Positions 1 through 64,000 of a DNA stretch of 64,000 nucleotides are shown here, one piece after another. The notes beneath the pieces are model-generated. The model did not search any database, was not told the DNA's origin, and saw only the letters and a list, made by a program, of their open reading frames with translations. A program made the translations under genes and the position numbers. Origin of the DNA: Iphione sp. A-MEVVRFRX5 (Eukaryota); the NCBI GenBank assembly GCA_976226885.1, contig OZ320318.1, positions 27,404,001-27,468,000 on the forward strand. The letters run 5' to 3'. Numbering within the stretch: the stretch's first letter is position 1; each line of letters starts with the position of its first letter.

Positions 1-499
1 AATAATGGAATGAGATAACAAGAGAAAATACCCTGAAAGATCAGTCAAACGGATGAATCATTTCCCTAAGGCGATCGCTGTATAACTGACAACAAACTTT
101 GCAAATTCGTTGGGCTTTCGACTTGGACATTTAATATTGGGTCACTTTTTCCAGCATACCAATTATCCGATCAAGAAGGCAGTTTCAGGAATGACAAATA
201 TTTTTGTAGGCGCGTGTGAAGTATCTCCCATGTATAATTTTTATAAGCCAGGCAGTAGGCGGTCCTCTGAGAGTATTTAAAAAGTGATTTGTCTGCACCA
301 CATCTTAGAAGTTTTATGTCGAGTTTGTGCGCACCATGGCGCTAAGTAGCGACAGACAAACAGAGACACAAGATCCTCGCGTCAGTTGGCGATCTTCAAG
401 ACGCGAGTCAAGTAGCCCAGCGACCGAAATAATAATCATTACATGTTGTCGCCCATGATTCGCACGTTACTGTTAACTCCGTTTGAGGTCGGCTGGAGA

Positions 500-770
500 G
501 GGAAGGTGGTGCTGGAGGGTCAGGCGGGATCAGAACGGGGAGTACTAATATGTACTGGCCCTAACGGCTGCGCCTTGTGTGCCCGGCGCCGCCGCTCCCT
601 ATACCCTCACCCCCTTCACATGTCACACTTTCGGATAAATGCAAGGAGTGAACCAATAAGTCAGACGATCGTCACCTGGCTACAGACACCTCAAGTGGCT
701 TGTTACCCGAGCCCAGTTCCGCCCCCGGCGGTCACCGTGCACCCCCCTCGCCTCCCACACTCAGCAACTC
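500..770 (-). promoter_or_regulatory. GC/CpG-rich promoter-like patch
   Basis: Local GC/CpG enrichment against an AT-rich background, with a CCAAT motif (gaaccaataag, ~651-661) and a GC box (ccgccc, ~719-724). No associated coding exon identified. Confidence 0.3.
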
Positions 771-903
771 AATAGGTTTGTTCTCAAAAAATGTCCGGGA
801 TGCAAAGTTAACCTTGTGTGCGTGTTTGATTTGCACGCCGCCAGAGGGGCCCCACCTTTCGATAGTTAACTGAAGTCTTAGTAATGCGTTCCCTTCCGCT
901 TAC

Positions 904-934
904 CCGTCGGGCAGAAATTCGTCTGCTGTGTCCT
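904..934 (-). CDS. Candidate 31-nt internal exon (EDTADEFLPDG if entered in phase 1)
   Basis: Minus-strand acceptor tttcaccttcctcacag| and donor gg|gtaagc; open in phase 1, which matches the phase-1 exit of the IGFBP exon. Assignment to that gene is unproven. Confidence 0.3.
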
Positions 935-2910
935 CTGTGAGGAAGGTGAAACCGAGGCATCGAGAATGTCTAATCAAAGGGCTTTGCCACATATGTTGTT
1001 GGTATTGATTTGCCTAGACTATATGAGTCATTTACATTCAAAACTTGTGTGGCAAAAGTCGCTCTCTTTGAACGAATTATCCATAGAATAAAAATTCCTT
1101 AAACACGGGCAATGTGTAAATAAACATTTTGATTGCTATAACGCAAAAATCAATTAAGGCAGTTTTTAGAACGCTGGTCAAAACATTGTTCTAATAGGCC
1201 TTTAACTCTAGTAGTTATGAAATTTGAAATGTATGGATAAAAGAAAATCCACTCAACTGGTCTTTCCATGTACATTTACACATATTCATGCATTTGGATG
1301 TATTGCCATAACATGCAGGACAAACCAAGATATAGAAATGTACTTGTGCCTACCAATGTGTCTGATCATTACACCTACAGATGCAGTGTCATGACAACTA
1401 TTTTTTTTCATGTACATATGCGGGTTGGGATGGGGAGAGGTTGCCTTTAACCACCAGTGGTTCAAAGCCTGGTCACTGGGAATCATTGTGTCTATTGTAG
1501 TAATGCATGTACATTGAAATAAGAGGGTGAGGGTGCATTTTGGAATAAAAAGGTTGGCATGAATACATGTATGTGTAAATGGGAAGACTTTAAAACTGAT
1601 CATCCAGATTTATCCAAACTATTTAACTGGTTTCTTTCAGAACTGTCCAAAATATTCTATGCAGACTAAAGTCTCAGAGATGAAAGTTGTGTTACCCTTA
1701 GGCAGTGTACACATGTATCCATATTTCTTCAAAACGTGTACAGATCCGTAGGTGTATTTTAACCATCCATAGCCGTAATTCTAATCTGTTCACATGGCTC
1801 CGTTTCAAAATATCTATGGACCCAGGTCCGTTTTCTAAACTGTCTGCAATGGATTTTTTACGGACCTGGGTTCATATTCCATAGGAAGCAATGTCAAAGA
1901 GACACCTGGTTTACATATTGGAGGGTCTTGAACAAACAAAGCAGGATGTATCCGTAGACGTTTTTTTGCATGGATGCATGTGAACACTGCCTTAGCAGTA
2001 GCCTTATTTGGTGAAAACCATAAAATAGTGAAGTCATTATCCTATATGCAGAGATGCTAATCAATATGGCCACGGAGGGCAAACTTTGCGGGGGCTGCAC
2101 AGGTAACAGCTCTCTTAGTCCTGGTTTCCATATCTGCATTGGTGTCCATGTTTGTTGCCTTCTGTTGCCTTCCATTACCTTCTGTTTTTATAGATCACAT
2201 TGACTACACTGTGGGGTGTCATGTATATGTGTATCTATGCATTGGGGTGCATTGGCCTTCTGTTATTCATAATAATGCTTCATAATTTCATGCACAAATG
2301 CACAAACACATTGGAATACAAGCTCTTTTTGGCTGTTTTCTCGTCAAATTCACCGATTGCCATCACATATCCACACATATCCGATGATCCTATACATGTC
2401 CATGCATGTCCACAAATGTCCCCGTAAAAGTTCTCACTTTCTCCCACCAAATTCACATGAATTTTGGCACTTTTTCCATCAAATTCACCAGTTTTCACTG
2501 TTTTTCCTGTCAAAGTTGCTGTTTTATCGTCCCTTTCCATCAAATTCGCCATTTTTCATCTATCTATCATAGATCTATCATAGATTTCCATGCATATAAA
2601 CACAAACACAAAAGAGATCCCTGTGCATTAGGCTGTGGGAAAAAACAGAAGTGCATTGTGATGGATGCAGACCCCTCACGCAGCCTCACGGACACCAACA
2701 CAGATATGGAAACTGAGCCTCATTAATGATAAAGAGGCGGGAGTCAGTTGACTGGCAGCAAAATTTGCCCCCTCTGACACACTTAGCAACACATGACAGG
2801 ATCTGTATGTTTCCATGCCAGTATAAAGCATTGCATTTGCATTGTTTGCATCCCATTTGCATTGCATTTTTACCAGTACACTGTTAACTACATTCAACCA
2901 CCCCCTACAT

Positions 2911-2933
2911 TCTCTCTCTCTCTCTCTCTCTCT
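2911..2933. repeat. (CT)n microsatellite
   Basis: Direct reading. Confidence 0.95.
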
Positions 2934-3537
2934 GCTCCTATTTGACCCCCGAGTGCATCATACTACATCACTATTTTTCTCTTTGAATTCACTTCATAGC
3001 AGGAGGTCTGTTGTTGTTTTCTCTTGTCTGACAAACTGTGGTCAGAGCTGGGTGACGGTTCAAACCAATATCATCAACATGGCTGGCTTCTCTATACATG
3101 TGCATAATCTATGTAACTGATGGCAGTGCTATACACAGCACCACAGAGGCTGAACAAAAGTTAAACCTTAACTCTAATTTATTGCAGAGTTTAAGTTGAA
3201 CTATGGTTAGACCTTTCACTTTTCAGTAAAGTGTAAAATTTTAATTGATATGGCGGGAGACCCTCCCTTTGCTTTCCCATATTGTTATAAATTAAATGCA
3301 TCTTTTGTGTTACTTCTGAAAATATTTACTGTTTTTTCATAAATGAAATGCATCTTTACTCTAGCCTCCAGAAATATTCCTTTTTTTTCATTAATGTGGG
3401 GGCACACCCATCGCACCCTCCCTTCCTCTTCTTTTTCAAATTTTAGCCATGTTCCTTGCATTAGAGATATTTGTTAGACACATACACTTTATATTTTTGT
3501 CTATTCTATAAACTTACTCTCCGGGCCCTGAACCTCT

Positions 3538-3850
3538 CAGGTGTGGTAACTTGTAGGAACTACAGGAGGATGGCCTAGGATAAGGGTAGTGCCTCATGAG
3601 GTGTGGAGACTTCTAAGGCTACCAGGAAGATGGCCAGGAACAGGGGAGCTACCTTTCGAAGTGTGGAGACTTCTAAGAGAGACAAGAGGATGGCCGAGGA
3701 TGGGCTAGCATCTGACAAGGTGTGGAGACTTCTAAGACTGACAGGAGGACCACCAAGGGTGGGGGAGCACCTCAGGGTGATAGGAGGAGGGTCTAAGGAC
3801 AGGGATAGCACCTTACGAGGTGTGGAGACATCTAAGAGCTACAGGAGGAT
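3538..3850. repeat. ~60-bp degenerate GA-rich minisatellite
   Basis: The motif gtgtggagacttctaag recurs at 3601, 3661 and 3720, with further degenerate copies at ~3541 and ~3820. Confidence 0.8.
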
Positions 3851-6800
3851 AAGCAGACAATAGATGTCACAAGGTGAGGGTCTCCCTAGTCTCCCTTGAT
3901 TTATGCCTACAATACTGAGGGAGTGACATATAGGAATATGGAGGAATCTATTATGGTCCAAGGATTTGTACCTGGAATAGTGAGGGTGCTGGAATAGTGA
4001 GGTGATGGAACGGAGAGGGTTTACTATCTTTGTCCACAGTTCTTTTCTGTAGTGCATTTTTTTCACAAGTTAATTAAGCTGCTGGGTGATTCTTCATGAG
4101 TTATCCATCCAGTTGTGTGGTTTTCACTCTCTTGTGTTTCTTCATGAACTTGTTCAGAACACATTGAAACAATGGTAGCAAATAGCAGTAAACAATGCAC
4201 TGCAAACACAAGGCAAAAGACACCCCTGTGTCACTACAGTCAATGATCACATAATGCAAATACTACAAATAAACACGGGTATGGAAACCAGCCCTAAAGT
4301 ATCACCATTGCTAACTCAAAAATTATATGAGATTCTTACCTGATAACTACAGAGACAGAGAACTGAATTTAAGGGGCACAGAAAGCGATACATGTACACA
4401 ATGGAAAAGTTTATTTTCAAAGGAATTAAACTGAATCGGCGGGTCCTACTCAAGTTAGCTTTGCCCGCATATTCGCTAATGATTTTGTAGTTTTTATGGA
4501 AGATTCTGTTTGCATCGTACGTCAGAGGGACTGTGTACTTTTCAGATTTGCTAACAAATTACATTAGGATCCTTTATTAACTTATCACAATAGTTTGACA
4601 TGTTTGTAGTTCAGACTGTAGTGGATTTTAGCCGAAACCGCATAAACACAGCATCCTAAATACAATGTATGTTGAAGGTTGTCTGATAGAGCCTCTCAAC
4701 AACTCTTTACTGAGGCAAATTGAAACCTCAGTGGCTGCAGCTTTCACGAACTTTAAATTTATCTAAATCTATTTTCCCCGGGGTAAAGGTGTTACATATG
4801 CCCCAGTCATCGTTTGGAATTGCTACAACAAACCTCAGGATGTCAGTTAATACATGTATTACTGTTATAAGTTAAACTCAGTTTATGTGACAATCTGAGT
4901 AAATATTTCATTTAATTCTGCATAAGTGAATATGTATTCATGTATTATTTCTACATGATTGGTCGTGCCGTCATTTAGATTTCATATTATATATAAAGAC
5001 CCTGTCTTGCTGACACTTGCAGTTAATATTATGCGCATTAGACTACGGCATTACAAATCCTGTCAGAGTTTTTGATCAGCTGAGATTGTGTTTCATGTAA
5101 AACGCAAACGTGTTTTGGCACCCATGGTGCAATAACAAGCAATCAATGAGTTCTTGATTGAAAAATATCGTGTTTGTCCCGTAGCAGACAGGCCTGGCGC
5201 CACGTAACTGAATAATAAGAAAACAGTCAACGTCTAGGGATGTTGGCTTGATTACTTCGAGAAATAGAGCTAGGGTAATCCAATAAACTCATTCGCTAAA
5301 CTCTGAAAATGTCATTTGATTCTAATACTTACTTCTTGATTTAAGTAATGCTAGACGTGTAATATAACGAGGCCCTTTAAGGTCTATGCGAGATGATTCA
5401 GCTTTTCGTTAGGCACCCGCGCCATTTACGATTAAAATTGTTGACGCATCGAAGGAGGCTAGATCTTGGCGTGTTCATAGAAGACAAGCTTAAAACCTAC
5501 ATGTTTTAACTGTTTGGCTCGAATTGCCTTCATGTATTCACCGAGGAACCGATAGAGCGGCGCGCAAATATCATCCGCTTTGAAGCTATTTTTTTCACCG
5601 CTTCGCGTTTTTTCCTCGCTATCTTTTCACATTCAAACCCCGTCTTCCTACTTCTGAGCATTACGACATATTTACCTGTTGGAGGGGATTGTTATATCTA
5701 TTTACCTGTGTATGGTCTCGTCTGCGCCCACAGTGGTCGGACATTTGCTCCTTAATTAGGAATATATACTCCGGTATATATTCCTAAAGGCACGTGTGTT
5801 TTCATGGTGGTAATGGCATGTATTCATAAATGATCTTTTGGATGATATAGTATACCAGCCGGAGTGTATCCATGCATGCCTGTAGCATATGATGCGTCTA
5901 GCTTGTCAGTGCATGCTGTATTTTCAAATTAAGAAAAGTCTCAATCTACCATGTTTTCTTGGCTGTGAGGACATATGTTTAATGGGTACTCTATGGTTAT
6001 CTACTGAGGTTTTACATGATGAACACACTACATTTGCACAAGTGGAAATGGCAACAGAGTTTTGCTTTTCACACTACACGAAAATTAGGCCTAAAGCCCG
6101 AGTCCTATATGATGAAGTTTAAACTGCTTATCGCTAGAGAAGAACGTCATATGGCCTCTAATGAATCAAAAACATGTTCATGTTGCCTCTATTCAATATG
6201 TATTTGTGTGTACATAATTATTTTACGTCTAGTAAAACCCCCTACTGGATATTCTAGACAGATCATCCGTCACTAGTGTCTTAAAAATATACTAATCAAT
6301 TTGACTGACAAATACGATACCCTGCGTTATCAAACGTGTTGAGAGATATCTCATGGGCGACACGTTTAGCAGATCATATCGGGATCTAAGATTAAATCTT
6401 AGAAGACAGAAACAAATGTGTAGGCCTCGTCTGGATATATTACAACCAGCGAGATCTTTTATAATGTAAAGCGCATTTTTAGACTATATCGTTGTAGAAC
6501 TGGAGGGAGTAAACGCAGAACTTTAACTTCATGGTGGACGGTAGAGCATACGTTGCCGCCTGGCATATTGACTTGGTTGCCGATCTGTTTGCCCATCATG
6601 TGATAGGCTTGAGGTTCGCCGGAGAAACCAACCATTCCGTGTCATGGGCACGGTTCACTCACACCGACCAAGCTGCCTGTAATCCATCCTCATAAGACAA
6701 ATTTTGGTTTCTATACGGAGCCAGGGGTAAAAAGTGCATCTTGGGTGTTCAGTTAAACAGTACATGTCTGACCAGCATTTACCCAGAGCGGAGACGAGCC

Positions 6801-9536
6801 AAGGGCGCAACCTGTTGATATGATAGGGCAATCCAAGTAGTCGGACCCTTTGTCCCTAGACTTCTTGTAATGTGTGCTAAGGGCAAGTAAGTAGGGCTGA
6901 ACGAAGCAGAAGGAGCGCGCAAGAGTATGCTCATATTATTGTACATGTATTTATGTATTATTTTGCATGAAGATAGGGAGAAATGTGCAGATACTGTCAA
7001 TTAAAAGGAAAGTTCATGTAGTATCAATCTTAAGGGCTGGTTTCCATTCTTGGTTATTCCGTTTGCTTTGTGTCTGTATTGTGTTATAGAAATGACTTTT
7101 CCTGGACACTCATGCAGAAGAGCTCTTTTTGCTTTTGTTTGTTAACACTGCCTATCTACATTGTAGAAGGTAAGAATGTGCGTTAACATATGTTAGATCA
7201 TATACAAATTTGAGTAAACATCCAATGTGAAGCAAATTTGAGGAGAAAATACCCTAAGAGCTGCAATTTTGACAAGTATATCTCCTAATAGTAGTGAATT
7301 TGACAAACATATGTAGGTAAATGTGTAGAAACATGTAAATGAGGGAGACTTTTACATAATGTAATATAGGTTCACACATATTCTTGCTTGTCTACTCACG
7401 TGTATACATGCACTTTAAAAGTAAAGTGCAAGTATGGATTGATAATGGAAAACGTGAACCCAATGCAAATGCACTCATGCAATGCAAGTGTGGAAATATG
7501 TCCATTGCTTATCCCGTTCATACAAAACGCCATGCAAATGCAATGCAGTCCGACAATGCATGTATGGAAATCGGCCCTTGATCTACCCATGAAATTATCT
7601 ATGGGATATAATAAGTATGTATAATTATTGCTTGCAAACACTTACACTGCAGCACATATTGCTTTTCGGTTTGCTTGACAAAACTTTGGAGTACAACGCG
7701 GTTGACAATAGGAAGGAAGTATTCCTTGATCTAATTGCTCCCTTGGTACTGAAAACAAAGAGAATGGGAGATTATTATTGACAGACCATCTCTCAATACA
7801 GTGAGATATTCCATTACACCTACTATATTACCAACATACGGGGGTGGCTAAAAAGCTCATTAATTTGTTACGTTCAAAGAAAGTTAAATTGAATGGAAGA
7901 TGATATATGATATATCAAAAGAGGTAATTCAAGGTGAACTTAGGTCTTCAAGATGATTTTTTCATCTATCATATGGTGACGACAATATCCAAAAGCTACC
8001 AGTAAAGAGCTAAATTTTGAAACATCGATTTTCCCTCTAAAATTATTTACGGAAACGAGAAGAAACAGTGATGAGCTCTGTATAATAATGTTCATATGTA
8101 TACCTGTCCCTATACTAATATTCGAGTAAGATTTATTTCCATATGCACCAATGTGGTGTATTAGGCTGTGGAACACCATGAAAAGTTCACAATATGTTTC
8201 TCTGCTAAAATCAGTCAAATAGTAATGGAATGAATGTGGAACCGTGCATCAACCAAGTATATTAGCATCACTTTCATTGAAACATGCTGCCATGGCTGTG
8301 AAAATAGTGAACGTTCCCAATCCAAAATATTCTACATGTGCGCGTGCTACAGAGTACACACTACACATGTACATGAAAACAGTCAAGGAGTTAGCCATAT
8401 TTCCTCAAAATATGCATAAAACATGCTGCCATGCCCACAAAAACATGTGCACATGGAAAACAGGTCTTAGTGTATTTTGTGGGACAGTGACAATGACCTG
8501 CACTTGAACAGATTATCACAAAGATAAGGAACAAAAAATGCAAGGAGTTATCCTAAGGAGTAGATGAAATAAGGAATTAAGAATTTAATGCCCGGCTTAT
8601 TAAGATTGCAAACTGAGATCACAAATGAATTCAGAGAAAAGCAAGGTGATATCCATAGATCTTTCTTAGGGTAATGCTATTGGTGGGGGTCATCAGTTAA
8701 TACTACCCCAAGGATAACTGGAGCACGTTTCACACTCGTGCAACTCCCATACAATTTAAACACGTAATGAAAAGATTATAAGGCACATCTAGTAGATTTT
8801 ATACTTTTGTTTACATGCAATTATATTTTTTCCTTGTATATTTTGCTCCCTATGTGTACTTAATTTTCACTATAGTAGGTTCCTCTTCTTTATTCGCCAT
8901 TTGATATAGCTGGACACAGTTTTATCTCTTCGCAGATGCCTAGTCTTTTAGGACTATACCAAAGGATAGCATATACGATTACAGTTGAATGTTGCATTGA
9001 TAATAGACATTGACTCTTCACTAAAGTATTCTGGATGTGTCAACGTAATGATCTAATATTGTTCTCTAATTCTCTACACTTCCAAACTGTATTGAATTTT
9101 GTATGTGCCTCCATTATAATCTGTCCAGGGAGTGACGTCATACTGTGTACACTAAGGACAGAAGTTGTGAATTATGACAAAAAGATTCGTTTTAAAGGGA
9201 GACCTCCCTTCCATGCTATATCTCCCTGGAAATCGTGGCAAACTCGGTATACAATGTTTCTGTCCAGTATAATTCGGAACGGGCATACATAATGATCAAA
9301 TATATCTTATGTTTGAATATTGACCAATTATATCTCTACAGGTTGATCATTATAATTATGTTGAGAATATGTCTACATTGTGTTTATTTATGGACACATG
9401 AGGCATATCATGACTGGTTTCCTATATCATGGAAAACGATTAAAGTTGTAGCAGGCCCTAGCTGAATCATTGTGTCATACAACAAACCTACCCCAGTAAA
9501 TGGTATTACTGACATAGATATCTGGTATGCAAATGG

Positions 9537-9981
9537 CTGATTCTACCAATTTTTGTACCAGTCTCGGAGATTACAAAATCATGCTGTTAGAATCCATATT
9601 TCATTATATATGCAGTTCTATTTACATTTTTGGTTTCTGTGATAGTGTAAAAGTCAAGTGCTATACATTGATATATCATTTGTTTTTGTAATCCTCTTAA
9701 ATTTGGATATATGAAGGGGAAATATAGGATTTTTCAGTTTCATCTCGGAGATTACACTGATATTTACATACTTAGGTTCATAAAGCTCTGCATCCAACAA
9801 TAATTGGAATTCAGAGAAAATTTTCTGGATATATTTACAGAAATACATGGATATTAAGTTAAGATTTCATTTTAAGATAAAACATATTAACATATGACAT
9901 TAACATATTATGATTCTAATGTTTCTGTACATTTGTTTCAAGTGTAATCTCCGAGACTGGTCCAAAAATTGGTAGAATCAG
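9537..9981. mobile_element. MITE-like element with ~38-bp terminal inverted repeats
   Basis: ctgattctaccaatttttgtaccagtctcggagattaca at the left end and its reverse complement (1 mismatch) at the right end; non-coding interior; TSD not evident. Confidence 0.7.
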
Positions 9982-11278
9982 TCAAATACATGTATAAATA
10001 TAGAGAATGTTCTCTTAATTAGCGTTTTACTTATGGGACCACCAGAGCCAACAGTGAATTTTTAACCCAAGGATCCCAGTAGAAAATGCTATGGAAATGG
10101 TATGAACGGGCCATCCCTTCTTTTCAAGGAGGACTGAAATGATCTGTATCCAAAGGCATTCCATCAGTAAATGGAACCAATGTTTTCACTGTTCCTAGAG
10201 GGACTATATCACTTGATACGCAAAAATTTATGAAATAATGTATGTATTTCCCATCTGCTATAATTGAATCAGAAGGATTGGCCTAGGATATCAGATGAGA
10301 CCATATATTATACATAAGGACCCCATCAGCTGGATGTCTTTTATTTACAAAAGCATGTACGTCATAGGATATAACAAGGCATCCATGTAAATTTAGTGAC
10401 GATAACATAAGATCTGTATGGCAAGATACCTCTTTTCCAGAATATTAAAAAAGGCTCAACATAAAGCCCTCTTTACTTTTAGTACCATTCACAAGATATT
10501 TTCCAGGAATGAGTAGCACTGTCTCACTTCTGTTTCACCTATACTATGCTGTTTTCTGGTCTATTGCAGTCTCTGGTAGTGTGAGATCATCAGCACTGAA
10601 TCACTATTCCACTTTGTTGAAGCCGAACAATACCCTAATATCTTCCACTCTCCTCACCTTGTCCACAAATTTTGCCGGTAGAAAAACGGTTCTTTGCAAA
10701 TATAAGAGAGAACCTCACTTGCAGTGAAGTTTGGAGCAAAACTGTGGTCCGTGTTAGAGGAAATAAACTGTTTGTAGTGGATTTAAGAGGAAATGGATTA
10801 TTCTAGTGAATTTAGGGGGACACACTAAATTTGAGGAAAAGAAACATTTTGTGATGAATTTCGGGAGAAAAACCAATTGGAAGTTTAAATAAAGGGAGAA
10901 GGATTATTCTCCTGTAGCCATAAATTTACCTCTATGATTTTACTTTAACAGATTTTAAGGTATAAGGAAATACAGGTAAATAAGGGTAAATTTCCTGATA
11001 TATTTTACAGGGTTTAGAAATTGGTCTCAACAAGTGTGCCATTGATTCCTGTAGCATTTCGTTAAAGTTTTCCGATGTTCTTTGCAACACGGTCCAAGAC
11101 AAGTCAAGTACCCTAGATCAACTCACTCTTTTTTCATTCTTGTTTCCTTGAAATCTGTATCACTTGTCACTTGAAAACTAGTCCTACATGATTTCTTTAA
11201 CCGTCTGTCATTGTCTCTTTCTTACTCTCTCACTTTAAAATTTGACTAATAGATGTGTTGCCGTTAAGTGTAGTCATC

Positions 11279-11378
11279 ATTCTCATTTTAAGATTTGTTT
11301 ATGAAACAAATACAAGAATAAGAAACTGGTATTCTCATTTTAAGATTTGTTTATGAAACAAATACAAGAATAAGAAAC
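11279..11378. repeat. Tandem duplication, 52-bp period, 2 copies
   Basis: attctcattttaagatttgtttatgaaacaaatacaagaataagaaac at 11279 and 11331. Confidence 0.9.
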
Positions 11379-14300
11379 AGGTAAACGACATTTGGAAAAT
11401 TATAAAGATTGTTGTGCACACTTTTCAACTTGATCGCTTCACTCTGTATCATACTAGGAAAGAATGTATAAATGTCTACAACATACACCCAGCAACATGA
11501 TGTAACGATGTAAAACTACACAATTGCTATTACTGGTACCAATCTGTCTCCCTGTCTTGCTTTGATTTCATATCTATGTATCCTTGTGCATGTCTATCTA
11601 CTACATATCCTTATATCCTATTTGTTATATGCAGTATTAATAGAAGGGTTTTTTGATCACATCCGTTTAGTTTAAATCATACCAAACTACTTTATATACC
11701 GGCTGATGAGGCCAGAATGCACGTGCAACTACAATAAAGTTTCTAGCAATATTTATACATAATTTATGGAAAACCAGATCTACCATGAAGGAAACCCAGA
11801 ATATAGTTAAATCCTATTCCGTATAGCGGTATCTTAGTGCACAAATCACCCATACGTACTGTAGAAATGATGTAATGGCATTGTCAGGACCTTTGTAAAC
11901 GCACAGCCGGTGCCATTACAGTTTCAGAATCATGTCAATTATTATGTGAATTGGTCTTGGGATAAAATTACATGTATTTGACACAATTGGTCTAAAAATA
12001 TACATGTATGGATTTCTAAAGAAATGTCAACTCTAGAAAGAAGCGTTTTCTACTCCGGATTGAAAGAGGAATTTCCCTGAGTTATTATCATTCTGATATG
12101 AAAACCTTATTCATTTTTGGTACGTACATGTCAGTATATTTGGAAAAGTGAATCGGCATGAGACAGATAAAAAATGATACATTCTACACTAATCATTTGG
12201 TAAAATTATGATTTGGCGTTTTCAATCCCATAGCTTTTTCTCTCTTAGTAAGTCCTTTAGTATAATAGTCTATCGTGTCTCTGCCAGGGATGAGGTATTA
12301 AGTCTTGTAAAAGATTGATGTCTACACAGGTGTCAGGTTCACAACAAAGATTAACCCCTTTATTCAGGATTTCTGCTCGTTTATACACCTGTGCACTAGT
12401 GGCAATTGTACAATAGATAATGTCTCACCAATGCTCTGCCGTGCCTTGCTTATGTTTAATAACATTGTATCAATGTCTGACCATCGCTTCTAGAACTGTC
12501 TTCCGTAATGCTTGTTCACATGCTGGAAGCCATTTAAGTTACTGATTAGTAGTGAGTCCTACTAAGTAGATGTCACGCTGGTCCATGCAAATAGACAACA
12601 CCACAGGACTTCTCAATAAAGATCCCCCGTTTACACTCCTTAGGGAAATCTTTCAGCCAATCACAACATAAGGAACATTTAAGATATATTTCATACTATC
12701 TGTGAACCAATATACAGCTCTCATCTCAAGACCACCCTACTTTTGGAACATACGGTGTAACAAAAGAAGTAGCCAATCAGGAGCTTGCGCTACCCTTAAC
12801 CCATCATGATCAGTGTATCTGTTTGGGGTGCATTCTGGAGGTTCAGTCAGTGCAGACCTAGAGGCTCGGGATACCCTGTGGGGCAGAGGGTTCATCAGGT
12901 GCTCTCCATCCTTCCCAAAGGTATGATTAAGAGTTCCTACGATATTTGTTTTAAACATCATTCCGGCAGGGAGGCATACATTGTTATGATCAACATATGA
13001 CTGTTCAATCATCATTAAAAATGGAGGTAGAAGATAAAAAATACTTTTCTCTAGTAATTCCATTAAGACCTATGTTTTAATTGTTAAGCTGTGACCAAAC
13101 CCTGTATAGATAGAGCCGAACAATAACAGTAAACATCGATTTTCTGAGAATTTTGCAGAGATGGGGCTTAAAGCATTTACCCAGCTGTCCCTACTATCAG
13201 TTTCAGTAAATATTTAAAAGAACTAAACGTCGCATCTTACGAATACAATTTTAAAGCTGCAAGTCTTCTAGTTTTGAAGGACTAGTAACTAAAAACAGGA
13301 ACCTCCCCTAATCCTCTAGTTTCCCTTGGAGTAGACCAGTGCAATGCGGTTTGCAATGCAGCCACAAAAATTTGGCTATTTTGACTTTTAACTACTGGTC
13401 CAAAGAAAGAACTGTCATTTATTGACTTGCCGTTTGATGAAGTACAATATTATGGCCCTGACTAAACTCTTCTCCTCCAACACTGCAAATACGCACCTCC
13501 TGAACAAATTCTTAATTGAACATTTTCTGCTAGGATTATTATTTTTTCATGTTTGCTTTCCTGCAACGGAAGTAAATGTAAATTTAATGTAAATTTTCCA
13601 AATTATACATTACATTCAATCCTGTCTTGTTGCCATGACAACCAAATAAATGGAATGTAAATGTTTTCAAAATAACATGCAATTTAAGGTCTTTCATATG
13701 ATATATAACATTGAAAAGCATCTCTTGCTTTAAACCCTAGGACCAAGTATTATAGAAAAAAACTACAGTAACCTCTTTCAAAAGCAACATTTCTGTCGGT
13801 CAGGAAGGCAATAGCAGTGATTTGTCTGTCAATTCACTGACTGCTTTTGTGCTGATTGCTCCTCCCGCCAGAAGCATCACTGACACCTGCTTCCCACATA
13901 GACAGGCTGTATGCTTTCTAAGGTTTTCTTATGTTTAAACAGTCATATTTGACCCCTTGTAACTTATAAACTATCTGACAAAAAAAACAAGTTGCTGTGA
14001 ATCATTATTAATATACCTCGTTTATGGATACAAATAGTTATACATGTATCTGTAATATTAACAAAGATAGTTCACCTTCCCATTGACTTTAATGCAAGAC
14101 AGCTTTGTCAATGCTTGAATCTTCTGCCCTTTTTGAAGGATGCACTCTGGTTGGTTAGGTGTAACTGGCATTCACGAAAAGCAATCAGTGAATTCTGAAA
14201 TCATGCATACAGCAGTTTCAAAGACTGCACAATCCTTTATTGCATTCTTGAGATGTGTTAATTTGATACATTCATTTCATCATCCATACCTAATAAAATA

Positions 14301-16578
14301 CCACAGGCCTAATCTGTATTCTTTATTTTGATAGATATATTGCTTGGATGTCTTCTCATGATTGGTAAAATAGAATGAAAATTAATTTGGCCCCAGTGTC
14401 ACAGGAGTGTAGGAAATACATGTATTTCTGTATCCTGGAATCCTTAACTGTAAATGGGAAAATATGTTTACTAGTGCATCTTGCTTTCCCAGTGTACATT
14501 GATTCAGAAAATATCAGAACCTCTAAAGTATAATCCTGTGCACCACATGCTTCTCATACCGACATGTGCCGTGCAGCTAATTAGATAAATTACTTTGGGT
14601 AACTGCACAACATTTTGCAATTTTATTTCATAAGCTCTGAGCAAGATTTGGAAGAAAAATGGTATTAAAAAATATTATGCAAGTTTTTCTGTTCAGTACA
14701 AATAGAGATTACAAACAAGAATGGAATTTCAAAAGCGGATATTTAAACGTTTTACATGCATCCTGTAAGGAGCACCACAAATGTAATGACTCGAAGTTAA
14801 CTCTTTCGTTGGTGTAAAATGCTTAGTAGTAGTCCAAGCTGTCAATTTTACCAAAAATCACTTGCTTCAAACCTAGTAAAAATCAATGAGCAACAAGGAT
14901 ATTCTCATTAATGTACATGTAATGCATCAGGTGCCTTACAATGGGATCTTAACGGGCTGCACAACACTTGGAAGATTAGTTGAAATAGAATTGAATTCAC
15001 CATACTTCTATAGTAAGAACAATTTTTTATACACAATGGAGTTGATACATGAACTTTCGTTTGACATTTTATTACGTCCAAACCCGTGATAGGTATCTTC
15101 TAACCTAGGTATCTTCTAACCCTCTAACCCTCACCAATCCATCAACTTTATACTTTCCAGACAAATTAAGGTGGAAGGGGGAAGTATTGGTGACCAGGCC
15201 AGTCAGGTGCCACTGCATATCCGAAATGGTTGACAATTCTATTTAAGGTGGGCTAAACAGTGCATGCCTGGTATGGATAAACATGATGGGAGACCCTCAT
15301 GTATGAACTTAAAGTCCTGATGGAGATCGAAATAAATAGGCTAAGCTAAGCATATTTGAAATTGACTTACATTATCGGCGGTCTCAATGTCAAGCGGGCC
15401 AAACATTGCATTTTTGATACAGATTGGACACCAAGAGAAGACTTAATGTAAGGATGTTAGAACGTCTGTAATTAACGTAAACCAACATGATGGAAGACCT
15501 TAATGTAAGAAAAAAAATTTTTTTTTAAGTACTTAATTATGACAATCATTATGGGTAAGACCTCACTGTACAAAGCTAAGTCATTCAACCTAACTAACAT
15601 GATTACCCCTTCAGGCATGAAGACATAAAACATGTATTTAATATGAACGAACAGGAAAGCGGACATTAGCGTGGGCGAAGTGGGTATGCTGAAAAGGCCA
15701 ATGGTGACGCGTAGAAGCCGACTTGGAGCTCTTACTTATGTAAGAGTGTCTATGTTGGAAGGACGAGAGATTTTCGGTAAAATGTTTACAAATCGATTCC
15801 TAGGTTTATAACCTTTCATCAAATCTGCATTTCACATCATGCATTAGACAACATCTCTATCGTAGGAATCGAATCATTGTGATTTTGAATTTAACTAGAA
15901 TATTTTTAATGTAAAGTTCTTTCTAGACTGGTTTGTGTGATCTTATAGTTTAATGTATCAATATTCAGGATTATTGATAAATGGAATTGCCCCTGATTGT
16001 TACTTGAAATAAATTTGGGGTACCCTGGGTGTCTTTGTGAATAGCGGATCTTATCTTTTACAGGTATACTCATCCAGACGTTACAGGACACCCTTGTTTC
16101 GCATCATGTGTAATAAATCTGACTGGCTTAAAACAATCCCTTGTATATTTTGAGCTGTAGGGTTATCATCCATGAGGATGTAGTGCGTCCAGACGTGCGG
16201 GTTACATATATATGAAATGTTGTATAATAAAAGTTTACTGGAGCAATTGACGAACTCTGTCGGTCAATTTCCCACATATATGGATCTATAAATGCTGCTT
16301 CTGTATTTGTAAAAACTATGTTTGCATGTATGTATGCATATTTGTCCTTATTTCTTTCACACCTTCAGTGTAAACCTTCATGAAAATTCCTTGTACTTTG
16401 CTGAATTTATACATATTTACAGAAGAATAAAGAGAGAGGGGAATAGAGAAAGAAAGAATGAAAGCACACATGGAAATATCCATTGCAGGACTGTAAGGTA
16501 GAACTGCCGAACTGACAGGCTTCCTGCACCTCCCTCCAGTTAGGCGGAATTGCCTTGGCGTGTTTTCACGGGCATGCT

Positions 16579-16900
16579 GATGTGTTTCCATGGTTAGAGT
16601 GTATCATCTACACTGTGTTTCCATGGGCGTGAAGCCGCCAAAGTTGGTTCAAAAACCACAAAACTGATGCATATTTGACAAAAAATGGTGGAAAATAGTG
16701 AAACTGGTGCAACTTTCGCCCTCAATACCAGAAAAGTGATGCAAATTTGGCTAAAAGATAGCAAAACTAATGAACAGATGTGTGGAATTGTGCAGAAATG
16801 TATTTTGTTATGAAACATAGCCAACATGCTTATTTCAATCTCACTTTTCCTACATTTCTTCAAAACCAAAAGTATGGCAATACAACCATGGAAACACATC
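16579..16900. mobile_element. MITE-like element with 17-bp TIRs
   Basis: gatgtgtttccatggtt ... aaccatggaaacacatc, with an internal extra gtgtttccatgg at ~16616; no clear TSD. Confidence 0.55.
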
Positions 16901-17417
16901 TATGTTTCGATGGACTAAGGAAACAATCTTGGTCTAATCCATAGATTTTAAAATATAATGGCAGCACGGCTGTGAAAACACGTGCCTGAGGAAATTAAGC
17001 TGTACGCATGAAAACTGAAGCACTGGGTTGGATTAAGATAATGCGGCGCCGGTAGCATATGTAATAAAATCACATACTAAATATTTTCTTAATTTAAAGT
17101 TTTCCTCTAAAAGTAATATTTTAATATCTTCCTGTAACTATAATTATTTCTTGAAATTTATGTGAATTTATGTACATTTTGTGTAAATTCTGTTCAAACA
17201 TCTGGACAGTTTGCTTGCAAGCAATTGGTGGGCCCTTGAAAATGCTAGACTTCCAGCCTCTGTTATATTTGCTACTAGGTTAATTGGTCACTGCATGCCT
17301 GCCCGAGACTAATTCTCCACCAATATATATATGTATACATGTGTACATTTATATCTTTGTCTGTGAGGTATAAACTTTGCTTTAGGATTGCAGTCCTCAA
17401 ATCTGAATTATTGAAAA

Positions 17418-17753
17418 CAGTGGTAGAGCACTAGTCCAATGATTGAGAGGTCCCAGGTTCAATCCCAGGCCTGGGACTCTTGAATATGACCAGACAGATT
17501 TACTGTAGCCCCAACCCAGAGTGGTCCACAACTCCTAAAAAGGACCTGGGTGTATATGATTCTGTCCTCTATGTACAAAAAGACCCCAGTAACCTATTCA
17601 AAATATGAGTAGGGGACAACCCCGCATATTCTAGTTTCTCAGTTCTCAATAACAGATGGTAGTATGCTATCCCAGAAGCATATGGAAGAACCCTGTCATG
17701 ATGATAGGTGAATATATTCCTGGTTAAAGATACAATTAAGTGAGAATGAAAAC
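17418..17753 (+). mobile_element. tRNA-derived SINE, 5'-truncated copy
   Basis: Partial A box (cagtggtagagc) and B box (ggttcaatccc); aligns along its length with the reverse complement of 57917-58263. Confidence 0.85.
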
Positions 17754-18534
17754 AGACCCCAGCATATTTTGAACTATGGACTTATTCCCTATCTAAACAT
17801 ATATATACATATCTATGAGGTATGAAAAGTTTGGCAACAACCCATTTATGTTGCTCGTGTGTATCTTTGCCTGCATCCCCTTCGGCGCATCGGCGAATTG
17901 TATTTATTGCTGTTTCTGGTCAAAGATTTCTGTTTGACTGTTGAAGGTTTACTTCATTTATACGTCAATTCACCTCTACATAGGTGACTCCCAAACCTTC
18001 CTCTCGGAGGTTTATCACAAAAATCTTTAGACTTAGAGGCTAAAAACCTGTATTTTGTCAAGTAATGACACGCCATATAAATTGTCCCACCGACGCCTCA
18101 GTCGCTGCATGGTGGTGACTGCCTCTATCTGCGGCACATTCACCAGTCTTTCTTCGCTGGGTGGGATTGCATGGTGGGGCTTCTCAGTTTGCAGCGTCAA
18201 GGACGTGTTGGCAGATTTGTTGGCAATAATTAGCTTCGTTAACTCCGTGACAAGAAAAGTGTTTCTTTTCCTGGACTAGTTTGCTTGAATATTCTCGTCG
18301 GTTGCTCCTTACAGTCCTTATCTGCTGCGTGTTCGCTAAGAAAATCCTCATTATGAGAGATGTCATGCTAGGAATTCAGCTTTCTTTTCCTTACTCAGAA
18401 CCTTCCTATCTTCCTCCTAAATCTTATCAACACTTAACAAGGTGAGTGGGTGTCATTTAAAAATTTGGCAGGCATTAGGAGAGTTTAAAAAATACTTTCT
18501 TAGTATAATTGGGAGAAAAGGGGAGTTGATTTAC

Positions 18535-18919
18535 CTGGACGACAGGTGCCAACGGGGTGCTTATTGGTGGCGGCCAGCTCGGGGGCCACCTGCGGGTCGC
18601 AGTAGAGGCCGAGATCGCACCGGCCCAGGTAGCGGTAGGCACCGCCGCAGGCCTGGCCCTCTGTCTTTGCACACACGGGGCAGCAGTCGCAGATGCCGCG
18701 CGTCACGCCACCCTTACAGTGGAGGTGGCGCGCGCGCCGCGGCGTGCAGTGGATCTTCTCGCAGGAGGGGCATTGCAACTCCAGCGATTTGCCAACCGCC
18801 CCCGGCGCGTCGGAGGCCTCCGCCAGAGGCGCAACTGTCGACGAGCTGATGAATGAGGCGGGGAAGTGCGGGCTGATGAGGACCGCGAATGTGCAGATGA
18901 TGAAAGTTATTTGCAACAT
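18535..18919 (-). CDS. Secreted IGFBP N-terminal-domain protein (CRIM1/IGFBP-rP-like), first coding exon; downstream exons not resolved
   Basis: ATG at 18919 begins a hydrophobic signal-like segment (MLQITFIICTFAVLIS), followed by the IGFBP cysteine pattern CPSCEKIHC...CKGGVTRGICDCCPVCAKTEGQACGG...GRCDLGLYC...GTCRP. The exon ends at a phase-1 donor, ccag|gtaaat (intron starts 18534). Confidence 0.85.
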
Positions 18920-19333
18920 GACAGAGGCCGCGCCACCCACAGGTGGAATGGATAGTCCGACGACCGGCGGCGGCTTGGAAGTCTCGCACCGGGATTTCCC
19001 CGACCCCCGAACTTTCAGGAGGAGACTTAAAACAAGTGCGTAAAATGCGCGTGTCCTAAACCTCAAAATGATGGTTGGGCCATGGGGTTTTTAAGTCCGA
19101 GATAAGCTGAACCCCCGTTTCAGTTTGGTAGAGTCGTCGAACTCTCGTGTTTGAAGTTGACGCCCTTTTCATTGAAGTTCTTTGTCATCTATACAGATCT
19201 CTTTAAAGAAAACGATTTTCTGACGAAAAGTAGCCCCCGTTCAGTGAAATGATGAATCTGAAATAACGAATCTGACGCAAACGTGCTGTGTCGGGGGCGG
19301 AGGTTACTCAATGCCGAAATTCCTACTTCTCAC

Positions 19334-19850
19334 CTTCTCCGTAATTCGGATGAATCCGTCCAACTTTAGAAGGGGGGACGGAGCCTTTTACTGGAGAGGA
19401 GTGAAAGAAGACTTCTGACGAGCGGTGCGGGCAGCTTGACGAGCACGTTGGTGTTGTAGTGATCGGAAGGCCTTGGTGGAGGGGGTCACAAGGCGGTGAG
19501 CGGCGGCCGTGCCTCCCCGTCTAGGTCAACCACTAACCCCGCGCGGCCACCAGCGGCGCCCGGCGGTGGGGGTCCGTAGAGCGGCGGTAGGGGCAGCAGC
19601 AGCAGCGGCGGCGGCGGTGGCGGCGGCGGCGGTGGCGGTGGAAGAAGAGGAGGTGGCGGCGCTAGGGGATCAGGCAGGTAAACTGCCGCCAGACGGTGAT
19701 CGCATCACGTGCCATTCATACCACACTTTTCGCCAACGTATATGATCGATCGCCATGACCTCTCCTGACTTTTCCTTCCCACCACTACCACCAGCAGCAG
19801 CACCACCACTACTACCATCCAACGCCTCGTTTCGTAGCCTCTAAGACAAA
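19334..19850 (-). promoter_or_regulatory. GC-rich 5' leader / probable non-coding first exon of the IGFBP-domain gene, with triplet repeats and uORFs
   Basis: CpG-rich with (GCC)n/(GCT)n/(GTG)n runs; minus-strand donor ggagaag|gtgaga at 19334/19333; candidate acceptor tttag|gac at 19055, upstream of the ATG. Confidence 0.45.
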
Positions 19851-21509
19851 TGCTCGCGCGTTGAAATATGTTTTTATGCTTGAAACGCTACCGGTTCATC
19901 GAATCACTCGGCAGTCTGCCTTGTCCTACTCACATAGTTTTTCGGTTATCCATTGGTTGATGCACAGGCCTACTGCCCTTTACACATCGCACTCAATAGT
20001 CCTACACACAGCAGATATCCGAACACACGCCATCCATCCTCCTTTCAAGGCTCATAAGAATATCAATTTAGCATGTAGTCAACAAGTGTTCTATTTCCCA
20101 TATTGTCTTCACAGTCCTTGACGGCTGAAATCAGCACGTTGATCTGACAAGTGTTACTTGTGGTAAGTTTTGGTATGTACTCCAGCCAGCTTGCTCACTG
20201 CTTGCTCCCTGGGGAGTGTCTCTGACGTTAAGGTCAGATTGTTAGGAGATTGAAGGGAGTTATATAGTACTAAGTACTTTGTCGGTGTCTTCCAAGTTAC
20301 AGTTTACACACGTAATTTTCCGCTTCCACTGATGATTCCGTCGGGTCGTTTGCGTGAGGTGTTCATCCCCAAAACAGTGGATTTTTGCCGCGTATGAAAA
20401 TTAATGACTGCTCATCTGTGTATAATTATGGAGTACTCTGTGCTCCTCCCGCCACCAAACCAATTTCTTAAGAAAAAAAATCAACATTTAGGTCAGTTGA
20501 TCTCATTTCTTCGAGAGTCCATGCATAAAAATTCTACGTATACCTGTTATTAGAAACTTATTTTAATTACTTCAAACTGCTACTTCTAAAACTTCATAAA
20601 GGGATCTTCAGATGATTAGGGGCAAAACGGAGAGAATTATTAGAAGCAAATGTGGCACTTTGTAATTGATACTGCTGACCGATCTTAGAAACCAACATGA
20701 AACACCATGTCGGTTCGTTGGTGGGCTCTGGCACCGTTCAAAAACAGGCCGTCTGTTCTTCTGTATTAATGATGACACGTGCCATTGATTCCTGCTATTT
20801 ACATGCACTGTCAGACAGTTGAGTTCACTTACTACATAATTTACGAATTCAAGAGGAAGTAGAGCCAGAATACATCCTTGTGACTAATACAATGAAAATA
20901 GTATTTCTTGTCGTCCGATTTATTATACGCTTCCCCTCAATATATGCATACTAACTTGAAACCTGAAAAGGTACAATATATAAAAGGACGTTCCTGAAAT
21001 AGAAGAAGGAACTGTCAACACAATATTGATCGAGATGGCTCTGCCACTCCGCTTGACAAAGTATGGCTCCATATTGCTCAACAGTGAACATGCTTTTGAA
21101 TGTAAAGGGCTCATTAGCTTTACTAAGTGGATCATCAATGTTGCACTTGGTTGGAGATAGCCGATCAGTCGGCAGGAAGTTTTAAAGCTGACATTCAAGT
21201 AGCCGTACTGTCCGCAGTCCGTGTGCACGTAAGTCCGCATCCGCATGTCTCTGTGCAAGTAAAACTTTGTGACCGGCTGTTTTTCAGTGCATATTTATGT
21301 GATGTGCAAATCTGTACATGTGTGGGGGTGAGAATACCACTTGAAGTTTCCCATACCATGTGTAGGAAATCAACATGTATGAATGTGAAGCATTGGGAAA
21401 AGGACATTCACATTGTATGGTATCAGACCATACTGGTGTCCATCTCCACAGTTAATTCATTGTAGCTATTGTGGCCTGTCGCACGTAAATTGTTTTATGG
21501 TCTCTATAT

Positions 21510-21722
21510 TGTAGCAACGGGGGGGAAAGCGGAGGGCCATTACGCGGAGGAGCGGAGGGTGCGGAGGGAATACTGCGGAGGGTTATCATTTACTGCGGAG
21601 GGTTTACATTTACTATATAAATGCGTTGTTTGTTGGATTCGTGGTCAGTTGTGTCGAAGCTCTTCAGCAATAAACATCATCTTCCTCAACTTATGTCGTC
21701 TTCATTATGGCGGAGGCCAACA
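21510..21722 (+). repeat. 5' LTR (213 bp, TG...CA)
   Basis: Matches 29399-29620 with 3 substitutions and one 9-bp indel by eye. Contains TATATAAA (21614), Inr-like TCAGTT (21645), AATAAA (21669) and seven GCGGAG. Confidence 0.97.
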
Positions 21723-21723
21723 T

Positions 21724-21741
21724 TGGTGTCAGAAGTGGGAT
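21724..21741 (+). other. Primer-binding site, tRNA-Leu(CAA)-type
   Basis: tggtgtcagaagtgggat lies 1 nt after the LTR and is complementary to the 3' end ...AUCCCACUUCUGACACCA that I recall for metazoan tRNA-Leu(CAA). Confidence 0.85.
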
Positions 21742-21866
21742 GCGGAGGGGAACCTCGGGGCCGACGAATCGAGGCCCTGAGAGGGAGCAAACACCCCCTC
21801 CACAGAAAGCAGCCACGGCAGCCAGGACGCGGAGGGTTACCCGCAGGGCAACTGCGGAGGACGCCG

Positions 21867-22946
21867 ATGGGGGAGAAGCAGCACAACTGCCCACTGGGAG
21901 GCCGCGCCCAGTACGCACCCCTTCGAGGTTATGGGGAGGGGGCGAAGGTACAGAGGGGGAATCGGCTTCCCCCCCAAGGAGCGGTGAAGACGGCTCGGCA
22001 GGGGCCCACCCTGCGGAGGACCCCGGGGCGGCGGGGGCCCCTGGCACGGGGGGGGGGACAGCCAGCCGGAGGAGAGGAGGAACTCCCCAATGTGGAAGAC
22101 CCTCACCAGGAGTCAGAAGAGGAGGAGGAGGAGGAAGAGGAACCAGAGGAGGACTCGGATAAGCGGCCCCGGAAAGGTAGAGCCAAGCCCGAACCATACG
22201 ATGGCTCGACGGACCTTGACGATTACCTTCACCACTTCGGCCTCATCGCTGCCGCCAATCGATGGACAACCAAGGAGAAGGCCATTCATCTCGGAATCAG
22301 TCTCCGTGGTCCGGCAAGGACCACCATGCGGAATTCCGTCGTGCGGGTCCACGGCCCGCGGGCCTATCAGAAGTTGGTGGAGGCCCTCCGCAGTCGCTTC
22401 AGGTCGCCAGATCAGGTGGACCTATTTAAACAGCAGTTAAAGACCCACAAGCAAGGCGAGGCCGACTTATCCCAACTGGCTGACGAAGTGGAGAACCTGG
22501 TGAAATGAGCGTACCCTGGGGTACGAGGGCGGTGGGCGGATGAGCTCTGCCGGGATAGCTTCATCCAGGCGATTGTGGATGAGAAGGTGAGGAAGTGGGT
22601 GGTGCAGCGGAGGGTGGCCAACTTCCGCGCGGCGGTATCGGAGGCCCTCTTCGGGGAGGCCTATTTCCAAGGCCGGAGGGAAAGGGAACCAACAGGGAAA
22701 GCCTATGGTGGAAGGGCTGGCTGCCACTCGCTGTCGACGGTGGAGGGTGACGCCCGGGCCAAACGAGAGGACGACTTCCTGGACCGACTCGCTAAGAAGC
22801 TGGACCAGCTAGAGAGGCGATTGGAACAAAGTCCGACAACGGGCAGTCGAACCGGGTGCTTCCGCTGTGGGAAGGAGGGGCATTTCAAACGGGACTGCCC
22901 TTCCCGGCCGAAGCCGGCGGAAAACGACATGCCGCCCTCCCAGTAA
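21867..22946 (+). pseudogene. gag: gag (one premature TGA at 22506)
   Basis: KPEPYDGSTDLDDYLHHF capsid-like region and CFRCGKEGHFKRDC CCHC knuckle, in one frame across the TGA. The start codon (21867) is uncertain. Confidence 0.9.
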
Positions 22947-25900
22947 GGGGACAGGGAGAGGCGGCGGAGGAGTCCATCCCCAAGGAGCAGCTCAATGACT
23001 GGCTCTAGAAGAGGGCGGCCATGCCGCCGACAGAGGAAGGAGAGGCCTTCACCATCCTAAGGGGGCGGGCGGATCCTATGACGGGGGCACTAGGGCTACG
23101 AGGGAAGGTCGGAGGCCACGAAATGACCTGGCTGGTGGACACTGGGGCCTCTACCACCATCCTCGCGGTGCGAATGGCGGAGGCTCTCCGCCTGCCTGTC
23201 ACGGTCCTACCAGGGCGACGCATCATTGCCGCCAACGGGGCGCCCTTCCCCTGTGTGGGGAGAACTGAGGTAACGGTGGTCTTCAGGGAGACACCCTGGA
23301 CGATGGAAGCCCTGGTTGCAGAGGTGGAGCAAGCTGCCATCCTGGGGATGGACGCCCTCCACCGGAGGAGGGCTGTAGTGGACACAGCCGCCGGGACAAT
23401 CACCATCAGGAAGAACAGAGCGTGACCAGAACGAGTACAGCTAGCACAGGACACCTGTTTGAAAGCCCGGGCCGAGACCCTCATCTCGGTAACCATCGGT
23501 CAGGCCAAAGGGGGCGAGTGGGTTGTAGGACTGGTCCCCGCGCTGGAACATCGAGCGGGGGTGCGGGTGCCACATGCGGTGGCTAACGTGGACAATGGGC
23601 AGGCGCAACTCCTCTGTCTGAATGTGGCAGAGGGGGAGGTCTGGCTGTGGAGGGGGATGCAGGTGGCAGAGGCGGAGGAGGTCGAGGAGGAGCTGCGGAG
23701 GGAAGACGACCAAGGCAGCCCTAGGGCGCAAGGTGAGGTGCCCGCTCAGGAGGAGGGTGAGGCAGAGGAGTCCCTCTACACACGGCTAATCGAGGAGCTG
23801 ATGTCCGAGCTGCCCTCGGGAAGTACGGTGGAAGAGCGGGAGCAGTTGAGGAAGGTGCTTTGGACCCACCGCCGCGCCTTCCAGAGGGAGGGCACCGATC
23901 TAGGGTGCACCAATCTCGTGGAGCACGAAATCCATACAGAGGAGGCTGCCCCGGTACGACAGAGGTTTTGACGTCTTCCACCCCATAAAATGCGCATCGC
24001 GGAGGCTGAAATCCAGAAGATGGTACGACAAGGGGTGTTGGAACCCTCCAGCAGCCCGTGGGCCTCACCAGTGGTACTGGTCAAGAAGCGCAGTGGGGAG
24101 TGGAGATTCTGTATAGACTTCCGGCAGCTCAACGAGCGAACGCGCAAGGATGCTTACCCCCCACCCCGCGTGGATGATACTCTGGATGCGCTGGCCGGAG
24201 CCAGGTATTTCACGGTGATTGACCTGGCATCTGGGTATTGGCAAGTAGCGGTCCGGTCGGAGGACCGCCCGAAGACGGCCGTTTGCACCCCATCTGGGCT
24301 CTATCAATTCCGGGTCATGCCCTTCGGACTCTGTAACGCCCCCTCCACGTTCGAGCGATTGATGGATGTCATCCTTCGCGGTCTGGTCGGGGACTCCTGC
24401 CTTGTGTACTTGGACAATGTCATCATCATGGCCAAGACGGTGGGGGAGATGTGTGACCGCTTGGCGGAGGTGCTCCAACGGCTGGAGGCCGCCAGCCTCA
24501 AAGTGAAGCCTAGCAAGTGCCAGCTCCTCCGAGAACAGGTACAGTACCTTGGTCATATTGTCAGTGCGGGCGGGGTCCGTCCTGACCCGGAGAAGGTCCA
24601 AGCCGTAGCGGAGTGGCCAGTCCCGGGGACCTTGGCTGGTCTCCGCGCCTTCCTGGGCTTAGCCTCTTATTACCGCTCATTTATCCAAGACTTTGCGCGG
24701 CGAGCTGCCCCCCTCCATCGGCTGTTAGACAAGGAAGCGGAGTTCCAGTGGGGAAGTGAAGAGGAAGCCGCCTTTGAAGATCTTAAGCAGTGTCTAACTT
24801 CCGCACCCATCCTCGGATACCCCCAGCTGGAGGGGCGCCTGATTGTGGACACTGACACCTCTGGCAAAGGAGTGGGTGCCGTGCTCTCCCAGGAGCAGGA
24901 TGGCCGGGAGAGAGTGTTGATGTACGGTAGTCGAACCCTCACCAAGCCCGAGCGACGCTATTGCGTAACTCGGAAGGAGCTGCTAGCCGTGATCTTCGCC
25001 CTCCGGAAATTCAAGACCTATGTCAGCGGAAGGAAGGTCGTGGTCCGCACAGACCATGGAAGCCTCCGGTGGCTCATGAACTTCAAAGAGCCAGAGGGCC
25101 AAATGGCACGCTGGCTGGAGGAGTTGGCCTGTCGAGAGGTGGAAGTGATACATCGACCGGGGAGGGTGCACAACAACGCCGACGGGTTGTCGAGACGGCC
25201 ATGTCGACAGTGTAGCCGACGAGAGCCCGAGGAGACGGCCGCCGTTCTGACTGCGGAAGTGATGGCGGAGGCCCCTTCATCCTCCGCCATGGCTAGAGCC
25301 ACCCTAGCAGACCCGATCAGGGGCGAGTTACTGGGACGGCTGGAGCGGGGGGAAAGCCCCCCCGAGGTCAAGACCGAGACCAGCTGGGAAGAACGACGGC
25401 TGGTAGGGGAGTGGAAACAGCTACAGGTTCGCAGAGGACTGATCGTGCGGAGGTGGGAACATGAAGACGGGAGGGCCTGGTGGCAGGCCTGGGTTCCCCC
25501 CCCTCTACGGAAGGAGTGCTGGACGATGATTCACCAGGGAGCCATGGGAGGCCACCTTGGCCCTCAGAAGATGGCTGGCCTCCTCCGGGGGAAGTATTTC
25601 TGGCTGGGAATGACTTGGGACTCGATTGTGTGGGGGGCTGCCTGCCCTCATTGTCTGGAGGCTAAGGAGCCCAGCCGGAGGAGATGAACTCTGTTGCAGC
25701 ATCGCCAGAGCCCGGGACCTTGGGAGTTAGTAGCCGTGGACATCGCCGGACCATTCCCGCGGACACCCCGGGGCAACAAGTACATCCTGGTGATAGGGGA
25801 TCATTTTAGTAAATGGGCGGAGGCCTTCCCGCTCAAGGAACAAACCGCGGAGGCTACTGCGGAGGTGTTGATGAAGGAGGTGATATGTCGGTTTGGGCCT

Positions 25901-26679
25901 CCCAACAGCGACCAAGGCCGGAATTTTGAGGCGGAACTAGTGGCCCAACTGCTCAGTAGTTGCGGAATTCAGAAGACAAGGACCACCCCCTACCATCCCC
26001 AAGCCGATGGAGTAGTGGAGAGGTTCAATCGAACACTAGAGCATATGCTCACAACGACCGTCCAGGAAGATCAACGTGACTGGGATCTTCGGCTGCCATT
26101 TGTAACCGCTGCGTACCGGGCAACCCCCCACCGAACTACCCGATTCTCCCCAAACTTCCTCATTTTGAATCGGGAGACTACACTCCCCGTCGAAGCAGCT
26201 TATGGGGGCCCCCACCGGAGGAAGGAGCAGAGGTTGGTCCTTACGTCCAGGAGCAGATGGAACGGATGAAACAAGCCCATCGACTGGCAAACCAGCGTTT
26301 GGGGGAGGGAATCCAGCGCCAGACCGACTGGTACAACCATCGAGTGCAGCCTCGAAACTTCGCGGTAGGAGAGGAGGTGTACCTCTTCCTGCCGTTGAAA
26401 AAGCCGGGGCTATCTCCTAAATTACAGCGCTACTGGCAAGGCAAATGGCGGGTCAGCAAGCAGCTTTCGGCCGCCGTCTATCGCATCAAGAAGGGACGGC
26501 GAGAAAGAGTGGTACACGCCGACCTCCTGAAACCAGGAGCCCCGGGGGAAGATAGCGATGTCGTGGCCACCCTCCGCATAGAGAAGAGCGGAGGGAGGAC
26601 CGAGGAAAAGGCGGAGGTCCTCCGCAAACCCAGAGCCGTTGGAGTTCAAAACGAAGTGGCCAATCAGAAGGGCGGATGA
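22922..26679 (+). pseudogene. pol: pol (protease, RT, RNase H, integrase), -1 frame relative to gag, disrupted
   Basis: LVDTGAS protease; RT motifs SPWASPVVLV, MPFGLCNAP and YLDN (normally YLDD); RNase H DTDTSGKGVGAVL and NNADGLSR; integrase HHCC plus D..D..E core. Stops at 23006, 23423, 23969 and 25685, a frameshift near 26220-26260, and a short in-frame deletion at FGPPNSDQG. Confidence 0.96.
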
Positions 26680-26805
26680 GAAACGCGGAGGGGGCCGCGG
26701 TGCGGAGGGAAGCAGCCAGCCAATGAAAATTGAGTGGAGGATGCCGAGGCGCCAGATTCGAATATAAGTGACGCTCGCCCCAGGGGATGCTCATCATTCG
26801 ACACC
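26655..26805 (+). promoter_or_regulatory. Putative internal promoter for the accessory ORF
   Basis: CCAAT at 26660 and 26721, GC box gggcgg at 26670, GCGGAG at 26685 and 26702, TATAAG at 26763, and TCATTC Inr-like motif at 26794, followed by ATG at 26806. Confidence 0.55.
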
Positions 26806-29382
26806 ATGACGAAGAGCCAGAAAGACAAATATCCCTGCCCACTCTGCAAGAAAGTCTGCGACCACAAGGACAATCTTTAAAGACACGTGCAGACCCACAG
26901 CTCTGAGGCCTTCGTGTGGGGGTGCGGAGGGGAGAAGTGCGATGGGAAGATCTTTATGCGCAAGGACGATCTGAGGCGGCACCTGGATTCGAAGACCCAC
27001 CTGGCCGAGGGGGGTGCGCAAAAACTTCTACCTCGAATGAAGGAAGAATATTACGAATTCTACAAAAAGCCGGGGTCCACCAACTTGCGAGGGCGGCTCC
27101 GTCGCCCCGAAGAGACCGAGGAGGAAACGGGAAGCGGGACGTCCGACTCGGCCAGACCTCGACACAGTAGCCGCCACAAAGACAAGAAGAGGAGCAGAGA
27201 GCGGGGTGAGGGGTCGCACGAACACCGGAAGTCACGCCGCCGGTACAGTACCCCCACTCCACCCAAGAAGAAGAAAGCCAGACTTCCCTCCTCGTCGGAC
27301 AGCAAGCCCTCCGCACCATCGCTGCCCACTCCGTCACTGGGACCTCCACGCCGGCCACCAACTTCCCCGCAGGCTTCCACCTCGACAGGGCGATGGGAGA
27401 GACCGGTTATCCTGACTTCATCGGAGGAGAGTGCCCCCGCCTCCCGGTCTCCCTCGGCGGCTCGGGTCCGAGTGCACAAGACGGCCACCCGACGGAAGAA
27501 GGAGGACGGACCTGAGAAGAGGCTGACGAGGTCTACCCCTGTCAAGACAGTTCCAACGGAGGAGACGACGATGAAAAGCCTAACACCCACCAAGAAGACG
27601 AAGGGGGCGAATGCGGAGGGGAGCGCTACCACCAAGGCATTGGCGACCAGCTCCTCTACGAAGAAGAGGAAGCTTGGGGAGGCGGAGGCAGCAGTCGACC
27701 CCCCCACACACCCTCGCGTCCGCCAGCTCGTCCACGAGGAGGGGGAGGGTGAGCCACCCACCTCCGCCTCCTCGCCCCAGGGGATGAGGGCCAAATTACA
27801 AGAGGCCATCAACCGCCTTGACGCCGCCGAGGCCTTGGACCCTCCCGTGACACCGACCGCCCTGGAGAAGCTTCTGTCTGCTGCGGGAGACCTGGAGGCA
27901 GCCATGCGAGCCACGGATCTCCGGCCCAGTCGGTCGGAGTCCAGCCCGGTCACCCCAGGGAAGGGCCTGGGGCTGACCCCCGCCAAGCCAGCCCTCCGCA
28001 CGCCAGAGTTACTGAAGGGGGGTCAGCGAACGGAGGCCCCCCCTGGTCGGCCGATCGTCGCCTGGGCCGGGCTCACCGCGGACAAGAGCGGAGGACTCCC
28101 TGACAAGGCCATGTCCCCGCTCCTCAAGACCCCCACTCATTGAAGGTCGGTACCGTCGCCACTCCTCCGCACCCCCACGATGCCTCCGACCCCAGATGAA
28201 CTGAGTGTTGCAATTCAGACGTTGGTCTCCTCTGCGCGTGAGGGGCCGAAGGCGCCACAAGCCGAGGTCGACCAAGCCGCCCAAGTCCTGGAGGATCTGT
28301 TTGGGGCTGTGGACATGGACACCCTCCTGGCCGCAGCAAACCCTCCGTCAGTGGCCCCACCCGCCACGATCCAAGAGACGGCTGGGGGAAACGCCGAGAA
28401 CGCCGAGCCGCCGGAGGCTGCGGAGGGGGGCGAGTCCTCCTTTGGCTCCCTCGTTGGTCATCCTATTCCTTCCAGCGAGGACGGGCCAACCCCTGAGAAA
28501 CCGTCTCAAGAACTGTGCTATACGGAGGGTGCGGAAGCGGAGGCAAACCCAGTGGTCGAACCCCTTACTCCAATTGGCCACGAAGAAGTGGAGAAGTCGA
28601 GGCGAATTGCGCGCCAGGTCCTGGATTGGGAGGCAAGGCGGCAACGCTCCTTGAGTCAGTCTGGCGCGCCTCTTGTATCGGCGGGAGGCGACGGGGTCGG
28701 AAGCGGGGAGGCCGAGCCCTCCCCCTGCAAGGCTGGGGGGCAAGCTGCCACAGCCCCTGGCTCTACCGAAGGGAAGGTGCCCCTCCAATTGGTGGAGGGT
28801 GATGAAAACGGGAGGGTCGGTGGCGGGCCCACCTCCCACGTCGGAAGGAAGGAGTCCCTCCAATCGGCGGAGGGTGACGAACACGGTAGGGACGGTGGTG
28901 AGACCGCCTCCCACGACGCGCTGCCCCCTCGTCAAGGCGAAGGAGGGGGGGGAACCTGCGGAGGCCGAGCCCTCCATCCACCAGGCTGGGCCGGGGAACG
29001 ATCGCCCAAACCCCTGGCCCCACCGGAAGGAAGGTGCCCCTCCAATCGGCGGAGGGTGATGAAAACGGGAGGGTCGGTGACGGGCCCACCTTCCACGTCG
29101 GAAGGAAGGACAATTCTGATATCGGTGGGCAAGAGCCGAGTGGCGCGGAGGCGAGGTCGAATGTGCGTAGTAATTGAGAGCCGCGTCCGCTTACAAAGAA
29201 GGGAGGAGGACGCCTCCCTGGAGGGAGAGACTGGGTTTCTCTTCTCTGACTGGTATAGAGGGGTGCGGCCAGTGCCCCTGGGCCTCCAGATTGATGAATT
29301 TGACATTCGTTTAGAGTTCCTTACTGCCGCTGATGTTGAATTTGAGGTTCATGAATGTTATAGTATCCTGGGTCAGGATTAA
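26806..29382 (+). pseudogene. Accessory ORF3: tandem C2H2 zinc-finger protein with basic NLS-like motifs, long S/T/P-rich disordered region, acidic segment and unknown C-terminal domain (two premature stops)
   Basis: MTKSQKDKYPCPLCKKVCDHKDNL*RHVQTH-SSEA-FVWGCGGEKCDGKIFMRKDDLRRHLDSKTH. The track ORFs 26887-28143 and 28180-29382 are in the same frame, separated by TGA at 28141; the other stop is TAA at 26878. Confidence 0.85.
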
Positions 29383-29398
29383 ACTAAGGAGGGGATAG
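29381..29398 (+). other. Polypurine tract
   Basis: aaactaaggaggggatag abuts the 3' LTR. Confidence 0.8.
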
Positions 29399-29620
29399 TA
29401 TAGCGACGGGGGGGAAAGCGGAGGGCCATTACGCGGAGGAGCGGAGGGTGCGGAGGGTGCGGAGGGAATACTGCGGAGGGTTATCATTTACTGCGGAGGG
29501 TTTACATTTACTATATAAATGCGTTGTTTGTTGGATTCGTGGTCAGTTGTGTCGAAGCTCTTCAGCAATAAACATCATCTTCCTCAACTTATGTCGTCTT
29601 CATTATGGCAGAGGCCAACA
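29399..29620 (+). repeat. 3' LTR (222 bp; first dinucleotide mutated TG>TA)
   Basis: Copy of 21510-21722 with one extra GCGGAGGGT unit. Confidence 0.97.
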
Positions 29621-31478
29621 ATATGCTTGGGGCAATTCACATGGACTGGATGGAAATTTTGTACATGTGGTTTCCACACATATACAGACAGTAATTCTGT
29701 GTAGGATAGTGTGTGATTATGTATCGTTTTCTCAGAATAAGGGCAACTGTGAAAGATACGTACATAATATTGATGCAAATATCTCAGAGAAAGGGCAGAT
29801 TCTGCATGTTACTTATGTGCATTTTGGATGAAAATATCTCCCAAAATAAAACATGAAATCACCTTGGCCATACATGGAACCTTTCCTTTATCTTCCGTTG
29901 TCTTTTAACACCACTTGCGTGCACTTCTTTGGAAATTCACGCTTCAAACGGCTCGGTCATCAAAGAGAGAACACTCGTCTAACATTCCTGATTACAGAAT
30001 CTGTATTACGGGCAGTGTGGACAACATTTACTACACTCAAGGGTTCACTTGGAGACTGACCTTTAGATTACTTACTAATTGTACAACTGGACTGCTACAA
30101 ACGTGATTGAAAGAGATAGATGTGAATACCAGACATTAGTATGGCACAGTCATTCCAACTGCCAACCAGGGCTTCGAGCCTCTCGGCCACTGATACTCAG
30201 TTGTGGAAAATGTTTTCAAAGGCACATATGAAGCCAACCATAATTTTAAGTTTGCACTTTACCCAAGTAACCTGGACAGTACCGTCTACGACATCACTAG
30301 ATAAACAGCTAGGGTACCAGGCCGCTTTTAATCCATCCCCCCCCCCCGTTGTCACCGCAGGGTTATCATGGACTCCCTACAACAAGTCATCCTATGCTAA
30401 ATAAGACCAACAACAACTGGTGGATTGCAGCTCTGGCGGAACACTCTGTAGACCTGTATGTTGTGAAAGTGACACTGGCTTCCTCTCTCCTTGCACAGCA
30501 TATGCTACAGTTGAAATTTTGTCAAAGACTAAACTGCGGAGGCAACCAAATCACAGGAGAGACCAATTTGGGCCAGAATGGACCAAATTCGACTACTTTT
30601 CCTATATGTAAAAGACTTGCAGTGGAGAGCGGCTCATAGGCGAGACCATTTTCAGGGAGAGACCAAGATATTTATTACCGAACAAAGACTTTTAGCTCAC
30701 AGAGGTGACCATACACACCCTGGGGAGGGTATCCATGGCTGAGAGAGGTGAATTCGGACCACATGGTGACAATGATTTCACATCGCCACGACTGCCATGG
30801 GCCCGTGGGGTGACAACCACAGAGCAGGTGGTATAAACCCGTCAAGTCACAGCATAAACCGCTGATTCGTGGTATAAACCAGTCGATTTTGAGTGTTGTA
30901 GCACGACAATGTGTGACTGCAGCACAGAAATCAGATATGAAAAGTGCACATCTGAGGCATCACACTTGACACCTTGGGTCACCTTGGGTCACACCTTGAC
31001 CCACCAACCCCTTGAACTTGGACACCTGAGACCCTCTTCTCGCACCTGTCTACCTGCTATTATCATTTGGGATCATTGGGGCATCATTTGGGATCCTGAA
31101 ATATAAGAGCTTCACAGGGGAGACCATCTCCCAGGAGAGACCAAAATCAGTCATGCAGTCCCAAGCTTGGTCTCCTACGTGAGGCTCTACTGAATATAAA
31201 GTGACTTTGCTTCACTCATTCTATCACAAAACCAATGGATAATACTGCTAAGGTATTTGATATGTTTACAACGTACAAAGAACATGGTCAAAACAGGGAG
31301 TGACTTCAATTTTCCATCCATGTGTGAAAAAAGATGCATAATATGCCCCATGGCAAGTATGGAGGAGAAAAATGTTCTTACACCATATTCATGTAAGAAC
31401 ATAACTCAAAGTTGGTAACATCTTAAAGCACATTTGTTTAAATCTAGCTTCTAACACTTGAGCCGCGATAAGTCCTTA

Positions 31479-31794
31479 GGCCTAGTGAAAAATTATCTGT
31501 GTTTCTGGTAACCCGACTGACCCAGATTTTTGTTCTAATGGAACATATATTTTATTATTGTTTTGTTAATATCTTCAGAATGAATAGAGCTGCAGACTCA
31601 TATATTATTTTGTGACTTATGTAATTAGCTTTCATATGATATCAGTTTCATTAGAGTCTAAGCATTAAAAGTAATATTGTCACATACATTTGTTGCTTTG
31701 AGTATGAATCAATATAGAAAAAAAGGGAAGAACTGACCATTGGACCCTATATTTTATAACATGTTACCAGAAACAGAGAAATTATCTTTAGGCC
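31479..31794. mobile_element. PIF/Harbinger-type MITE
   Basis: TTA TSD on both sides; TIRs GGCCTA...ATTATC/TCTGTTTCTGGTAAC; same family as 37659-37993. Confidence 0.75.
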
Positions 31795-33699
31795 TTAGTA
31801 GCAACTCTTCTTTCCATACTTTGGTCAGCCCATTAATTTCCAGGTGAGATAAGAAAGACATAAAATTATTGATTTCGTGAAAAGCAGTATGGATATCACG
31901 TGATCACTCACTTCAAAAGTTTATCATAGAAAATATACTGAAGTAAACACAAAACTCACTTTCAACTAGATTTTATTAGGAATTAGCTAGTAATAACGAC
32001 AGCATGACAAGGAATGTATAATAAACATACGTTAAATCCAATATTGCAGCATCCTATTTTAAGTATCCAAAAGATAATAGAATCCTGTGACCGTAAATAG
32101 TTTATTTTCATTTCTTGCACCCACGAGAATTTATAACCAATGAAACTAAAACCTTTGTATCAATCATAATAAAACAAAATCCAAAATGGCGGCCAATGCA
32201 AGCATGTTCGCTACATATCTAAACAAGAAGCCGCTTTTCTTGGTAAATTGATATGAAACAATCCATATGTCTTATTATAAATAGTCAGAACGGACTTTAA
32301 CCCTTAGACGGCGGCGGGGTAGTATCGCGTGTATCCACCATGCAGTGGTACTTGAGTAAAGACGTAATCCAATAGAGGGCGAGACATATACAGCATCATC
32401 GCCCATGATGCGTCCTCGTGGTGAATCAGGCTGGACTTTTTGTCTGTTTTAGGGATATTATGAAACTGACAATTACTAATCTAAATGGAATTATTATTCT
32501 AAGGGATATTACAAATTTATGGATGACTTTTCATAGGAATTACATTACTTTTTGTGCCATATCGGACTATCAATCACTGGATAGTTAAGCTGACACTGGA
32601 TTACGTAAGATGCTCATACTGGATATACAGAAAGTACACATGGAATTTAATTAATATATGACCAACAAATAACAGGAAAAATGTGAGTAATATTCAATTT
32701 CAATTTATTTTGTGTTTGTGGGCATCCAGATAGCAGTCAGTTTTACATTTTACTCCTGGACGATGTCTGCATAGTTCACATGAGTGTGGTAGGCGGTGAA
32801 GCAGCCAGGGAGGCAGAGGTGAGCCCCACAGTCGACACACCCATATTTTTTTCGACTCAATGATCTAGTTGGATCATATTTCCTCCTGGAATAACACACC
32901 TTACAATATGACCTCCTCCCCAAGTCTGAGGGCATACAACGATTTGTCAGTCTGCTTGCTTCAAGTGGTTGATTTTTTAGAGCCTTAGGGACAAATTTCC
33001 TCCTAATGAGATGGATATGAGAGATTCAGCACAACAACGGATGAAAAACTTGAGTGACTTCCTTTTTGGCTGCTGAGAGTTAAACATGATACATGCATTC
33101 ACCTTTATCACCTCAAACATATTCCACACAAATTTCAATGTCCACTTGTTGGTTCTCCTGCTGAATAAATAGTATTGCCTAAGCTGGTCACTCAGGTTGA
33201 CTCCTCCCATATATTTAGAATAATCGACAATACTCTGCGGGCAGGGAATTTCAGTCTTCTCAAAGCGGCTGGTCTGCTTATTTTTCAATAGTCTGGATAC
33301 ACTAGTCATAATGGATTTGAGGATGGTTGATATTACACGTACAGGTTTCCTATCTTGCCAAACTGTAAGAATTATATCCCTGCATACCCTAAGTACATAC
33401 AATCCTCTATCTCTTCCAAGCATTTTTGTTTTTTTGCAAGCTAAATCAGCAGGTAGACCTCTGGCATTACGGCATATCGTTCCACCGCAGTAGACACATT
33501 TCAATAGAGTATTCCTGAATAGTTTCAATGAGGTATAATGATTATCAAAAAATAAATACAGGAGAATCTCACTTTGCGACCACCACTTGGGTCGGCCCAA
33601 AATGGTCGTAATTCTGAATATGGTCGCAAAGTGATTGTGGAGGGGTTTGGGCTTGAAATCATATCCCTTTCTCCCTCTCTCTTTATTAACATATGAAAC

Positions 33700-33823
33700 G
33701 TCCAAAAAGTGCTGAATTTGATGACTTTAGGTCCAAAAAGTGCTGAATTTGATGACTAAAAGTCCAAAAAGTGCTGAATTTGATGACTTTAAGTCCAAAA
33801 AGTGCTGAATTTGATGACTATAA
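33700..33823. repeat. 31-bp tandem repeat x4 inside the MITE
   Basis: gtccaaaaagtgctgaatttgatgact at 33700, 33731, 33762 and 33793. Confidence 0.95.
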
Positions 33824-33834
33824 GTGACTCAAAG

Positions 33835-34310
33835 AGGTGAGAGACCATCAAAGACGTCGCAGTTGACGCCTGCGACCACTGCCGGCCAACCCCTCCAAGG
33901 TGTGAGGAACATCAGAGACGTCCCCGTTGACGCCCGCGACCACCCCGGCCAACCCCTCCAGGGTGAGAGACCATCAAAGTCGTCGAGGTTGACGCCCGCG
34001 ACCACTCTCGGGCTACCCCTCCAGGGCGAGAGACCATCAGAGACGTCCCCGTTGACGCCCGCGACATCCCGCGACCACTCTCGGGCTACCCCTCCAAGGT
34101 GCGAGGAACATCAGAGACGTCGAAATTGACGCCTCGACATCCCGCGACCACTCTCGGCCTCACCCCTCCAGGGTGAGAGACCATCAAAGTCGTCGAAGTT
34201 GACGCCCGCGACCACTCTCGGGCTACCCCTCCAGGGTGAGAGACCATCAGAGACGTCCCCGTTGACGCCCGCGACATCCCGCGACCACTCTCGGGCTACC
34301 CCTCCAAGGT
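33835..34310. repeat. ~63-73-bp GC-rich tandem repeat, about 7 copies, inside the MITE
   Basis: Unit gggtgagagaccatcaaagtcgtcgaggttgacgcccgcgaccactctcgggctacccctcca, with variants. Confidence 0.93.
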
Positions 34311-37300
34311 GATGGTCGCAAAGTGATATTAAAATGTACTAAAAACGACCCTAGGAGGTGTGGTTGGAGGCTGAATATGGTCGGAAAGCAATATGGTCAC
34401 AAAGTAAGACACTGTCATATAGAGAATGTACTAAAAATGATTCCGTTCTGACCCAAAATGGTCGCAATAGTCGATTTGGTCGCAAAGTGAGGAGGTCGCA
34501 AAGTGAGTTTCTCCTGTAATACCCTTGACCATCCATGTCTGCCGCAGCCAGAAGCTTGTCGACCACAAAGTCCCTCAATGACACATTGGCCCGATCTTCT
34601 TGTCCGTGGTATGGGAACAGTTGTAGGATGTACCATGTGGATAGAAAATATAATTTCCTGAGTATTGATAAGGTAAGAACATATGGTAGACACAGATATG
34701 AATATATGCCAGTTTGATAGCACCATTTCCAAAAATAAATATATTCTAATGAAAAATAATTTGTATTACCTGTTGCTGATTCGGCAAGGGCTCAGCACTT
34801 GATACTCCATTTACATGGCTTTTGGGGCATGTACTGCTTCAGGAAGACTTTTCCCTTGAAGGCGAACATGGATTCGTCAATGGATATATTTCTCAATGGT
34901 CTGTACACATATGGTGCAATCTTGTTGAATATTTCCACAACATAGTTGACCTTCCAAGTTGGAGAGTAGTCTTTGTCGCCACAGTCGGGTGTGTGCGTGC
35001 AGTCATAGAAGCATAGGTAGCTGGAAAGTAAAATACCAGAGAAATGGTTAGATACATTAATTTTTTGGTGAGAATTCATTATGAAAAAATAAATACAATT
35101 TTATCATAGATTATTTACAGATATACGAAATTGCTATGACTGTGACAACACAAGAAAATTATACATACCATAAAATCTGGCAAAACCAGTCTCGAACCAT
35201 CACCTTGGGGAAGAAAGGTGTAGCCAATGACTCTGCAGTCAACCAATAGTCCTTTAGTTCAGGTTTATCCAGCAATCCCATCAGGAATACTAGTCCAAAG
35301 AAGCCTTGTATTTTGTCCAGGGTTACCTTCCACCACTTCATTTTGTGCTCTTTGGGGTTGGCCTCCCAACTCTTCTCAGCATAAGCATTGGTATAGTCCA
35401 TGATGGTTGTGAGGAAAGACAGTGGTAGAAATAAACATAAATAATCAAAGAGTTTGCTAGACTTGTCTAACCCTGTATTATCTTGGACTCCTGGTGCTTT
35501 TCCAGTAAAATTGTGAATTTCTGGGCTTATTCCTGTATTCAAAGTCTTCCATCCATCGTCTCCACATAAAGCACTCAGTGGTTCATTGTCACTGTCTGAG
35601 CCACTCTCTTCACCATCTGAGTTGTCCGTTGAGGCTTCACCCTCTCCAATCCCTTGATCGAGCAGTTTCAACATAGATATAGGCAAAATTGTCCTCTCTC
35701 AAGTCTGAACCTGAGCTAAATTCGTCATCCATGCTTCAAAAATGGTATTTCTCCAAATAATGAATGAATGAATGCAGTGTAAATACACACAGGTGCGTGT
35801 GGTAGTCCAAGATGCTAAAATATGTCATATAGAAGATTTTACTTGGTTACTCCTAAAAACACACTCCTATGATTATAATTTAATGTCTGTTCTGCACGTC
35901 TGACCCCTTCCCATAAAATTAAAAATAATAGTTCACCTTGAAAATTGACACTGAATCATATAGGTTAAATATAATGCTTAAATGCAATACTCCCCGTCCC
36001 AACGGGAATGCACGGACGCACTACTCGCCGGGACCACGGGAATGCGTCAATGCACTAGCCAGCATCAGAGGGTTAAGAGTCAGCTTCCACATTTGCATAT
36101 TCGTGTCATATTTGCATTGTTACCAGTACATTGTTAACGTTGTGATTGTACCCACATCTGCATTGCTTTAATACATTTGCATTTGCGTTATTTGTTTTTA
36201 TGACAGTGCTCATAAATTTTATGCAAATATATGAGGAGGATACAGCAGAGCAAGCTAGAATATATGTGAAAATACGTTAGATCACGCAAAAAATCTATCT
36301 AGTTTGCATATCATTCGAATAAATACCATACAGTTGGACAAATGTCAGATATTTTCAGGGAAAAACAAATATTTGGCATAACTTCAGGAAATTCACAGGA
36401 AAAAAACTACACAGTTAGTACAAATTTCAGACATTTATGGGAAAAACTGCACATTTAGCACAAATTTTTAACATTTGTAGGACAGACTGCACATTGGCAC
36501 AATTTCAGGATGGTCCACATCATGCATACATGTGGAAAACAGCAGGAAATGGTAGGAAATGCAACACATTCATGCAAGCAAAAGGACACCTTCTGCATGG
36601 GCATGTCTTATTCCTTTCACAACAGGTATTTTTGCACAATGCAAATGCAGGCAAAATGCGGAAAAGCAAATATGGAAACTGGACTAAAGTCTATATGCTC
36701 TATAGTTTGGTAGTTAAATCACTTAGAGCCTTAACCTGCAGGCTCAGCTGTTATGATGAAACTACAACACAAAATGTAACAATCTACACTTTATGCCTTC
36801 CATGGATTTTATCCTACCTTAATTCAATCAGTATTTTTCAGATTATAACCACATCTCTCATTCTCATACTCTTCATGCTTTTTAGTATAAATGCAACTAC
36901 TAATACCATTTCAATGAGACATGTTATCAGAAAGGTGAAGTGTAAGTGAAGTTATATCGTAAAACAACTGAGTCATGTAAAGTTTGCTCTTAGTGACTGT
37001 GTAAGGTGACAGGTAATGACAACTATCAGCGAAATACCATAGAACCATACCATACCATAGAAAAACATCTGTACTCTATTTATTGGATATTCAAATCATC
37101 CAACTGATTGCAAATAATATTTATGAACTTTTTAAATATCATTGAAGTCATTGAAATTATATTCATGAAGTGATCTTATTAAAGCTTCGATATAATTCAA
37201 GATTAATAAAATTGGCCAATGAAGACAATGTTCCCCCTCCTCATGACGTATAGAGTTGCAGTGGAAAGACACTTTAGGGACACATCCCTAATAGTGGACC

Positions 37301-37658
37301 GCTAAGAAACTTGTGGTACTGGATCTCTGTCTGCCACAGGCAAATACATTGTGGGAGATTAACCAGATGGAGTATGGGTCCTACCCTAAGCCTGCACAAA
37401 CCCCAAACCAGCAAATCAAAGAATTGTTTCTAGTATAGGAGTGTGTCTAAATGGAATGGATTACCTGCTTCTTTGAGAGCCGAATCGTGCCTCAGTAAGT
37501 TTAGGAAGAAACTGCACAAATTGTAACAACCACTAGTCCAAAATGTCCGGTGCATCTCTCCTGTATACCTGTAACCACTCCCATATGATGAACCTAAATA
37601 CACAATGTACTCACTTTCACTGATAATCTCTATATATTACTTCAGAGTTGAATTTTTA

Positions 37659-37993
37659 GGCCTAAAAAAGTTCTGTGTTTCTGGTAACCAGCCCAAAAAA
37701 GAGAGCGTTGGTCGGTAGGTACTATTTTTTTATTTTTCTATTTTTTCAATGTTAATTCAGGTTGGAGGGAGGAAATGTGTATGGTTATATCACTTCTACT
37801 GCTTAGATTTTAATGAAATATTTTATATCAAATGAAAGCCAATAACCTAAGGGGTAATTTGGTGTATAGAACACATCTCTATCATTATTCATTCTGAAGT
37901 TATTCAGAAAACAAGAAAAAATAAAAAGTTGCAATTGGCTCTAATGTAGGGTCGGTTGGGTTACTGGAAACACAGGTATTTTTTGTTTAGGCC
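37659..37993. mobile_element. PIF/Harbinger-type MITE, second copy
   Basis: TTA TSD on both sides; TIRs GGCCTAAA...TGTGTTTC(T/C)(G/A)GTAACC. Confidence 0.75.
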
Positions 37994-40900
37994 TTATTAT
38001 TTAATTATTGATTATTGTGATCGCAGCATCACCGAAAGACCTCCTGTTTTGTATCACGAGACATGAATAAACTATTCATTCATTCATCCCTTCATAATAC
38101 AAACATGTCTCTACTGGGGTGCACTTCAGAGAGAACGGATTCTATTGGCTATATAATCAAAAAAATCTCTAATAGGGACAAATTTAAATTAGTGACAGTT
38201 TGATAGGAGTAGATAGATACTCAAGGGGTAAATATGGGATGTGGCCAATATATCTCGCAAACACCAATGGGCTACTTTTATAACTGAATCCAGAAGAGTG
38301 TATGATTAACCATAAGTATGTCTGATTTCAAGTACTCTTTTATGGTTGCACAGTATATACATGTAGTTACAACAGTTAGTGGCAACAAAATGATTTCTCT
38401 ACAATATCTATTAGTCGCCTGTTTCCCATGTCAAGATCTGAAAAAGATGTTTTGACGATAATCCAGTTAGAATTAAAGAAAAATTGTAAGGCTACAAAGC
38501 GTCAGTTAAATGCGGTCCTTAGGTGCCTGCTGATATCATAACAACGGTCAAAAAACAAAATCCAAACCACTCCTCGCCATGTGCATGGAGTATGATACTA
38601 CAGTCAAACATCACCACTGTGGCAGACCAAGGACGGGGGGCAGATTTGGATTCTTTCTTGATTTTAGGGGCTCATAAATTCGGAGAGTCCAGAAATGGGG
38701 ACAGAAATAGCCAGCACCAACAGTGCCCCTTTTCCTGAGGTCTCACTGTATATATTTACTTCAAGATCGTTCGAAAGAAGTGTCTTTTATACATGCTGAT
38801 ATTTTATATCCAGTAAATCCTCTATAATTGTTTGGCTTGTATTCTAAGCTGACGTAACTTGTCTCTAGGCTCAGATGAATGATGGTTCGTGAAATAAATA
38901 ATGTCTACACAAGATCTGAGTTCAGTGTTGTCTGTCTCAAGTGCAGTGAGAGACTAACTCTTTATTCAAGAAGTATATCCCTAAGGTTATATACAAAGTC
39001 TGGCCCTAAGGGTGGCCATGTGATGCAATCAATCATCTAAATTTAGCAACATTAAACACCTTTTAACTACCTATTAACGTTTCAATTCAGAATTCTGCCA
39101 GTTCAAATAGGAATGTCTGCCACGAACCCTGCCTTTTTGCATCTCAACTGGGAATTATTCTGATTTGAGACCCAAGGTTTCAGTCAACATCTTAACTTTG
39201 CAAAGTATTATTCTTAAGTATTGGAAACCCATTACTCTAGGTTGAAACCAAACCGATACACTGATTTGACTAGAATTGCAAGTGACTACAATGGAATGTT
39301 AACCTTTCACAAGCTGCTACTTAGACACATCATATTATATCTTTTGTACTTTTAAATTCATAGAATCCATCTGCTATATTTAGCCCAAGTGTGTATGTGT
39401 AGGTGTGTGTGTTGTGGGGGAGCCCAATATTTATTACTGTAAGGAAATACATACATACTTCAGTGTAACAAGTATTGTTCATTGCTTTAAAACCATACGT
39501 GCCAAGTCGCCATATAGGTCAACAAGGGTCTCGAGGCAGAGTAGAAAGTGTATCCCCTCATTTTGACCAAAACATTAAGGCATTTTTTTTAAACAAAAGA
39601 TCGTACAGGCTACTGTTGCACTCCAAACTTATCTGAGCAAACTTGTAAGCTATTTTTACTGAAATGACGACAGACCGTTCGTTACAGTTGTTCACTTGAA
39701 CGTAGGTCTACCAATGAACTACACACTCACCCCGTGAAACACACGCCCTATCAATTATAGAGAACACAGGTGAAGCTTACTTACTCCAGCACAAATTATA
39801 TCGATTATAGCTAAGTACTATCATCGTTGTAAGTCAAATGACTTCCATGTTGTAATAAAACATGAAAACGAAGCTAATTCAATGAAAATGAATAGAAAAT
39901 ATGACAGCACATAATCGTTGTCCGGAGATTTTGTGCTTATTACCCGCATGTTAAATTTAGTCCAGTGTTATTTACTCCGACTAACTTTATAATAATTATG
40001 ACTCATTATGTCATTTAAAATGTCTGGTCTTTTCACTGATGTAAAGAAAGTACACTTATTATACAGTGTAGATAAAAAGCAATGTTTATGATTTAAACTA
40101 CATCCTGATATAAAGAATCGATTATTTTCTTACGTTTAGAAGTGAGAAACAAAGTTTCGAAGTACGAAAAATAGTTTGCAACAAAGTGTGATTTTTACTC
40201 CATGCATCTCGGCGAATGCGCTAGAAAAGGAATGACAACCCACATTTACGAAACAGTTGTACATACATGGCATTTCAGGAATAATGGCACAGGATCAAGC
40301 CTATGTGTGGGAATGACAGAGTCAACTTATTATGAGGGATCTTCCCCTCTTGCAATAATTATGTTGCATCTTATCCTTTCTGGCAAACTTCCAACCAATA
40401 GGCCTGAACGGTTACAAAAGGGAACTCTGTCATAGTGATAATTTAAGGGATTCAGAGAAGATTAAAGCACTATACCCATGTGCGTGAACCTCCCGGACCC
40501 GCCACTCTGTGCGTGGACAGCGGGATGTCTGACCCAAGCCATTAAGATATGATTATCCTCATGTATGTGAACTTCCCGGACCCGCCACCTGCTGCGTGCG
40601 GGACATTCGGGCTTTGTCCGGGAATTCCACACAATGCCACTTTGTGCGTGCTGGGAATACAATAGGATGCAACAGAATAAAGTAGAAAAGATAGGAATTC
40701 AATGAAATCTGCACAAAAAAACACATCATTTACACAAATTTGACAGGAATTCAGTGAAATCTGCACAAAATAACACATTATTCACACAAATTTGACAGGA
40801 ATTAGGTGAGATCTGCACACATACACTACACACACACATCAGGAAGACAATGCATATAATACATGCACATGGGTGTAGACCTCACCACCTGTTGCGGGAT

Positions 40901-43900
40901 GGTCTGGGATGCATGCATCACACCACTTTGTGCGTGCGAACATTTCACATCCATGGGTATAGCACTTAAGAAGAGATCAACAGATGCATTAAATCAGAAG
41001 GACGTCATCATCTTAAGCATGGTTTCCTTACCTGCGGAAGCATCCAGATGTATTGATGTGTGTTAGTGTGCGTTTTTATCAAATAAGTTGACCAGTATGG
41101 GGTGTTCCATATATGCATCTGCTATTTGTTTACTTTGGGGTGCATTGAGGTGCGTCGTCCATTTTGGCACACACACACAAACCAACACGAGTAGGATAGA
41201 GGATATATCCTTTGTGGCTGGCAACCAAATGTTATGTTTTAACACGATTCTGCACAATTCCCCACAATTCTGTCACCTTCACCAGTTTTAGTGCCTTTTT
41301 CCATTATTCTGTCAAATTTACAGATTTTTGCTGCTCTTCTCCATCAAATTTCCCAGTTTTCATATTTTTCCAGTCGAATTCACCGAATTTTGCTGCTGCC
41401 ATTGTAAAAAAGTATGCTGTCTGATTGGTTGATTCTCATTACGACGTCATAATTAGTAAAAATTACATCTGCAATACGAGTACCCGTTTATTCAACTGGC
41501 CACAGGATCACTGGGATCACCATGCCTTGTGCCAGTGGGATGATTTACTTCTCTGGTTTCTGTTTCTGTTGCAGTGTTTTTTTTCCAGGACTGGGGAGCA
41601 AACCCAAAGCCAAACATGCATGATCCTATGGAGCACTTAGTGTTTTGGTCATTTTACCAGGACTCCTTGCAGTAGAATAAGGTCTGCCAAATGACATCCC
41701 TGAAGCTGCTGATATCCTCCATAACTCATAAGTTTGGCCCCACCAGAGAAGGCTTCAGTCAACAAGCAGGATGTTGGGGCCCAAGACCTTGTTAGCCTAG
41801 GTGCCTTATACCTACCAACTGGTTTATCGAGGTGCTGGTCCTCTAGATCCACTGCAGGCTAGCCTGGGGGTGTAGGGTACCTAGTTTCCATGGTGTGCCA
41901 CAGTGAGGCACTGCAGCAGTCTTGGTGTTAGAGTTGGGCTATGACTGGCAAGGAAGAGCTTACACACTTGGTCTTCGAGTTTGCATGCAGGCATGCTAGC
42001 CAGTGGTCAATATACTAGTATACAATACGACTACAAGCAGCACAGTAGAAACATAGTAACACATATGCATCAACACACTTCTAGCCACCACCACACCAAT
42101 ATCACTGATCCCAGTGATCCTATCACAACTGAGTGCCAAACATATCAACTTGGCCAGTATATATGGTGACTCACACACTGCCATACACGCATACAAATGT
42201 ATACTCAATGAACATCACTGTGTGTGAGGTTCTGGGAAAAAGGAAAGGCATTGTGATGGACCCGGACCAGACCAACAAGTCTCTGCAAGGATACTGCATG
42301 GCGTTGCAGGATAGCAGCACGTCCAAGACCTAGCCAAAAGGTTGGCTGCATGTAGTGTTCCGTTACAAGTTGGTCCGGTAAAACATAAAGATCCTTACCT
42401 TCTTAGAGAATTTAGATGATGATACATTTATTTATTTCGCATAGCCTCACCAATATCGCCTTTGCATTTCGCATCGCTTTATGTTAGTTTGTATATCATT
42501 GTCGAATGATTTCTATCCGCAAAGGTTTATAAATAAAAGAAATGAGAAGTTTATAAGTTCTAGCTATCAATTAAAATGAGTTTTTTGCCTATCCTAACGA
42601 AACGTATTTTTATTCGGCTGTAAGCTTGTTGATCTGCTTAAATAATATGCCCTAGCTCAGGCTCCTGTCAGCTCTTCGTGTCTGTGCATGTTTGGCCTTC
42701 TGTGTTTACCAGGCTGATATTTTTGTATGAAAGTCGCTTCAGTTCAGTTCCAAAGCATTTTTGGTTTAAAAATTCATCATGCTCCAGACAAACATTAGAA
42801 ACTTTGGATGTCAGACCCTGAGCTCGTGCATTTGTCAGCGTGAAAACGCCGATGTTTACAATCTTTAACGCGGGAGTCTGCAATATTGCATATTGCCACG
42901 AGGTGGCAGCATTGAATGTAGCTAAGCCCGTGAGGAAAATCGTGACCATTGGTGGTTGGTAAGTCTTGGTTTCGGTTTGAAATTATGAAAAATTTGCTTA
43001 GATGGAAATGTTTTATCACTCATAACTCACAAAATATCTCTCTGGTATAAGGTCAGTACATCTCCTCCAAAGCATAATCACGTTTTTAATATCAAGACAT
43101 TCGAAGAACTTGTGTTACCCTTTTATCGCTCAATACTCGTCTGGTTGTCTCTCAGTCCGTTCCTCTCATGGATATCTTACTACTGCATCCTTCTGGGACT
43201 GGCTTTGTATATCGCCAGTGCTCATTGCAGTGGACGGGTCCAGAGGTCGGTTTTGTAGTATTGGGTGGGCAAACCTCATGAAATGGTTTAAATCTTGTCA
43301 CTATCAGACGAGGTGTGGAAAAAATGACCTTGCTTGCCTCATTCATTGCCTTTGGAACGGTCACGAAGCCACCCTCTAGCCTAGGCATAGATGCAGCTGC
43401 AGTCAGTGGTAGATAGTTTAAAGTTGCATCTAAATATTTTGGATGATATTTATTCTACCACACCGGCCCCTGGCTCAGCGTTTACTATGGGTTTTACTAT
43501 CCCTACATTTTTTGCATGCGTAATACGTTAAGTCGTAGGTTTATGGTTTTGTATGGAATATACATATGTACAAGTACATGTGTACTTTGGGTTGTTAAAT
43601 AGGTTGCGGGTGAAATCAACCACGGTTGAAATTGACTATTATTTCAGTCAGTGGTGCCAAAAGGGTTTAGGATGGGTAAAATGGCTTCCACCAAGGCAGT
43701 TATTCCAGAGGAAATAACTGGCAAATGCTTTCCATAGCCACAGGTAGAGACAAGTAAGCTGACCTTATAGCTCATTCATATCTGACCCCAATTTTTCATA
43801 GTAAAGGTCAACGTTTTCATCACTCAGTTATTAAAATATAAAAATGAGTGTAGTTTGTACTCTCAAGAGTATAGTGGGGACCCAGTTAATGGACAACTGA

Positions 43901-45877
43901 CCACTGCAGACAACTCTGTCTAGGTACATTAACAGCACACAAAGGTACAGAAACCGTCTATTTCTTATCTACGGCTTCTCGGCCACTGTGGACACGCACC
44001 TACCGTGGACAGCCGCCTGAAGAAAGCCCTCGTACAGTCCCAAATGAGCCATTCCTTGGGTACTGCAGACAGGCCATTCCTTAGGGCAGAGAAGGGCCTG
44101 GGACAGGTCGGGAAGACCAGCGCAAGAATGCTGACCATATCCTCAGATTTGCTCACACCTGAAGACTGTACAATAGAAGGACTGAGAGTAGTCAGGAGGA
44201 CTGGTGTGACACAGCCATGCACATCCTTGGATCAACCAACACCTGAAAATGGTGCCAGGGAAGGGCTGGGACAAATTAGGAGGATCACTGATCAGTGTGA
44301 CCAGGCCAGGCACCTCCAATCCATTGATATAATCAACACGTGAGAATGGTTTGAAGGAAGGGCAGGAAACGGCATAAACACTGTTTTAACATTGATTAGG
44401 ACTTATTTTACTACGTTTTCTACTACGTTTTCTAATACTATACAGGCGGCTCCTCCCAAACGGATTCGCAATATCCGGAATATTACTACCATTATTACAG
44501 GTTTAGACTCCGGTGGGCAAAGTGGTTCAAGTCCCCCCAGTGCACAGTAGAGTGTTCCACTGCACTCAGTAACTAAGCTCTTATGTTGTAGCTGGGTTGC
44601 CGTTCACTGAAGGGTCATTTACCACCAAGTGGTAAAAAAAATCCATACATAATTTTTTTTTGTATGGAAGTTGAGAAATAGCACATTTTCATAAGGTTGA
44701 GAGTCCATTGTGATGTTCACAACAGCGAAACATATTCTCTGACAAGAAAAGCTTTCAGTTTTTGATAGACTGGGAAGGTAACTGTCTCCCACTACGCTGA
44801 ATTTTCCAAGTGATTCAGCTTGCTCTAACTCTGGAATTGTCGGGTTTATAAATGAATGGATAAAATGGATAGAAATTATAGATCCGTTTTATCAGAGTAC
44901 AGGTTGATATTTTTACAATGACTTAAGTGTTTAAAGCTTAGCAACTAGGTTTGTTGTATGTCCAGTGTTTAGTGTATTGTGCAACTATGCGTTTTTCTGA
45001 AGAGGAAGCGACCTCCTCAATCAAGGTATCACTGAAGTATCAGCCACCCAGGTGCGATGCCATATTTTGTGCCTTTGCAATGTCACAGCGGACTCTTGAC
45101 CAGTAAAACCGGGAAGATTTAAGATATTGTTAGGAAAGTGTGAAAAAAAGGGTTATAATGCATTTCTTCACTGTGGCATGATTCCACATCAAGAATGGCG
45201 AAAATGAGACCTCCTTTGGCTTTGGCTGAGGACAGGCCCCTCAGCCTTCATATTAAGAGATAAGAGTCTATTTGATAAGCAAACAGTAAGATATTATTCC
45301 TTTGTGGTAGGCATTGTTCAATGGAGCATGGCAGAAGGTGTGTCCACAGGTTACTTCATCGACTTTTAGTACGGTAAAACCTCACTCCGCTGGACGCCCA
45401 TGATTCTCAATTGGAAGTGTCCCCCATTTAGGGTGTGTACTGTTCTGAGAGATCCATAAACTGTAGAGAACAGCGTTAGACCCAGCAAAATCTGTCCCAA
45501 TGCAAGAGATGGCCCTTGTTCTGGGGTGGTGGTGCACGGCAGTTATGTTGTAATTGTTACACAAAAAGATGGACTAGACATTATGTCTAAATTATCTGTT
45601 ACACAAATAACTTGATTTTTTTTCGTTTACACCTGTTCGGCGGTAACTGAGTCGTTTCTTCCTGATTAGCTATCAACTACTATAAAAAGCTCATTCTTTC
45701 TAAAATCTTTCGGGACACCCAGGGTGTAACTGCTTTAAACTTTACCCGAAAGATGCCATAACTCCGAAATACCTACTATAATTGTTGATAGGTAACTATT
45801 TTTTTGTACATCATTTCGTTTTTTTTCTATATTTCCAGAATACCTCTCGGAACTGCCACTGTTGACAAAGACCCCCC

Positions 45878-48800
45878 ATGTTTCTGGTGCTCTACACTCG
45901 TAGCACCAAGATAGTAAACTCACTATTCACCAGATGCTTGAAAAAGACTGTGTGTCAGCCTGCACTAACGCCGCCGGAATCTCGTCGAGCGGAATGCTTA
46001 CATCCTGTTGTACAGAAAGATCGGTTTCGCCTTCTTCAGTCTACCGCTATTAACACTCAGTTTCCCCCTTTCCAAAAACGGAAGCGAACGTATCCTTCCA
46101 ATTGCAATCAAGCGGTGTCTTATACGCCGTTTGCCTCATTGAGTCTCAACTCGCCCACCGGCTGCGCCCACCCAGAATATTCTGATGGATTCGTGAGGTC
46201 CAAGCATAAGAAAGACAGGAAGAATCTTAAGTCATCAGAGAAGGAGGGGATTGGAATCTTTGACCAGCAACAACTGCATATACGGCCGCAGTCACTTGAA
46301 CGACGGCAATCAGTGAAACTCGGATATATCTACACAACTCAGGGAACAGGTGCAATGGAGTCCAGGGGTGTGAAGTAAGTACAGGAGAACCCCACCATGC
46401 GACCAGTCGCCTAGGGCGACCAGTCGGCCAGTGCGACCAGTTTTACTAAGAACGAACCAAATTTCAGTACATTTGCTATATGTTACACTTCGCCCATGGC
46501 GACCACTTGGCTTGGGCGACCATTCGCCCAATAAGACCACTATTTCCAGTACCAAAGTAATGATTTCAAGGTGTCTATGGCGACCACCAGCCCACATACC
46601 CAAATAAACACTATGAAAATGACCCTTGAGGAAGTAATTTAGACTTCTTTTCCCCATAATATTCAGTTAATTTGGACTTTTTCCCCATAATATTCAGTTA
46701 ATTTGGACATTTTCCCCATAATATTCAGTAAATTTGGACTTTTCCCCCATAATATTCAGTTAATTTGGACTTTTCCCCCATAATATTCAGTTAATTTAGA
46801 CTTCTTTTCCCCATAATATTACCCATAGAGAAGGACACATAGAGAGGGACATAGAGAGAGAGAGGGAGACAGAGAGAGGGACAGAGAGAGAGGGATACAG
46901 AGAGAGGGATACAGAGAGAGAGGGAGAGAGGGAGACAGAGAGAGGGACCCAATGCCTTAGGCGACCATCTGCCTAATGCGACCACTTCAGCTCAGTCCCT
47001 TAGGTGGTCGCATTAGGCGGGTTCTCCTGTACAAAGTTGTTTTTACCTTCCGTCATTATTTCTTAGTTAAAATTCTGCATGTATTTGACTTTTTTTGTAC
47101 GTATTGGTTGTTATAAAGTGCAAAAGTCAATATAGTATTGTCTTAATCCGTATTTACAGACGTCGCAGTGAAATGCATCACAGTCCGCGGAAGAAGCAGC
47201 CTCGTCATGTGGGTAGTGAGCATGCTGCCTACTCATCAGGAGTTAGCCTGGAGATCGATCCAGTGAGTAATCCCTGTACAGGGTATGCCTCTGTTAACGA
47301 AGGACGTGTTCTAGGAATTCACTTCATTCTAGAAAACTACGTTTATTAGAGTCAAGTTTGTCCAAAATGTCTTTACGGGTTCTTTTTTTTTTAGGTTTAA
47401 TTAAAAAAAAAAAAATTATGTTTTCTCGTACATTGATATATCTGTACATATCTTTTTCTTTGTAGCTACCTTCTAGCTCTCTATATGGCACTTTGCGTCT
47501 CTTGTTTCCCAAGTTTTGGGAGCTACTTTGAAGAAAAATGTTTATGGAAAGTAGTCTTGGGCTACAGTGGAAATAGCCAGTTTCAATTCATTAAAAAGGA
47601 ACTTTGTTATCAGAGGCTTCGTTAAGAAAGGTATACCCGACTTGTCAGAGTGAATGAATTCTTTAGAGCAGATGTGTTTTCTGTAAACCAAATGAAACTG
47701 ATATGCTTCTCTTTTGTCGTTTTTTGCCGTAAAAAATAAGGACGGCTTTATAAGCTTAAAAACCGTTTCCTTTTGTATGCTGTTTTTTGGGGGGAAGGGG
47801 GAGGGATTTCCGGGAAGGTCTTGCACTTGTGCAAATGACTTGATATAGAAATTTGCAGGCATCTCTACATAGGTGTCATCTGTAGTACGTGTCACAGTCT
47901 CTCTGATAGTTTGCCTGTTGTAAGATGAAATGAAAACCACCAGAGCACACTGGATGCTACCCTGTAGTGTCAGTTGGTATGAGAAATATATTGCAGTATT
48001 GTGTGGATTTTAGGGGGAAAAGATGGGTTGTTTGGTAGCTCCATTTCCTTACCTCTTTTTAGGCGAGCACCCTAACAAGGGTCTGTAGGGTTGCCTTATA
48101 AGTTATAGGTAGAAGAGAGCTGTTAACGTTATCTGATGTTTCAAAAGCTCCACAGACTACGTAATAAGTACATGTCGGTGCGGTGCTTATGTGGTCATCT
48201 TTTTTAAAAGGATCACAGTTATGTGCCCGTCAGTGCTACCTTGAGGCAGCTCTCTTGATTGACCCACATTGCTTATGACCATCCCCAGCCGGTTTTCAGC
48301 TGGTTTCTTATATTTTCATTTATCTTTAGATTGATTTGGTTCAGATTGCCTACATTTTCTCTGTTTACCTTGACTTGTTTCCTACCTTTGATTTTCATTT
48401 TCCCCAGTGGACGCAATATATGTGGCAGTTTTATGAAAGTCGCCACCAAACAAAAGAAGTCTACATGAAGAAAATGAGGCTTCGTGAGGCCCTCTACACG
48501 TTAATGAAGGGAGTCTTTCCACGTAAGTTCATTGATGTGTGGTTGATTGACTGTTTTAATGATTGTTCTCTTGGTGACTTTCTCCTTTTGATTAAGATAT
48601 GAAGCCCGAAAACCTGAAATTTCAGACATGCGTAAGTTCTTGAGATGTCATATGTCAGAATCATTTCATGCGGTTCGCAGGTCTGTTGAAAGATGGGAGG
48701 ATACACATACATACATATATCATGTCTCTTGTCATGCCTTATGATCACCAGATTTTCTGTTCTTTATCAGATTGCGGAGTGTATGTTGTTGGTTCTTCAA

Positions 48801-51659
48801 TGAATGGTTTTGGGTCGAATAACAGTGACTTGGACATGTGCTTGATGCTGTCTCCGTCCGAGGTAAGACATTTGGCATGAAAATACCTTAAAAAAGAACG
48901 CGCTGCAGTGTACTCAATAAAAGATCAGATGTAATTTGTTCTTATTCAAGAATTGCCCTCTTTACGGAGTTAAATCAAAACACAGTTCTAATTAAAACTA
49001 GAAGAAGGACAAATCGATGTATTTCTAATGAATTTTACAGGGGACTAACAGTTTTCACAACATTAGTATAAAGTGCATTCATTGCATTATTTACAGATTA
49101 ATCAGAAGAAGGAAGCACCCGAACTTCTTCGAATTCTTCTCAAGTCTTTGCGAACATGCAGTAAGAATTCCACTACTGTCAACTAAGACAGTTTTTATTT
49201 AAGAAACACACGTATATATTAGCATGGTCCTTACAGTCTTTCAATATTAAATCTTGCTTATCAGATGACTCTGGAGTGCACCTATATGTTTATTAGCACA
49301 TGTAATATTCATCCAATTTAGGTGAATGTGGAAGTTTGGTATGTAGAATTATATAGGCATAACTTCAAAAAAACTATCTATTTGGGCATAGCTCTATGAT
49401 GGTATAGCTTTTTCTTTATACATTACCTACTAGTGATACGGTATACTGGTTTTTATACATTACCTAAAGATGATATGTTTAACAGGCAGTCCCACATTCG
49501 CAACTTATTTTCTTTCGCAATGATGCAGATATAGTGAGTGCAATGGTGTCATTCGGTTTCATGAACGTGGTTTGTTTTGACAGGTTTTCTTCGTGAAATC
49601 AACTTGATACGAGCTAAAGTACCCATCCTCAAGTTCCATGACCAGATCGGTGGACTGGAAGTGGATCTCAGCATCAATAATCCCGTAGGGATAAGAAACA
49701 CTCACTTACTGTATTCATATTCCAGGAGTGAGTAGACTTCATTTTGTCCTTAATCTTGTTGTCGGGTATCTCACGTCATTTAGCTAAAGGCAATACCCGC
49801 TATGTGTTTTTTATAATTTGTGACCTGGCAGCCGTTTCTGAATGTAATTCATATGATGGGGCTAAGTTCTTACGTAGAAAACAATATCTAAAATAAGTTA
49901 TAGTAAGAGTAAATAGTAGCAGACAAGTGATGGTATTTTCATCGTGAAGATCATTTTTGTTCTGAGGATTACACTTTTTAACATTTTGTTCGTAATTTTA
50001 TCCGTTTCCCCAGTGGATAAGCGAGTAAACCCGTTGGTACTTTTTGTGAAACATTGGGCCAAGTGCCAGCAGATTAACGATGCCAGTCAGGGCACGATAT
50101 CAAGTTTCTCACTCGTCCTGATGGTAATTCACTTCCTGCAAACAAGCCGTAAGTTTCAATAGTTTCTCTTTCCATCAACCACTTATCAGTAACATCTGTG
50201 GAACGTTGTACTTTAAGTGCCAAAAAGATTGAAAGAAGTTTACACAAAAAATATGCCAAAACGATGATTGTAGTACCTCGCTATCTATTCAGTGCCGTTC
50301 TCATTAAGTCACCTGTCAATAGTACGGGCCTTCACTGGAAATACATCATGTCACTCATCAGCGTAATTGGGCCCTTGCTGTGCATTTTTCGTGAAGTTAT
50401 TTTTTTAACGTGCAGTCTGGTTAAATGGAATATATAACACACACATCAGTTTTCGGACTAAATAAGTTTTTTTTTTAAAAGACAGTATACTAGTTGTTGC
50501 TATCTTTAAAGTTCAGATAGACAACATTAGAATAAAGTGAGGTAGGACAGAAAGTTCGGGGGATGGCTGTACGTAGTTTGTTTTTACTACATGTATAGAT
50601 CACAAAAGATGGAGCAAGTCAGAAACTCTTGAACACTGTTCTAGTAAGTGACCTTATTTTTTTCTTATACAGATCGAGGAGAACCAGCAGTACTGCCAAG
50701 TTTGCAACAGATGTATCCCGTGAGTAAATTTCTTACAGGTGGAAATTGCAATGTTTTCAACCTCATGCCACCTAGAATGGCAAGTTCCACAACGTGTATT
50801 TCACAGAGGTTTCACTTTATGTTTCCAGCAAAAGTTCAATAATCATATCGATATTCGGTTACTGACGCTGAGTGACAAGCTCCCCGAGTACACTTCGCCC
50901 AATACGCAGCCACTGGGTGATCTGTTCAAGTGCTTCCTGAGATACTATGCTCACGAATTTAAGTAAGATATTGAGTTAATTTGTCCCTATTGTTTTTTTT
51001 TATTCATTTAATTTCATCTATTTAGTTTGTACAGGTTTTATATTGTTCGCTGTCTGGTTTGGCCTGTTCATGGGAGAATGATACATTTCATGACAGACAG
51101 GAATGAACATGTAAACGATTATCATCACTTTCTTAACGTCCTGATGTCTTGCTTACCCATCTGCTTAAATTTATGTCCATGTTTAGTTTTCAGGAAGATG
51201 CAATCTCTGTTCGTCTTGGCAAAAAACTGAGCATATCACAGGTTATTGGTACGAACCCTAGTCAGTGGAAATTTCTTTGTATCGAGGGTGAGTAAAATGC
51301 CGCATTGGTTAATCAAGGATATATCAGTTCTCCAGAGTATATAGGCAATATAGAATAAGAATACCTAGCGGTGCATTTACGTTACATTATTAAGTTTTTT
51401 TTTTATGCATTGAGTCTGTGTCGCAGATTATTTCTATGGAATTTCCCCTTCCTCCCCGTCTATACTCTTCATACAAGTCACACCTCTCTCACACCTCACG
51501 CGCATGTGTTTCTTTCCAGAGCCCTTCGACTTGTCCAACACAGCACGCTCAGTGTACGACCTGTACGTTTTCCAGCGTATATACCGCGTAATTCGTCTCA
51601 GTTACGCACGCCTCACGCAAACAGATAACATCAACAGTATTCTCTATCAACCGCTGTGA
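45878..51659 (+). CDS. TENT2: Cytoplasmic poly(A) polymerase GLD-2 (TENT2/PAPD4), about 523 aa, 11 coding exons
   Basis: Exons 45878-46374, 47160-47262, 48408-48522, 48771-48862, 49097-49160, 49584-49727, 50014-50148, 50673-50719, 50829-50962, 51187-51287, 51520-51659. All introns are GT-AG with consistent phases (1572 nt). Motifs: VVGSSMNGFGSNNSDLDMC (nucleotidyltransferase), RAKVPILKF, VDLSINN, IRNTHLL, KHWAK...INDASQGTISSFSL, CIEEPFDLSNTARSV. The two N-terminal exons rest on splice phase only. Confidence 0.93.
46382..47029. mobile_element. Tc1/mariner(pogo)-type MITE in GLD-2 intron 1
   Basis: TA|CAGGAGAACCCCACCATGCGACC ... GGTCGCATTAGGCGGGTTCTCCTG|TA; contains a ~30-31-bp tandem array (~46640-46820) and a GA-rich simple repeat (~46840-46946). 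Confidence 0.88.
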
Positions 51660-53619
51660 TGATTCATTGCCGCAATGGCTCTTGGACAGTCCCTGCCATT
51701 GCTTAATGTTGTGATGGACCGTTGTGCCAGGACTTGCTCGGACAGCTGGAGTGTTTTCTTCCTGAGCAGGACCTCAGCTGGATGGCTGGCGGATGGCTAT
51801 TTGGTTACCGCTGGAGCCATAACAAGAGCAACAGGCATGACAGGCAAATGTCATGGAGGTCATGTTGGATAAGGTGCTACAGGGCATCTCTGAAATGGCC
51901 GATTTAAGGAATATTGAATGCCTCACAGCAAGGTTTTTACGAGAACGGACATATATCCTCTGCCGCAGAAAAAAATACGTCTTCTTTGTGATTTAGTACC
52001 TTAGGTTTAATCTGTATCAACACCTGTCGGAAAACATCTTTTTCAACCGAATATTCAATCCATTTCATATTGAAGGAATATTTTGTCAAAGAGAGATTTT
52101 CTCCAGAAACTGAAGAAATCTTGCAGTTTGGGATTCTTAAAGCTTTACAAGGGATAATTGATTACTACTATACAGGAAGGTTTGCCGTAACTATCTGTAA
52201 ACCGGTCTAAGCAGATGATCCCGAATCCAGTCAATTGAATTGACCACATGGCCTTTTATTATGTTTATTGTACTACATGTATAAATATAGAGATTTGCGT
52301 CCAAAGGACTCCCAATTATTCTTACATTGATGAGACGCTGGAGGCACATGATCTTATTGTGCTTTCATTTTTACAAATGCGTGTATTATACATGTACATC
52401 CACTCCTTATAAAGGCGGTGCACTCCATGTTTCAATTTTGAGTAGTTCTTTATAATTATTCTTGAGCACCGTGTCAAATCCATTAAATGAAGTTTATTGA
52501 AAGGGATATGTGAAGTGTTTTGGCCTATCATAGTTACTTTCTACTCTTTGGTTGGGGTCGATGGCATTTGTTAATGAAGATATGTCGTCTATCCTTGTGT
52601 TGAGTATTGTGTTTTGCAGAAAATATAGGCTTGGGGTCATCGGTAGAATAGCCTGTGTGCAGAAATGATAATCAGCATGGTGATTCAGGGTTAGCAGGGT
52701 TGGACAGAAGGACAGCTCTCTTATCAGTGCTAATAGATAGAAGTCAGTTGACTGACGGCTAAGCTTGCCCCATTCTCATCTATAGGAATCAGGCTTCTGC
52801 CGTTGGTGTATTGGATTAAGCCTGCTGCCTTTGTTAATTTTTAGTAGTATTATTGCACACTATGTGTCTCCCTAAGATACAGTACAGGTGGCGCCACTGC
52901 AGACAGGACACCCGAGAACCACTTCTCGTTCAGCTCCCGCCGAGGTCAGACGTACCTGTAGTCACTCTTCTACTGAGCTTATTGTATTTACTTGCTGAGG
53001 TAGCATTTGAGTCAAAGTCTCCCCAACCTGCCACCCACTCACAACCCCCAGCACGTCAGTTTAATGCTAACATATTTTTCGTGAGGGAAACTTGTATCAC
53101 CCTGGGCTAACATAATTTGGTCAACTGCTTGTGCAGCTGTCCTCCACCACCCTCATACTTCGCCTCATGGCTGTTTCCACTTTCTTGGTCAATGGCTAAA
53201 GAATGTTAAAGCGAGGGTTCCACTGTGTAGAAGAGGGGGAGTGCATGTAACAGTTAAAGTAAAATAATTTTCTAATTATTTTAATGCTGTTGAATGAAAG
53301 TGTGATGCGATTTGTCAAAATTTAAATGCATTTGATGTGTGAGACGTTTTACCCCCTCCTCTATGAGGCGGGGGAGACCTTAGGAATGCTGCTGGCTGAC
53401 TGGCTGACCTTCCATCACACTTTTGGGGGTCATATAACTCAAACCCATCACTAATATGAACTGATTTTGATATATGATATTTGTGTACATGGACTCATGG
53501 CACTGGGTAATTTAGGTAGTAAATCAAGTATTTTAAAGATAAAATTATGCCAATTTACTCATTTGTTAACACATCCATAAATATACCTGGTTTCAGGATT
53601 TCTAGGTTTCTCACTCACA

Positions 53620-53623
53620 TGCA

Positions 53624-53682
<59 letters not shown>
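53620..53682. repeat. (GCAC)n(AC)n microsatellite
   Basis: Direct reading. Confidence 0.95.
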
Positions 53683-53687
<5 letters not shown>

Positions 53688-54921
53688 CACCAATGCCTCT
53701 CTCCTGTCAGTACCACCTTGTAGCAGTTTAACCAAGGGAGGAGCAATCAAGATAGAGATCCCCCCCAACACTGCCCTGCGTGCCTAGTTAGGCAGAATTG
53801 AGGCTTGTAAACTTGAAGGACTTTCTAACACACAAACAGAGAGAGGAAGCGAGGGAGCGGGAGAGAGGCTGGACGGCAGGGTGGCAGTCTGTACTTTGAC
53901 CCCTTCCCACCAGTGCAAGTGCCAAAGGTGCTTATATCTGACAAAATGAGGAAAATGTCAGTTACATGTACTTTCCAAAGGCGCCTAGACGAAATACATC
54001 GTGCTCATCATATTGATCAATGTCAGTCATTTTCATGTACCGGTACCGTACTACACTAACATGCAAGAGAGTTCGCCCCTAAATTTAGAAACGAATTGAT
54101 AGAAAGCAAACTTTCAATTTTTAACATTCAAAATTGGCACAGTGTATGTGGATGACAGTCCTAACCAAGGAGAAGATAAGATTTCTTCCAGCCATTCACT
54201 TACCGAAGTTCCAGAAATTTTTTTTTTTTTTTATTCTTTCTACTGAGATAAATAGTAGAACCTCTTGTGGTCAGCTCAGGTAGGTAGTCAGTAGGCTTAC
54301 TTTCATTGGAACCAAAATTGTGTCCCTATATCTTAATATACAGGAACATCAGGAATGTAGCCGGCTAATAAATATGGTTACCTCATCCTCTGGTCACTGT
54401 GTATTCCGTACAGAAGGGACATCACATTGACAAAAAAAAATAAATGCTAAGAGGGAGGACTTCATGCAAGGGAAGGAACAGCCCTCAAAATCATCGAAGT
54501 AACGATGGGATTAGAATCAGGATGAACTTATCGGACAGTTGGTCATTGACTTCAGTCGGCCACCCATCTTACATGCCTATGTAGGTACCTGAATCCCCAG
54601 GGACAACGTGAAAGAGCTTTAACTAAAAGGAAACGAGAGGGCAGAATAATATTGTTGCCATGTGAATACATGTAATCAGAAAACAGTTGGCAGGCTTTGG
54701 GGGCTACTTTTGCTTGAAATGGTCAGTGACCATGTGGTCTAGGCTTTAATGGAGACAGTTCAGTAGGAGAAAGGAATTATTTGACGGATGTATTACCACC
54801 CAACCCCTCTCTTTTACCAATTAGTTCAGAAAGAGGGTTTGTGTCAGTGCATTTTGTTTCTGAGAAATACCGCTGTTGTATCAGAGCGCTGCTGTATACA
54901 TTGCGCCGTGCGGCTTCACAG

Positions 54922-54991
54922 ATGGCGCCAGGTGTCACCTCTCAACAACAAGTTTTGTTTACAAATGGCGGAGTGGTGACGGAGGATACAG
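54922..54991 (+). CDS. Candidate alternative first coding exon (MAPGVTSQQQVLFTNGGVVTEDT-G) of the coiled-coil gene
   Basis: ATG context cagATGG; phase-1 donor acag|gtgggt compatible with exon 60874. Confidence 0.4.
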
Positions 54992-56854
54992 GTGGGTTGA
55001 CCACAACAATGAAGTTTGTAGAAGGGGATCTGAAATATTTCACGGGCAAAAAACATGAAGTCCACTTTGACTTTTCGCCATGTGAATATACAATCAACCA
55101 GTGTCTAATCCATGATGGAAAAGTACAATAGATACTGTATTTAATGAAGCGTATAGGCCAACGGGCACCTGTTCAAGCTGTTATATACCTGCTCGTGTTC
55201 ATTTAGTATGTACACGTATACGTATATGACCGTTAGATTACATACCCATGTAGAAAAATATCTGCATATCACGACTTTCTTGGTGATTTTCTATTGTGTA
55301 TAATTCGGGGCATAAACAAATTAAAATTGTCAGTGGTATCATCTTACCTATTGGTTGTATTGAGGCTATTCCATTCACTGTCACAACAGTGTGAAAATGT
55401 CCATTGTTTCGCACCGGTTTCTGTCATAAACTGGTTCGAAATTCCCATTTATACATATATGTGCCATATATAGAGTAAACCAAGGGATACGTTCTGGTTT
55501 CATGAGGTGGTACTACGTACGTACATCAGCTGTATAGCTCAAGTACAAGTCAAAATGGATACATCTCCAGGGCCTAAGCACCTTTGTATCACATATCATT
55601 AAGAATTAATCAGGGCTGGGCCACCTGTCGCATTTCGCAAAAAAAAAGATGCAACACAGACATTAAAGAATTCGACAACCCTCTTTCATTGTTTACTGGT
55701 TTAGTGCTGAACTGATTGTATTTTTGCGACGGAGGTTAAGATATGCCGCAACTTTTCGTTGGTGCCCAGCTCTGAACAAAAAGAATTCGAACCATATTTC
55801 ATCTTGTAGTACAGGTACGAAATGTTACCACGTTTTGGACTTAAATCAAATCAAAGAGATTGATCCGGTTTTTCTTATTTTCGGAAGGTGATTTGGCAAA
55901 GGATCCAGATAGATAGGATGGAAGACGATGAGAAACAATTAAGGAAGAGGTGGGCAGAGAGAGAGGAGTCGGGGAGCACGCAGCTGGGGAGGGGGGAGGG
56001 AGTAGTTATACAGCGAAGGAAACATGAGTCGTTTAAGGCAAGGTAGTATATAGGGAAGAGGTGTTAGGGAAGGCCGGGAATAGATGCTCAGAGCGACAGG
56101 GAGTTGATCTAGTATTTTAGAGAGGAAAGAGGATTTTGAGTAATGCAGGGATAGTTGTTGCGAAAGATAGGGGGTCTGTATGAGTAGGCAGGGGGAATAA
56201 AGGGGATTATATTGAATGAGGCAGGGATGAGTCCTGGAGAGGGGGTTGGCGGGAGATGTTGAGGGGTATAGGACAGGGGATGTATGTGCATAGTTAAATC
56301 TCTGTCATCTGGGTTGTTCTCAGTTGTGGTGATTTTTCTTATCTGGTTGATGGAGGAAATCTGATTGTAGAGTGAGTCTTGAACATGCATATTATATAGA
56401 CTGTGACAACAGGCCACGGTTAATAAGCAATATTGAAATATTTGACTGATGGATTGACACTGTGTCAAGGGATGATTACTGAGGTTACCCTTTATTGTTC
56501 TTACAGTCAGTCATCTCAGGCCCATATCAACGGCTACTGTGTTCAGAAGGTGTTGTTCTTCAGTAAATCTACTGAGGTTTCCCCCCTACAGAGACTTCTG
56601 TGATAGAGTTATGATGGTGTGACGTCAATTAAACTGACCCATCCTCATCTGGAATACAAGGGAATCCGCCTTGTCCAGTGTATTTGTTCTGAAATACATA
56701 CGGTTATAATAAAGTCAGTCTGGATGAGGTGGAAATCCAATTGTTCCAGTGAAGTTGATGCGGCTGACTGTATGTAAAAATGCAGGCAGGATTCTTTATA
56801 TAAAGTAAGTGAAGAGAGGAACATCTTATATTCATTACATATAGGTCTTTCAAG

Positions 56855-59800
56855 ATGGCCACCTTGGAGAAACTAAGGAGGAAAAAAGTTACCTCCATAG
56901 CACCCGGTACTTCCAAGACCACCAAGACTGCAGGTGAGTAATATAAATGGAAGGTACATGTAGAGTAGAACACATTTAGAACAGTGGTGGGGACTGAGCT
57001 GAAACTAGCAACAATGTCGTCATATCCAGATTATCTACAACTAATTCAGGGAAAAGAGAATCTTGTCTGACCTGCATGTTTTCACTGGCTTGTGATATCC
57101 ACTTATGGTGCATCTGTAAGGCATTCTTTCCAGGTGTATGAAAACTTCTTCCACACCACAGATACATGGGTCTGAAAAAAACCCGAACGTATGACAATCT
57201 ACAGGGTTGTTTCCATGGGTCCATGGCCCTGGGTCTGTGGTCTGGGTCTGAAAGGGTCCGGAGATAGAAAATGAGTGTTGTCTGTAAATTTTTCTGGACT
57301 CTGGACTCCGGAGACCAACACAGACAAGTAGGATAGAGAAATGAGAGTTTAAAGAAGGAAAAACATTGTCTGACATATTGTTATGTGTACTCCGTCGGGG
57401 CATTGATGAATAAATAAAGTCCACTAGTAAATCTGGTTTTGATGTTTAATCTATGAAGGTTAACAAGTAACTGACAACTGACACAACAATGCGGCTCTAT
57501 TTATACATCTCCGCCCCCCATATATACTGGGGCAATACCATGGTAATACCAGGGAACACCTCCCCCATAATGTAGTAATACCGTGGCAATACAACTCAGT
57601 AGCAAACATCATAGAGTGACAATTCAATAATACTCCGGGCACAGAGCCCTCTTGCAAACATCCTTAACTGGCACATGCATAATAAATATCACAATATTAC
57701 ATTATGTTAGTCAATATGAAATTTTTTGTAATTTGCATATCATTTACATAAAAAAAACAACTTACACTGATTTAGACAGAATTCATCGAGATCAGCACAA
57801 AAAACTCACAGTGTACACAGATTTTCAAGATCAGAATTCTTAGAGATCAGCACAAAATTATTACACACACCACCCATCATCCTGCTTTTCATCCTGCCTG
57901 TTCCCTATCCGTCCTTGTTTCATTCATTTCATTGTATCTTTAACCAGGAACTAGATATTCTCTATCACATGAGAGAGCTCTTCCATATCCTCCAGGGGTA
58001 GCATACTACCATCTATTGTTGAGAATTGAGAGACGAGAATACCCGCGGTTGCCTCCTACTCTTATGTTGAATAGGTTTCTGGGGTCTTTTTGTGCATAGG
58101 GGACAGAATCCTATACACCCACAGCCTTTTTTTAAAGTTGTGGACCACTCTAGGTTGGGGCTACAGTAAATCTGTCTGGTCATAATCAAGAGTCATAAGC
58201 CCGGGATTGAACCTGCGACCTCTCAATCAGTGGACCAGTGCTCTACCACTGAGCTAACTCCCCACCCAACTCTGCCCGAATTGGCAGGTTATATACACTG
58301 TACTGCAAATCAGTGGGTCTCCCTGGCTGCAACCCAGCCATGACCTGGACACATGGAAAGGGGGAGTCTGTAAGGATCCAGAAAACTGCTTGAATTGTCC
58401 AGACTCTCCTGTATACGTCGAAGAAATCCGTACACCTGGAAAGCACCTGTTATTCTTCTGCACATTTATACCTCGCATGTGCTACACATACTTTCACTGG
58501 GAGATTGCCAGTAAATGACCTCCTGTAGAGAATGATGGTGAAGTGGGTAAACTTGCAGTGCTATACTTTCACTGGTCTCCAAGCCTGTTACTCAGTTTCT
58601 GATTAAAGATATGTCTAAGCTAACAGCAGTACCCCCCCCCCCCCCCCACCGGCAACAGATTAGAACTGAGTGGGCTAGTAGGACCCTCAGCTGGTGGGAA
58701 ACCGTCCTGGTTAAGTTGTTTCCCCGAGAAAAAGTTATTTTCTTGGTTTATTGAAGGTGTAAGATCCCCTTAGTCAGATAAAGTGTTGTAGAAAACCCTT
58801 GTGGCAAACTATAATCATCCATTAGTCAGTAGGAGGACCACCCAGGAGCAGAATCCTGTGGGATACTGTAATGGAAGCATGGCAGAGTCATTAAGAACCA
58901 ATGTGATTGTTTTGTACGCGTTTTTCTTACAACGTAGGAAATTAGATATTCTAATTGGTGCAATCTTTATTATGACATCACAAATCATACTGTGCCTTGT
59001 AGTTGGGTGGCTGACAGTCAGGTGAAAGGTCCATTCCAACTGATAGTTGAATAAGGATGAGTACGCCAAATCAGATTTAAGTGAGGATTCATTTAATTAT
59101 TGACCACACATGGCCTATATTCCTTTGGAATAGATTATAACATGACCAGAATGTGTTTAGCCAATAAAAGCAGACCATGGAACATAAATGATATTCTAGT
59201 GGAGGTCATACCAACTTACAGAGTTGTTCTGTTTTCTTTAGGGAACTCTTTGTCTATAATCAACACGATGACAGATCGCATGACTTACCATAGTGAGGGT
59301 AGTTGTGTATGAAACTTTTTGGATTCCGGTTTCAAGGTAGCATCCAGCAGGCTAAGACATTTTGCCTCATCTCATCAGATTACACAGTTGTTCTTGGTGG
59401 GTGGTCAACTGACCTCCACCGTACGAAGCAGTCAAAAAACATGCTGGTCATGTGGGGCAACCATTAACCTCCCATGTGGACGGTGGATGGGTAGGAAAGA
59501 GGGGTTTGTGCGGGAATAGTGCTGAGGCTACCTGTCCACTTCCCATCTGGACAGTGTTCTGCTATGAGAGAGGAGGTCTGTGATGACAGCATCGGGGCTA
59601 CCCATCCACCTCCTGGCCAGGCAGTGGATGGCCAGAAGGGAGGGGGTTAGTTAAGGGGAGAGGACTATGGCACCCTGTCCATCTCCCAGCTGGACAGCAG
59701 GCTGTAAGGAGAAAGGGTGTTCATGAGGCGAGAGCACCAAGGGTACCCATTGAACTCCTAGCTGGATAGTTGACTGCTAGCAGGGAGAGTGTTCATGAGG

Positions 59801-60537
59801 GGAAAGCACCAGGGCTACCCATCGACCTCCCAGTTGGATGGCAGGCTGCTAGATGGGAGGAAGTTCATAAGGGGAGAGCACCAGGGTTACCTGTCCACCT
59901 CCTGGCTGGATGGTGGACAGCTAGGTGTGAGGGTGTTTATGAGGGGAGAGCACCAGAGCCACCCAATGACCTCCAAGCTGGATGACAGGCTGCTAGCAGG
60001 GAGGGTCCACCTGTCCACCTCCCAGTTGGATGGTGGATTGTTAGATGGGAGGATGTTCATGAGGGGAGAGCACCAGGGCTACCTGTCCACCTCCAGGCTG
60101 GATGGTGGACAGCTAGGTGGGAGGGTGTCTATTAGGGGAGAGCACCAGGGCTATCCATCCACATCCCTGCTGGATGTTGAGCTGCTAAGTGGGAGGAGTT
60201 CATGAGGGGAGAGGGTTTCAGCTACCCACCCACCTCACAGCTGGACTGCAGGCAGCTAAAAGGCGGGAATCCATCAAGGAAGTGTTCTAGCCACCTGTTC
60301 ACGTCTTGACAAGATGCTGAGCTACTAGGAAAGGAGGGTACTTACAAGGGGAGAGTGCTAGGGCCTCCCATCTACCTCTCTGCTAGACGCCGGGCCGTTA
60401 GGAGGAAAGGGCTGGGCGAAGGGATATCAAATATCTCTGAATTTGTCCATGCAATTTGGTTACAAATTGAATAAAATTCATGAGATACTACTGTATTTCT
60501 GTTCCAGTATCCCTCTTTTTCCCTAAATCGATATTTT

Positions 60538-60608
<71 letters not shown>

Positions 60609-63600
60609 CTATCTCTTTTCCCCAAACCCCTTTCTCTCTCTCCCTGTTCTCTTTCTGTATCTCTCAATGCCAATCGCGGATGTAGGATATACATATATAC
60701 ACAAATGTCACCTAACAACTTGTACGTGTTTCGGGGATGTCTCAAATTTCTTTCACAAAATCCTTCAGGTCTGATAACTATCCAAATAAAACCCTGTTTT
60801 CTCCAGATTCCATTTATTTATTTTTGTTACGTCTGTTACATATTTATAAGGTGGTGTTTCATTTCGGTTAAAGGAAATAAGGGAAGTACTTCGGTGCAAA
60901 GCAGTGTCATTTCTGTGAAGGAGGCTGTATCCAGCGATCAACATGATACCATCGAGGTTAGTAGTTCACATTGTATCATTAAGTATAACCAAACATACCC
61001 ATGATATTCTATAACTATGTGATCTGTAGGTTTCAAACCGATGCTATATCCCTTTTTTTCAAGAGTGAGATTAATAAGATGTGGATAATCTGATATCATT
61101 CGTCGCTTTGCTGAAGTGAGAATTAGAGGGGCTGTAATAGGGAAAATAAAAATATAAATTAAGAGACAAGCATGGTAGAGAATGAAAAAAATGAGGATGG
61201 GGATAATTTTCAGTAGTCCATACCATATTAGTTACATTCAGTATAAAGGTGAGCATGGTGTAGCACATGGGTTTGTGAATTACTGATGATTAACATAACT
61301 TAGAATGCTATTGTGTACTTTTCACTGACGATAAATATGGATGGGTGTGTGACTTTCACTGATGCGGAACATAAGGTACGTGGATTGAGTCCATGATTTC
61401 CACTTGCCAGAATGCAGATAACAGGTCTCTTGCTGGTGCTTCGACCCCCGCTGCGGTTCCACAAACATCAGAGTCACCCGCACCAGCAGCCAGTCCACCT
61501 GTCACCCAGCAGGTACCAGAGAGGCCTGTCAGTGCACGATCCCACTTATCCAACAAGTCCCAGTTAAACATCCCGGCGGCACCTGGCAGCATGGTGTCCT
61601 TGAAATCAAGAGGTAAAGTATTTTAAACGGGCAGAATATATTGGCACTCCAGGCATGAAAAGTATTGAGAAATTCAGTAGCGTGTCAAGTCTAAAAGATC
61701 TCACGTACAAGCTCGTTAATAAGTGCTTTTATAAGTTTCTTTGTTAATTACGCTACAATGAATCTCCAGTTACAAGACTTAATTAAGGGCCAGACTATAT
61801 ATAAATCTTTTATTAAGACTGAATAATACTAGGGTGAGTTGCTCTTGTTTAGCGACATTGCACCGTTCACTTAAAAAAATCGTTCCTTGAAGTTTGCGAT
61901 GCTTTGTCTTTGCAGAGGCGTGGACAGAAAATGGAGATCAGAGTAATGTTGGATCTGGAGCCTCAGGTATAAAGATTTCATAACCATTTCGTTTCTCCTT
62001 ATGATGATGAACAACGTGAGATCAAATACGAGCAGATATGGCTAGATAATTGTTGTCTAATTATGGGAAAGTACCTCTGTATCTTTTTTTTTTTTTTTAC
62101 CACAGTCTGACATTAGGTAGCATATCGAGAATTAATGTGACATGAACTCGGTCGGTGATTTCTTTAAAGCTTACTTTCAAAGGAATGTACATTTCATATA
62201 GGAGACTTGCTCAAAAGTTGTATGAATTCATCTGCAACGTACTGAGAAATGTCCTCGATAAGGAATGTGTGCTTGTACTTTATACAGATAAACTTGGACC
62301 AGCGGAGATGAACGAATCTCACGCATACGTACCTTATGTACAAGCTCGCCAGTGTATCATGCGAATCACTGATGACATGAAAGCCATGAAACAAAATCAT
62401 ATTCGCATCGTGCACGACATTGAGGACAACTTCCGATCCATTGAAGATGAAACACAGGTAGGGTCTATACACCTCCCCTAAAGTCCAATGCCTTCGTTCC
62501 TTTGTTTTTTTATTTCATCACATGAACTGTGATGATGATGTACACGTATCTACAGGGGGGTCAGGGCATTGCTAATAACGCTTCACCAAGAATTCAGATT
62601 AACAATAACGCTTAAAGAAAGACCAAATAACGCTTCACGAAGAATTGAAGAGCAGGTAGTGGTTCACCAGGAATTGTTAAATAGCGCTTCTCGCTAAATT
62701 AAGAAGACAAATAGCGTTTCGCAGTGAATTAAAAACATAAATAACGTTTCACCAGAATAGTCGATGCCCCCTGTGTATCTTTACTTGTAATATGACACGA
62801 TCTTTTTATTTGTCAGGCCCAGTTTAACTTGTTCGTGCTGAATCTACGTGACCAGTATGCCATTAAGGTCAAGACCTTTCGACAAGTTATAGAAGTGCAT
62901 CGGCTTGAGCTGCAGCAGAAGGAGCAGTACTGGGATGAGGCCCTGATGGTGGGTTAACTGCTGTGAACGATACACATGTAATTCAGTCAATAATGCGAAT
63001 GGATTTTCCATAGCTTTTTTGGGGTTTGGCACTATTTCTTCGATAAAGAGTTATTAAAGTTAGAAGCATAGAATTATTAGCATTTCTTGAAATATTTGGA
63101 TGGGTTCATTTCAGACGTAGACAAAGTTCACATGAAAAATGTTGTTTTTGATGATATTCACTTCAATATAGCGTATATTCATGTTAACATGATATTTTCG
63201 GGAATTGCAGCCTTTGGTATGGTTAGATATTTTTTTATGCAGGCTGGTCAGATCAAATCATTGAATGGTCTCTTTTTTCAGAGCATGAGCAGTCGGAACA
63301 AAAATCTGCTGCAAGACAAAAAAGTCCTCCTTATTCAGAACAAAGTAGAATTTGAACGACTGGAAAAAGAAAAGGTATGGTAGTTTAAAATGAGAGTGCA
63401 TCGGTCATACTATCGAAAATAAGATAAGAAATACTTTCTAGATGATAGTTCTTCATTTTACCCGACTATACTTTAAAATGATACGGGATCTTCATTTCAC
63501 TTGAGGAACAGATTTTTTCGTCTTTGATAACGTATTTCTGTTTTGGATTGTATGTTAGGTTTGTCTATATTTCATCCACGATGTTGATAAAATAGTGAAA

Positions 63601-63802
63601 AATTCAAAAGCTTAAAGATTAAAACTTAAATGAAAACCTCTTTTTATGAAGAACTATTGATGGTCTGCTCTGTAAAAGAAAGCACATGTAGATCAAACAT
63701 TTGACGCTGTTGTTGACATGTATTTTTTACTACATGTTTAGAATGAAACAATTTCAAAGTTAACCGCTAAGATGGATGAAAACTCCGCTGCCTTTGCAGC
63801 CG
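56855..63802 (+). CDS. Uncharacterised coiled-coil protein, 5' part (gene continues beyond the window)
   Basis: Phase-consistent GT-AG exons 56855-56933 (tentative), 60874-60956, 61411-61612, 61916-61966, 62288-62457, 62817-62948, 63282-63374, 63742-63802. The protein has an S/P/A-rich N-terminus, then helical ARQCIMRITDDMKAMKQNHIRIVHDIEDNFRSIEDETQAQFNLFVLNLRDQY...RNKNLLQDKKVLLIQNKVEFERLEKEK. Confidence 0.8.
57917..58263 (-). mobile_element. tRNA-derived SINE, full-length copy
   Basis: Head ggggagttagctcagtggtagagcactggtcc...ggttcaatcccggg with A and B boxes, a non-tRNA body shared with 17418-17753, and a (tgaa)-like tail. Confidence 0.88.
59525..60410. repeat. ~69-bp degenerate minisatellite (intronic)
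   Basis: Recurring gtgttcatgaggggagagcaccagggctacctgtccacctcccagctggatgg; translates as a 23-aa repeat (ORF 59789-60205). Confidence 0.85.
60539..60610. repeat. (CT)n(AT)n compound microsatellite
   Basis: Direct reading. Confidence 0.95.
62553..62773. mobile_element. Small MITE-like element with internal aataacgcttcac repeats
   Basis: CAGGGGG...CCCCCTG ends with weak TIRs; about 5 internal copies of aata(a/g)cg(c/t)tt. Confidence 0.35.
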
Positions 63803-64000
63803 GTAAGTGGATAATATGTTCCTTCTGCAGCAAATTTAGTGATACACGTGATTCAGCTCCCGTTCTTTATTTGTATGCCTCAACATCACGTGTACTAACA
63901 GACTGTTTTACTCATCTTGACTAAGAATTTGTAATTTATTATTTTAATGCATCTACAACAAGCCACAAAAGACCTTACGTTCCAAATTTTCTGTATAATT

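What the first reader, a model, noticed from the sequence alone, without database searches (positions are those of the whole stretch)
21510..27000. Retrotransposon-encoded zinc-finger factor whose predicted site (GCG-GAG) is arrayed in its own LTR
Seen in the sequence: the 5' LTR carries GCGGAG at 21529, 21544, 21552, 21561, 21575 and 21595 (all upstream of the TATA at 21614) and at 21710, with three more in the leader (21742, 21829, 21854). ORF3 encodes two C2H2 fingers, with helix residues -1..+6 of RKDDLRR (finger 2) and HKDNL*R (finger 1). Established: under the canonical C2H2 code, R-1/D3/R6 (compare RSDDLTR/RSDELTR) reads GCG and R-1/N3/R6 (compare RSDNLVR) reads GAG, and fingers bind antiparallel, giving 5'-GCG-GAG-3'. 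Inference: finger 1's His codon CAC is one CpG transition from Arg CGC, so the ancestral helix was probably RKDNLxR. The element would then encode its own sequence-specific regulator, like foamy-virus Tas or HTLV Tax. I know of no such circuit described for an invertebrate Gypsy, but I cannot search the literature.
Basis: partly seen in the sequence, partly recalled or inferred. Interest (0 to 1): 0.95.

Follow-up and report, generated by a model that had tools for sequence, protein, structure and literature searches.

The report
Gypsy element encoding its own zinc-finger
A defective Gypsy retrotransposon belongs to a group whose members each encode a two-finger DNA-binding module, and the short DNA word those fingers are predicted to read fills each element's own promoter and body, which suggests a self-recognition circuit not described for such elements.

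Summary
The feature is an 8.1-kb Ty3/Gypsy element (21510-29620, 213/222-bp LTRs, ATAT duplication). The real motif is the 7-mer GCGGAGG: 52 copies in the element against 3 in 55.9 kb of flanks. It forms a U3 array before the TATA box, a second cluster just upstream of ORF3, and scattered copies on both strands. It beats synonymous-codon shuffles inside gag, pol and ORF3.

This copy is broken, with in-frame stops at 26878 and 28141.

I fetched natural relatives. Six more GC-rich Gypsy elements carry the homologous two-finger module, and each has its own dominant word (GCGGAGTC, GGCGGAG, GGCGGGG, TTCGGCG and others) in U3 and upstream of the finger region. A minimal canonical recognition code, applied to each helix pair, predicts a pattern that ranks 1st to 16th of 256-4096 in six of seven elements. 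Swapped finger order gives nothing, and relatives without fingers show no such word.

The finger-site pairing is therefore supported. The role (self-activator, as in foamy-virus Tas) is inferred. In one clade the fingers sit in the integrase ORF, so an integrase-linked role remains a rival. No binding data exist.

The parts
21506..21509 (+). Target-site duplication ATAT, left copy. The right copy is at 29621-29624.
   Evidence: Read directly.
21510..21722 (+). 5' LTR of 213 bp, running TG...CA. It holds U3, a TATA box, AATAAA at 21669-21674, and U5.
   Evidence: Direct repeat with 29399-29620. The alignment shows 3 substitutions and one 9-bp indel.
21529..21601 (+). U3 array of six GCGGAGG sites, all in + orientation. 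The array ends 12 nt before the TATA box.
21614..21621 (+). TATATAAA, the putative core promoter of the LTR.
   Evidence: Function is inferred.
21710..21716 (+). GCGGAGG site in U5, 6 nt from the LTR end. In the 3' LTR the same place reads GCAGAGG.
21724..21741 (+). Primer-binding site, TGGTGTCAGAAGTGGGAT. From memory it looks complementary to the 3' end of a tRNA-Leu; this was not tested.
   Evidence: Relatives have similar TTGGTGACAGC... sequences directly after their LTRs.
21742..21860 (+). Leader with three more GCGGAGG sites, at 21742, 21829 and 21854.
21867..22943 (+). gag in frame 0. It has a Retrotrans_gag match and a CCHC knuckle, and an in-frame stop at 22506-22508.
   Evidence: zf-CCHC E = 3e-7.
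23009..26266 (+). pol in frame 2: protease, RT, RNase H, integrase zinc domain and integrase core. It has in-frame stops at 23423, 23969 and 25685.
   Evidence: RVT_1 5e-32, RT_RNaseH 1e-31, rve 6e-11.
26269..26676 (+). Integrase C-terminal SH3-like domain and tail. A frame shift near 26260 puts it in frame 1. It ends at the TGA at 26677.
   Evidence: Integrase_p58_C 1.6e-7.
26572..26708 (.). Internal cluster of six GCGGAGG sites: 26572-, 26588+, 26611+, 26620-, 26685+ and 26702+. It lies 100-230 nt upstream of the ORF3 ATG.
   Evidence: The same placement upstream of the finger module is seen in L023, L021, L024 and L004.
26660..26768 (+). CCAAT at 26660 and 26720 and TATAAG at 26763, between the site cluster and the ORF3 ATG. 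This is a possible internal promoter.
   Evidence: These are consensus matches only and function is inferred. The other relatives lack a clear TATA here, apart from a TATAAA about 190 nt upstream of finger 1 in L025.
26806..26898 (+). Start of ORF3 (its Met) and finger 1 (C-X2-C-X12-H-X3-H, helix HKDNL*R). It is broken by the TAA at 26878-26880, at helix position +5.
   Evidence: The best PDB sequence match is Tramtrack finger 2. The truncated piece scores Pfam zf-C2H2 E = 0.046.
26917..27000 (+). Finger 2 (C-X4-C-X13-H-X5-H, helix RKDDLRR).
   Evidence: It aligns with finger 2 of six relatives, with C, R(-1), D(3) and the first His invariant. The AF2 model shows beta-beta-alpha with pLDDT 70-77 over the finger.
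27259..27285 (+). Basic stretch PPKKKKARL, which looks like a nuclear-localisation signal.
   Evidence: The NLS reading is an inference from the sequence pattern.
27001..29379 (+). Rest of ORF3: about 790 codons rich in S, P, T, E, K, R and G, with no detectable homologues. It has a second in-frame stop at 28141-28143. The ORF ends at the TAA at 29380.
   Evidence: From the composition, about 24 stops are expected by chance in 858 codons and 2 are seen (my arithmetic).
28747..29110 (+). Tandem or dispersed 107-nt repeat inside ORF3. The third copy is out of frame with the first.
29386..29395 (+). Polypurine tract AAGGAGGGGA.
29399..29620 (+). 3' LTR of 222 bp. Its U3 array has seven GCGGAGG sites, one 9-bp unit more than the 5' LTR.

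Best explanation
The feature is a young but defective Ty3/Gypsy LTR retrotransposon. It belongs to a lineage that carries a two-finger C2H2 DNA-binding module just downstream of integrase.

In intact family members, the C-terminal finger (R-1, D3, R6) would read GCG. The N-terminal finger (N3, R6, D2, and R or K at -1 in relatives) would read GAG(G). Together these give the element's own 7-bp word GCGGAGG.

That word forms almost the whole of U3 upstream of the TATA box. It forms a second cluster just upstream of the finger ORF. It is also seeded on both strands through the leader and coding regions, partly at synonymous sites.

The most likely mechanism is that the element-encoded protein binds the double-stranded DNA of its own copies and drives or keeps open transcription from the LTR. 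The internal cluster would give a positive feedback loop, as in foamy viruses. Related families carry different helix residues and correspondingly different words, so each family has a private factor-site pair.

Shown: the anatomy, the enrichment, the homology of the modules, and the helix-word correspondence.
Inferred: actual binding, activation rather than repression or tethering, and use of an internal promoter.

The copy in this window is broken and cannot itself make the full protein.
For: (1) Enrichment. There are 52 GCGGAGG in the 8.1-kb element against 3 in 55.9 kb of flanks. It is the top 7-mer of the element body, with 30 observed against 2.1 expected under Markov-1 (z 19) and 8.5 under Markov-3.

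(2) Selection at the DNA level. In synonymous-codon shuffles, the + strand shows 26 observed against 6.0 expected and the - strand 8 against 1.4, across gag, pol, the integrase tail and ORF3. Ala-Glu dipeptides in pol use GCG for Ala in 12 of 18 cases, against 27 of 104 Ala codons overall. Fold enrichment is similar on both strands, and relatives show no consistent strand bias. This points to double-stranded DNA rather than RNA.

(3) A conserved module. Homologous two-finger modules occur in L004, L021, L022, L023, L024 and L025. Pfam zf-C2H2 scores 37.1 bits, above the cut-off of 25.2, for L021. An AF2 model gives pLDDT 85.5 with two beta-beta-alpha units. Foldseek hits are DNA-bound tandem C2H2 proteins: CTCF, KLF5, WT1, ZBTB7A and Tramtrack.

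(4) Private words. The dominant word is GCGGAG/CGGAGG in W, GCGGAGTC in L023 (30 observed, 0.6 expected), GGCGGAG in L021, GGCGGGG in L024 and TTCGGCG in L004 (43 observed, 7.8 expected). Where the U3 is on the contig (W, L023, L024, L004), the word is arrayed there before the TATA box. In W, L023, L021, L024 and L004 it is also clustered 100-800 bp upstream of the finger module.

(5) Code match. A minimal code (R/K to G, N/Q to A, D/E to C, H3 to G, all others N) gives patterns that rank 3/1024, 3/4096, 16/1024, 7/1024, 1/256 and 1/256. Swapping the finger order or reading the fingers in parallel gives ranks of 45 to 834. For L023, L024 and L025 the helices were read, before the k-mer tables.

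(6) Negative controls. Relatives without the module (L001, L003, L005, L006, L008, L009) show no NCGGNG enrichment, with z from -1.3 to 1.0, and none of L001, L003, L005 and L006 has a comparable dominant GC-rich word (the only strong word is a GACACA-type simple repeat in L006).

(7) The helix-to-triplet assignments (RSDDLVR reads GCG, RSDNLVR reads GAG) agree with the Zinc Finger Tools modules tabulated in PMC5260015.
Against: - No binding or expression data exist.
- This copy's ORF3 has stops at 26878 and 28141, and a His at finger 1 position -1, which the code does not assign to G.
- Finger 2 is non-canonical here (one extra residue before the helix, H-X5-H), the inter-finger linker is one residue longer than TGEKP-type linkers, and the AF2 model of the window's finger 2 is only moderate (pLDDT 63).
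- L022, the nearest finger-bearing relative of the window element, fails the code test. Its predicted pattern ranks 491/1024 and its U3 carries GCGCGT(T)AC.
- The top 6-mer of L025, CGATGG, departs from the prediction at one base, although CGGTGG and CGGCGG fit.
- In clade A the module lies in the same ORF as integrase. A separate regulator gene with its own promoter is therefore not general, and only the window element has clear CCAAT/TATA matches upstream.
- A promoter role does not by itself explain the sites scattered through coding DNA.
- The elements are related, so the combined P values overstate independence.
- The word of L024, GGGGCGGGG, equals the host Sp/KLF GC box.
Confidence: 0.6

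Rival explanations
1. The fingers are an integrase-linked DNA-binding domain, not a transcription factor. As a C-terminal extension of Pol/IN, they would tether the integrase or pre-integration complex to the element's own cDNA. That would be a transposase-like recognition of subterminal repeats. Alternatively they would steer integration towards DNA carrying the word, as chromodomains steer chromoviral integrases.
For: - In L023, L024 and L004 the module is in the same ORF as the rve core and p58_C domain.
- In the window, the integrase tail and the fingers share frame 1, separated by only two stops.
- In L023, L024, L021 and L007 the word or a near copy starts 4 nt from the U3 terminus, as TGTA-GCGGAG.. 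or TGTG-GCGGGG...
- The window's 5' LTR has a site 6 nt from the U5 end.
- Sites spread over the body fit cDNA coating better than a promoter role does.
Against: - No cognate word lies next to any insertion junction examined: W on both sides, the L004 and L021 5' flanks, and the L024 and L023 3' flanks. Motif-directed integration is therefore not visible.
- U5 ends of the relatives lack sites, so the two cDNA ends are not marked symmetrically.
- In W and L022 the module opens a separate ORF with its own Met.
- Arrays sit directly before the TATA box in every U3, which is the expected place for an activator.
Confidence: 0.2
2. The arrays are binding sites for host GC-box-type factors of the Sp/KLF/EGR class. 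The element's fingers would be an unrelated captured domain, or a mimic or competitor of the host factor, possibly a self-encoded repressor or copy-number control.
For: - The word of L024, GGGGCGGGG, is the classical GC box (the GC-box identity is from my own knowledge).
- Finger 2 has the C-X4-C ... R-x-D-[DE]-L-x-R-H look of EGR/Sp/WT1 fingers, and Foldseek hits include KLF5 and WT1.
- Short U3 promoters built of host-factor sites are the norm for LTR elements.
Against: - Five families from the same assembly (ERZ25072730: L004, L007, L021, L024, L025) carry different words, and in the four whose finger module is on the contig the words track the helices.
- Relatives without fingers lack such words.
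- The swapped-order control shows the match is not just G/C richness.
- A promoter made only of sites for a self-encoded repressor would not fire.
Confidence: 0.12
3. The match is a coincidence of composition. On this view a GC- and purine-rich element with low-complexity coding repeats throws up G-rich words by chance, and Arg-rich helices always 'predict' G-rich triplets.
For: - The element is 61% G+C with a G- and A-rich + strand.
- Some sites sit in peptide repeats, such as the 15-nt periodic array in L023.
Against: - Enrichment holds against dinucleotide, Markov-3 and synonymous-codon nulls.
- The U3 arrays are non-coding.
- Patterns of identical composition but swapped order are not enriched.
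- Cross-tests show each element prefers its own predicted pattern.
- The predictions for L023 and L024, read before their k-mer tables were computed, fit.
Confidence: 0.03

Closest known systems
Foamy-virus (Spumaretrovirinae) Tas/Bel-1 with Tas-responsive LTR and internal promoter
   Same: A retroelement-encoded factor has sites both in U3 and in an internal region upstream of its own gene, which gives positive feedback. BTas binds the LTR promoter and the internal promoter (PMC4929722), and Tas activates both (PMC13220597). Here, arrays lie in U3 and 100-800 bp upstream of the finger module in five elements.
   Different: There is no sequence or fold relation to Tas. The module is a C2H2 pair in an invertebrate Ty3/Gypsy element with no env. 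Sites are also scattered through the body. In one clade the fingers are part of the integrase ORF. Activation is untested.
Drosophila gypsy and the host zinc-finger protein Su(Hw)
   Same: An array of short sites for a C2H2 protein lies in the 5' part of a Gypsy-type element. Su(Hw) has 12 fingers and binds the gypsy insulator (PMC5825117, PMC6911044).
   Different: Su(Hw) is a host gene and the array acts as an insulator. Here the finger protein is encoded by the element, has two fingers, and its sites change together with its helices between families.
Transposase or TnpA binding to reiterated subterminal motifs in DNA transposons (En/Spm TnpA, Ac); from my own knowledge
   Same: An element-encoded sequence-specific protein recognises a short word repeated many times in the element's ends. 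Each family has its own word. TnpA also reactivates the silenced element.
   Different: Those are class II elements with sites at both termini. Here the element is an LTR retrotransposon, with the densest sites in U3 and an internal cluster.
Integrase C-terminal targeting modules (the chromodomain of chromoviruses)
   Same: An extra nucleic-acid- or chromatin-binding domain is added downstream of the integrase SH3-like domain (chromoviruses: PMC2864245). In L023, L024 and L004 the fingers are in the integrase ORF.
   Different: No chromodomain is present. The added domain reads a DNA word found in the element itself, not a histone mark. No motif is seen at the insertion flanks.
Two-finger C2H2 DNA-binding domains: Tramtrack (PDB 2DRP) and EGR/Sp/KLF/WT1-type fingers
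   Same: The best PDB sequence match of finger 1 is Tramtrack finger 2, YPCPFCFKEFTRKDNM. The L021 model aligns to 2DRP with TM 0.66 on the target. Finger 2 has the C-X4-C and R-x-D-D/E-L-x-R-H pattern that reads GCG in Zif268-type fingers.
   Different: The linker is not TGEKP. Finger 2 has an extra residue or longer insertions before the helix. The module is carried by a retrotransposon, with a long disordered tail.

Membership tests
Ty3/Gypsy (Metaviridae) LTR retrotransposon | Two LTRs ending TG...CA, flanked by a short target-site duplication | tested here: met
   LTRs at 21510-21722 and 29399-29620. The 5' LTR runs TG...CA; the 3' copy begins TA after a G-to-A difference. The ATAT duplication is at 21506-21509 and 29621-29624.
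Ty3/Gypsy (Metaviridae) LTR retrotransposon | A gag with a CCHC knuckle, and pol in the order PR-RT-RNase H-IN | tested here: met
   Pfam: zf-CCHC 3e-7, gag-asp_proteas 1e-12, RVT_1 5e-32, RT_RNaseH 1e-31, Integrase_H2C2 2e-10, rve 6e-11, Integrase_p58_C 2e-7, in that order. RT relatives are Gypsy elements.
Ty3/Gypsy (Metaviridae) LTR retrotransposon | Intact reading frames (an autonomous copy) | tested here: not met
   There are stops at 22506, 23423, 23969, 25685, 26878 and 28141, and a frame shift near 26260. The copy is a member of the family but is defective.
C2H2 zinc finger (Pfam PF00096), tandem DNA-binding type | C-X2-4-C-X12-H-X3-5-H spacing and a score above the Pfam gathering cut-off | tested here: inconclusive
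   Window finger 1 has canonical spacing but is cut by a stop; the piece scores 14.6 bits against a cut-off of 25.2. Window finger 2 is C-X4-C-X13-H-X5-H and gets no hit. The homologous intact module of L021 scores 37.1 bits with two stretches, and all 8 aligned pieces match at E <= 1.
C2H2 zinc finger (Pfam PF00096), tandem DNA-binding type | Beta-beta-alpha fold of each finger, with resemblance to DNA-bound tandem fingers | tested here: met
   The L021 module has pLDDT 85.5 with two beta-beta-alpha units. Foldseek hits are CTCF, KLF5, WT1, ZBTB7A and Tramtrack. Window finger 2 alone shows beta-beta-alpha at pLDDT 70-77.
C2H2 zinc finger (Pfam PF00096), tandem DNA-binding type | Sequence-specific DNA binding | not testable with these tools
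   It is only predicted, from the helix residues and from co-variation with the elements' dominant words.
Foamy-virus Tas-type autoregulatory circuit | Homology of the regulator to Tas/Bel-1 | tested here: not met
   Pfam and PDB searches give only C2H2 matches. It is not a member; at most it works in the same way.
Foamy-virus Tas-type autoregulatory circuit | Sites for the element's own factor in U3 and upstream of the factor's gene | tested here: met
   There is a U3 array at 21529-21601 and a cluster at 26572-26708 before the ATG at 26806. The same layout is seen in four relatives.
Foamy-virus Tas-type autoregulatory circuit | Transactivation of the LTR and an active internal promoter | not testable with these tools
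   The only evidence is CCAAT/TATA consensus matches at 26660-26768 in the window.
Errantivirus-type env as third ORF | An envelope glycoprotein with signal peptide, transmembrane segment and fusion-protein homology | tested here: not met
   ORF3 has no Pfam family and no homologues. Its sequence is a disordered stretch rich in S, P, E, K and R.
Chromovirus (integrase chromodomain) | A chromodomain downstream of integrase | tested here: not met
   No chromodomain hit appears in any piece downstream of the integrase core.

The most novel reading that the evidence does not exclude
A lineage of invertebrate Gypsy retrotransposons carries private, co-evolving pairs of a two-finger C2H2 protein and its 6-8-bp site. 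Each family's promoter is built almost entirely of sites for its own protein. Families that share one genome have diverged in both helix and site, so that they no longer cross-react. This would make them orthogonal self-activation (or self-recognition) circuits, a retrotransposon counterpart of complex-retrovirus transactivators and of transposase/subterminal-repeat specificity.
Probability: 0.45. Interest if true: 0.9.

Novelty: new variant of a known kind. Interest (0 to 1): 0.8.

Why it matters
LTR retrotransposons are generally thought to depend on host transcription factors. Self-encoded DNA-binding regulators are a hallmark of complex retroviruses such as foamy-virus Tas.

A Gypsy lineage with its own finger protein and matching sites would have three consequences:
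- It would show that such circuits arose outside the retroviruses.
- It would give a natural series of finger-helix and DNA-site pairs that changed together, which is a clean test bed for the C2H2 recognition code.
- It would offer a model for how co-resident transposon families avoid sharing or competing for regulators.

It also gives a directly testable explanation for why these elements are GC- and CpG-rich islands in AT-rich, CpG-depleted genomes.

Tried and rejected
Searches that led nowhere:
- Word-index homology searches with both halves of ORF3 found nothing.
- The exhaustive HMMER search with the finger 2 piece returned only two spurious repeat proteins.
- A metagenome scan with RT gave only relatives at 49% identity or less.
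- Exact LTR patterns are absent from the viral and prokaryotic collections. No other copy of the window's own family could therefore be compared.
- A cluster look-up gave no organism names.
- Rfam and tRNA scans of the window found nothing.
- The sigma-70 promoter scan does not apply to an animal element.
- Seven full-text literature searches were run. One was used to confirm the helix-to-triplet assignments and one for the foamy-virus comparison. The other five found no description of a Gypsy element that encodes a C2H2 module or a factor for its own LTR.

Ideas considered and rejected:
- ORF3 as env: no supporting features.
- The word as an RNA signal: fold enrichment is equal on both strands and relatives show no strand bias.
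- The word as a by-product of peptide repeats or codon usage: it beats synonymous shuffles and fills non-coding U3.
- Motif-directed integration: the flanks lack the word.
- A conserved ORF3 tail: tblastn between elements finds only the finger region, and that weakly.

The window has no N runs. It is not human: it has an invertebrate-type single-IGFBP-domain exon, a Gypsy element with near-identical LTRs and a piggyBac remnant. No human-contig rule was triggered.

Full report
**What is there**

The finding lies in a GC-rich island (about 61% G+C) inside an AT-rich, CpG-depleted window. The island is one LTR retrotransposon at 21510-29620.
- Its LTRs are 213 and 222 bp. They differ by three substitutions and one 9-bp unit.
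- It has a 4-bp ATAT target duplication, a primer-binding site directly after the 5' LTR, and a polypurine tract before the 3' LTR.
- Pfam places a gag with a CCHC knuckle, then protease, RT, RNase H and integrase in the Ty3/Gypsy order.
- The copy is defective. It has in-frame stops in gag, protease, RT and integrase, and a frame shift near 26260.

The host is an invertebrate animal, not human. A neighbouring exon encodes a single IGFBP-type domain whose best solved relative is a spider SIBD-1 protein, and a piggyBac remnant lies downstream.

**Checking the observation**

The window has 67 GCGGAG against 11 expected.

- The word is really GCGGAGG. 44 of 46 + strand and 8 of 10 - strand GCGGAG in the element are followed by G.
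- It is not limited to the LTR. There are 52 copies in the 8.1-kb element and 3 in the remaining 55.9 kb.
- In the internal part it is the most over-represented 7-mer: 30 observed against 2.1 expected under Markov-1 and 8.5 under Markov-3. Its reverse complement is also among the top words.
- Inside the coding regions it exceeds shuffles that keep the protein and the codon usage. The + strand shows 26 against 6.0 and the - strand 8 against 1.4.
- Ala-Glu dipeptides in pol prefer GCG-GAG far beyond the general use of GCG.
- Fold enrichment is alike on both strands, which points to double-stranded DNA rather than RNA.

Three places are dense in sites:
- U3, with six sites at 21529-21601 that end 12 nt before the TATA box.
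- The leader.
- A cluster of six sites at 26572-26708, 100-230 nt upstream of the ORF3 ATG. Two CCAAT matches and a TATAAG lie between that cluster and the ATG.

**The fingers**

ORF3 has its ATG at 26806 in frame 1 and runs to 29379. It is far more open than chance allows. I estimate about 24 stops expected from the composition, and 2 are seen.

- Finger 1 has canonical spacing. Its best solved relative is Tramtrack finger 2. It is cut by a stop at helix position +5.
- Finger 2 has one extra residue before the helix and an H-X5-H end, and Pfam does not see it here.
- The rest of ORF3 is a low-complexity tail with a basic PPKKKKARL stretch and no detectable relatives.

**Bringing in relatives**

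The pol relatives in public data reach at most 64% identity. I fetched the DNA around twelve of them.

Six carry a homologous two-finger module at the same place, downstream of the integrase SH3-like domain: L004, L021, L022, L023, L024 and L025.
- The intact L021 module passes the Pfam C2H2 cut-off.
- It is modelled with pLDDT 85.5 as two beta-beta-alpha units.
- It resembles DNA-bound tandem fingers of CTCF, KLF5, WT1, ZBTB7A and Tramtrack.

On an RT tree the finger-bearing elements form two well-supported clades. Clade A holds L004, L025, L024 (with L007), L021 and L023. Clade B holds the window element and L022. All clade A members and the window element are GC-rich islands in AT-rich flanks; L022 is less so.

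**The co-variation test**

Each finger-bearing element has its own dominant word.
- Window element: CGGAGG/GCGGAG.
- L023: GCGGAGTC, 30 observed against 0.6 expected.
- L021: GGCGGAG.
- L024: GGCGGGG.
- L004: TTCGGCG, 43 TCGGCG against 7.8 expected.
- L025: CGATGG, CGGTGG and CGGCGG.

Where U3 is on the contig, the word is arrayed just before the TATA box (L023, L024, L004). In all five well-resolved elements there is a second cluster 100-800 bp upstream of the fingers. The words also beat synonymous shuffles in L004, L023 and L024.

I then applied a deliberately minimal canonical code: R or K reads G, N or Q reads A, D or E reads C, H at position 3 reads G, and every other residue is left as N. 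The C-terminal finger was placed on the 5' triplet. Applied to each helix pair, the predicted patterns rank as follows among all patterns with the same mask:
- Window element: 3 of 1024.
- L023: 3 of 4096.
- L021: 16 of 1024.
- L024: 7 of 1024.
- L004: 1 of 256.
- L025: 1 of 256.
- L022: 491 of 1024, which is a failure.

For the window element and L023, the two higher-ranked patterns are the same motif shifted. The same triplets in swapped order, or read in parallel, rank 45 to 834, so G/C richness alone does not make the match.

The changes fall where the model puts them.
- Arg at finger 2 position 6 goes with G at base 1 (window, L023, L021, L024). Gly or Ala there goes with T or C (L004, L025).
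- Asn at finger 1 position 3 goes with A at base 5 (window, L023). Thr there goes with C (L004).
- Asp at finger 1 position 2 in the window element fits the G at base 7. This is the Zif268-type cross-strand contact, which I cite from my own knowledge.

The helix-to-triplet assignments agree with the designer modules tabulated in PMC5260015. For L023, L024 and L025 the helices were read before the word tables were computed.

Relatives without the module show neither a dominant GC-rich word nor NCGGNG enrichment.

Combined P values (4e-9 for seven elements, 1.6e-6 for three lineages) overstate the evidence, because related elements inherit helix and word together. The independent support is the match of the conserved core plus a few separate changes.

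**How it most likely works**

I propose that intact members of these families make a protein whose two fingers bind the family's own word on double-stranded DNA. U3 consists of little else than these sites plus a TATA box, so the simplest reading is a self-encoded activator or anti-silencer of the LTR. The internal cluster would provide feedback on the factor's own expression. This is the logic of foamy-virus Tas, which acts on the LTR and an internal promoter (PMC4929722, PMC13220597).

Binding, the sign of the effect and the internal promoter are inferred, not shown. The sites scattered in coding DNA suggest that occupancy along the whole element matters, for example to keep it open in a CpG-methylating host. 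That is speculation.

**Rivals**

In clade A the fingers are in the integrase ORF (L023 1342 aa, L024 632 aa, L004 709 aa). In the window the integrase tail and the fingers share a frame. The module could therefore tether integrase to the element's cDNA, or steer integration.
- For it: several relatives have the word starting 4 nt from the U3 terminus.
- Against it: no insertion flank carries the word, U5 ends are mostly bare, and the window element and L022 start a separate ORF with a Met at the fingers.

A host-factor explanation gains from L024's GC-box-like word. It does not explain why families from one assembly (ERZ25072730) carry different words that follow their own helices. Pure coincidence is disfavoured by every null model and by the order control.

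**This copy, and limits**

The window's copy cannot make the full protein. ORF3 is interrupted at 26878 and 28141, and finger 1 has a His at position -1, where L021, L024, L004 and L025 have Arg and L023 has Lys. This is a comparison of natural sequences. I did not reconstruct an ancestral or consensus helix, and I give no change that would reopen the frame; that step is referred. No other copy of this exact family could be reached with the collections on hand.

**Novelty**

Five of the seven full-text searches looked for precedent. They found no Gypsy or other LTR retrotransposon described as encoding a C2H2 module or a factor for its own LTR. The other two were used to confirm the recognition-code modules and for the foamy-virus comparison. 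The library lacks most subscription journals, so this is not proof of absence.

The logic is known from complex retroviruses and, in another form, from DNA transposons whose proteins read subterminal repeats. The carrier, the finger type and the family-by-family co-variation appear to be new. I rate it a new variant of a known kind with high interest, on computational evidence only.

Noticed in passing
window 18442-19066 (- strand ORF 18503-19066); GC-rich stretch 18001-20000: An exon-like ORF carries an IGFBP N-terminal domain (Pfam 4.7e-8). Its best solved relative is the spider single-IGFBP-domain protein SIBD-1. It sits in a 53% G+C island that also inflates GCGGNG counts in the left flank.
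   Followed up: partly
window 32977-33705 and 35159-35686 (- strand): Two ORF fragments match the piggyBac-type transposase family DDE_Tnp_1_7, one to its C-terminal part and one to its N-terminal part. This is a broken piggyBac-like element.
   Followed up: partly
window 29441-29449 versus 21552; window 29609-29615 versus 21710-21716: The 3' LTR has one extra 9-bp GCGGAGGGT unit. It has also lost the U5 site (GCAGAGG instead of GCGGAGG). Two of the three LTR substitutions are CpG transitions, which fits methylation-driven decay after insertion.
   Followed up: partly
window 28747-29110: A 107-nt repeat lies inside ORF3, with start-to-start spacing of 75 and 182 nt. The third copy is in a different frame from the first, so the original C-terminal frame of ORF3 is uncertain.
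   Followed up: no
L024:9515-9600 and L024:24-130: The dominant word of this family, GGGGCGGGG, is identical to the classical Sp/KLF GC box. One copy sits 8 nt downstream of the TATA box, and L023 has a site at the same relative position.
   Followed up: no
L007:2520-2625: A tandem run of 12-nt units (GAGCGGGGTAAC-like) in the leader and 5' gag repeats the word seen in that element's U3. The contig ends before the finger region, so its helices are unknown.
   Followed up: no
L023:5683-5879: Twelve GCGGAGT sites lie on the - strand with spacings of 12-28 nt (mostly 15 or 21; all but one multiples of 3), inside the integrase tail. This is a DNA site array that is also translated as a peptide repeat (DSAR-like).
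   Followed up: partly
L003:1-22553: Whole-element tandem arrangement with a period of about 13.5 kb. The strand is strongly C-poor (C about 0.11). Downstream of integrase, in place of fingers, there are ORFs with hydrophobic, transmembrane-like segments.
   Followed up: no
L022:14615-14817 and 15785-16027: Tandem repeats of 64 nt lie between integrase and the finger ORF, and tandem repeats of 81 nt lie inside that ORF. The U3 is built of alternating CG runs (GCGCGT(T)AC) rather than a CGG-type word.
   Followed up: partly
L004, L021, L023, L024, L025 after finger 2 (for example L021:12040-12105): A short conserved stretch follows finger 2 in clade A: HPW-x-x-NPS...P..YPI. It is absent from the window element, and its role is unknown.
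   Followed up: no

Follow-up and report, generated by a model that had tools for sequence, protein, structure and literature searches.

Does the stretch directly ahead of the zinc-finger coding region of a retrotransposon in Iphione sp. A-MEVVRFRX5 serve as a second, internal promoter, and does the finger protein act back on it? The question was raised by a sequence-only reading of a 64,000-nucleotide stretch of contig OZ320318.1 (assembly GCA_976226885.1), here called the window. Analysis of the window revealed an 8.1-kb Ty3/Gypsy LTR retrotransposon with paired LTRs, a primer-binding site, a polypurine tract, and an ATAT target-site duplication on both flanks (Table 1). The order of the Pfam matches in pol (protease, reverse transcriptase [RT], RNase H, integrase) is that of Ty3/Gypsy elements. 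The 5' and 3' LTRs are identical at 209 of 212 aligned letters and differ further by one 9-nt indel. The pol frame of the window copy carries several stops and a frameshift. Since one stop, at 26878 (0/29 other copies), lies inside finger 1, the window copy cannot supply the finger protein itself; a stop in the tail, at 28141, was found in the window copy only. The tail has no membrane segment (maximum hydropathy, 0.89), and a Pfam search with tail pieces gave no env-like family, so an env-like tail was rejected.

Table 1. Features of the element in the window (positions are those of the window).
Feature	Position	Strand	Evidence or remark
5' LTR (TG...CA)	21510..21722	+	preceded by target-site copy ATAT 21506-21509
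U3 array, six GCGGAGG sites (seventh at 21710)	21529..21601	+	CCAAT-free upstream of TATA box
LTR core promoter: TATATAAA 21614, Inr-like TCAGTT 21645	21614..21650	+	putative function
gag frame, broken in window copy	21621..22945	+	Retrotrans_gag E 0.003, below cut-off
Primer-binding site, presumably tRNA-Leu type	21724..21741	+	from sequence; matching position in copies
pol frame: protease, RT, RNase H, integrase, linker, two C2H2 fingers, long disordered tail	22800..29382	+	start approximate
Upstream GCGGAGG cluster, missed by the sequence-only reading	26571..26625	.	26571(-), 26588(+), 26611(+), 26619(-): 33, 31, 34, 34 of 40 copies
Distal CCAAT box, presumably of NF-Y-type context by consensus	26660..26664	+	29/29, 38/39 copies; retained in diverged subfamilies
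GC box-like GGGCGG, probably not a part	26670..26675	+	2/7 diverged rows
Stop codon nearly private to window copy, not the family's pol end	26677..26679	+	1/29 other copies
Two GCGGAGG sites (26685, 26702)	26685..26708	+	33/39 and 35/39 copies
Proximal CCAAT box, TATA box 43 nt downstream	26720..26724	+	29/29 copies
Family GCGGAGG site, lost in window copy	26734..26740	+	32/40 copies
Internal TATA box TATAAG, sole TATAA[AG] between LTRs	26763..26768	+	38/39 copies
Inr-like TCATCATTC	26791..26799	+	TCATTC (26794) 36/39, TCATCA 39/39; predicted start ~26796 (or 26793)
First ATG past Inr, Pol frame, A at -3	26806..26808	+	39/39 copies
Two C2H2-type fingers, second with atypical spacing	26836..27000	+	profile matches to solved C2H2 proteins
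Tail: basic, then Pro/Ser/acidic low-complexity, last ~100 aa more hydrophobic	27001..29382	+	
Polypurine tract	29386..29398	+	from sequence
3' LTR, seven GCGGAGG sites, AATAAA at 29567	29399..29620	+	target-site copy ATAT 29621-29624

The putative promoter had been placed between the end of pol and the ATG of a separate zinc-finger ORF, "ORF3". Comparison of the copies revealed a different anatomy. The stop codon at 26677 occurs in 1 of 29 other copies, Pol continues in frame past it, and the frame from the integrase to the ATG is open in 22 of 30 copies, so the intergenic reading was rejected. Young copies have one Pol frame of 2395 aa, which runs through a linker into the two C2H2 fingers. 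The ATG at 26806 is in frame with Pol, and "ORF3" is the C-terminal ~1050 aa of Pol. This fusion was found in every young lineage. In 63 of 69 loci the linker length is divisible by 3; the Pol frame is open in 49 of these 63, the other frames in 0 and 1. The candidate promoter thus sits within pol itself, and the zinc fingers belong to an extension of Pol in the same frame. Annotation of one decayed copy alone splits the gene and puts the promoter in the wrong place.

The individual motifs named in the sequence-only reading, at the internal site as well as in the LTR, match to the letter (Table 1), and the TATA-to-Inr spacing, counted as in that reading, is 31 nt at both sites. Conservation across family copies, which had been proposed as a check, holds for CCAAT, TATA, Inr, and ATG. 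The GC box is present, and 32 of 39 close copies have it, but it was found in only 2 of 7 rows of more diverged subfamilies and was rejected as a conserved promoter part. The pattern TATAA[AG] occurs three times in the element, in the two LTRs and at 26763. The full module was found in 0, 3, 0, and 6 of 2000 synonymous shuffles, anywhere in four natural Pol frames. It also occurs once by chance in the window, at 17369, in AT-rich host flank.

Comparison among lineages of this genome revealed, in five of them, CCAAT, TATA, Inr (+30 to +33), and the first in-frame ATG once per 7-kb Pol frame, directly before the fingers. All 11 rows from lineages A, B, D, G, and H have the module (the TATA pattern was relaxed after lineage G had been seen), and all 12 rows scored from E, F, L134, and L136 lack it; L126 was left out of the scoring. 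The predicted leader, of 10 to 333 nt, is free of ATG in 10 of the 11 rows, and families B and D have TCA at +30/31. Lineage B (14 copies) retains TATAA, Inr, and ATG in 13 copies each and CCAAT in 11, and lineage D retains each of the four in 5 of 5. Among the 11 copies of lineage A and its old relatives, CCAAT was found in 11, TATAA in 8 (3 variants), Inr in 7, and ATG in 8. The protein identity of A to B/D is 15 to 18% in the linker, 71% in the integrase core, and 50 to 62% in the fingers, and blastn of the A against the B/D linkers gave matches of 10 to 13 nt only.

The DNA letters of this stretch are constrained. Shared synonymous variants in 26655-26805 numbered 3, compared to 10.6 expected (Poisson p 0.007, 40 copies). 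Sliding windows before 25450 are invalid because of a shifted guide frame; they lower the expected count, and the test is therefore conservative. A tail stretch at ~27620-27840 is nearly as depleted, which counts against the promoter reading. In lineage A, motif columns have a conservation of 0.96 versus 0.70 for other linker columns (0.95 versus 0.68 at third positions). Codon periodicity is absent from the linker and present in the fingers. A search with one pattern for retroposed poly(A) copies that would mark a start site, which is a weak test, gave 0 matches. The comparative evidence (five lineages, synonymous constraint, and no shared splice acceptor) thus supports the proposed internal promoter, with its anatomy corrected, and a working promoter is very probably present in the family.

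The zinc-finger product is a likely binder of the GCGGAGG sites common to the LTR and the internal promoter. Measured against the classical C-x2-4-C-x12-H-x3-5-H spacing, finger 1 is regular; finger 2 has the form C-x4-C-x13-H-x5-H, and the linker between the two is not TGEKP-like. A fold model of the fingers was weak (pLDDT 62.6), with helices at both fingers, and a Foldseek search with it gave nothing at E<=0.001. In lineages A, B, and D, finger 1 has R/D/N/R at the contact positions -1/+2/+3/+6, and finger 2 has R/(D,E)/D/R. Fingers designed for GAG and for GCG show this pattern, with the C-terminal finger on the 5' triplet (PMC5260015, PMC7317221). The contact residues thus predict GCG-GAG, which is the LTR motif, with the helices in the correct order, and we consider binding of GCGGAGG by the fingers quite likely. 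Sister lineages retain R/D/R in finger 2 but differ in finger 1, and their top motifs differ too (GCGGAGA in H, GCGGAGT in F, GCGGATT in L136). Lineage E, with a degenerate finger 1, has no top motif, lineage G has no clear GCG-GA 7-mer in the frame, and F has Q at -1, which predicts GAA, yet shows GAG. A pattern search for families in which finger 2 has a different residue at +6 matched 1 degraded copy. The covariation of finger 1 with the 3' half of the motif is imperfect and, because the lineages are few (about 7) and related, suggestive only.

The two GCGGAG sites singled out in the sequence-only reading are present but are not special alone. The + strand of the element holds GCGGAGG 44 times, and given this enrichment along the entire element, a pair of sites is little proof in itself. 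The density of the motif is ~32 per kb in the LTRs, 13 to 16 per kb at the internal site, and ~4 per kb elsewhere, including the coding parts. The natural Pol frames hold 42 to 47 sites versus 9 to 12 in shuffles (maximum, 22); the host flank holds 3 in 55,870 nt. The 200-nt interval before the fingers ranks first in number of sites in A (7) and B (5; next, 4) and ties in D; in D2 it is not among the top intervals. Conservation of the GCGGAGG columns is significant in A and not significant in B (p 0.08) and D (p 0.07). The U3 of the LTR has no CCAAT, and the CCAAT boxes are at the internal promoter only.

We propose that an RNA polymerase II promoter is embedded here in the pol coding sequence, so that this DNA would have two jobs, encoding a weakly constrained integrase-to-finger linker and carrying CCAAT, GCGGAGG, TATA, and Inr. 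Host factors at CCAAT and TATA would give basal transcription of a ~2.9-kb subgenomic mRNA, which we infer to start at the Inr and to end in the 3' LTR. Its first ATG would yield the ~1050-aa two-finger protein without the need for rare frameshifted Pol. The fingers would bind GCG-GAG-G, and the protein would boost its own promoter and turn on the LTR, which holds little beyond GCGGAGG, TATA, and Inr. Positive feedback is plausible, as GCGGAGG arrays, TATA, and Inr are all that the LTR has, and the internal promoter adds CCAAT to these; net activation appears somewhat likely. The explanation as a whole, with a promoter inside pol, a finger protein, and an activating loop, is one that we favor with some reservation.

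The same promoter and the same binding might serve another end. The protein could mark the element along its full length as a VANC-like factor of anti-silencing or chromatin, or it could be a copy-number repressor, similar in effect to Ty1 p22; we consider this rather unlikely. In its favor are the about four-fold enrichment of the motif along the whole 7-kb frame, beyond the promoters, the CpG in the motif, the CpG decay of the copies, and the rarity of the motif in host flank. VANC depends on a short motif that is densely repeated within its element (PMC6719617). The densest arrays, however, lie just upstream of the TATA boxes, as activator sites do; the two readings may also hold together.

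Because the frame is kept through the linker, selection must also act on the fusion of Pol with the fingers, and the function could lie in that fusion. The fingers might then act only within Pol/integrase, for example in holding the LTR DNA ends or in target choice, with the promoter-like motifs as by-products of the linker. Such an exclusive role would accord with the in-frame fusion in every young lineage but is improbable, since the motifs persist where the linker protein does not, and third positions are constrained. The Inr falls in a different codon phase in lineage D, and an in-frame ATG lies 6 to 38 aa before finger 1 in all lineages. The 5' flanks of 10 young insertions hold 2 GCGGAGG sites in ~9.6 kb, with no sign of targeting, and finger-guided insertion beside the motif was rejected. 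Accessory C-terminal domains of Ty3/Gypsy integrases include the chromodomain and others. Integrase tails often carry targeting domains, and the extra module follows the integrase on a disordered linker, as here (bioRxiv 2024.04.02.587720). In the element studied here, by contrast, the module consists of a sequence-reading finger pair and a further ~1000 aa, and a promoter and a start codon of its own are predicted for it.

Another reading keeps the promoter but has a host factor recognize GCGGAGG, with the element's fingers doing something else and no feedback; we consider it very improbable. GC-rich motifs of this type are common host sites, and we take EGR/WT1/Sp-KLF-like factors to be the candidate readers. 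However, both helices fit GCG-GAG in the correct order, and the 3' half of the motif shifts with finger 1 among lineages of one genome. Production of the finger mRNA by splicing of the LTR transcript is just as improbable: a weak CCCCAG at 26778-26783 is retained in 38 of 40 close copies, but this AG has no usable branch-point distance and is gone in L056, L061, B, and D, where the TATA box stays, so that it was rejected as an acceptor; a strict acceptor is absent from the window element, none lies near the ATG in A or B, the one strict acceptor of D lies 543 nt upstream, within the integrase, and the A leader has no donor-like site. In place of the module, the sister lineages that lack it mostly appear to have a splice acceptor. 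Textbook acceptors lie 2 to 371 nt upstream of the ATG in E, F, and L136, which also have conserved donors inside the linker, so that even there the 5' exon need not be derived from the LTR.

The preferred reading, a promoter inside pol with an activating loop, was compared with known systems as described in excerpts of the cited papers. The likeness to foamy viruses that had been suggested extends to a pair of promoters, the internal one predicted and placed before the regulator, but not to env and a separate tas gene, both of which are absent. The foamy-virus internal promoter (IP) with Tas/Bel-1 resembles the predicted arrangement in being a second promoter within a coding gene ahead of a regulator, and in the expected basal internal activity, LTR dependence, and possible positive feedback, which here we infer (PMC7390438). 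The foamy-virus IP lies in env, whereas the present element is env-less with its promoter in pol, and Tas is a separate gene, whereas the regulator here is an in-frame Pol extension with C2H2 fingers. A Pfam search with this regulator gave no Tas/Bel-1 family up to E 1; its profile matches are to C2H2 proteins. Tas targets are said to share little sequence (PMC7390438), unlike the single 7-mer found here at both promoters and also throughout the coding region. The element would, as read from its sequence, work in the manner of foamy IP/Tas, but it is not a foamy virus, and its layout resembles Ty1i or Tor3b more than a free-standing tas gene. In the excerpted text on Oikopleura, Tor3b/4b are Ty3/gypsy-type elements with an internal start, Penv, which lies in pol in Tor3b; the related Tor3a splices, which parallels the sister lineages here that seem to splice (PMC4402516). 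Penv drives env, a membrane protein from a separate gene, and no self-encoded DNA-binding factor is described in that excerpt (PMC4402516). In yeast Ty1i/p22, as excerpted, an internal start in an ORF yields the C-terminal part of a polyprotein as a separate regulator, as is predicted here (PMC5834202, PMC4599808, PMC8458377), but Ty1i lies in GAG of a Ty1/copia element, is TATA-less, and gives a capsid-binding inhibitor, in contrast to pol and a conserved TATA here (PMC5834202). VANC, a factor encoded by the Arabidopsis VANDAL elements, is linked to a short motif that abounds in the element but is rare in its host, a link that is predicted here; VANDAL is a DNA transposon, VANC is not a C2H2 protein, and demethylation has been shown for it, according to the excerpt (PMC6719617).

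Word-based protein searches for relatives in other organisms gave no match. The 150 proteins among the matches listed in a HMMER search were all multi-finger (5 or more stretches), a metagenome scan gave 3 loci without pol or fingers, and in the Atlas the last 105 aa had no usable result, whereas the L122 finger region matched generic C2H2 clusters only. The clade is therefore documented from this genome only.

Complex retroviruses and a few DNA transposons characteristically encode their own sequence-specific transcription regulators, and simple LTR retrotransposons are usually taken to rely on host factors. There is an even chance, in our estimate, that an envelope-less animal Gypsy clade independently evolved a circuit of the complex-retrovirus type. 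In such a clade, a two-finger factor at the end of Pol would be expressed separately, from a TATA/CCAAT promoter in five lineages and by an intron-containing route in others. Its own site would be written through the LTR and coding sequence, and finger 1 and the site would drift together, giving each lineage in one genome a private self-amplifying switch. The regulator, its predicted site, and the promoter can all be read directly from the DNA of several young lineages that share one genome but differ in their finger-site pairs, and direct tests are therefore cheap. These lineages form a natural series for the co-change of factor and site, for the origin of dual-coding DNA, and for the switch-on of elements or their escape from silencing.

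The window element encodes gag plus protease, reverse transcriptase, RNase H and integrase domains in the order of Gypsy. It is bordered by ATAT target-site copies, and its LTRs (213 and 222 nt) are equal at 209 of 212 aligned letters. A DNA search of its own genome with the element returned 152 candidates, of which 40 were scored (identity, 91 to 97%). The window copy is decayed: it carries stops at 25685 (shared by 1/29 other copies), 26878 and 28141 (0/29 each), a second linker stop and a frameshift in integrase. It cannot make the finger protein, but protein supplied by intact copies could act on its promoters. The primer-binding sequence of lineage A (21724-21741) differs from those of all other lineages printed (L066-L079, L122-L141), and both types presumably match leucine tRNAs. 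In the flanks, we take the cysteine-rich motif of the ORF at 18500-18919 to resemble an IGFBP N-terminal domain, and the host gene of this ORF may contain or adjoin the element; the ORF fragment at 32977-33423 we take to resemble a piggyBac-type transposase.

Features of the window and their coordinates
Feature	Position	Strand
ORF, signal-peptide-like start and cysteine-rich motif	18500-18919	(-)
Ty3/Gypsy LTR retrotransposon, GC-rich, inside AT-rich host DNA	21510-29620	
ORF fragment	32977-33423	(-)
Tandem repeat array, 31- and 63-73-nt units	33696-34311	
Tandem repeat array, 31- and 14-nt units	46648-46955	
Tandem repeat array, 72-nt unit	59596-60405	

The sequence-only reading placed a second, internal promoter (26655-26808) between the end of pol and the ATG of a zinc-finger ORF. 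All its motif positions were recovered, but the stretch does not lie between genes: the integrase frame includes ATG 26806, and the stop at 26677 recurs in 1/29 other copies. The frame from integrase to this ATG is open in 22 of 30 copies. In a finger search of the genome (150 scored of 2891 candidates), 22 of the scored loci sit in a 2395-aa open frame; four copies with this frame have LTR pairs 99.5 to 100% alike, a gag of 424 aa and the fingers within a single Pol frame. In 63 of the 69 scored loci, a whole number of codons separates the end of integrase from finger 1; the frame between them is open in 49 of these (other frames, 0 and 1). Judged by these frames, the in-frame Pol-finger fusion is real. 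Because the linker between integrase and fingers keeps its frame in most loci, the element probably makes both a Pol with a tail and a free finger protein. The last ~90 to 100 aa of Pol (window 29080-29382; copies L051, L067, L071) resemble a small folded, acidic domain, alignable among A, B and D at 15 to 41% identity; no Pfam family and no useful Atlas match was found for it.

Linkers of the young families B and D share 15 to 18% protein identity with that of A (integrase core, 71%); despite this divergence, they contain CCAAT, TATAAA and TCA at +30/31, and their first ATG is in frame. TATAA, Inr, ATG and CCAAT are retained in 13, 13, 13 and 11 of 14 copies of B, in 5/5 each of D, and in 8, 7, 8 and 11 of 11 copies of A with its old relatives, omitting near-identical duplicates and L059, L062 and L065 (upstream deletions or foreign DNA). 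The GC box named alongside these motifs is not kept and was rejected as a conserved promoter part. Conservation of motif versus other linker columns was 0.96 versus 0.70 (A), 0.98 versus 0.78 (B) and 1.0 versus 0.90 (D), with p-values that lean optimistic because columns are non-independent and a single row served to define the motifs. Codon periodicity is present in the fingers and absent in the linker. L062 (G000:C13:38505300-38515200) is an old copy with an internal deletion, in which the gag end nearly adjoins the finger ATG and both LTRs are retained, possibly a non-autonomous form retaining the regulator. In family B, three finger matches spaced by 842 nt (G000:C13:70253834-70255697) suggest a tandem duplication taking in the internal promoter.

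Within the window element, TATAA[AG] is confined to the LTRs and 26763, and young A and B copies likewise have it only in the LTRs and at the internal site; family D adds one where the fingers begin, unaccompanied by CCAAT or Inr. When four natural Pol frames were each shuffled synonymously 2000 times, the complete module (RCCAAT, TATAA, TCA at +27 to +33) arose in 0, 3, 0 and 6 of the shuffles; it also occurs once by chance in the AT-rich flank of the 64-kb window, at 17369. This chance copy directly precedes the first of two inverted copies (84 to 90%) of a ~285-nt dispersed repeat (17418-17700 and 57968-58251). Across 40 copies, 26655-26805 holds 3 shared synonymous variants versus 10.6 expected (p 0.007) and 7 amino-acid-changing ones; a tail stretch near 27620-27840 has nearly as few synonymous variants, so this depletion is modest alone. 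Four lines of evidence, namely the uniqueness of the module, the shortage of synonymous variants, the conservation in families B and D and the contrast with sister lineages, leave the internal promoter ahead of the fingers well supported, though still putative.

No other 7-mer in the whole element is as enriched as GCGGAGG (44 on the plus strand, 8 on the other), which is about four-fold enriched across the coding region (21720-29390) and mostly on the plus strand; two internal sites alone are therefore little evidence. At family level, seven sites cluster locally in about 170 nt, and Pol frames hold 42 to 47 versus 9 to 12 in shuffles. Among A, B and D, the linker sites are significantly conserved in A alone, and the 5' flanks of ten young insertions do not point to insertion next to the motif. 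Finger 1 of A, B and D reads R, D, N, R at contact positions -1, +2, +3 and +6; finger 2 reads R, D/E, D, R. For such residues, published tables of designed fingers list GAG and GCG as targets, the C-terminal finger taking the 5' triplet (PMC5260015, PMC7317221). The predicted site is GCG-GAG. With D at +2, a G or T is favoured as the next base. In sister lineages finger 2 retains R, D, R at -1, +3 and +6. Lineage H has A at +2 of finger 1 and GCGGAGA as enriched motif; the motif is GCGGAGT in F and GCGGATT in L136, while no 7-mer is enriched in E, where N and R have been lost from finger 1. The LTRs of E (L122-L125, L140), where the first finger is degenerate, are crowded with TGCA/GTGC repeats in place of GCG-type sites. 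The Q at -1 in F predicts GAA where the motif has GAG, the fit of G is unclear, finger 2 spacing is atypical and the fold model is weak; the predicted finger-motif fit is imperfect across lineages that are few and related.

In the window and the printed A, B and D rows, the LTR U3 contains little beyond GCGGAGG-type sites, TATA and Inr, with no CCAAT; unlike it, the internal promoter adds CCAAT boxes. On the simplest reading, the internal promoter would give basal expression of the finger protein, which would then activate both promoters, internal and LTR. It is possible that the protein is instead anti-silencing or repressive, and the spread of GCGGAGG over the coding region recalls VANC as described in PMC6719617. 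Activation from a basal internal promoter is the logic outlined for foamy viruses (PMC7390438), and the feedback switch first proposed fits in its layout, with CCAAT only at the internal promoter; it departs from the foamy system in having no env, no Tas family and a predicted regulator in frame with Pol, and foamy-virus identity was rejected on these grounds. The feature is real, with its anatomy corrected, and internal promoters as such are already known, being described in foamy viruses (PMC7390438), Oikopleura Tor3b/4b (PMC4402516) and Ty1 (PMC5834202). Searches of open-access PMC and bioRxiv turned up no description of C2H2 fingers in the Pol of a Gypsy element, nor of a self-binding regulator in one, and protein, HMMER and metagenome searches found no relatives outside the element's own genome.

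Further lineages with fingers came from a search with the integrase domain, in which 150 of 5681 candidates were scored. The midpoint-rooted Pol-core tree (24 rows, L126 left out) grouped them as (A,(B,D)), (G,H) and ((L134,L136),(E,F)), each with full support. The module occurs once per Pol frame in 11/11 rows of A, B, D, G and H (TATA pattern relaxed after seeing G), 10 of them with an ATG-free leader, and in 0/12 rows of E, F, L134 and L136 under the relaxed pattern. E, F and L136 mostly have a branch point, pyrimidine tract and AG 2 to 371 nt ahead of the finger ATG (E, 7/7; F, 3/4 with a branch point and the fourth without; L136, yes). No such acceptor was found ahead of the finger ATG of L134 or in the window element. 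Donors are conserved inside the linker of module-less lineages with acceptors; donor and branch point/acceptor both lie within it in L122-L125, L128, L129 and L140 (E), L126, L130, L135 and L139 (F) and L136, a predicted intron-like unit inside an open Pol frame. Because the module of A, B, D, G and H stands against splice signals in their sisters, the clade seems to have been selected to express the finger protein separately, by two different routes.

Follow-up and report, generated by a model that had tools for sequence, protein, structure and literature searches.

The Element and Its Pol Extension

The region under study (26806-29382) is the 3' third of a Ty3/Gypsy LTR retrotransposon that occupies 21510-29620 of the window, by which we mean the whole stretch of 64,000 nucleotides that was analysed. 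The element has no env and carries near-identical LTRs, a primer-binding site, a polypurine tract and an ATAT target duplication, and its Pfam domains follow the Ty3/Gypsy order, i.e. gag and then PR-RT-RH-IN. The copy in the window is decayed, with several stops and frameshifts. The element is made up of the following parts:

21506-21509: target-site duplication ATAT; a second ATAT lies directly after the 3' LTR
21510..21722, + strand: 5' LTR, with six GCGGAGG upstream of the TATA box (21529, 21544, 21552, 21561, 21575 and 21595)
21710, + strand: seventh GCGGAGG of the 5' LTR, close to the LTR 3' end
21724..21741, + strand: primer-binding site, which we take to be of the tRNA-Leu type
21867..22946, + strand: gag, with a CCHC knuckle and, in the window copy, one in-frame stop
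22920..26530, + strand: pol core (PR-RT-RH-IN), broken in the window copy by several stops and one frameshift
26531..26805, + strand: in-frame linker that is also the predicted internal promoter, with GCGGAGG sites and, in the window copy, two private stops
26806..27100, + strand: Met, finger 1, finger 2 and a conserved extension
26836-26898, + strand: C2H2 finger 1, with the helix RKDNLKR in most copies, damaged in the window copy
26923-27000, + strand: C2H2 finger 2, with the helix RKDDLRR
27101..28746, + strand: low-complexity region, basic (NLS-like), S/T/P-rich and acidic, with short conserved helices
28747..29107, + strand: coding tandem repeats, variable in number between copies, shortened and partly out of frame in the window copy
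29108..29382, + strand: remainder of the folded C-terminal domain, conserved and ending at the shared stop
29383..29398, + strand: polypurine tract
29399..29620, + strand: 3' LTR, with seven GCGGAGG before TATA and AATAAA

The 3' end of gag overlaps pol, and a -1 frameshift is likely near 22920. On the opposite strand, ~2.4 kb from the 5' LTR, lies a reading frame with an IGFBP domain (18503-19090, -), a host gene that the motif-rich LTR could affect. Two piggyBac-like transposase fragments (PF13843) with 31-bp and 63-bp tandem repeats between them are found at 32977-35698 (-), and tandem or spaced repeats occur at 59596-60195 (72/192 bp), 46648-46837 (31 bp) and 3584-3868 (about 60 bp). At other loci (L063, L067, L079 and L080) the copies are internally deleted, with ~4-5.5 kb between the LTR matches, and have kept the finger region and lost most of gag-pol; at L040 (337-841) the end of a second copy in the opposite orientation abuts the 5' side of the copy.

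A sequence-only reading had proposed that the region encodes, through two stops, a single transcription-factor-like protein of ~858 aa in the position of env. The frame from 26806 to 29382 is indeed continuous over 858 codons with internal stops at 26878 and 28141. The window copy was compared with 39 others fetched from its own genome, in which a DNA search had scored 40 of 139 candidates, at 92-100% identity, and the two stops are not family-wide: that at 26878 is present in none of the 39 other copies and that at 28141 in none of 37 aligned, and the final stop is common to 37 of 37 aligned copies. What did not stand is the idea of a separate ORF, as the region encodes the C-terminal 1,055 aa of Pol, in frame with integrase. 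The two stops that lie between integrase and the ATG are present in 2 and 0 of the 39 other copies, the integrase tail and the ATG are separated by a multiple of three nucleotides in 38 of 39, and in 27 of these 39 old copies the frame is uninterrupted from the C-terminus of integrase to the end of the fingers, the remaining 12 being broken by scattered single stops (10) or frameshifts (2).

A single frame of 2,395 aa is present in 22 of 150 scored finger-region matches. Six copies with this frame were fetched; their LTR pairs are 99.1-100% alike, i.e. the copies are young, and in one of them Pfam recognises PR, RT, RH, IN and C2H2 in one chain. The order in the Pol of young copies is PR-RT-RH-IN, linker, two C2H2 fingers, a disordered part and the folded C-terminal domain. 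The 2,395-aa frames, together with the privacy of the separating stops, argue that the finger protein is the tail of Pol, and finger region and integrase are likewise in one frame in families B and D and in the one copy of C that was read. The length of ~858 aa is correct for the frame in the window but not for the family, in which young copies, starting at the same Met, encode 1,055 aa. Around 28930-29110 the window copy is short of ~410-580 bp of repeats and the beginning of its C-terminal domain, part of its 858 aa is read out of frame around this loss, and of the C-terminal domain, which spans ~110 aa in whole copies, it lacks the first helix and the PP.GW motif.

The transcription-factor-like character of the protein was upheld. 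Both C2H2 fingers of the proposed pair align to solved fingers, with finger 1 falling just below the Pfam cut-off; they have the spacing C-x2-4-C...H...H, base-contact residues at -1, 3 and 6, and an inter-finger linker of 8 residues that is near-canonical and not TGEKP. C2H2 is the only domain recognised by Pfam in the Pol extension. The basic patches and the S/T/P-rich tract are present as described, and the protein is rightly called a non-envelope protein: it has no signal peptide or membrane helix, no hydrophobic stretch (the top 19-residue hydropathy is 0.89) and 0-2 N-glycosylation sequons, and it is fused to pol. A reading of the frame as an env of the errantivirus type was rejected, with top hydropathy of 0.64-1.43 across 8 families and the frame fused to pol. 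The acidic activation domain was not confirmed: families B and D retain the helix with its terminal (L/M)FG, but in a form that is not acidic. The C-terminal domain is modelled as helix-hairpin-helix-hairpin (pLDDT 84), with no Foldseek match at E <= 0.001 in the PDB or a viral library, no Pfam family and no usable match in the ESM Atlas.

The dN/dS comparison that had been proposed shows purifying selection. It was made on natural open copies, as five pairs from within families, and the values are far under 1: 0-0.13 for the fingers, 0.14-0.20 for the low-complexity part, 0.04-0.19 for the last 110 aa (the C-terminal domain), 0.36-0.60 for the tandem repeats and 0.06-0.08 for RT-IN. The private stops and this selection together indicate that the continuous non-envelope protein is real. 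In the linker, dN/dS is 0.17-0.86 and dS is lower than in RT-IN in five of five pairs, and this low dS fits constraint on the linker DNA rather than on the linker protein.

Linker Signals and the Finger-Bearing Clade

In the window copy, the linker contains CCAAT at 26660 and 26720, TATAAG at 26763, an initiator-like TCATTC at 26794, which sits ~30 nt past TATAAG, and ACCATG (Kozak) at 26803. In families A, B and D, which are 69-77% identical to one another in RT-IN and about 40% in the linker, the sole TATA match of the 7-kb pol lies 43-58 nt upstream of the Met, and CCAAT lies another 44-53 nt upstream of TATA. Copies of family C have the same CCAAT-TATA cassette, and in F and two of three E rows CCAAT and TATA stand 34 nt apart, farther upstream. 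The predicted leaders have 1 out-of-frame ATG in 1,419 nt, compared to 8 expected from the rest of the linkers. The presence of CCAAT, TATA, initiator and Kozak ATG in the linker suggests that a stand-alone finger protein is likely made besides the Pol fusion. In the G, H and I rows, a strong match to a 3' splice site (branch point, pyrimidine tract and AG) precedes the Met in 6 of 9 cases and a near TATA in 0 of 9; no splice donor site was identified. From this arrangement, the G, H and I families appear to use a spliced RNA for the finger product, as env does.

Among 150 scored integrase-tail matches, 20 long-frame loci were chosen by the integrase domain alone, and 20 of 20 have the finger pair in the integrase frame; those read to their end share the C-terminal domain. 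A search with the fingers added 18 more loci, all 18 with two fingers and 16 with an integrase motif in the same frame. The linker is 198-1,764 nt long and poorly conserved, yet the frame through it is open in every family. In RT-RH trees, which contain few outgroups and were rooted at the midpoint, a branch with 100/100 support sets the finger-bearing rows (11 of 24 and 15 of 19) apart from the others; they fall into three subclades, so that the covariation of fingers and motif described below does not amount to many independent events.

A finger or C-terminal domain profile is matched by none of 120 RT relatives from other animals. Searches for relatives beyond the element's own genome gave none by words from the integrase tail and fingers (528 candidates), none by alignment of the C-terminal domain (8,000 candidates) and none among 74 candidates from viral contigs, and in a profile search of 1.84 billion representatives the best 150 were multi-finger proteins only, none of them matching over the whole 100 positions; each of these is a weak blank.

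Predicted Finger Specificity and the GCGGAGG Motif

Alignment to solved fingers gives RKDNLKR for helix positions -1 to +6 of finger 1 and RKDDLRR for those of finger 2. An Arg at +6 reads G, and an Asp at +2 favours G or T as the next base. Table 1 of PMC7317221 gives GCG for RSDDLVR and AAG for RKDNLKN, with the later finger reading the 5' triplet. Taken together, the published code and the rules for +6 and +2 predict that the fingers bind GCG GAG (G/T). For family A the motif was already known when its agreement with the code was noticed; the code does not itself depend on the motif.

In the LTRs of families A and B, GCGGAGG is the commonest 7-mer, with 7 copies in the 215 bp of A and 8 in the 288 bp of B where 1,000 shuffles give 0.05 and 0.12, and these two LTRs, both rich in the motif, are unrelated in sequence. 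The internal regions of A and B have 50 and 53 copies versus 3.6 and 4.0 in shuffles (13-14-fold), and the rest of the window has 3 in 55,870 bp. In the enzyme cores of the two families there are 16 copies versus 3.5, and 20 versus 4.9, expected from protein and codon usage, and on the reverse strand 4 versus 0.6 and 7 versus 0.5; nine neighbouring words show no excess in the enzyme cores, bar small counts of GCGGAGT. The site is 7 bp with no upstream base preference, and base seven is G in 64 of 72 and 69 of 81 sites. Among all 7-mers GCGGAGG ranks first in A, B and D and in 0 of 10 other rows (E-I). Judged by these counts, the motif is written into RT and IN by synonymous codon choice in three diverged families. 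The sites span the whole element on both strands, including positions near both LTR ends, and cluster just upstream of both TATA boxes.

In old copies, decay is ~six times as fast at CpGs as at other cytosines (about 13% versus 2%). At the motifs, CpG decay is 0.109 (41 CpGs), not significantly lower than the 0.131 at distant CpGs (403; p = 0.34), and by this proxy the old copies bear no trace of lasting methylation protection at the motifs. Old copies may simply be silent.

Finger 2 has an invariant R/D/R in 11 of 11 and 18 of 18 rows, and the words repeated in the LTRs have GCGG at their core throughout; what varies among families is finger 1 and the remainder of the word. The word is GCGGAG(G/T) in A, B and D, GCGGAG with a free seventh base in F, which has Ala at +2, and GCGG(A/T)NC in E; in family I the base contacts of finger 1 are lost and U3 has no GCGG array. 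For families J, L and M the motif predictions were fixed before the LTRs were viewed (K was unreadable). The prediction for J failed in part, GCGGGGA being commoner than GCGGAGA, and those for L and M failed, with GCGGCT(A/C) and GCGGCA(T/G), respectively, seen instead. Family G keeps GAG despite a Gln at -1 and the LTR of family H has GCA, both off the simple code. Given these failures in distant families, the simple code fits only A, B, D and F, and loosely E. Motifs that are family-specific within one host are more readily explained by a self-encoded reader than by a fixed factor of the host.

The LTRs of G, H, M and I (L098, L100, L103, L094 and L114) contain palindrome-like RTGCNGCAY and TGCA repeats, and finger 2 of this subclade has a Trp at position 4; a different or dimeric binding mode may underlie both features. 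In family I (L085-L093, L095 and L104), finger 1 has kept its zinc ligands while losing the base-contact residues, and the predicted leader carries CGC repeats with a period of about 15 bp.

Proposed Function of the Extension and Comparison with Known Systems

We consider it probable, on the sequence evidence, that the extension is a self-encoded, self-binding activator or anti-silencer of its own family. More tentatively, we suggest a regulator with two modes of self-recognition, which would be packaged with Pol to license new insertions and would be re-made from a nested promoter or a spliced RNA for private positive feedback; RT and IN would have been recoded with the site, and the families would have drifted apart, each towards a protein-site pair of its own. 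We find this fuller scheme possible rather than probable. In this scheme, (i) a short RNA from the internal promoter, ending in the 3' LTR, would make the stand-alone protein, (ii) both the internal promoter and the LTR array would receive feedback from this protein in the manner of Tas, (iii) the protein would coat the body of the element against silencing in the manner of VANC, and (iv) the particle would carry along the Pol-fused copy, to be loaded onto new cDNA. Families G, H, I and M would make the same product by splicing, and coating of the whole body would be limited to A, B and D.

An alternative that we regard as unlikely is that the fingers bind their motif mainly within Pol or integrase, where they would serve the pre-integration complex by holding, compacting or importing its cDNA and would play no part in transcription. 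Such a role would explain why the Pol fusion is kept, and it agrees with the frame that stays open through a poorly conserved linker in every family, with the spread of sites over the element on both strands up to both LTR ends and with the many basic NLS-like patches; however, it accounts neither for the conserved Met nor for the nested promoter or splice acceptors, nor for the clusters of sites before the TATA boxes, and integration does not need the extension because none of the 120 RT relatives carries it. The motifs could also be sites for host factors of the Sp/KLF or EGR/WT1-like types, their match to the element's fingers being coincidence or mimicry. GCG triplets together with R/D/R fingers are common in host factors (EGR1, KLF and WT1 are among those aligned), and the detailed predictions failed in distant families, but we hold this explanation to be improbable, given a 7-bp site without upstream preference, the presence of the GG required by Sp/KLF at 4 of 67, 11 of 74 and 8 of 68 sites, and motifs that differ between families inside one host.

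That the protein binds its own element in order to repress it, as a form of copy-number self-control, would be compatible with a C-terminal domain without known match; with young, identical-LTR copies in many families and with sites stacked before TATA like upstream activating sequences, we judge repression decidedly improbable. Most improbable of all is that the fingers tether integrase to host GCGGAG sites as a targeting device resembling a chromodomain tail. The fingers do lie at the integrase C-terminus, the place of other Gypsy targeting modules, but in 40 resolved insertions, out of 54 with both ends found and taking 400 nt on each side, there are 5 GCGGAG in 31,227 nt of flanks (0.16/kb) against a window background of 0.20/kb, and insertions of families A, B, D, E and F duplicate 4 bp of the target, which read ATAT in 29 of 40 and lie in an AT-rich, AT-alternating context.

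For their transcription, simple LTR retrotransposons are taken to depend on factors supplied by the host. Complex retroviruses are known to activate themselves sequence-specifically, and plant DNA transposons are known to counter silencing in a sequence-specific way. If the extension does act as a self-binding activator or anti-silencer, a C2H2 self-reader encoded by a Gypsy element would extend both principles to animal retrotransposons and would reverse the usual picture, in which the zinc fingers of the host silence transposons. No account of such a design for animal retrotransposons was found in the open papers covered. As the host methylates these elements, such a self-reader may also account for their burst into many young families. 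Co-evolution of protein and site is directly testable here, since the specificity of C2H2 fingers can be read and both finger 1 and the motif differ among a dozen families.

The targeting modules at the C-terminus of Ty3/Gypsy integrases include the chromodomain and the tails of Ty3 and Tf1. As in those proteins, an extra module follows in frame after the integrase C-terminal GPY/F domain (PF22938); unlike those modules, the extension comprises ~1,000 aa, has its own start signals and gives no sign of targeting to its motif. With the env of errantiviruses it shares the position in the element and, in G, H and I, an apparently spliced RNA, but it has no signal peptide or membrane helix, has nuclear DNA-binding features and is fused to Pol.

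The foamy-virus DNA-binding regulator Tas (Bel-1) is produced from an internal promoter located within 3' coding sequence, and both this promoter and the LTR are its targets (PMC4929722, PMC8670036 and PMC13220597). The extension would resemble Tas as a retroelement-encoded DNA-binding regulator, and its predicted internal promoter likewise lies towards the 3' end of the coding sequence. It differs in that the element is a Ty3/Gypsy element without env, that the predicted promoter lies inside pol, that a C2H2 pair stands in frame with integrase, and that one short site is repeated 50-70 times, coding DNA included. Kinship with Tas was rejected, as there is no spumaretroviral env and Pfam finds only C2H2 in the extension. 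VANC proteins are encoded by VANDAL elements, Mutator-like transposons of Arabidopsis, and have short target motifs that are present at high copy in their own element and differ between families (PMC5735166 and PMC6719617); they mostly bind non-coding regions (PMC5735166) and have a MAIN-like fold (PMC13547354), and our comparison also draws on PMC12859917. The element described here likewise has its own short, high-copy, family-specific motif. VANC, in contrast, is a separate gene of a plant DNA transposon, while here C2H2 fingers are encoded by a Gypsy element and the sites lie in coding DNA; membership of the VANC family was rejected for a C2H2 protein of a Gypsy element that is not Mutator-like. 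On the best reading of these comparisons, the extension would work like Tas and VANC and be related to neither.
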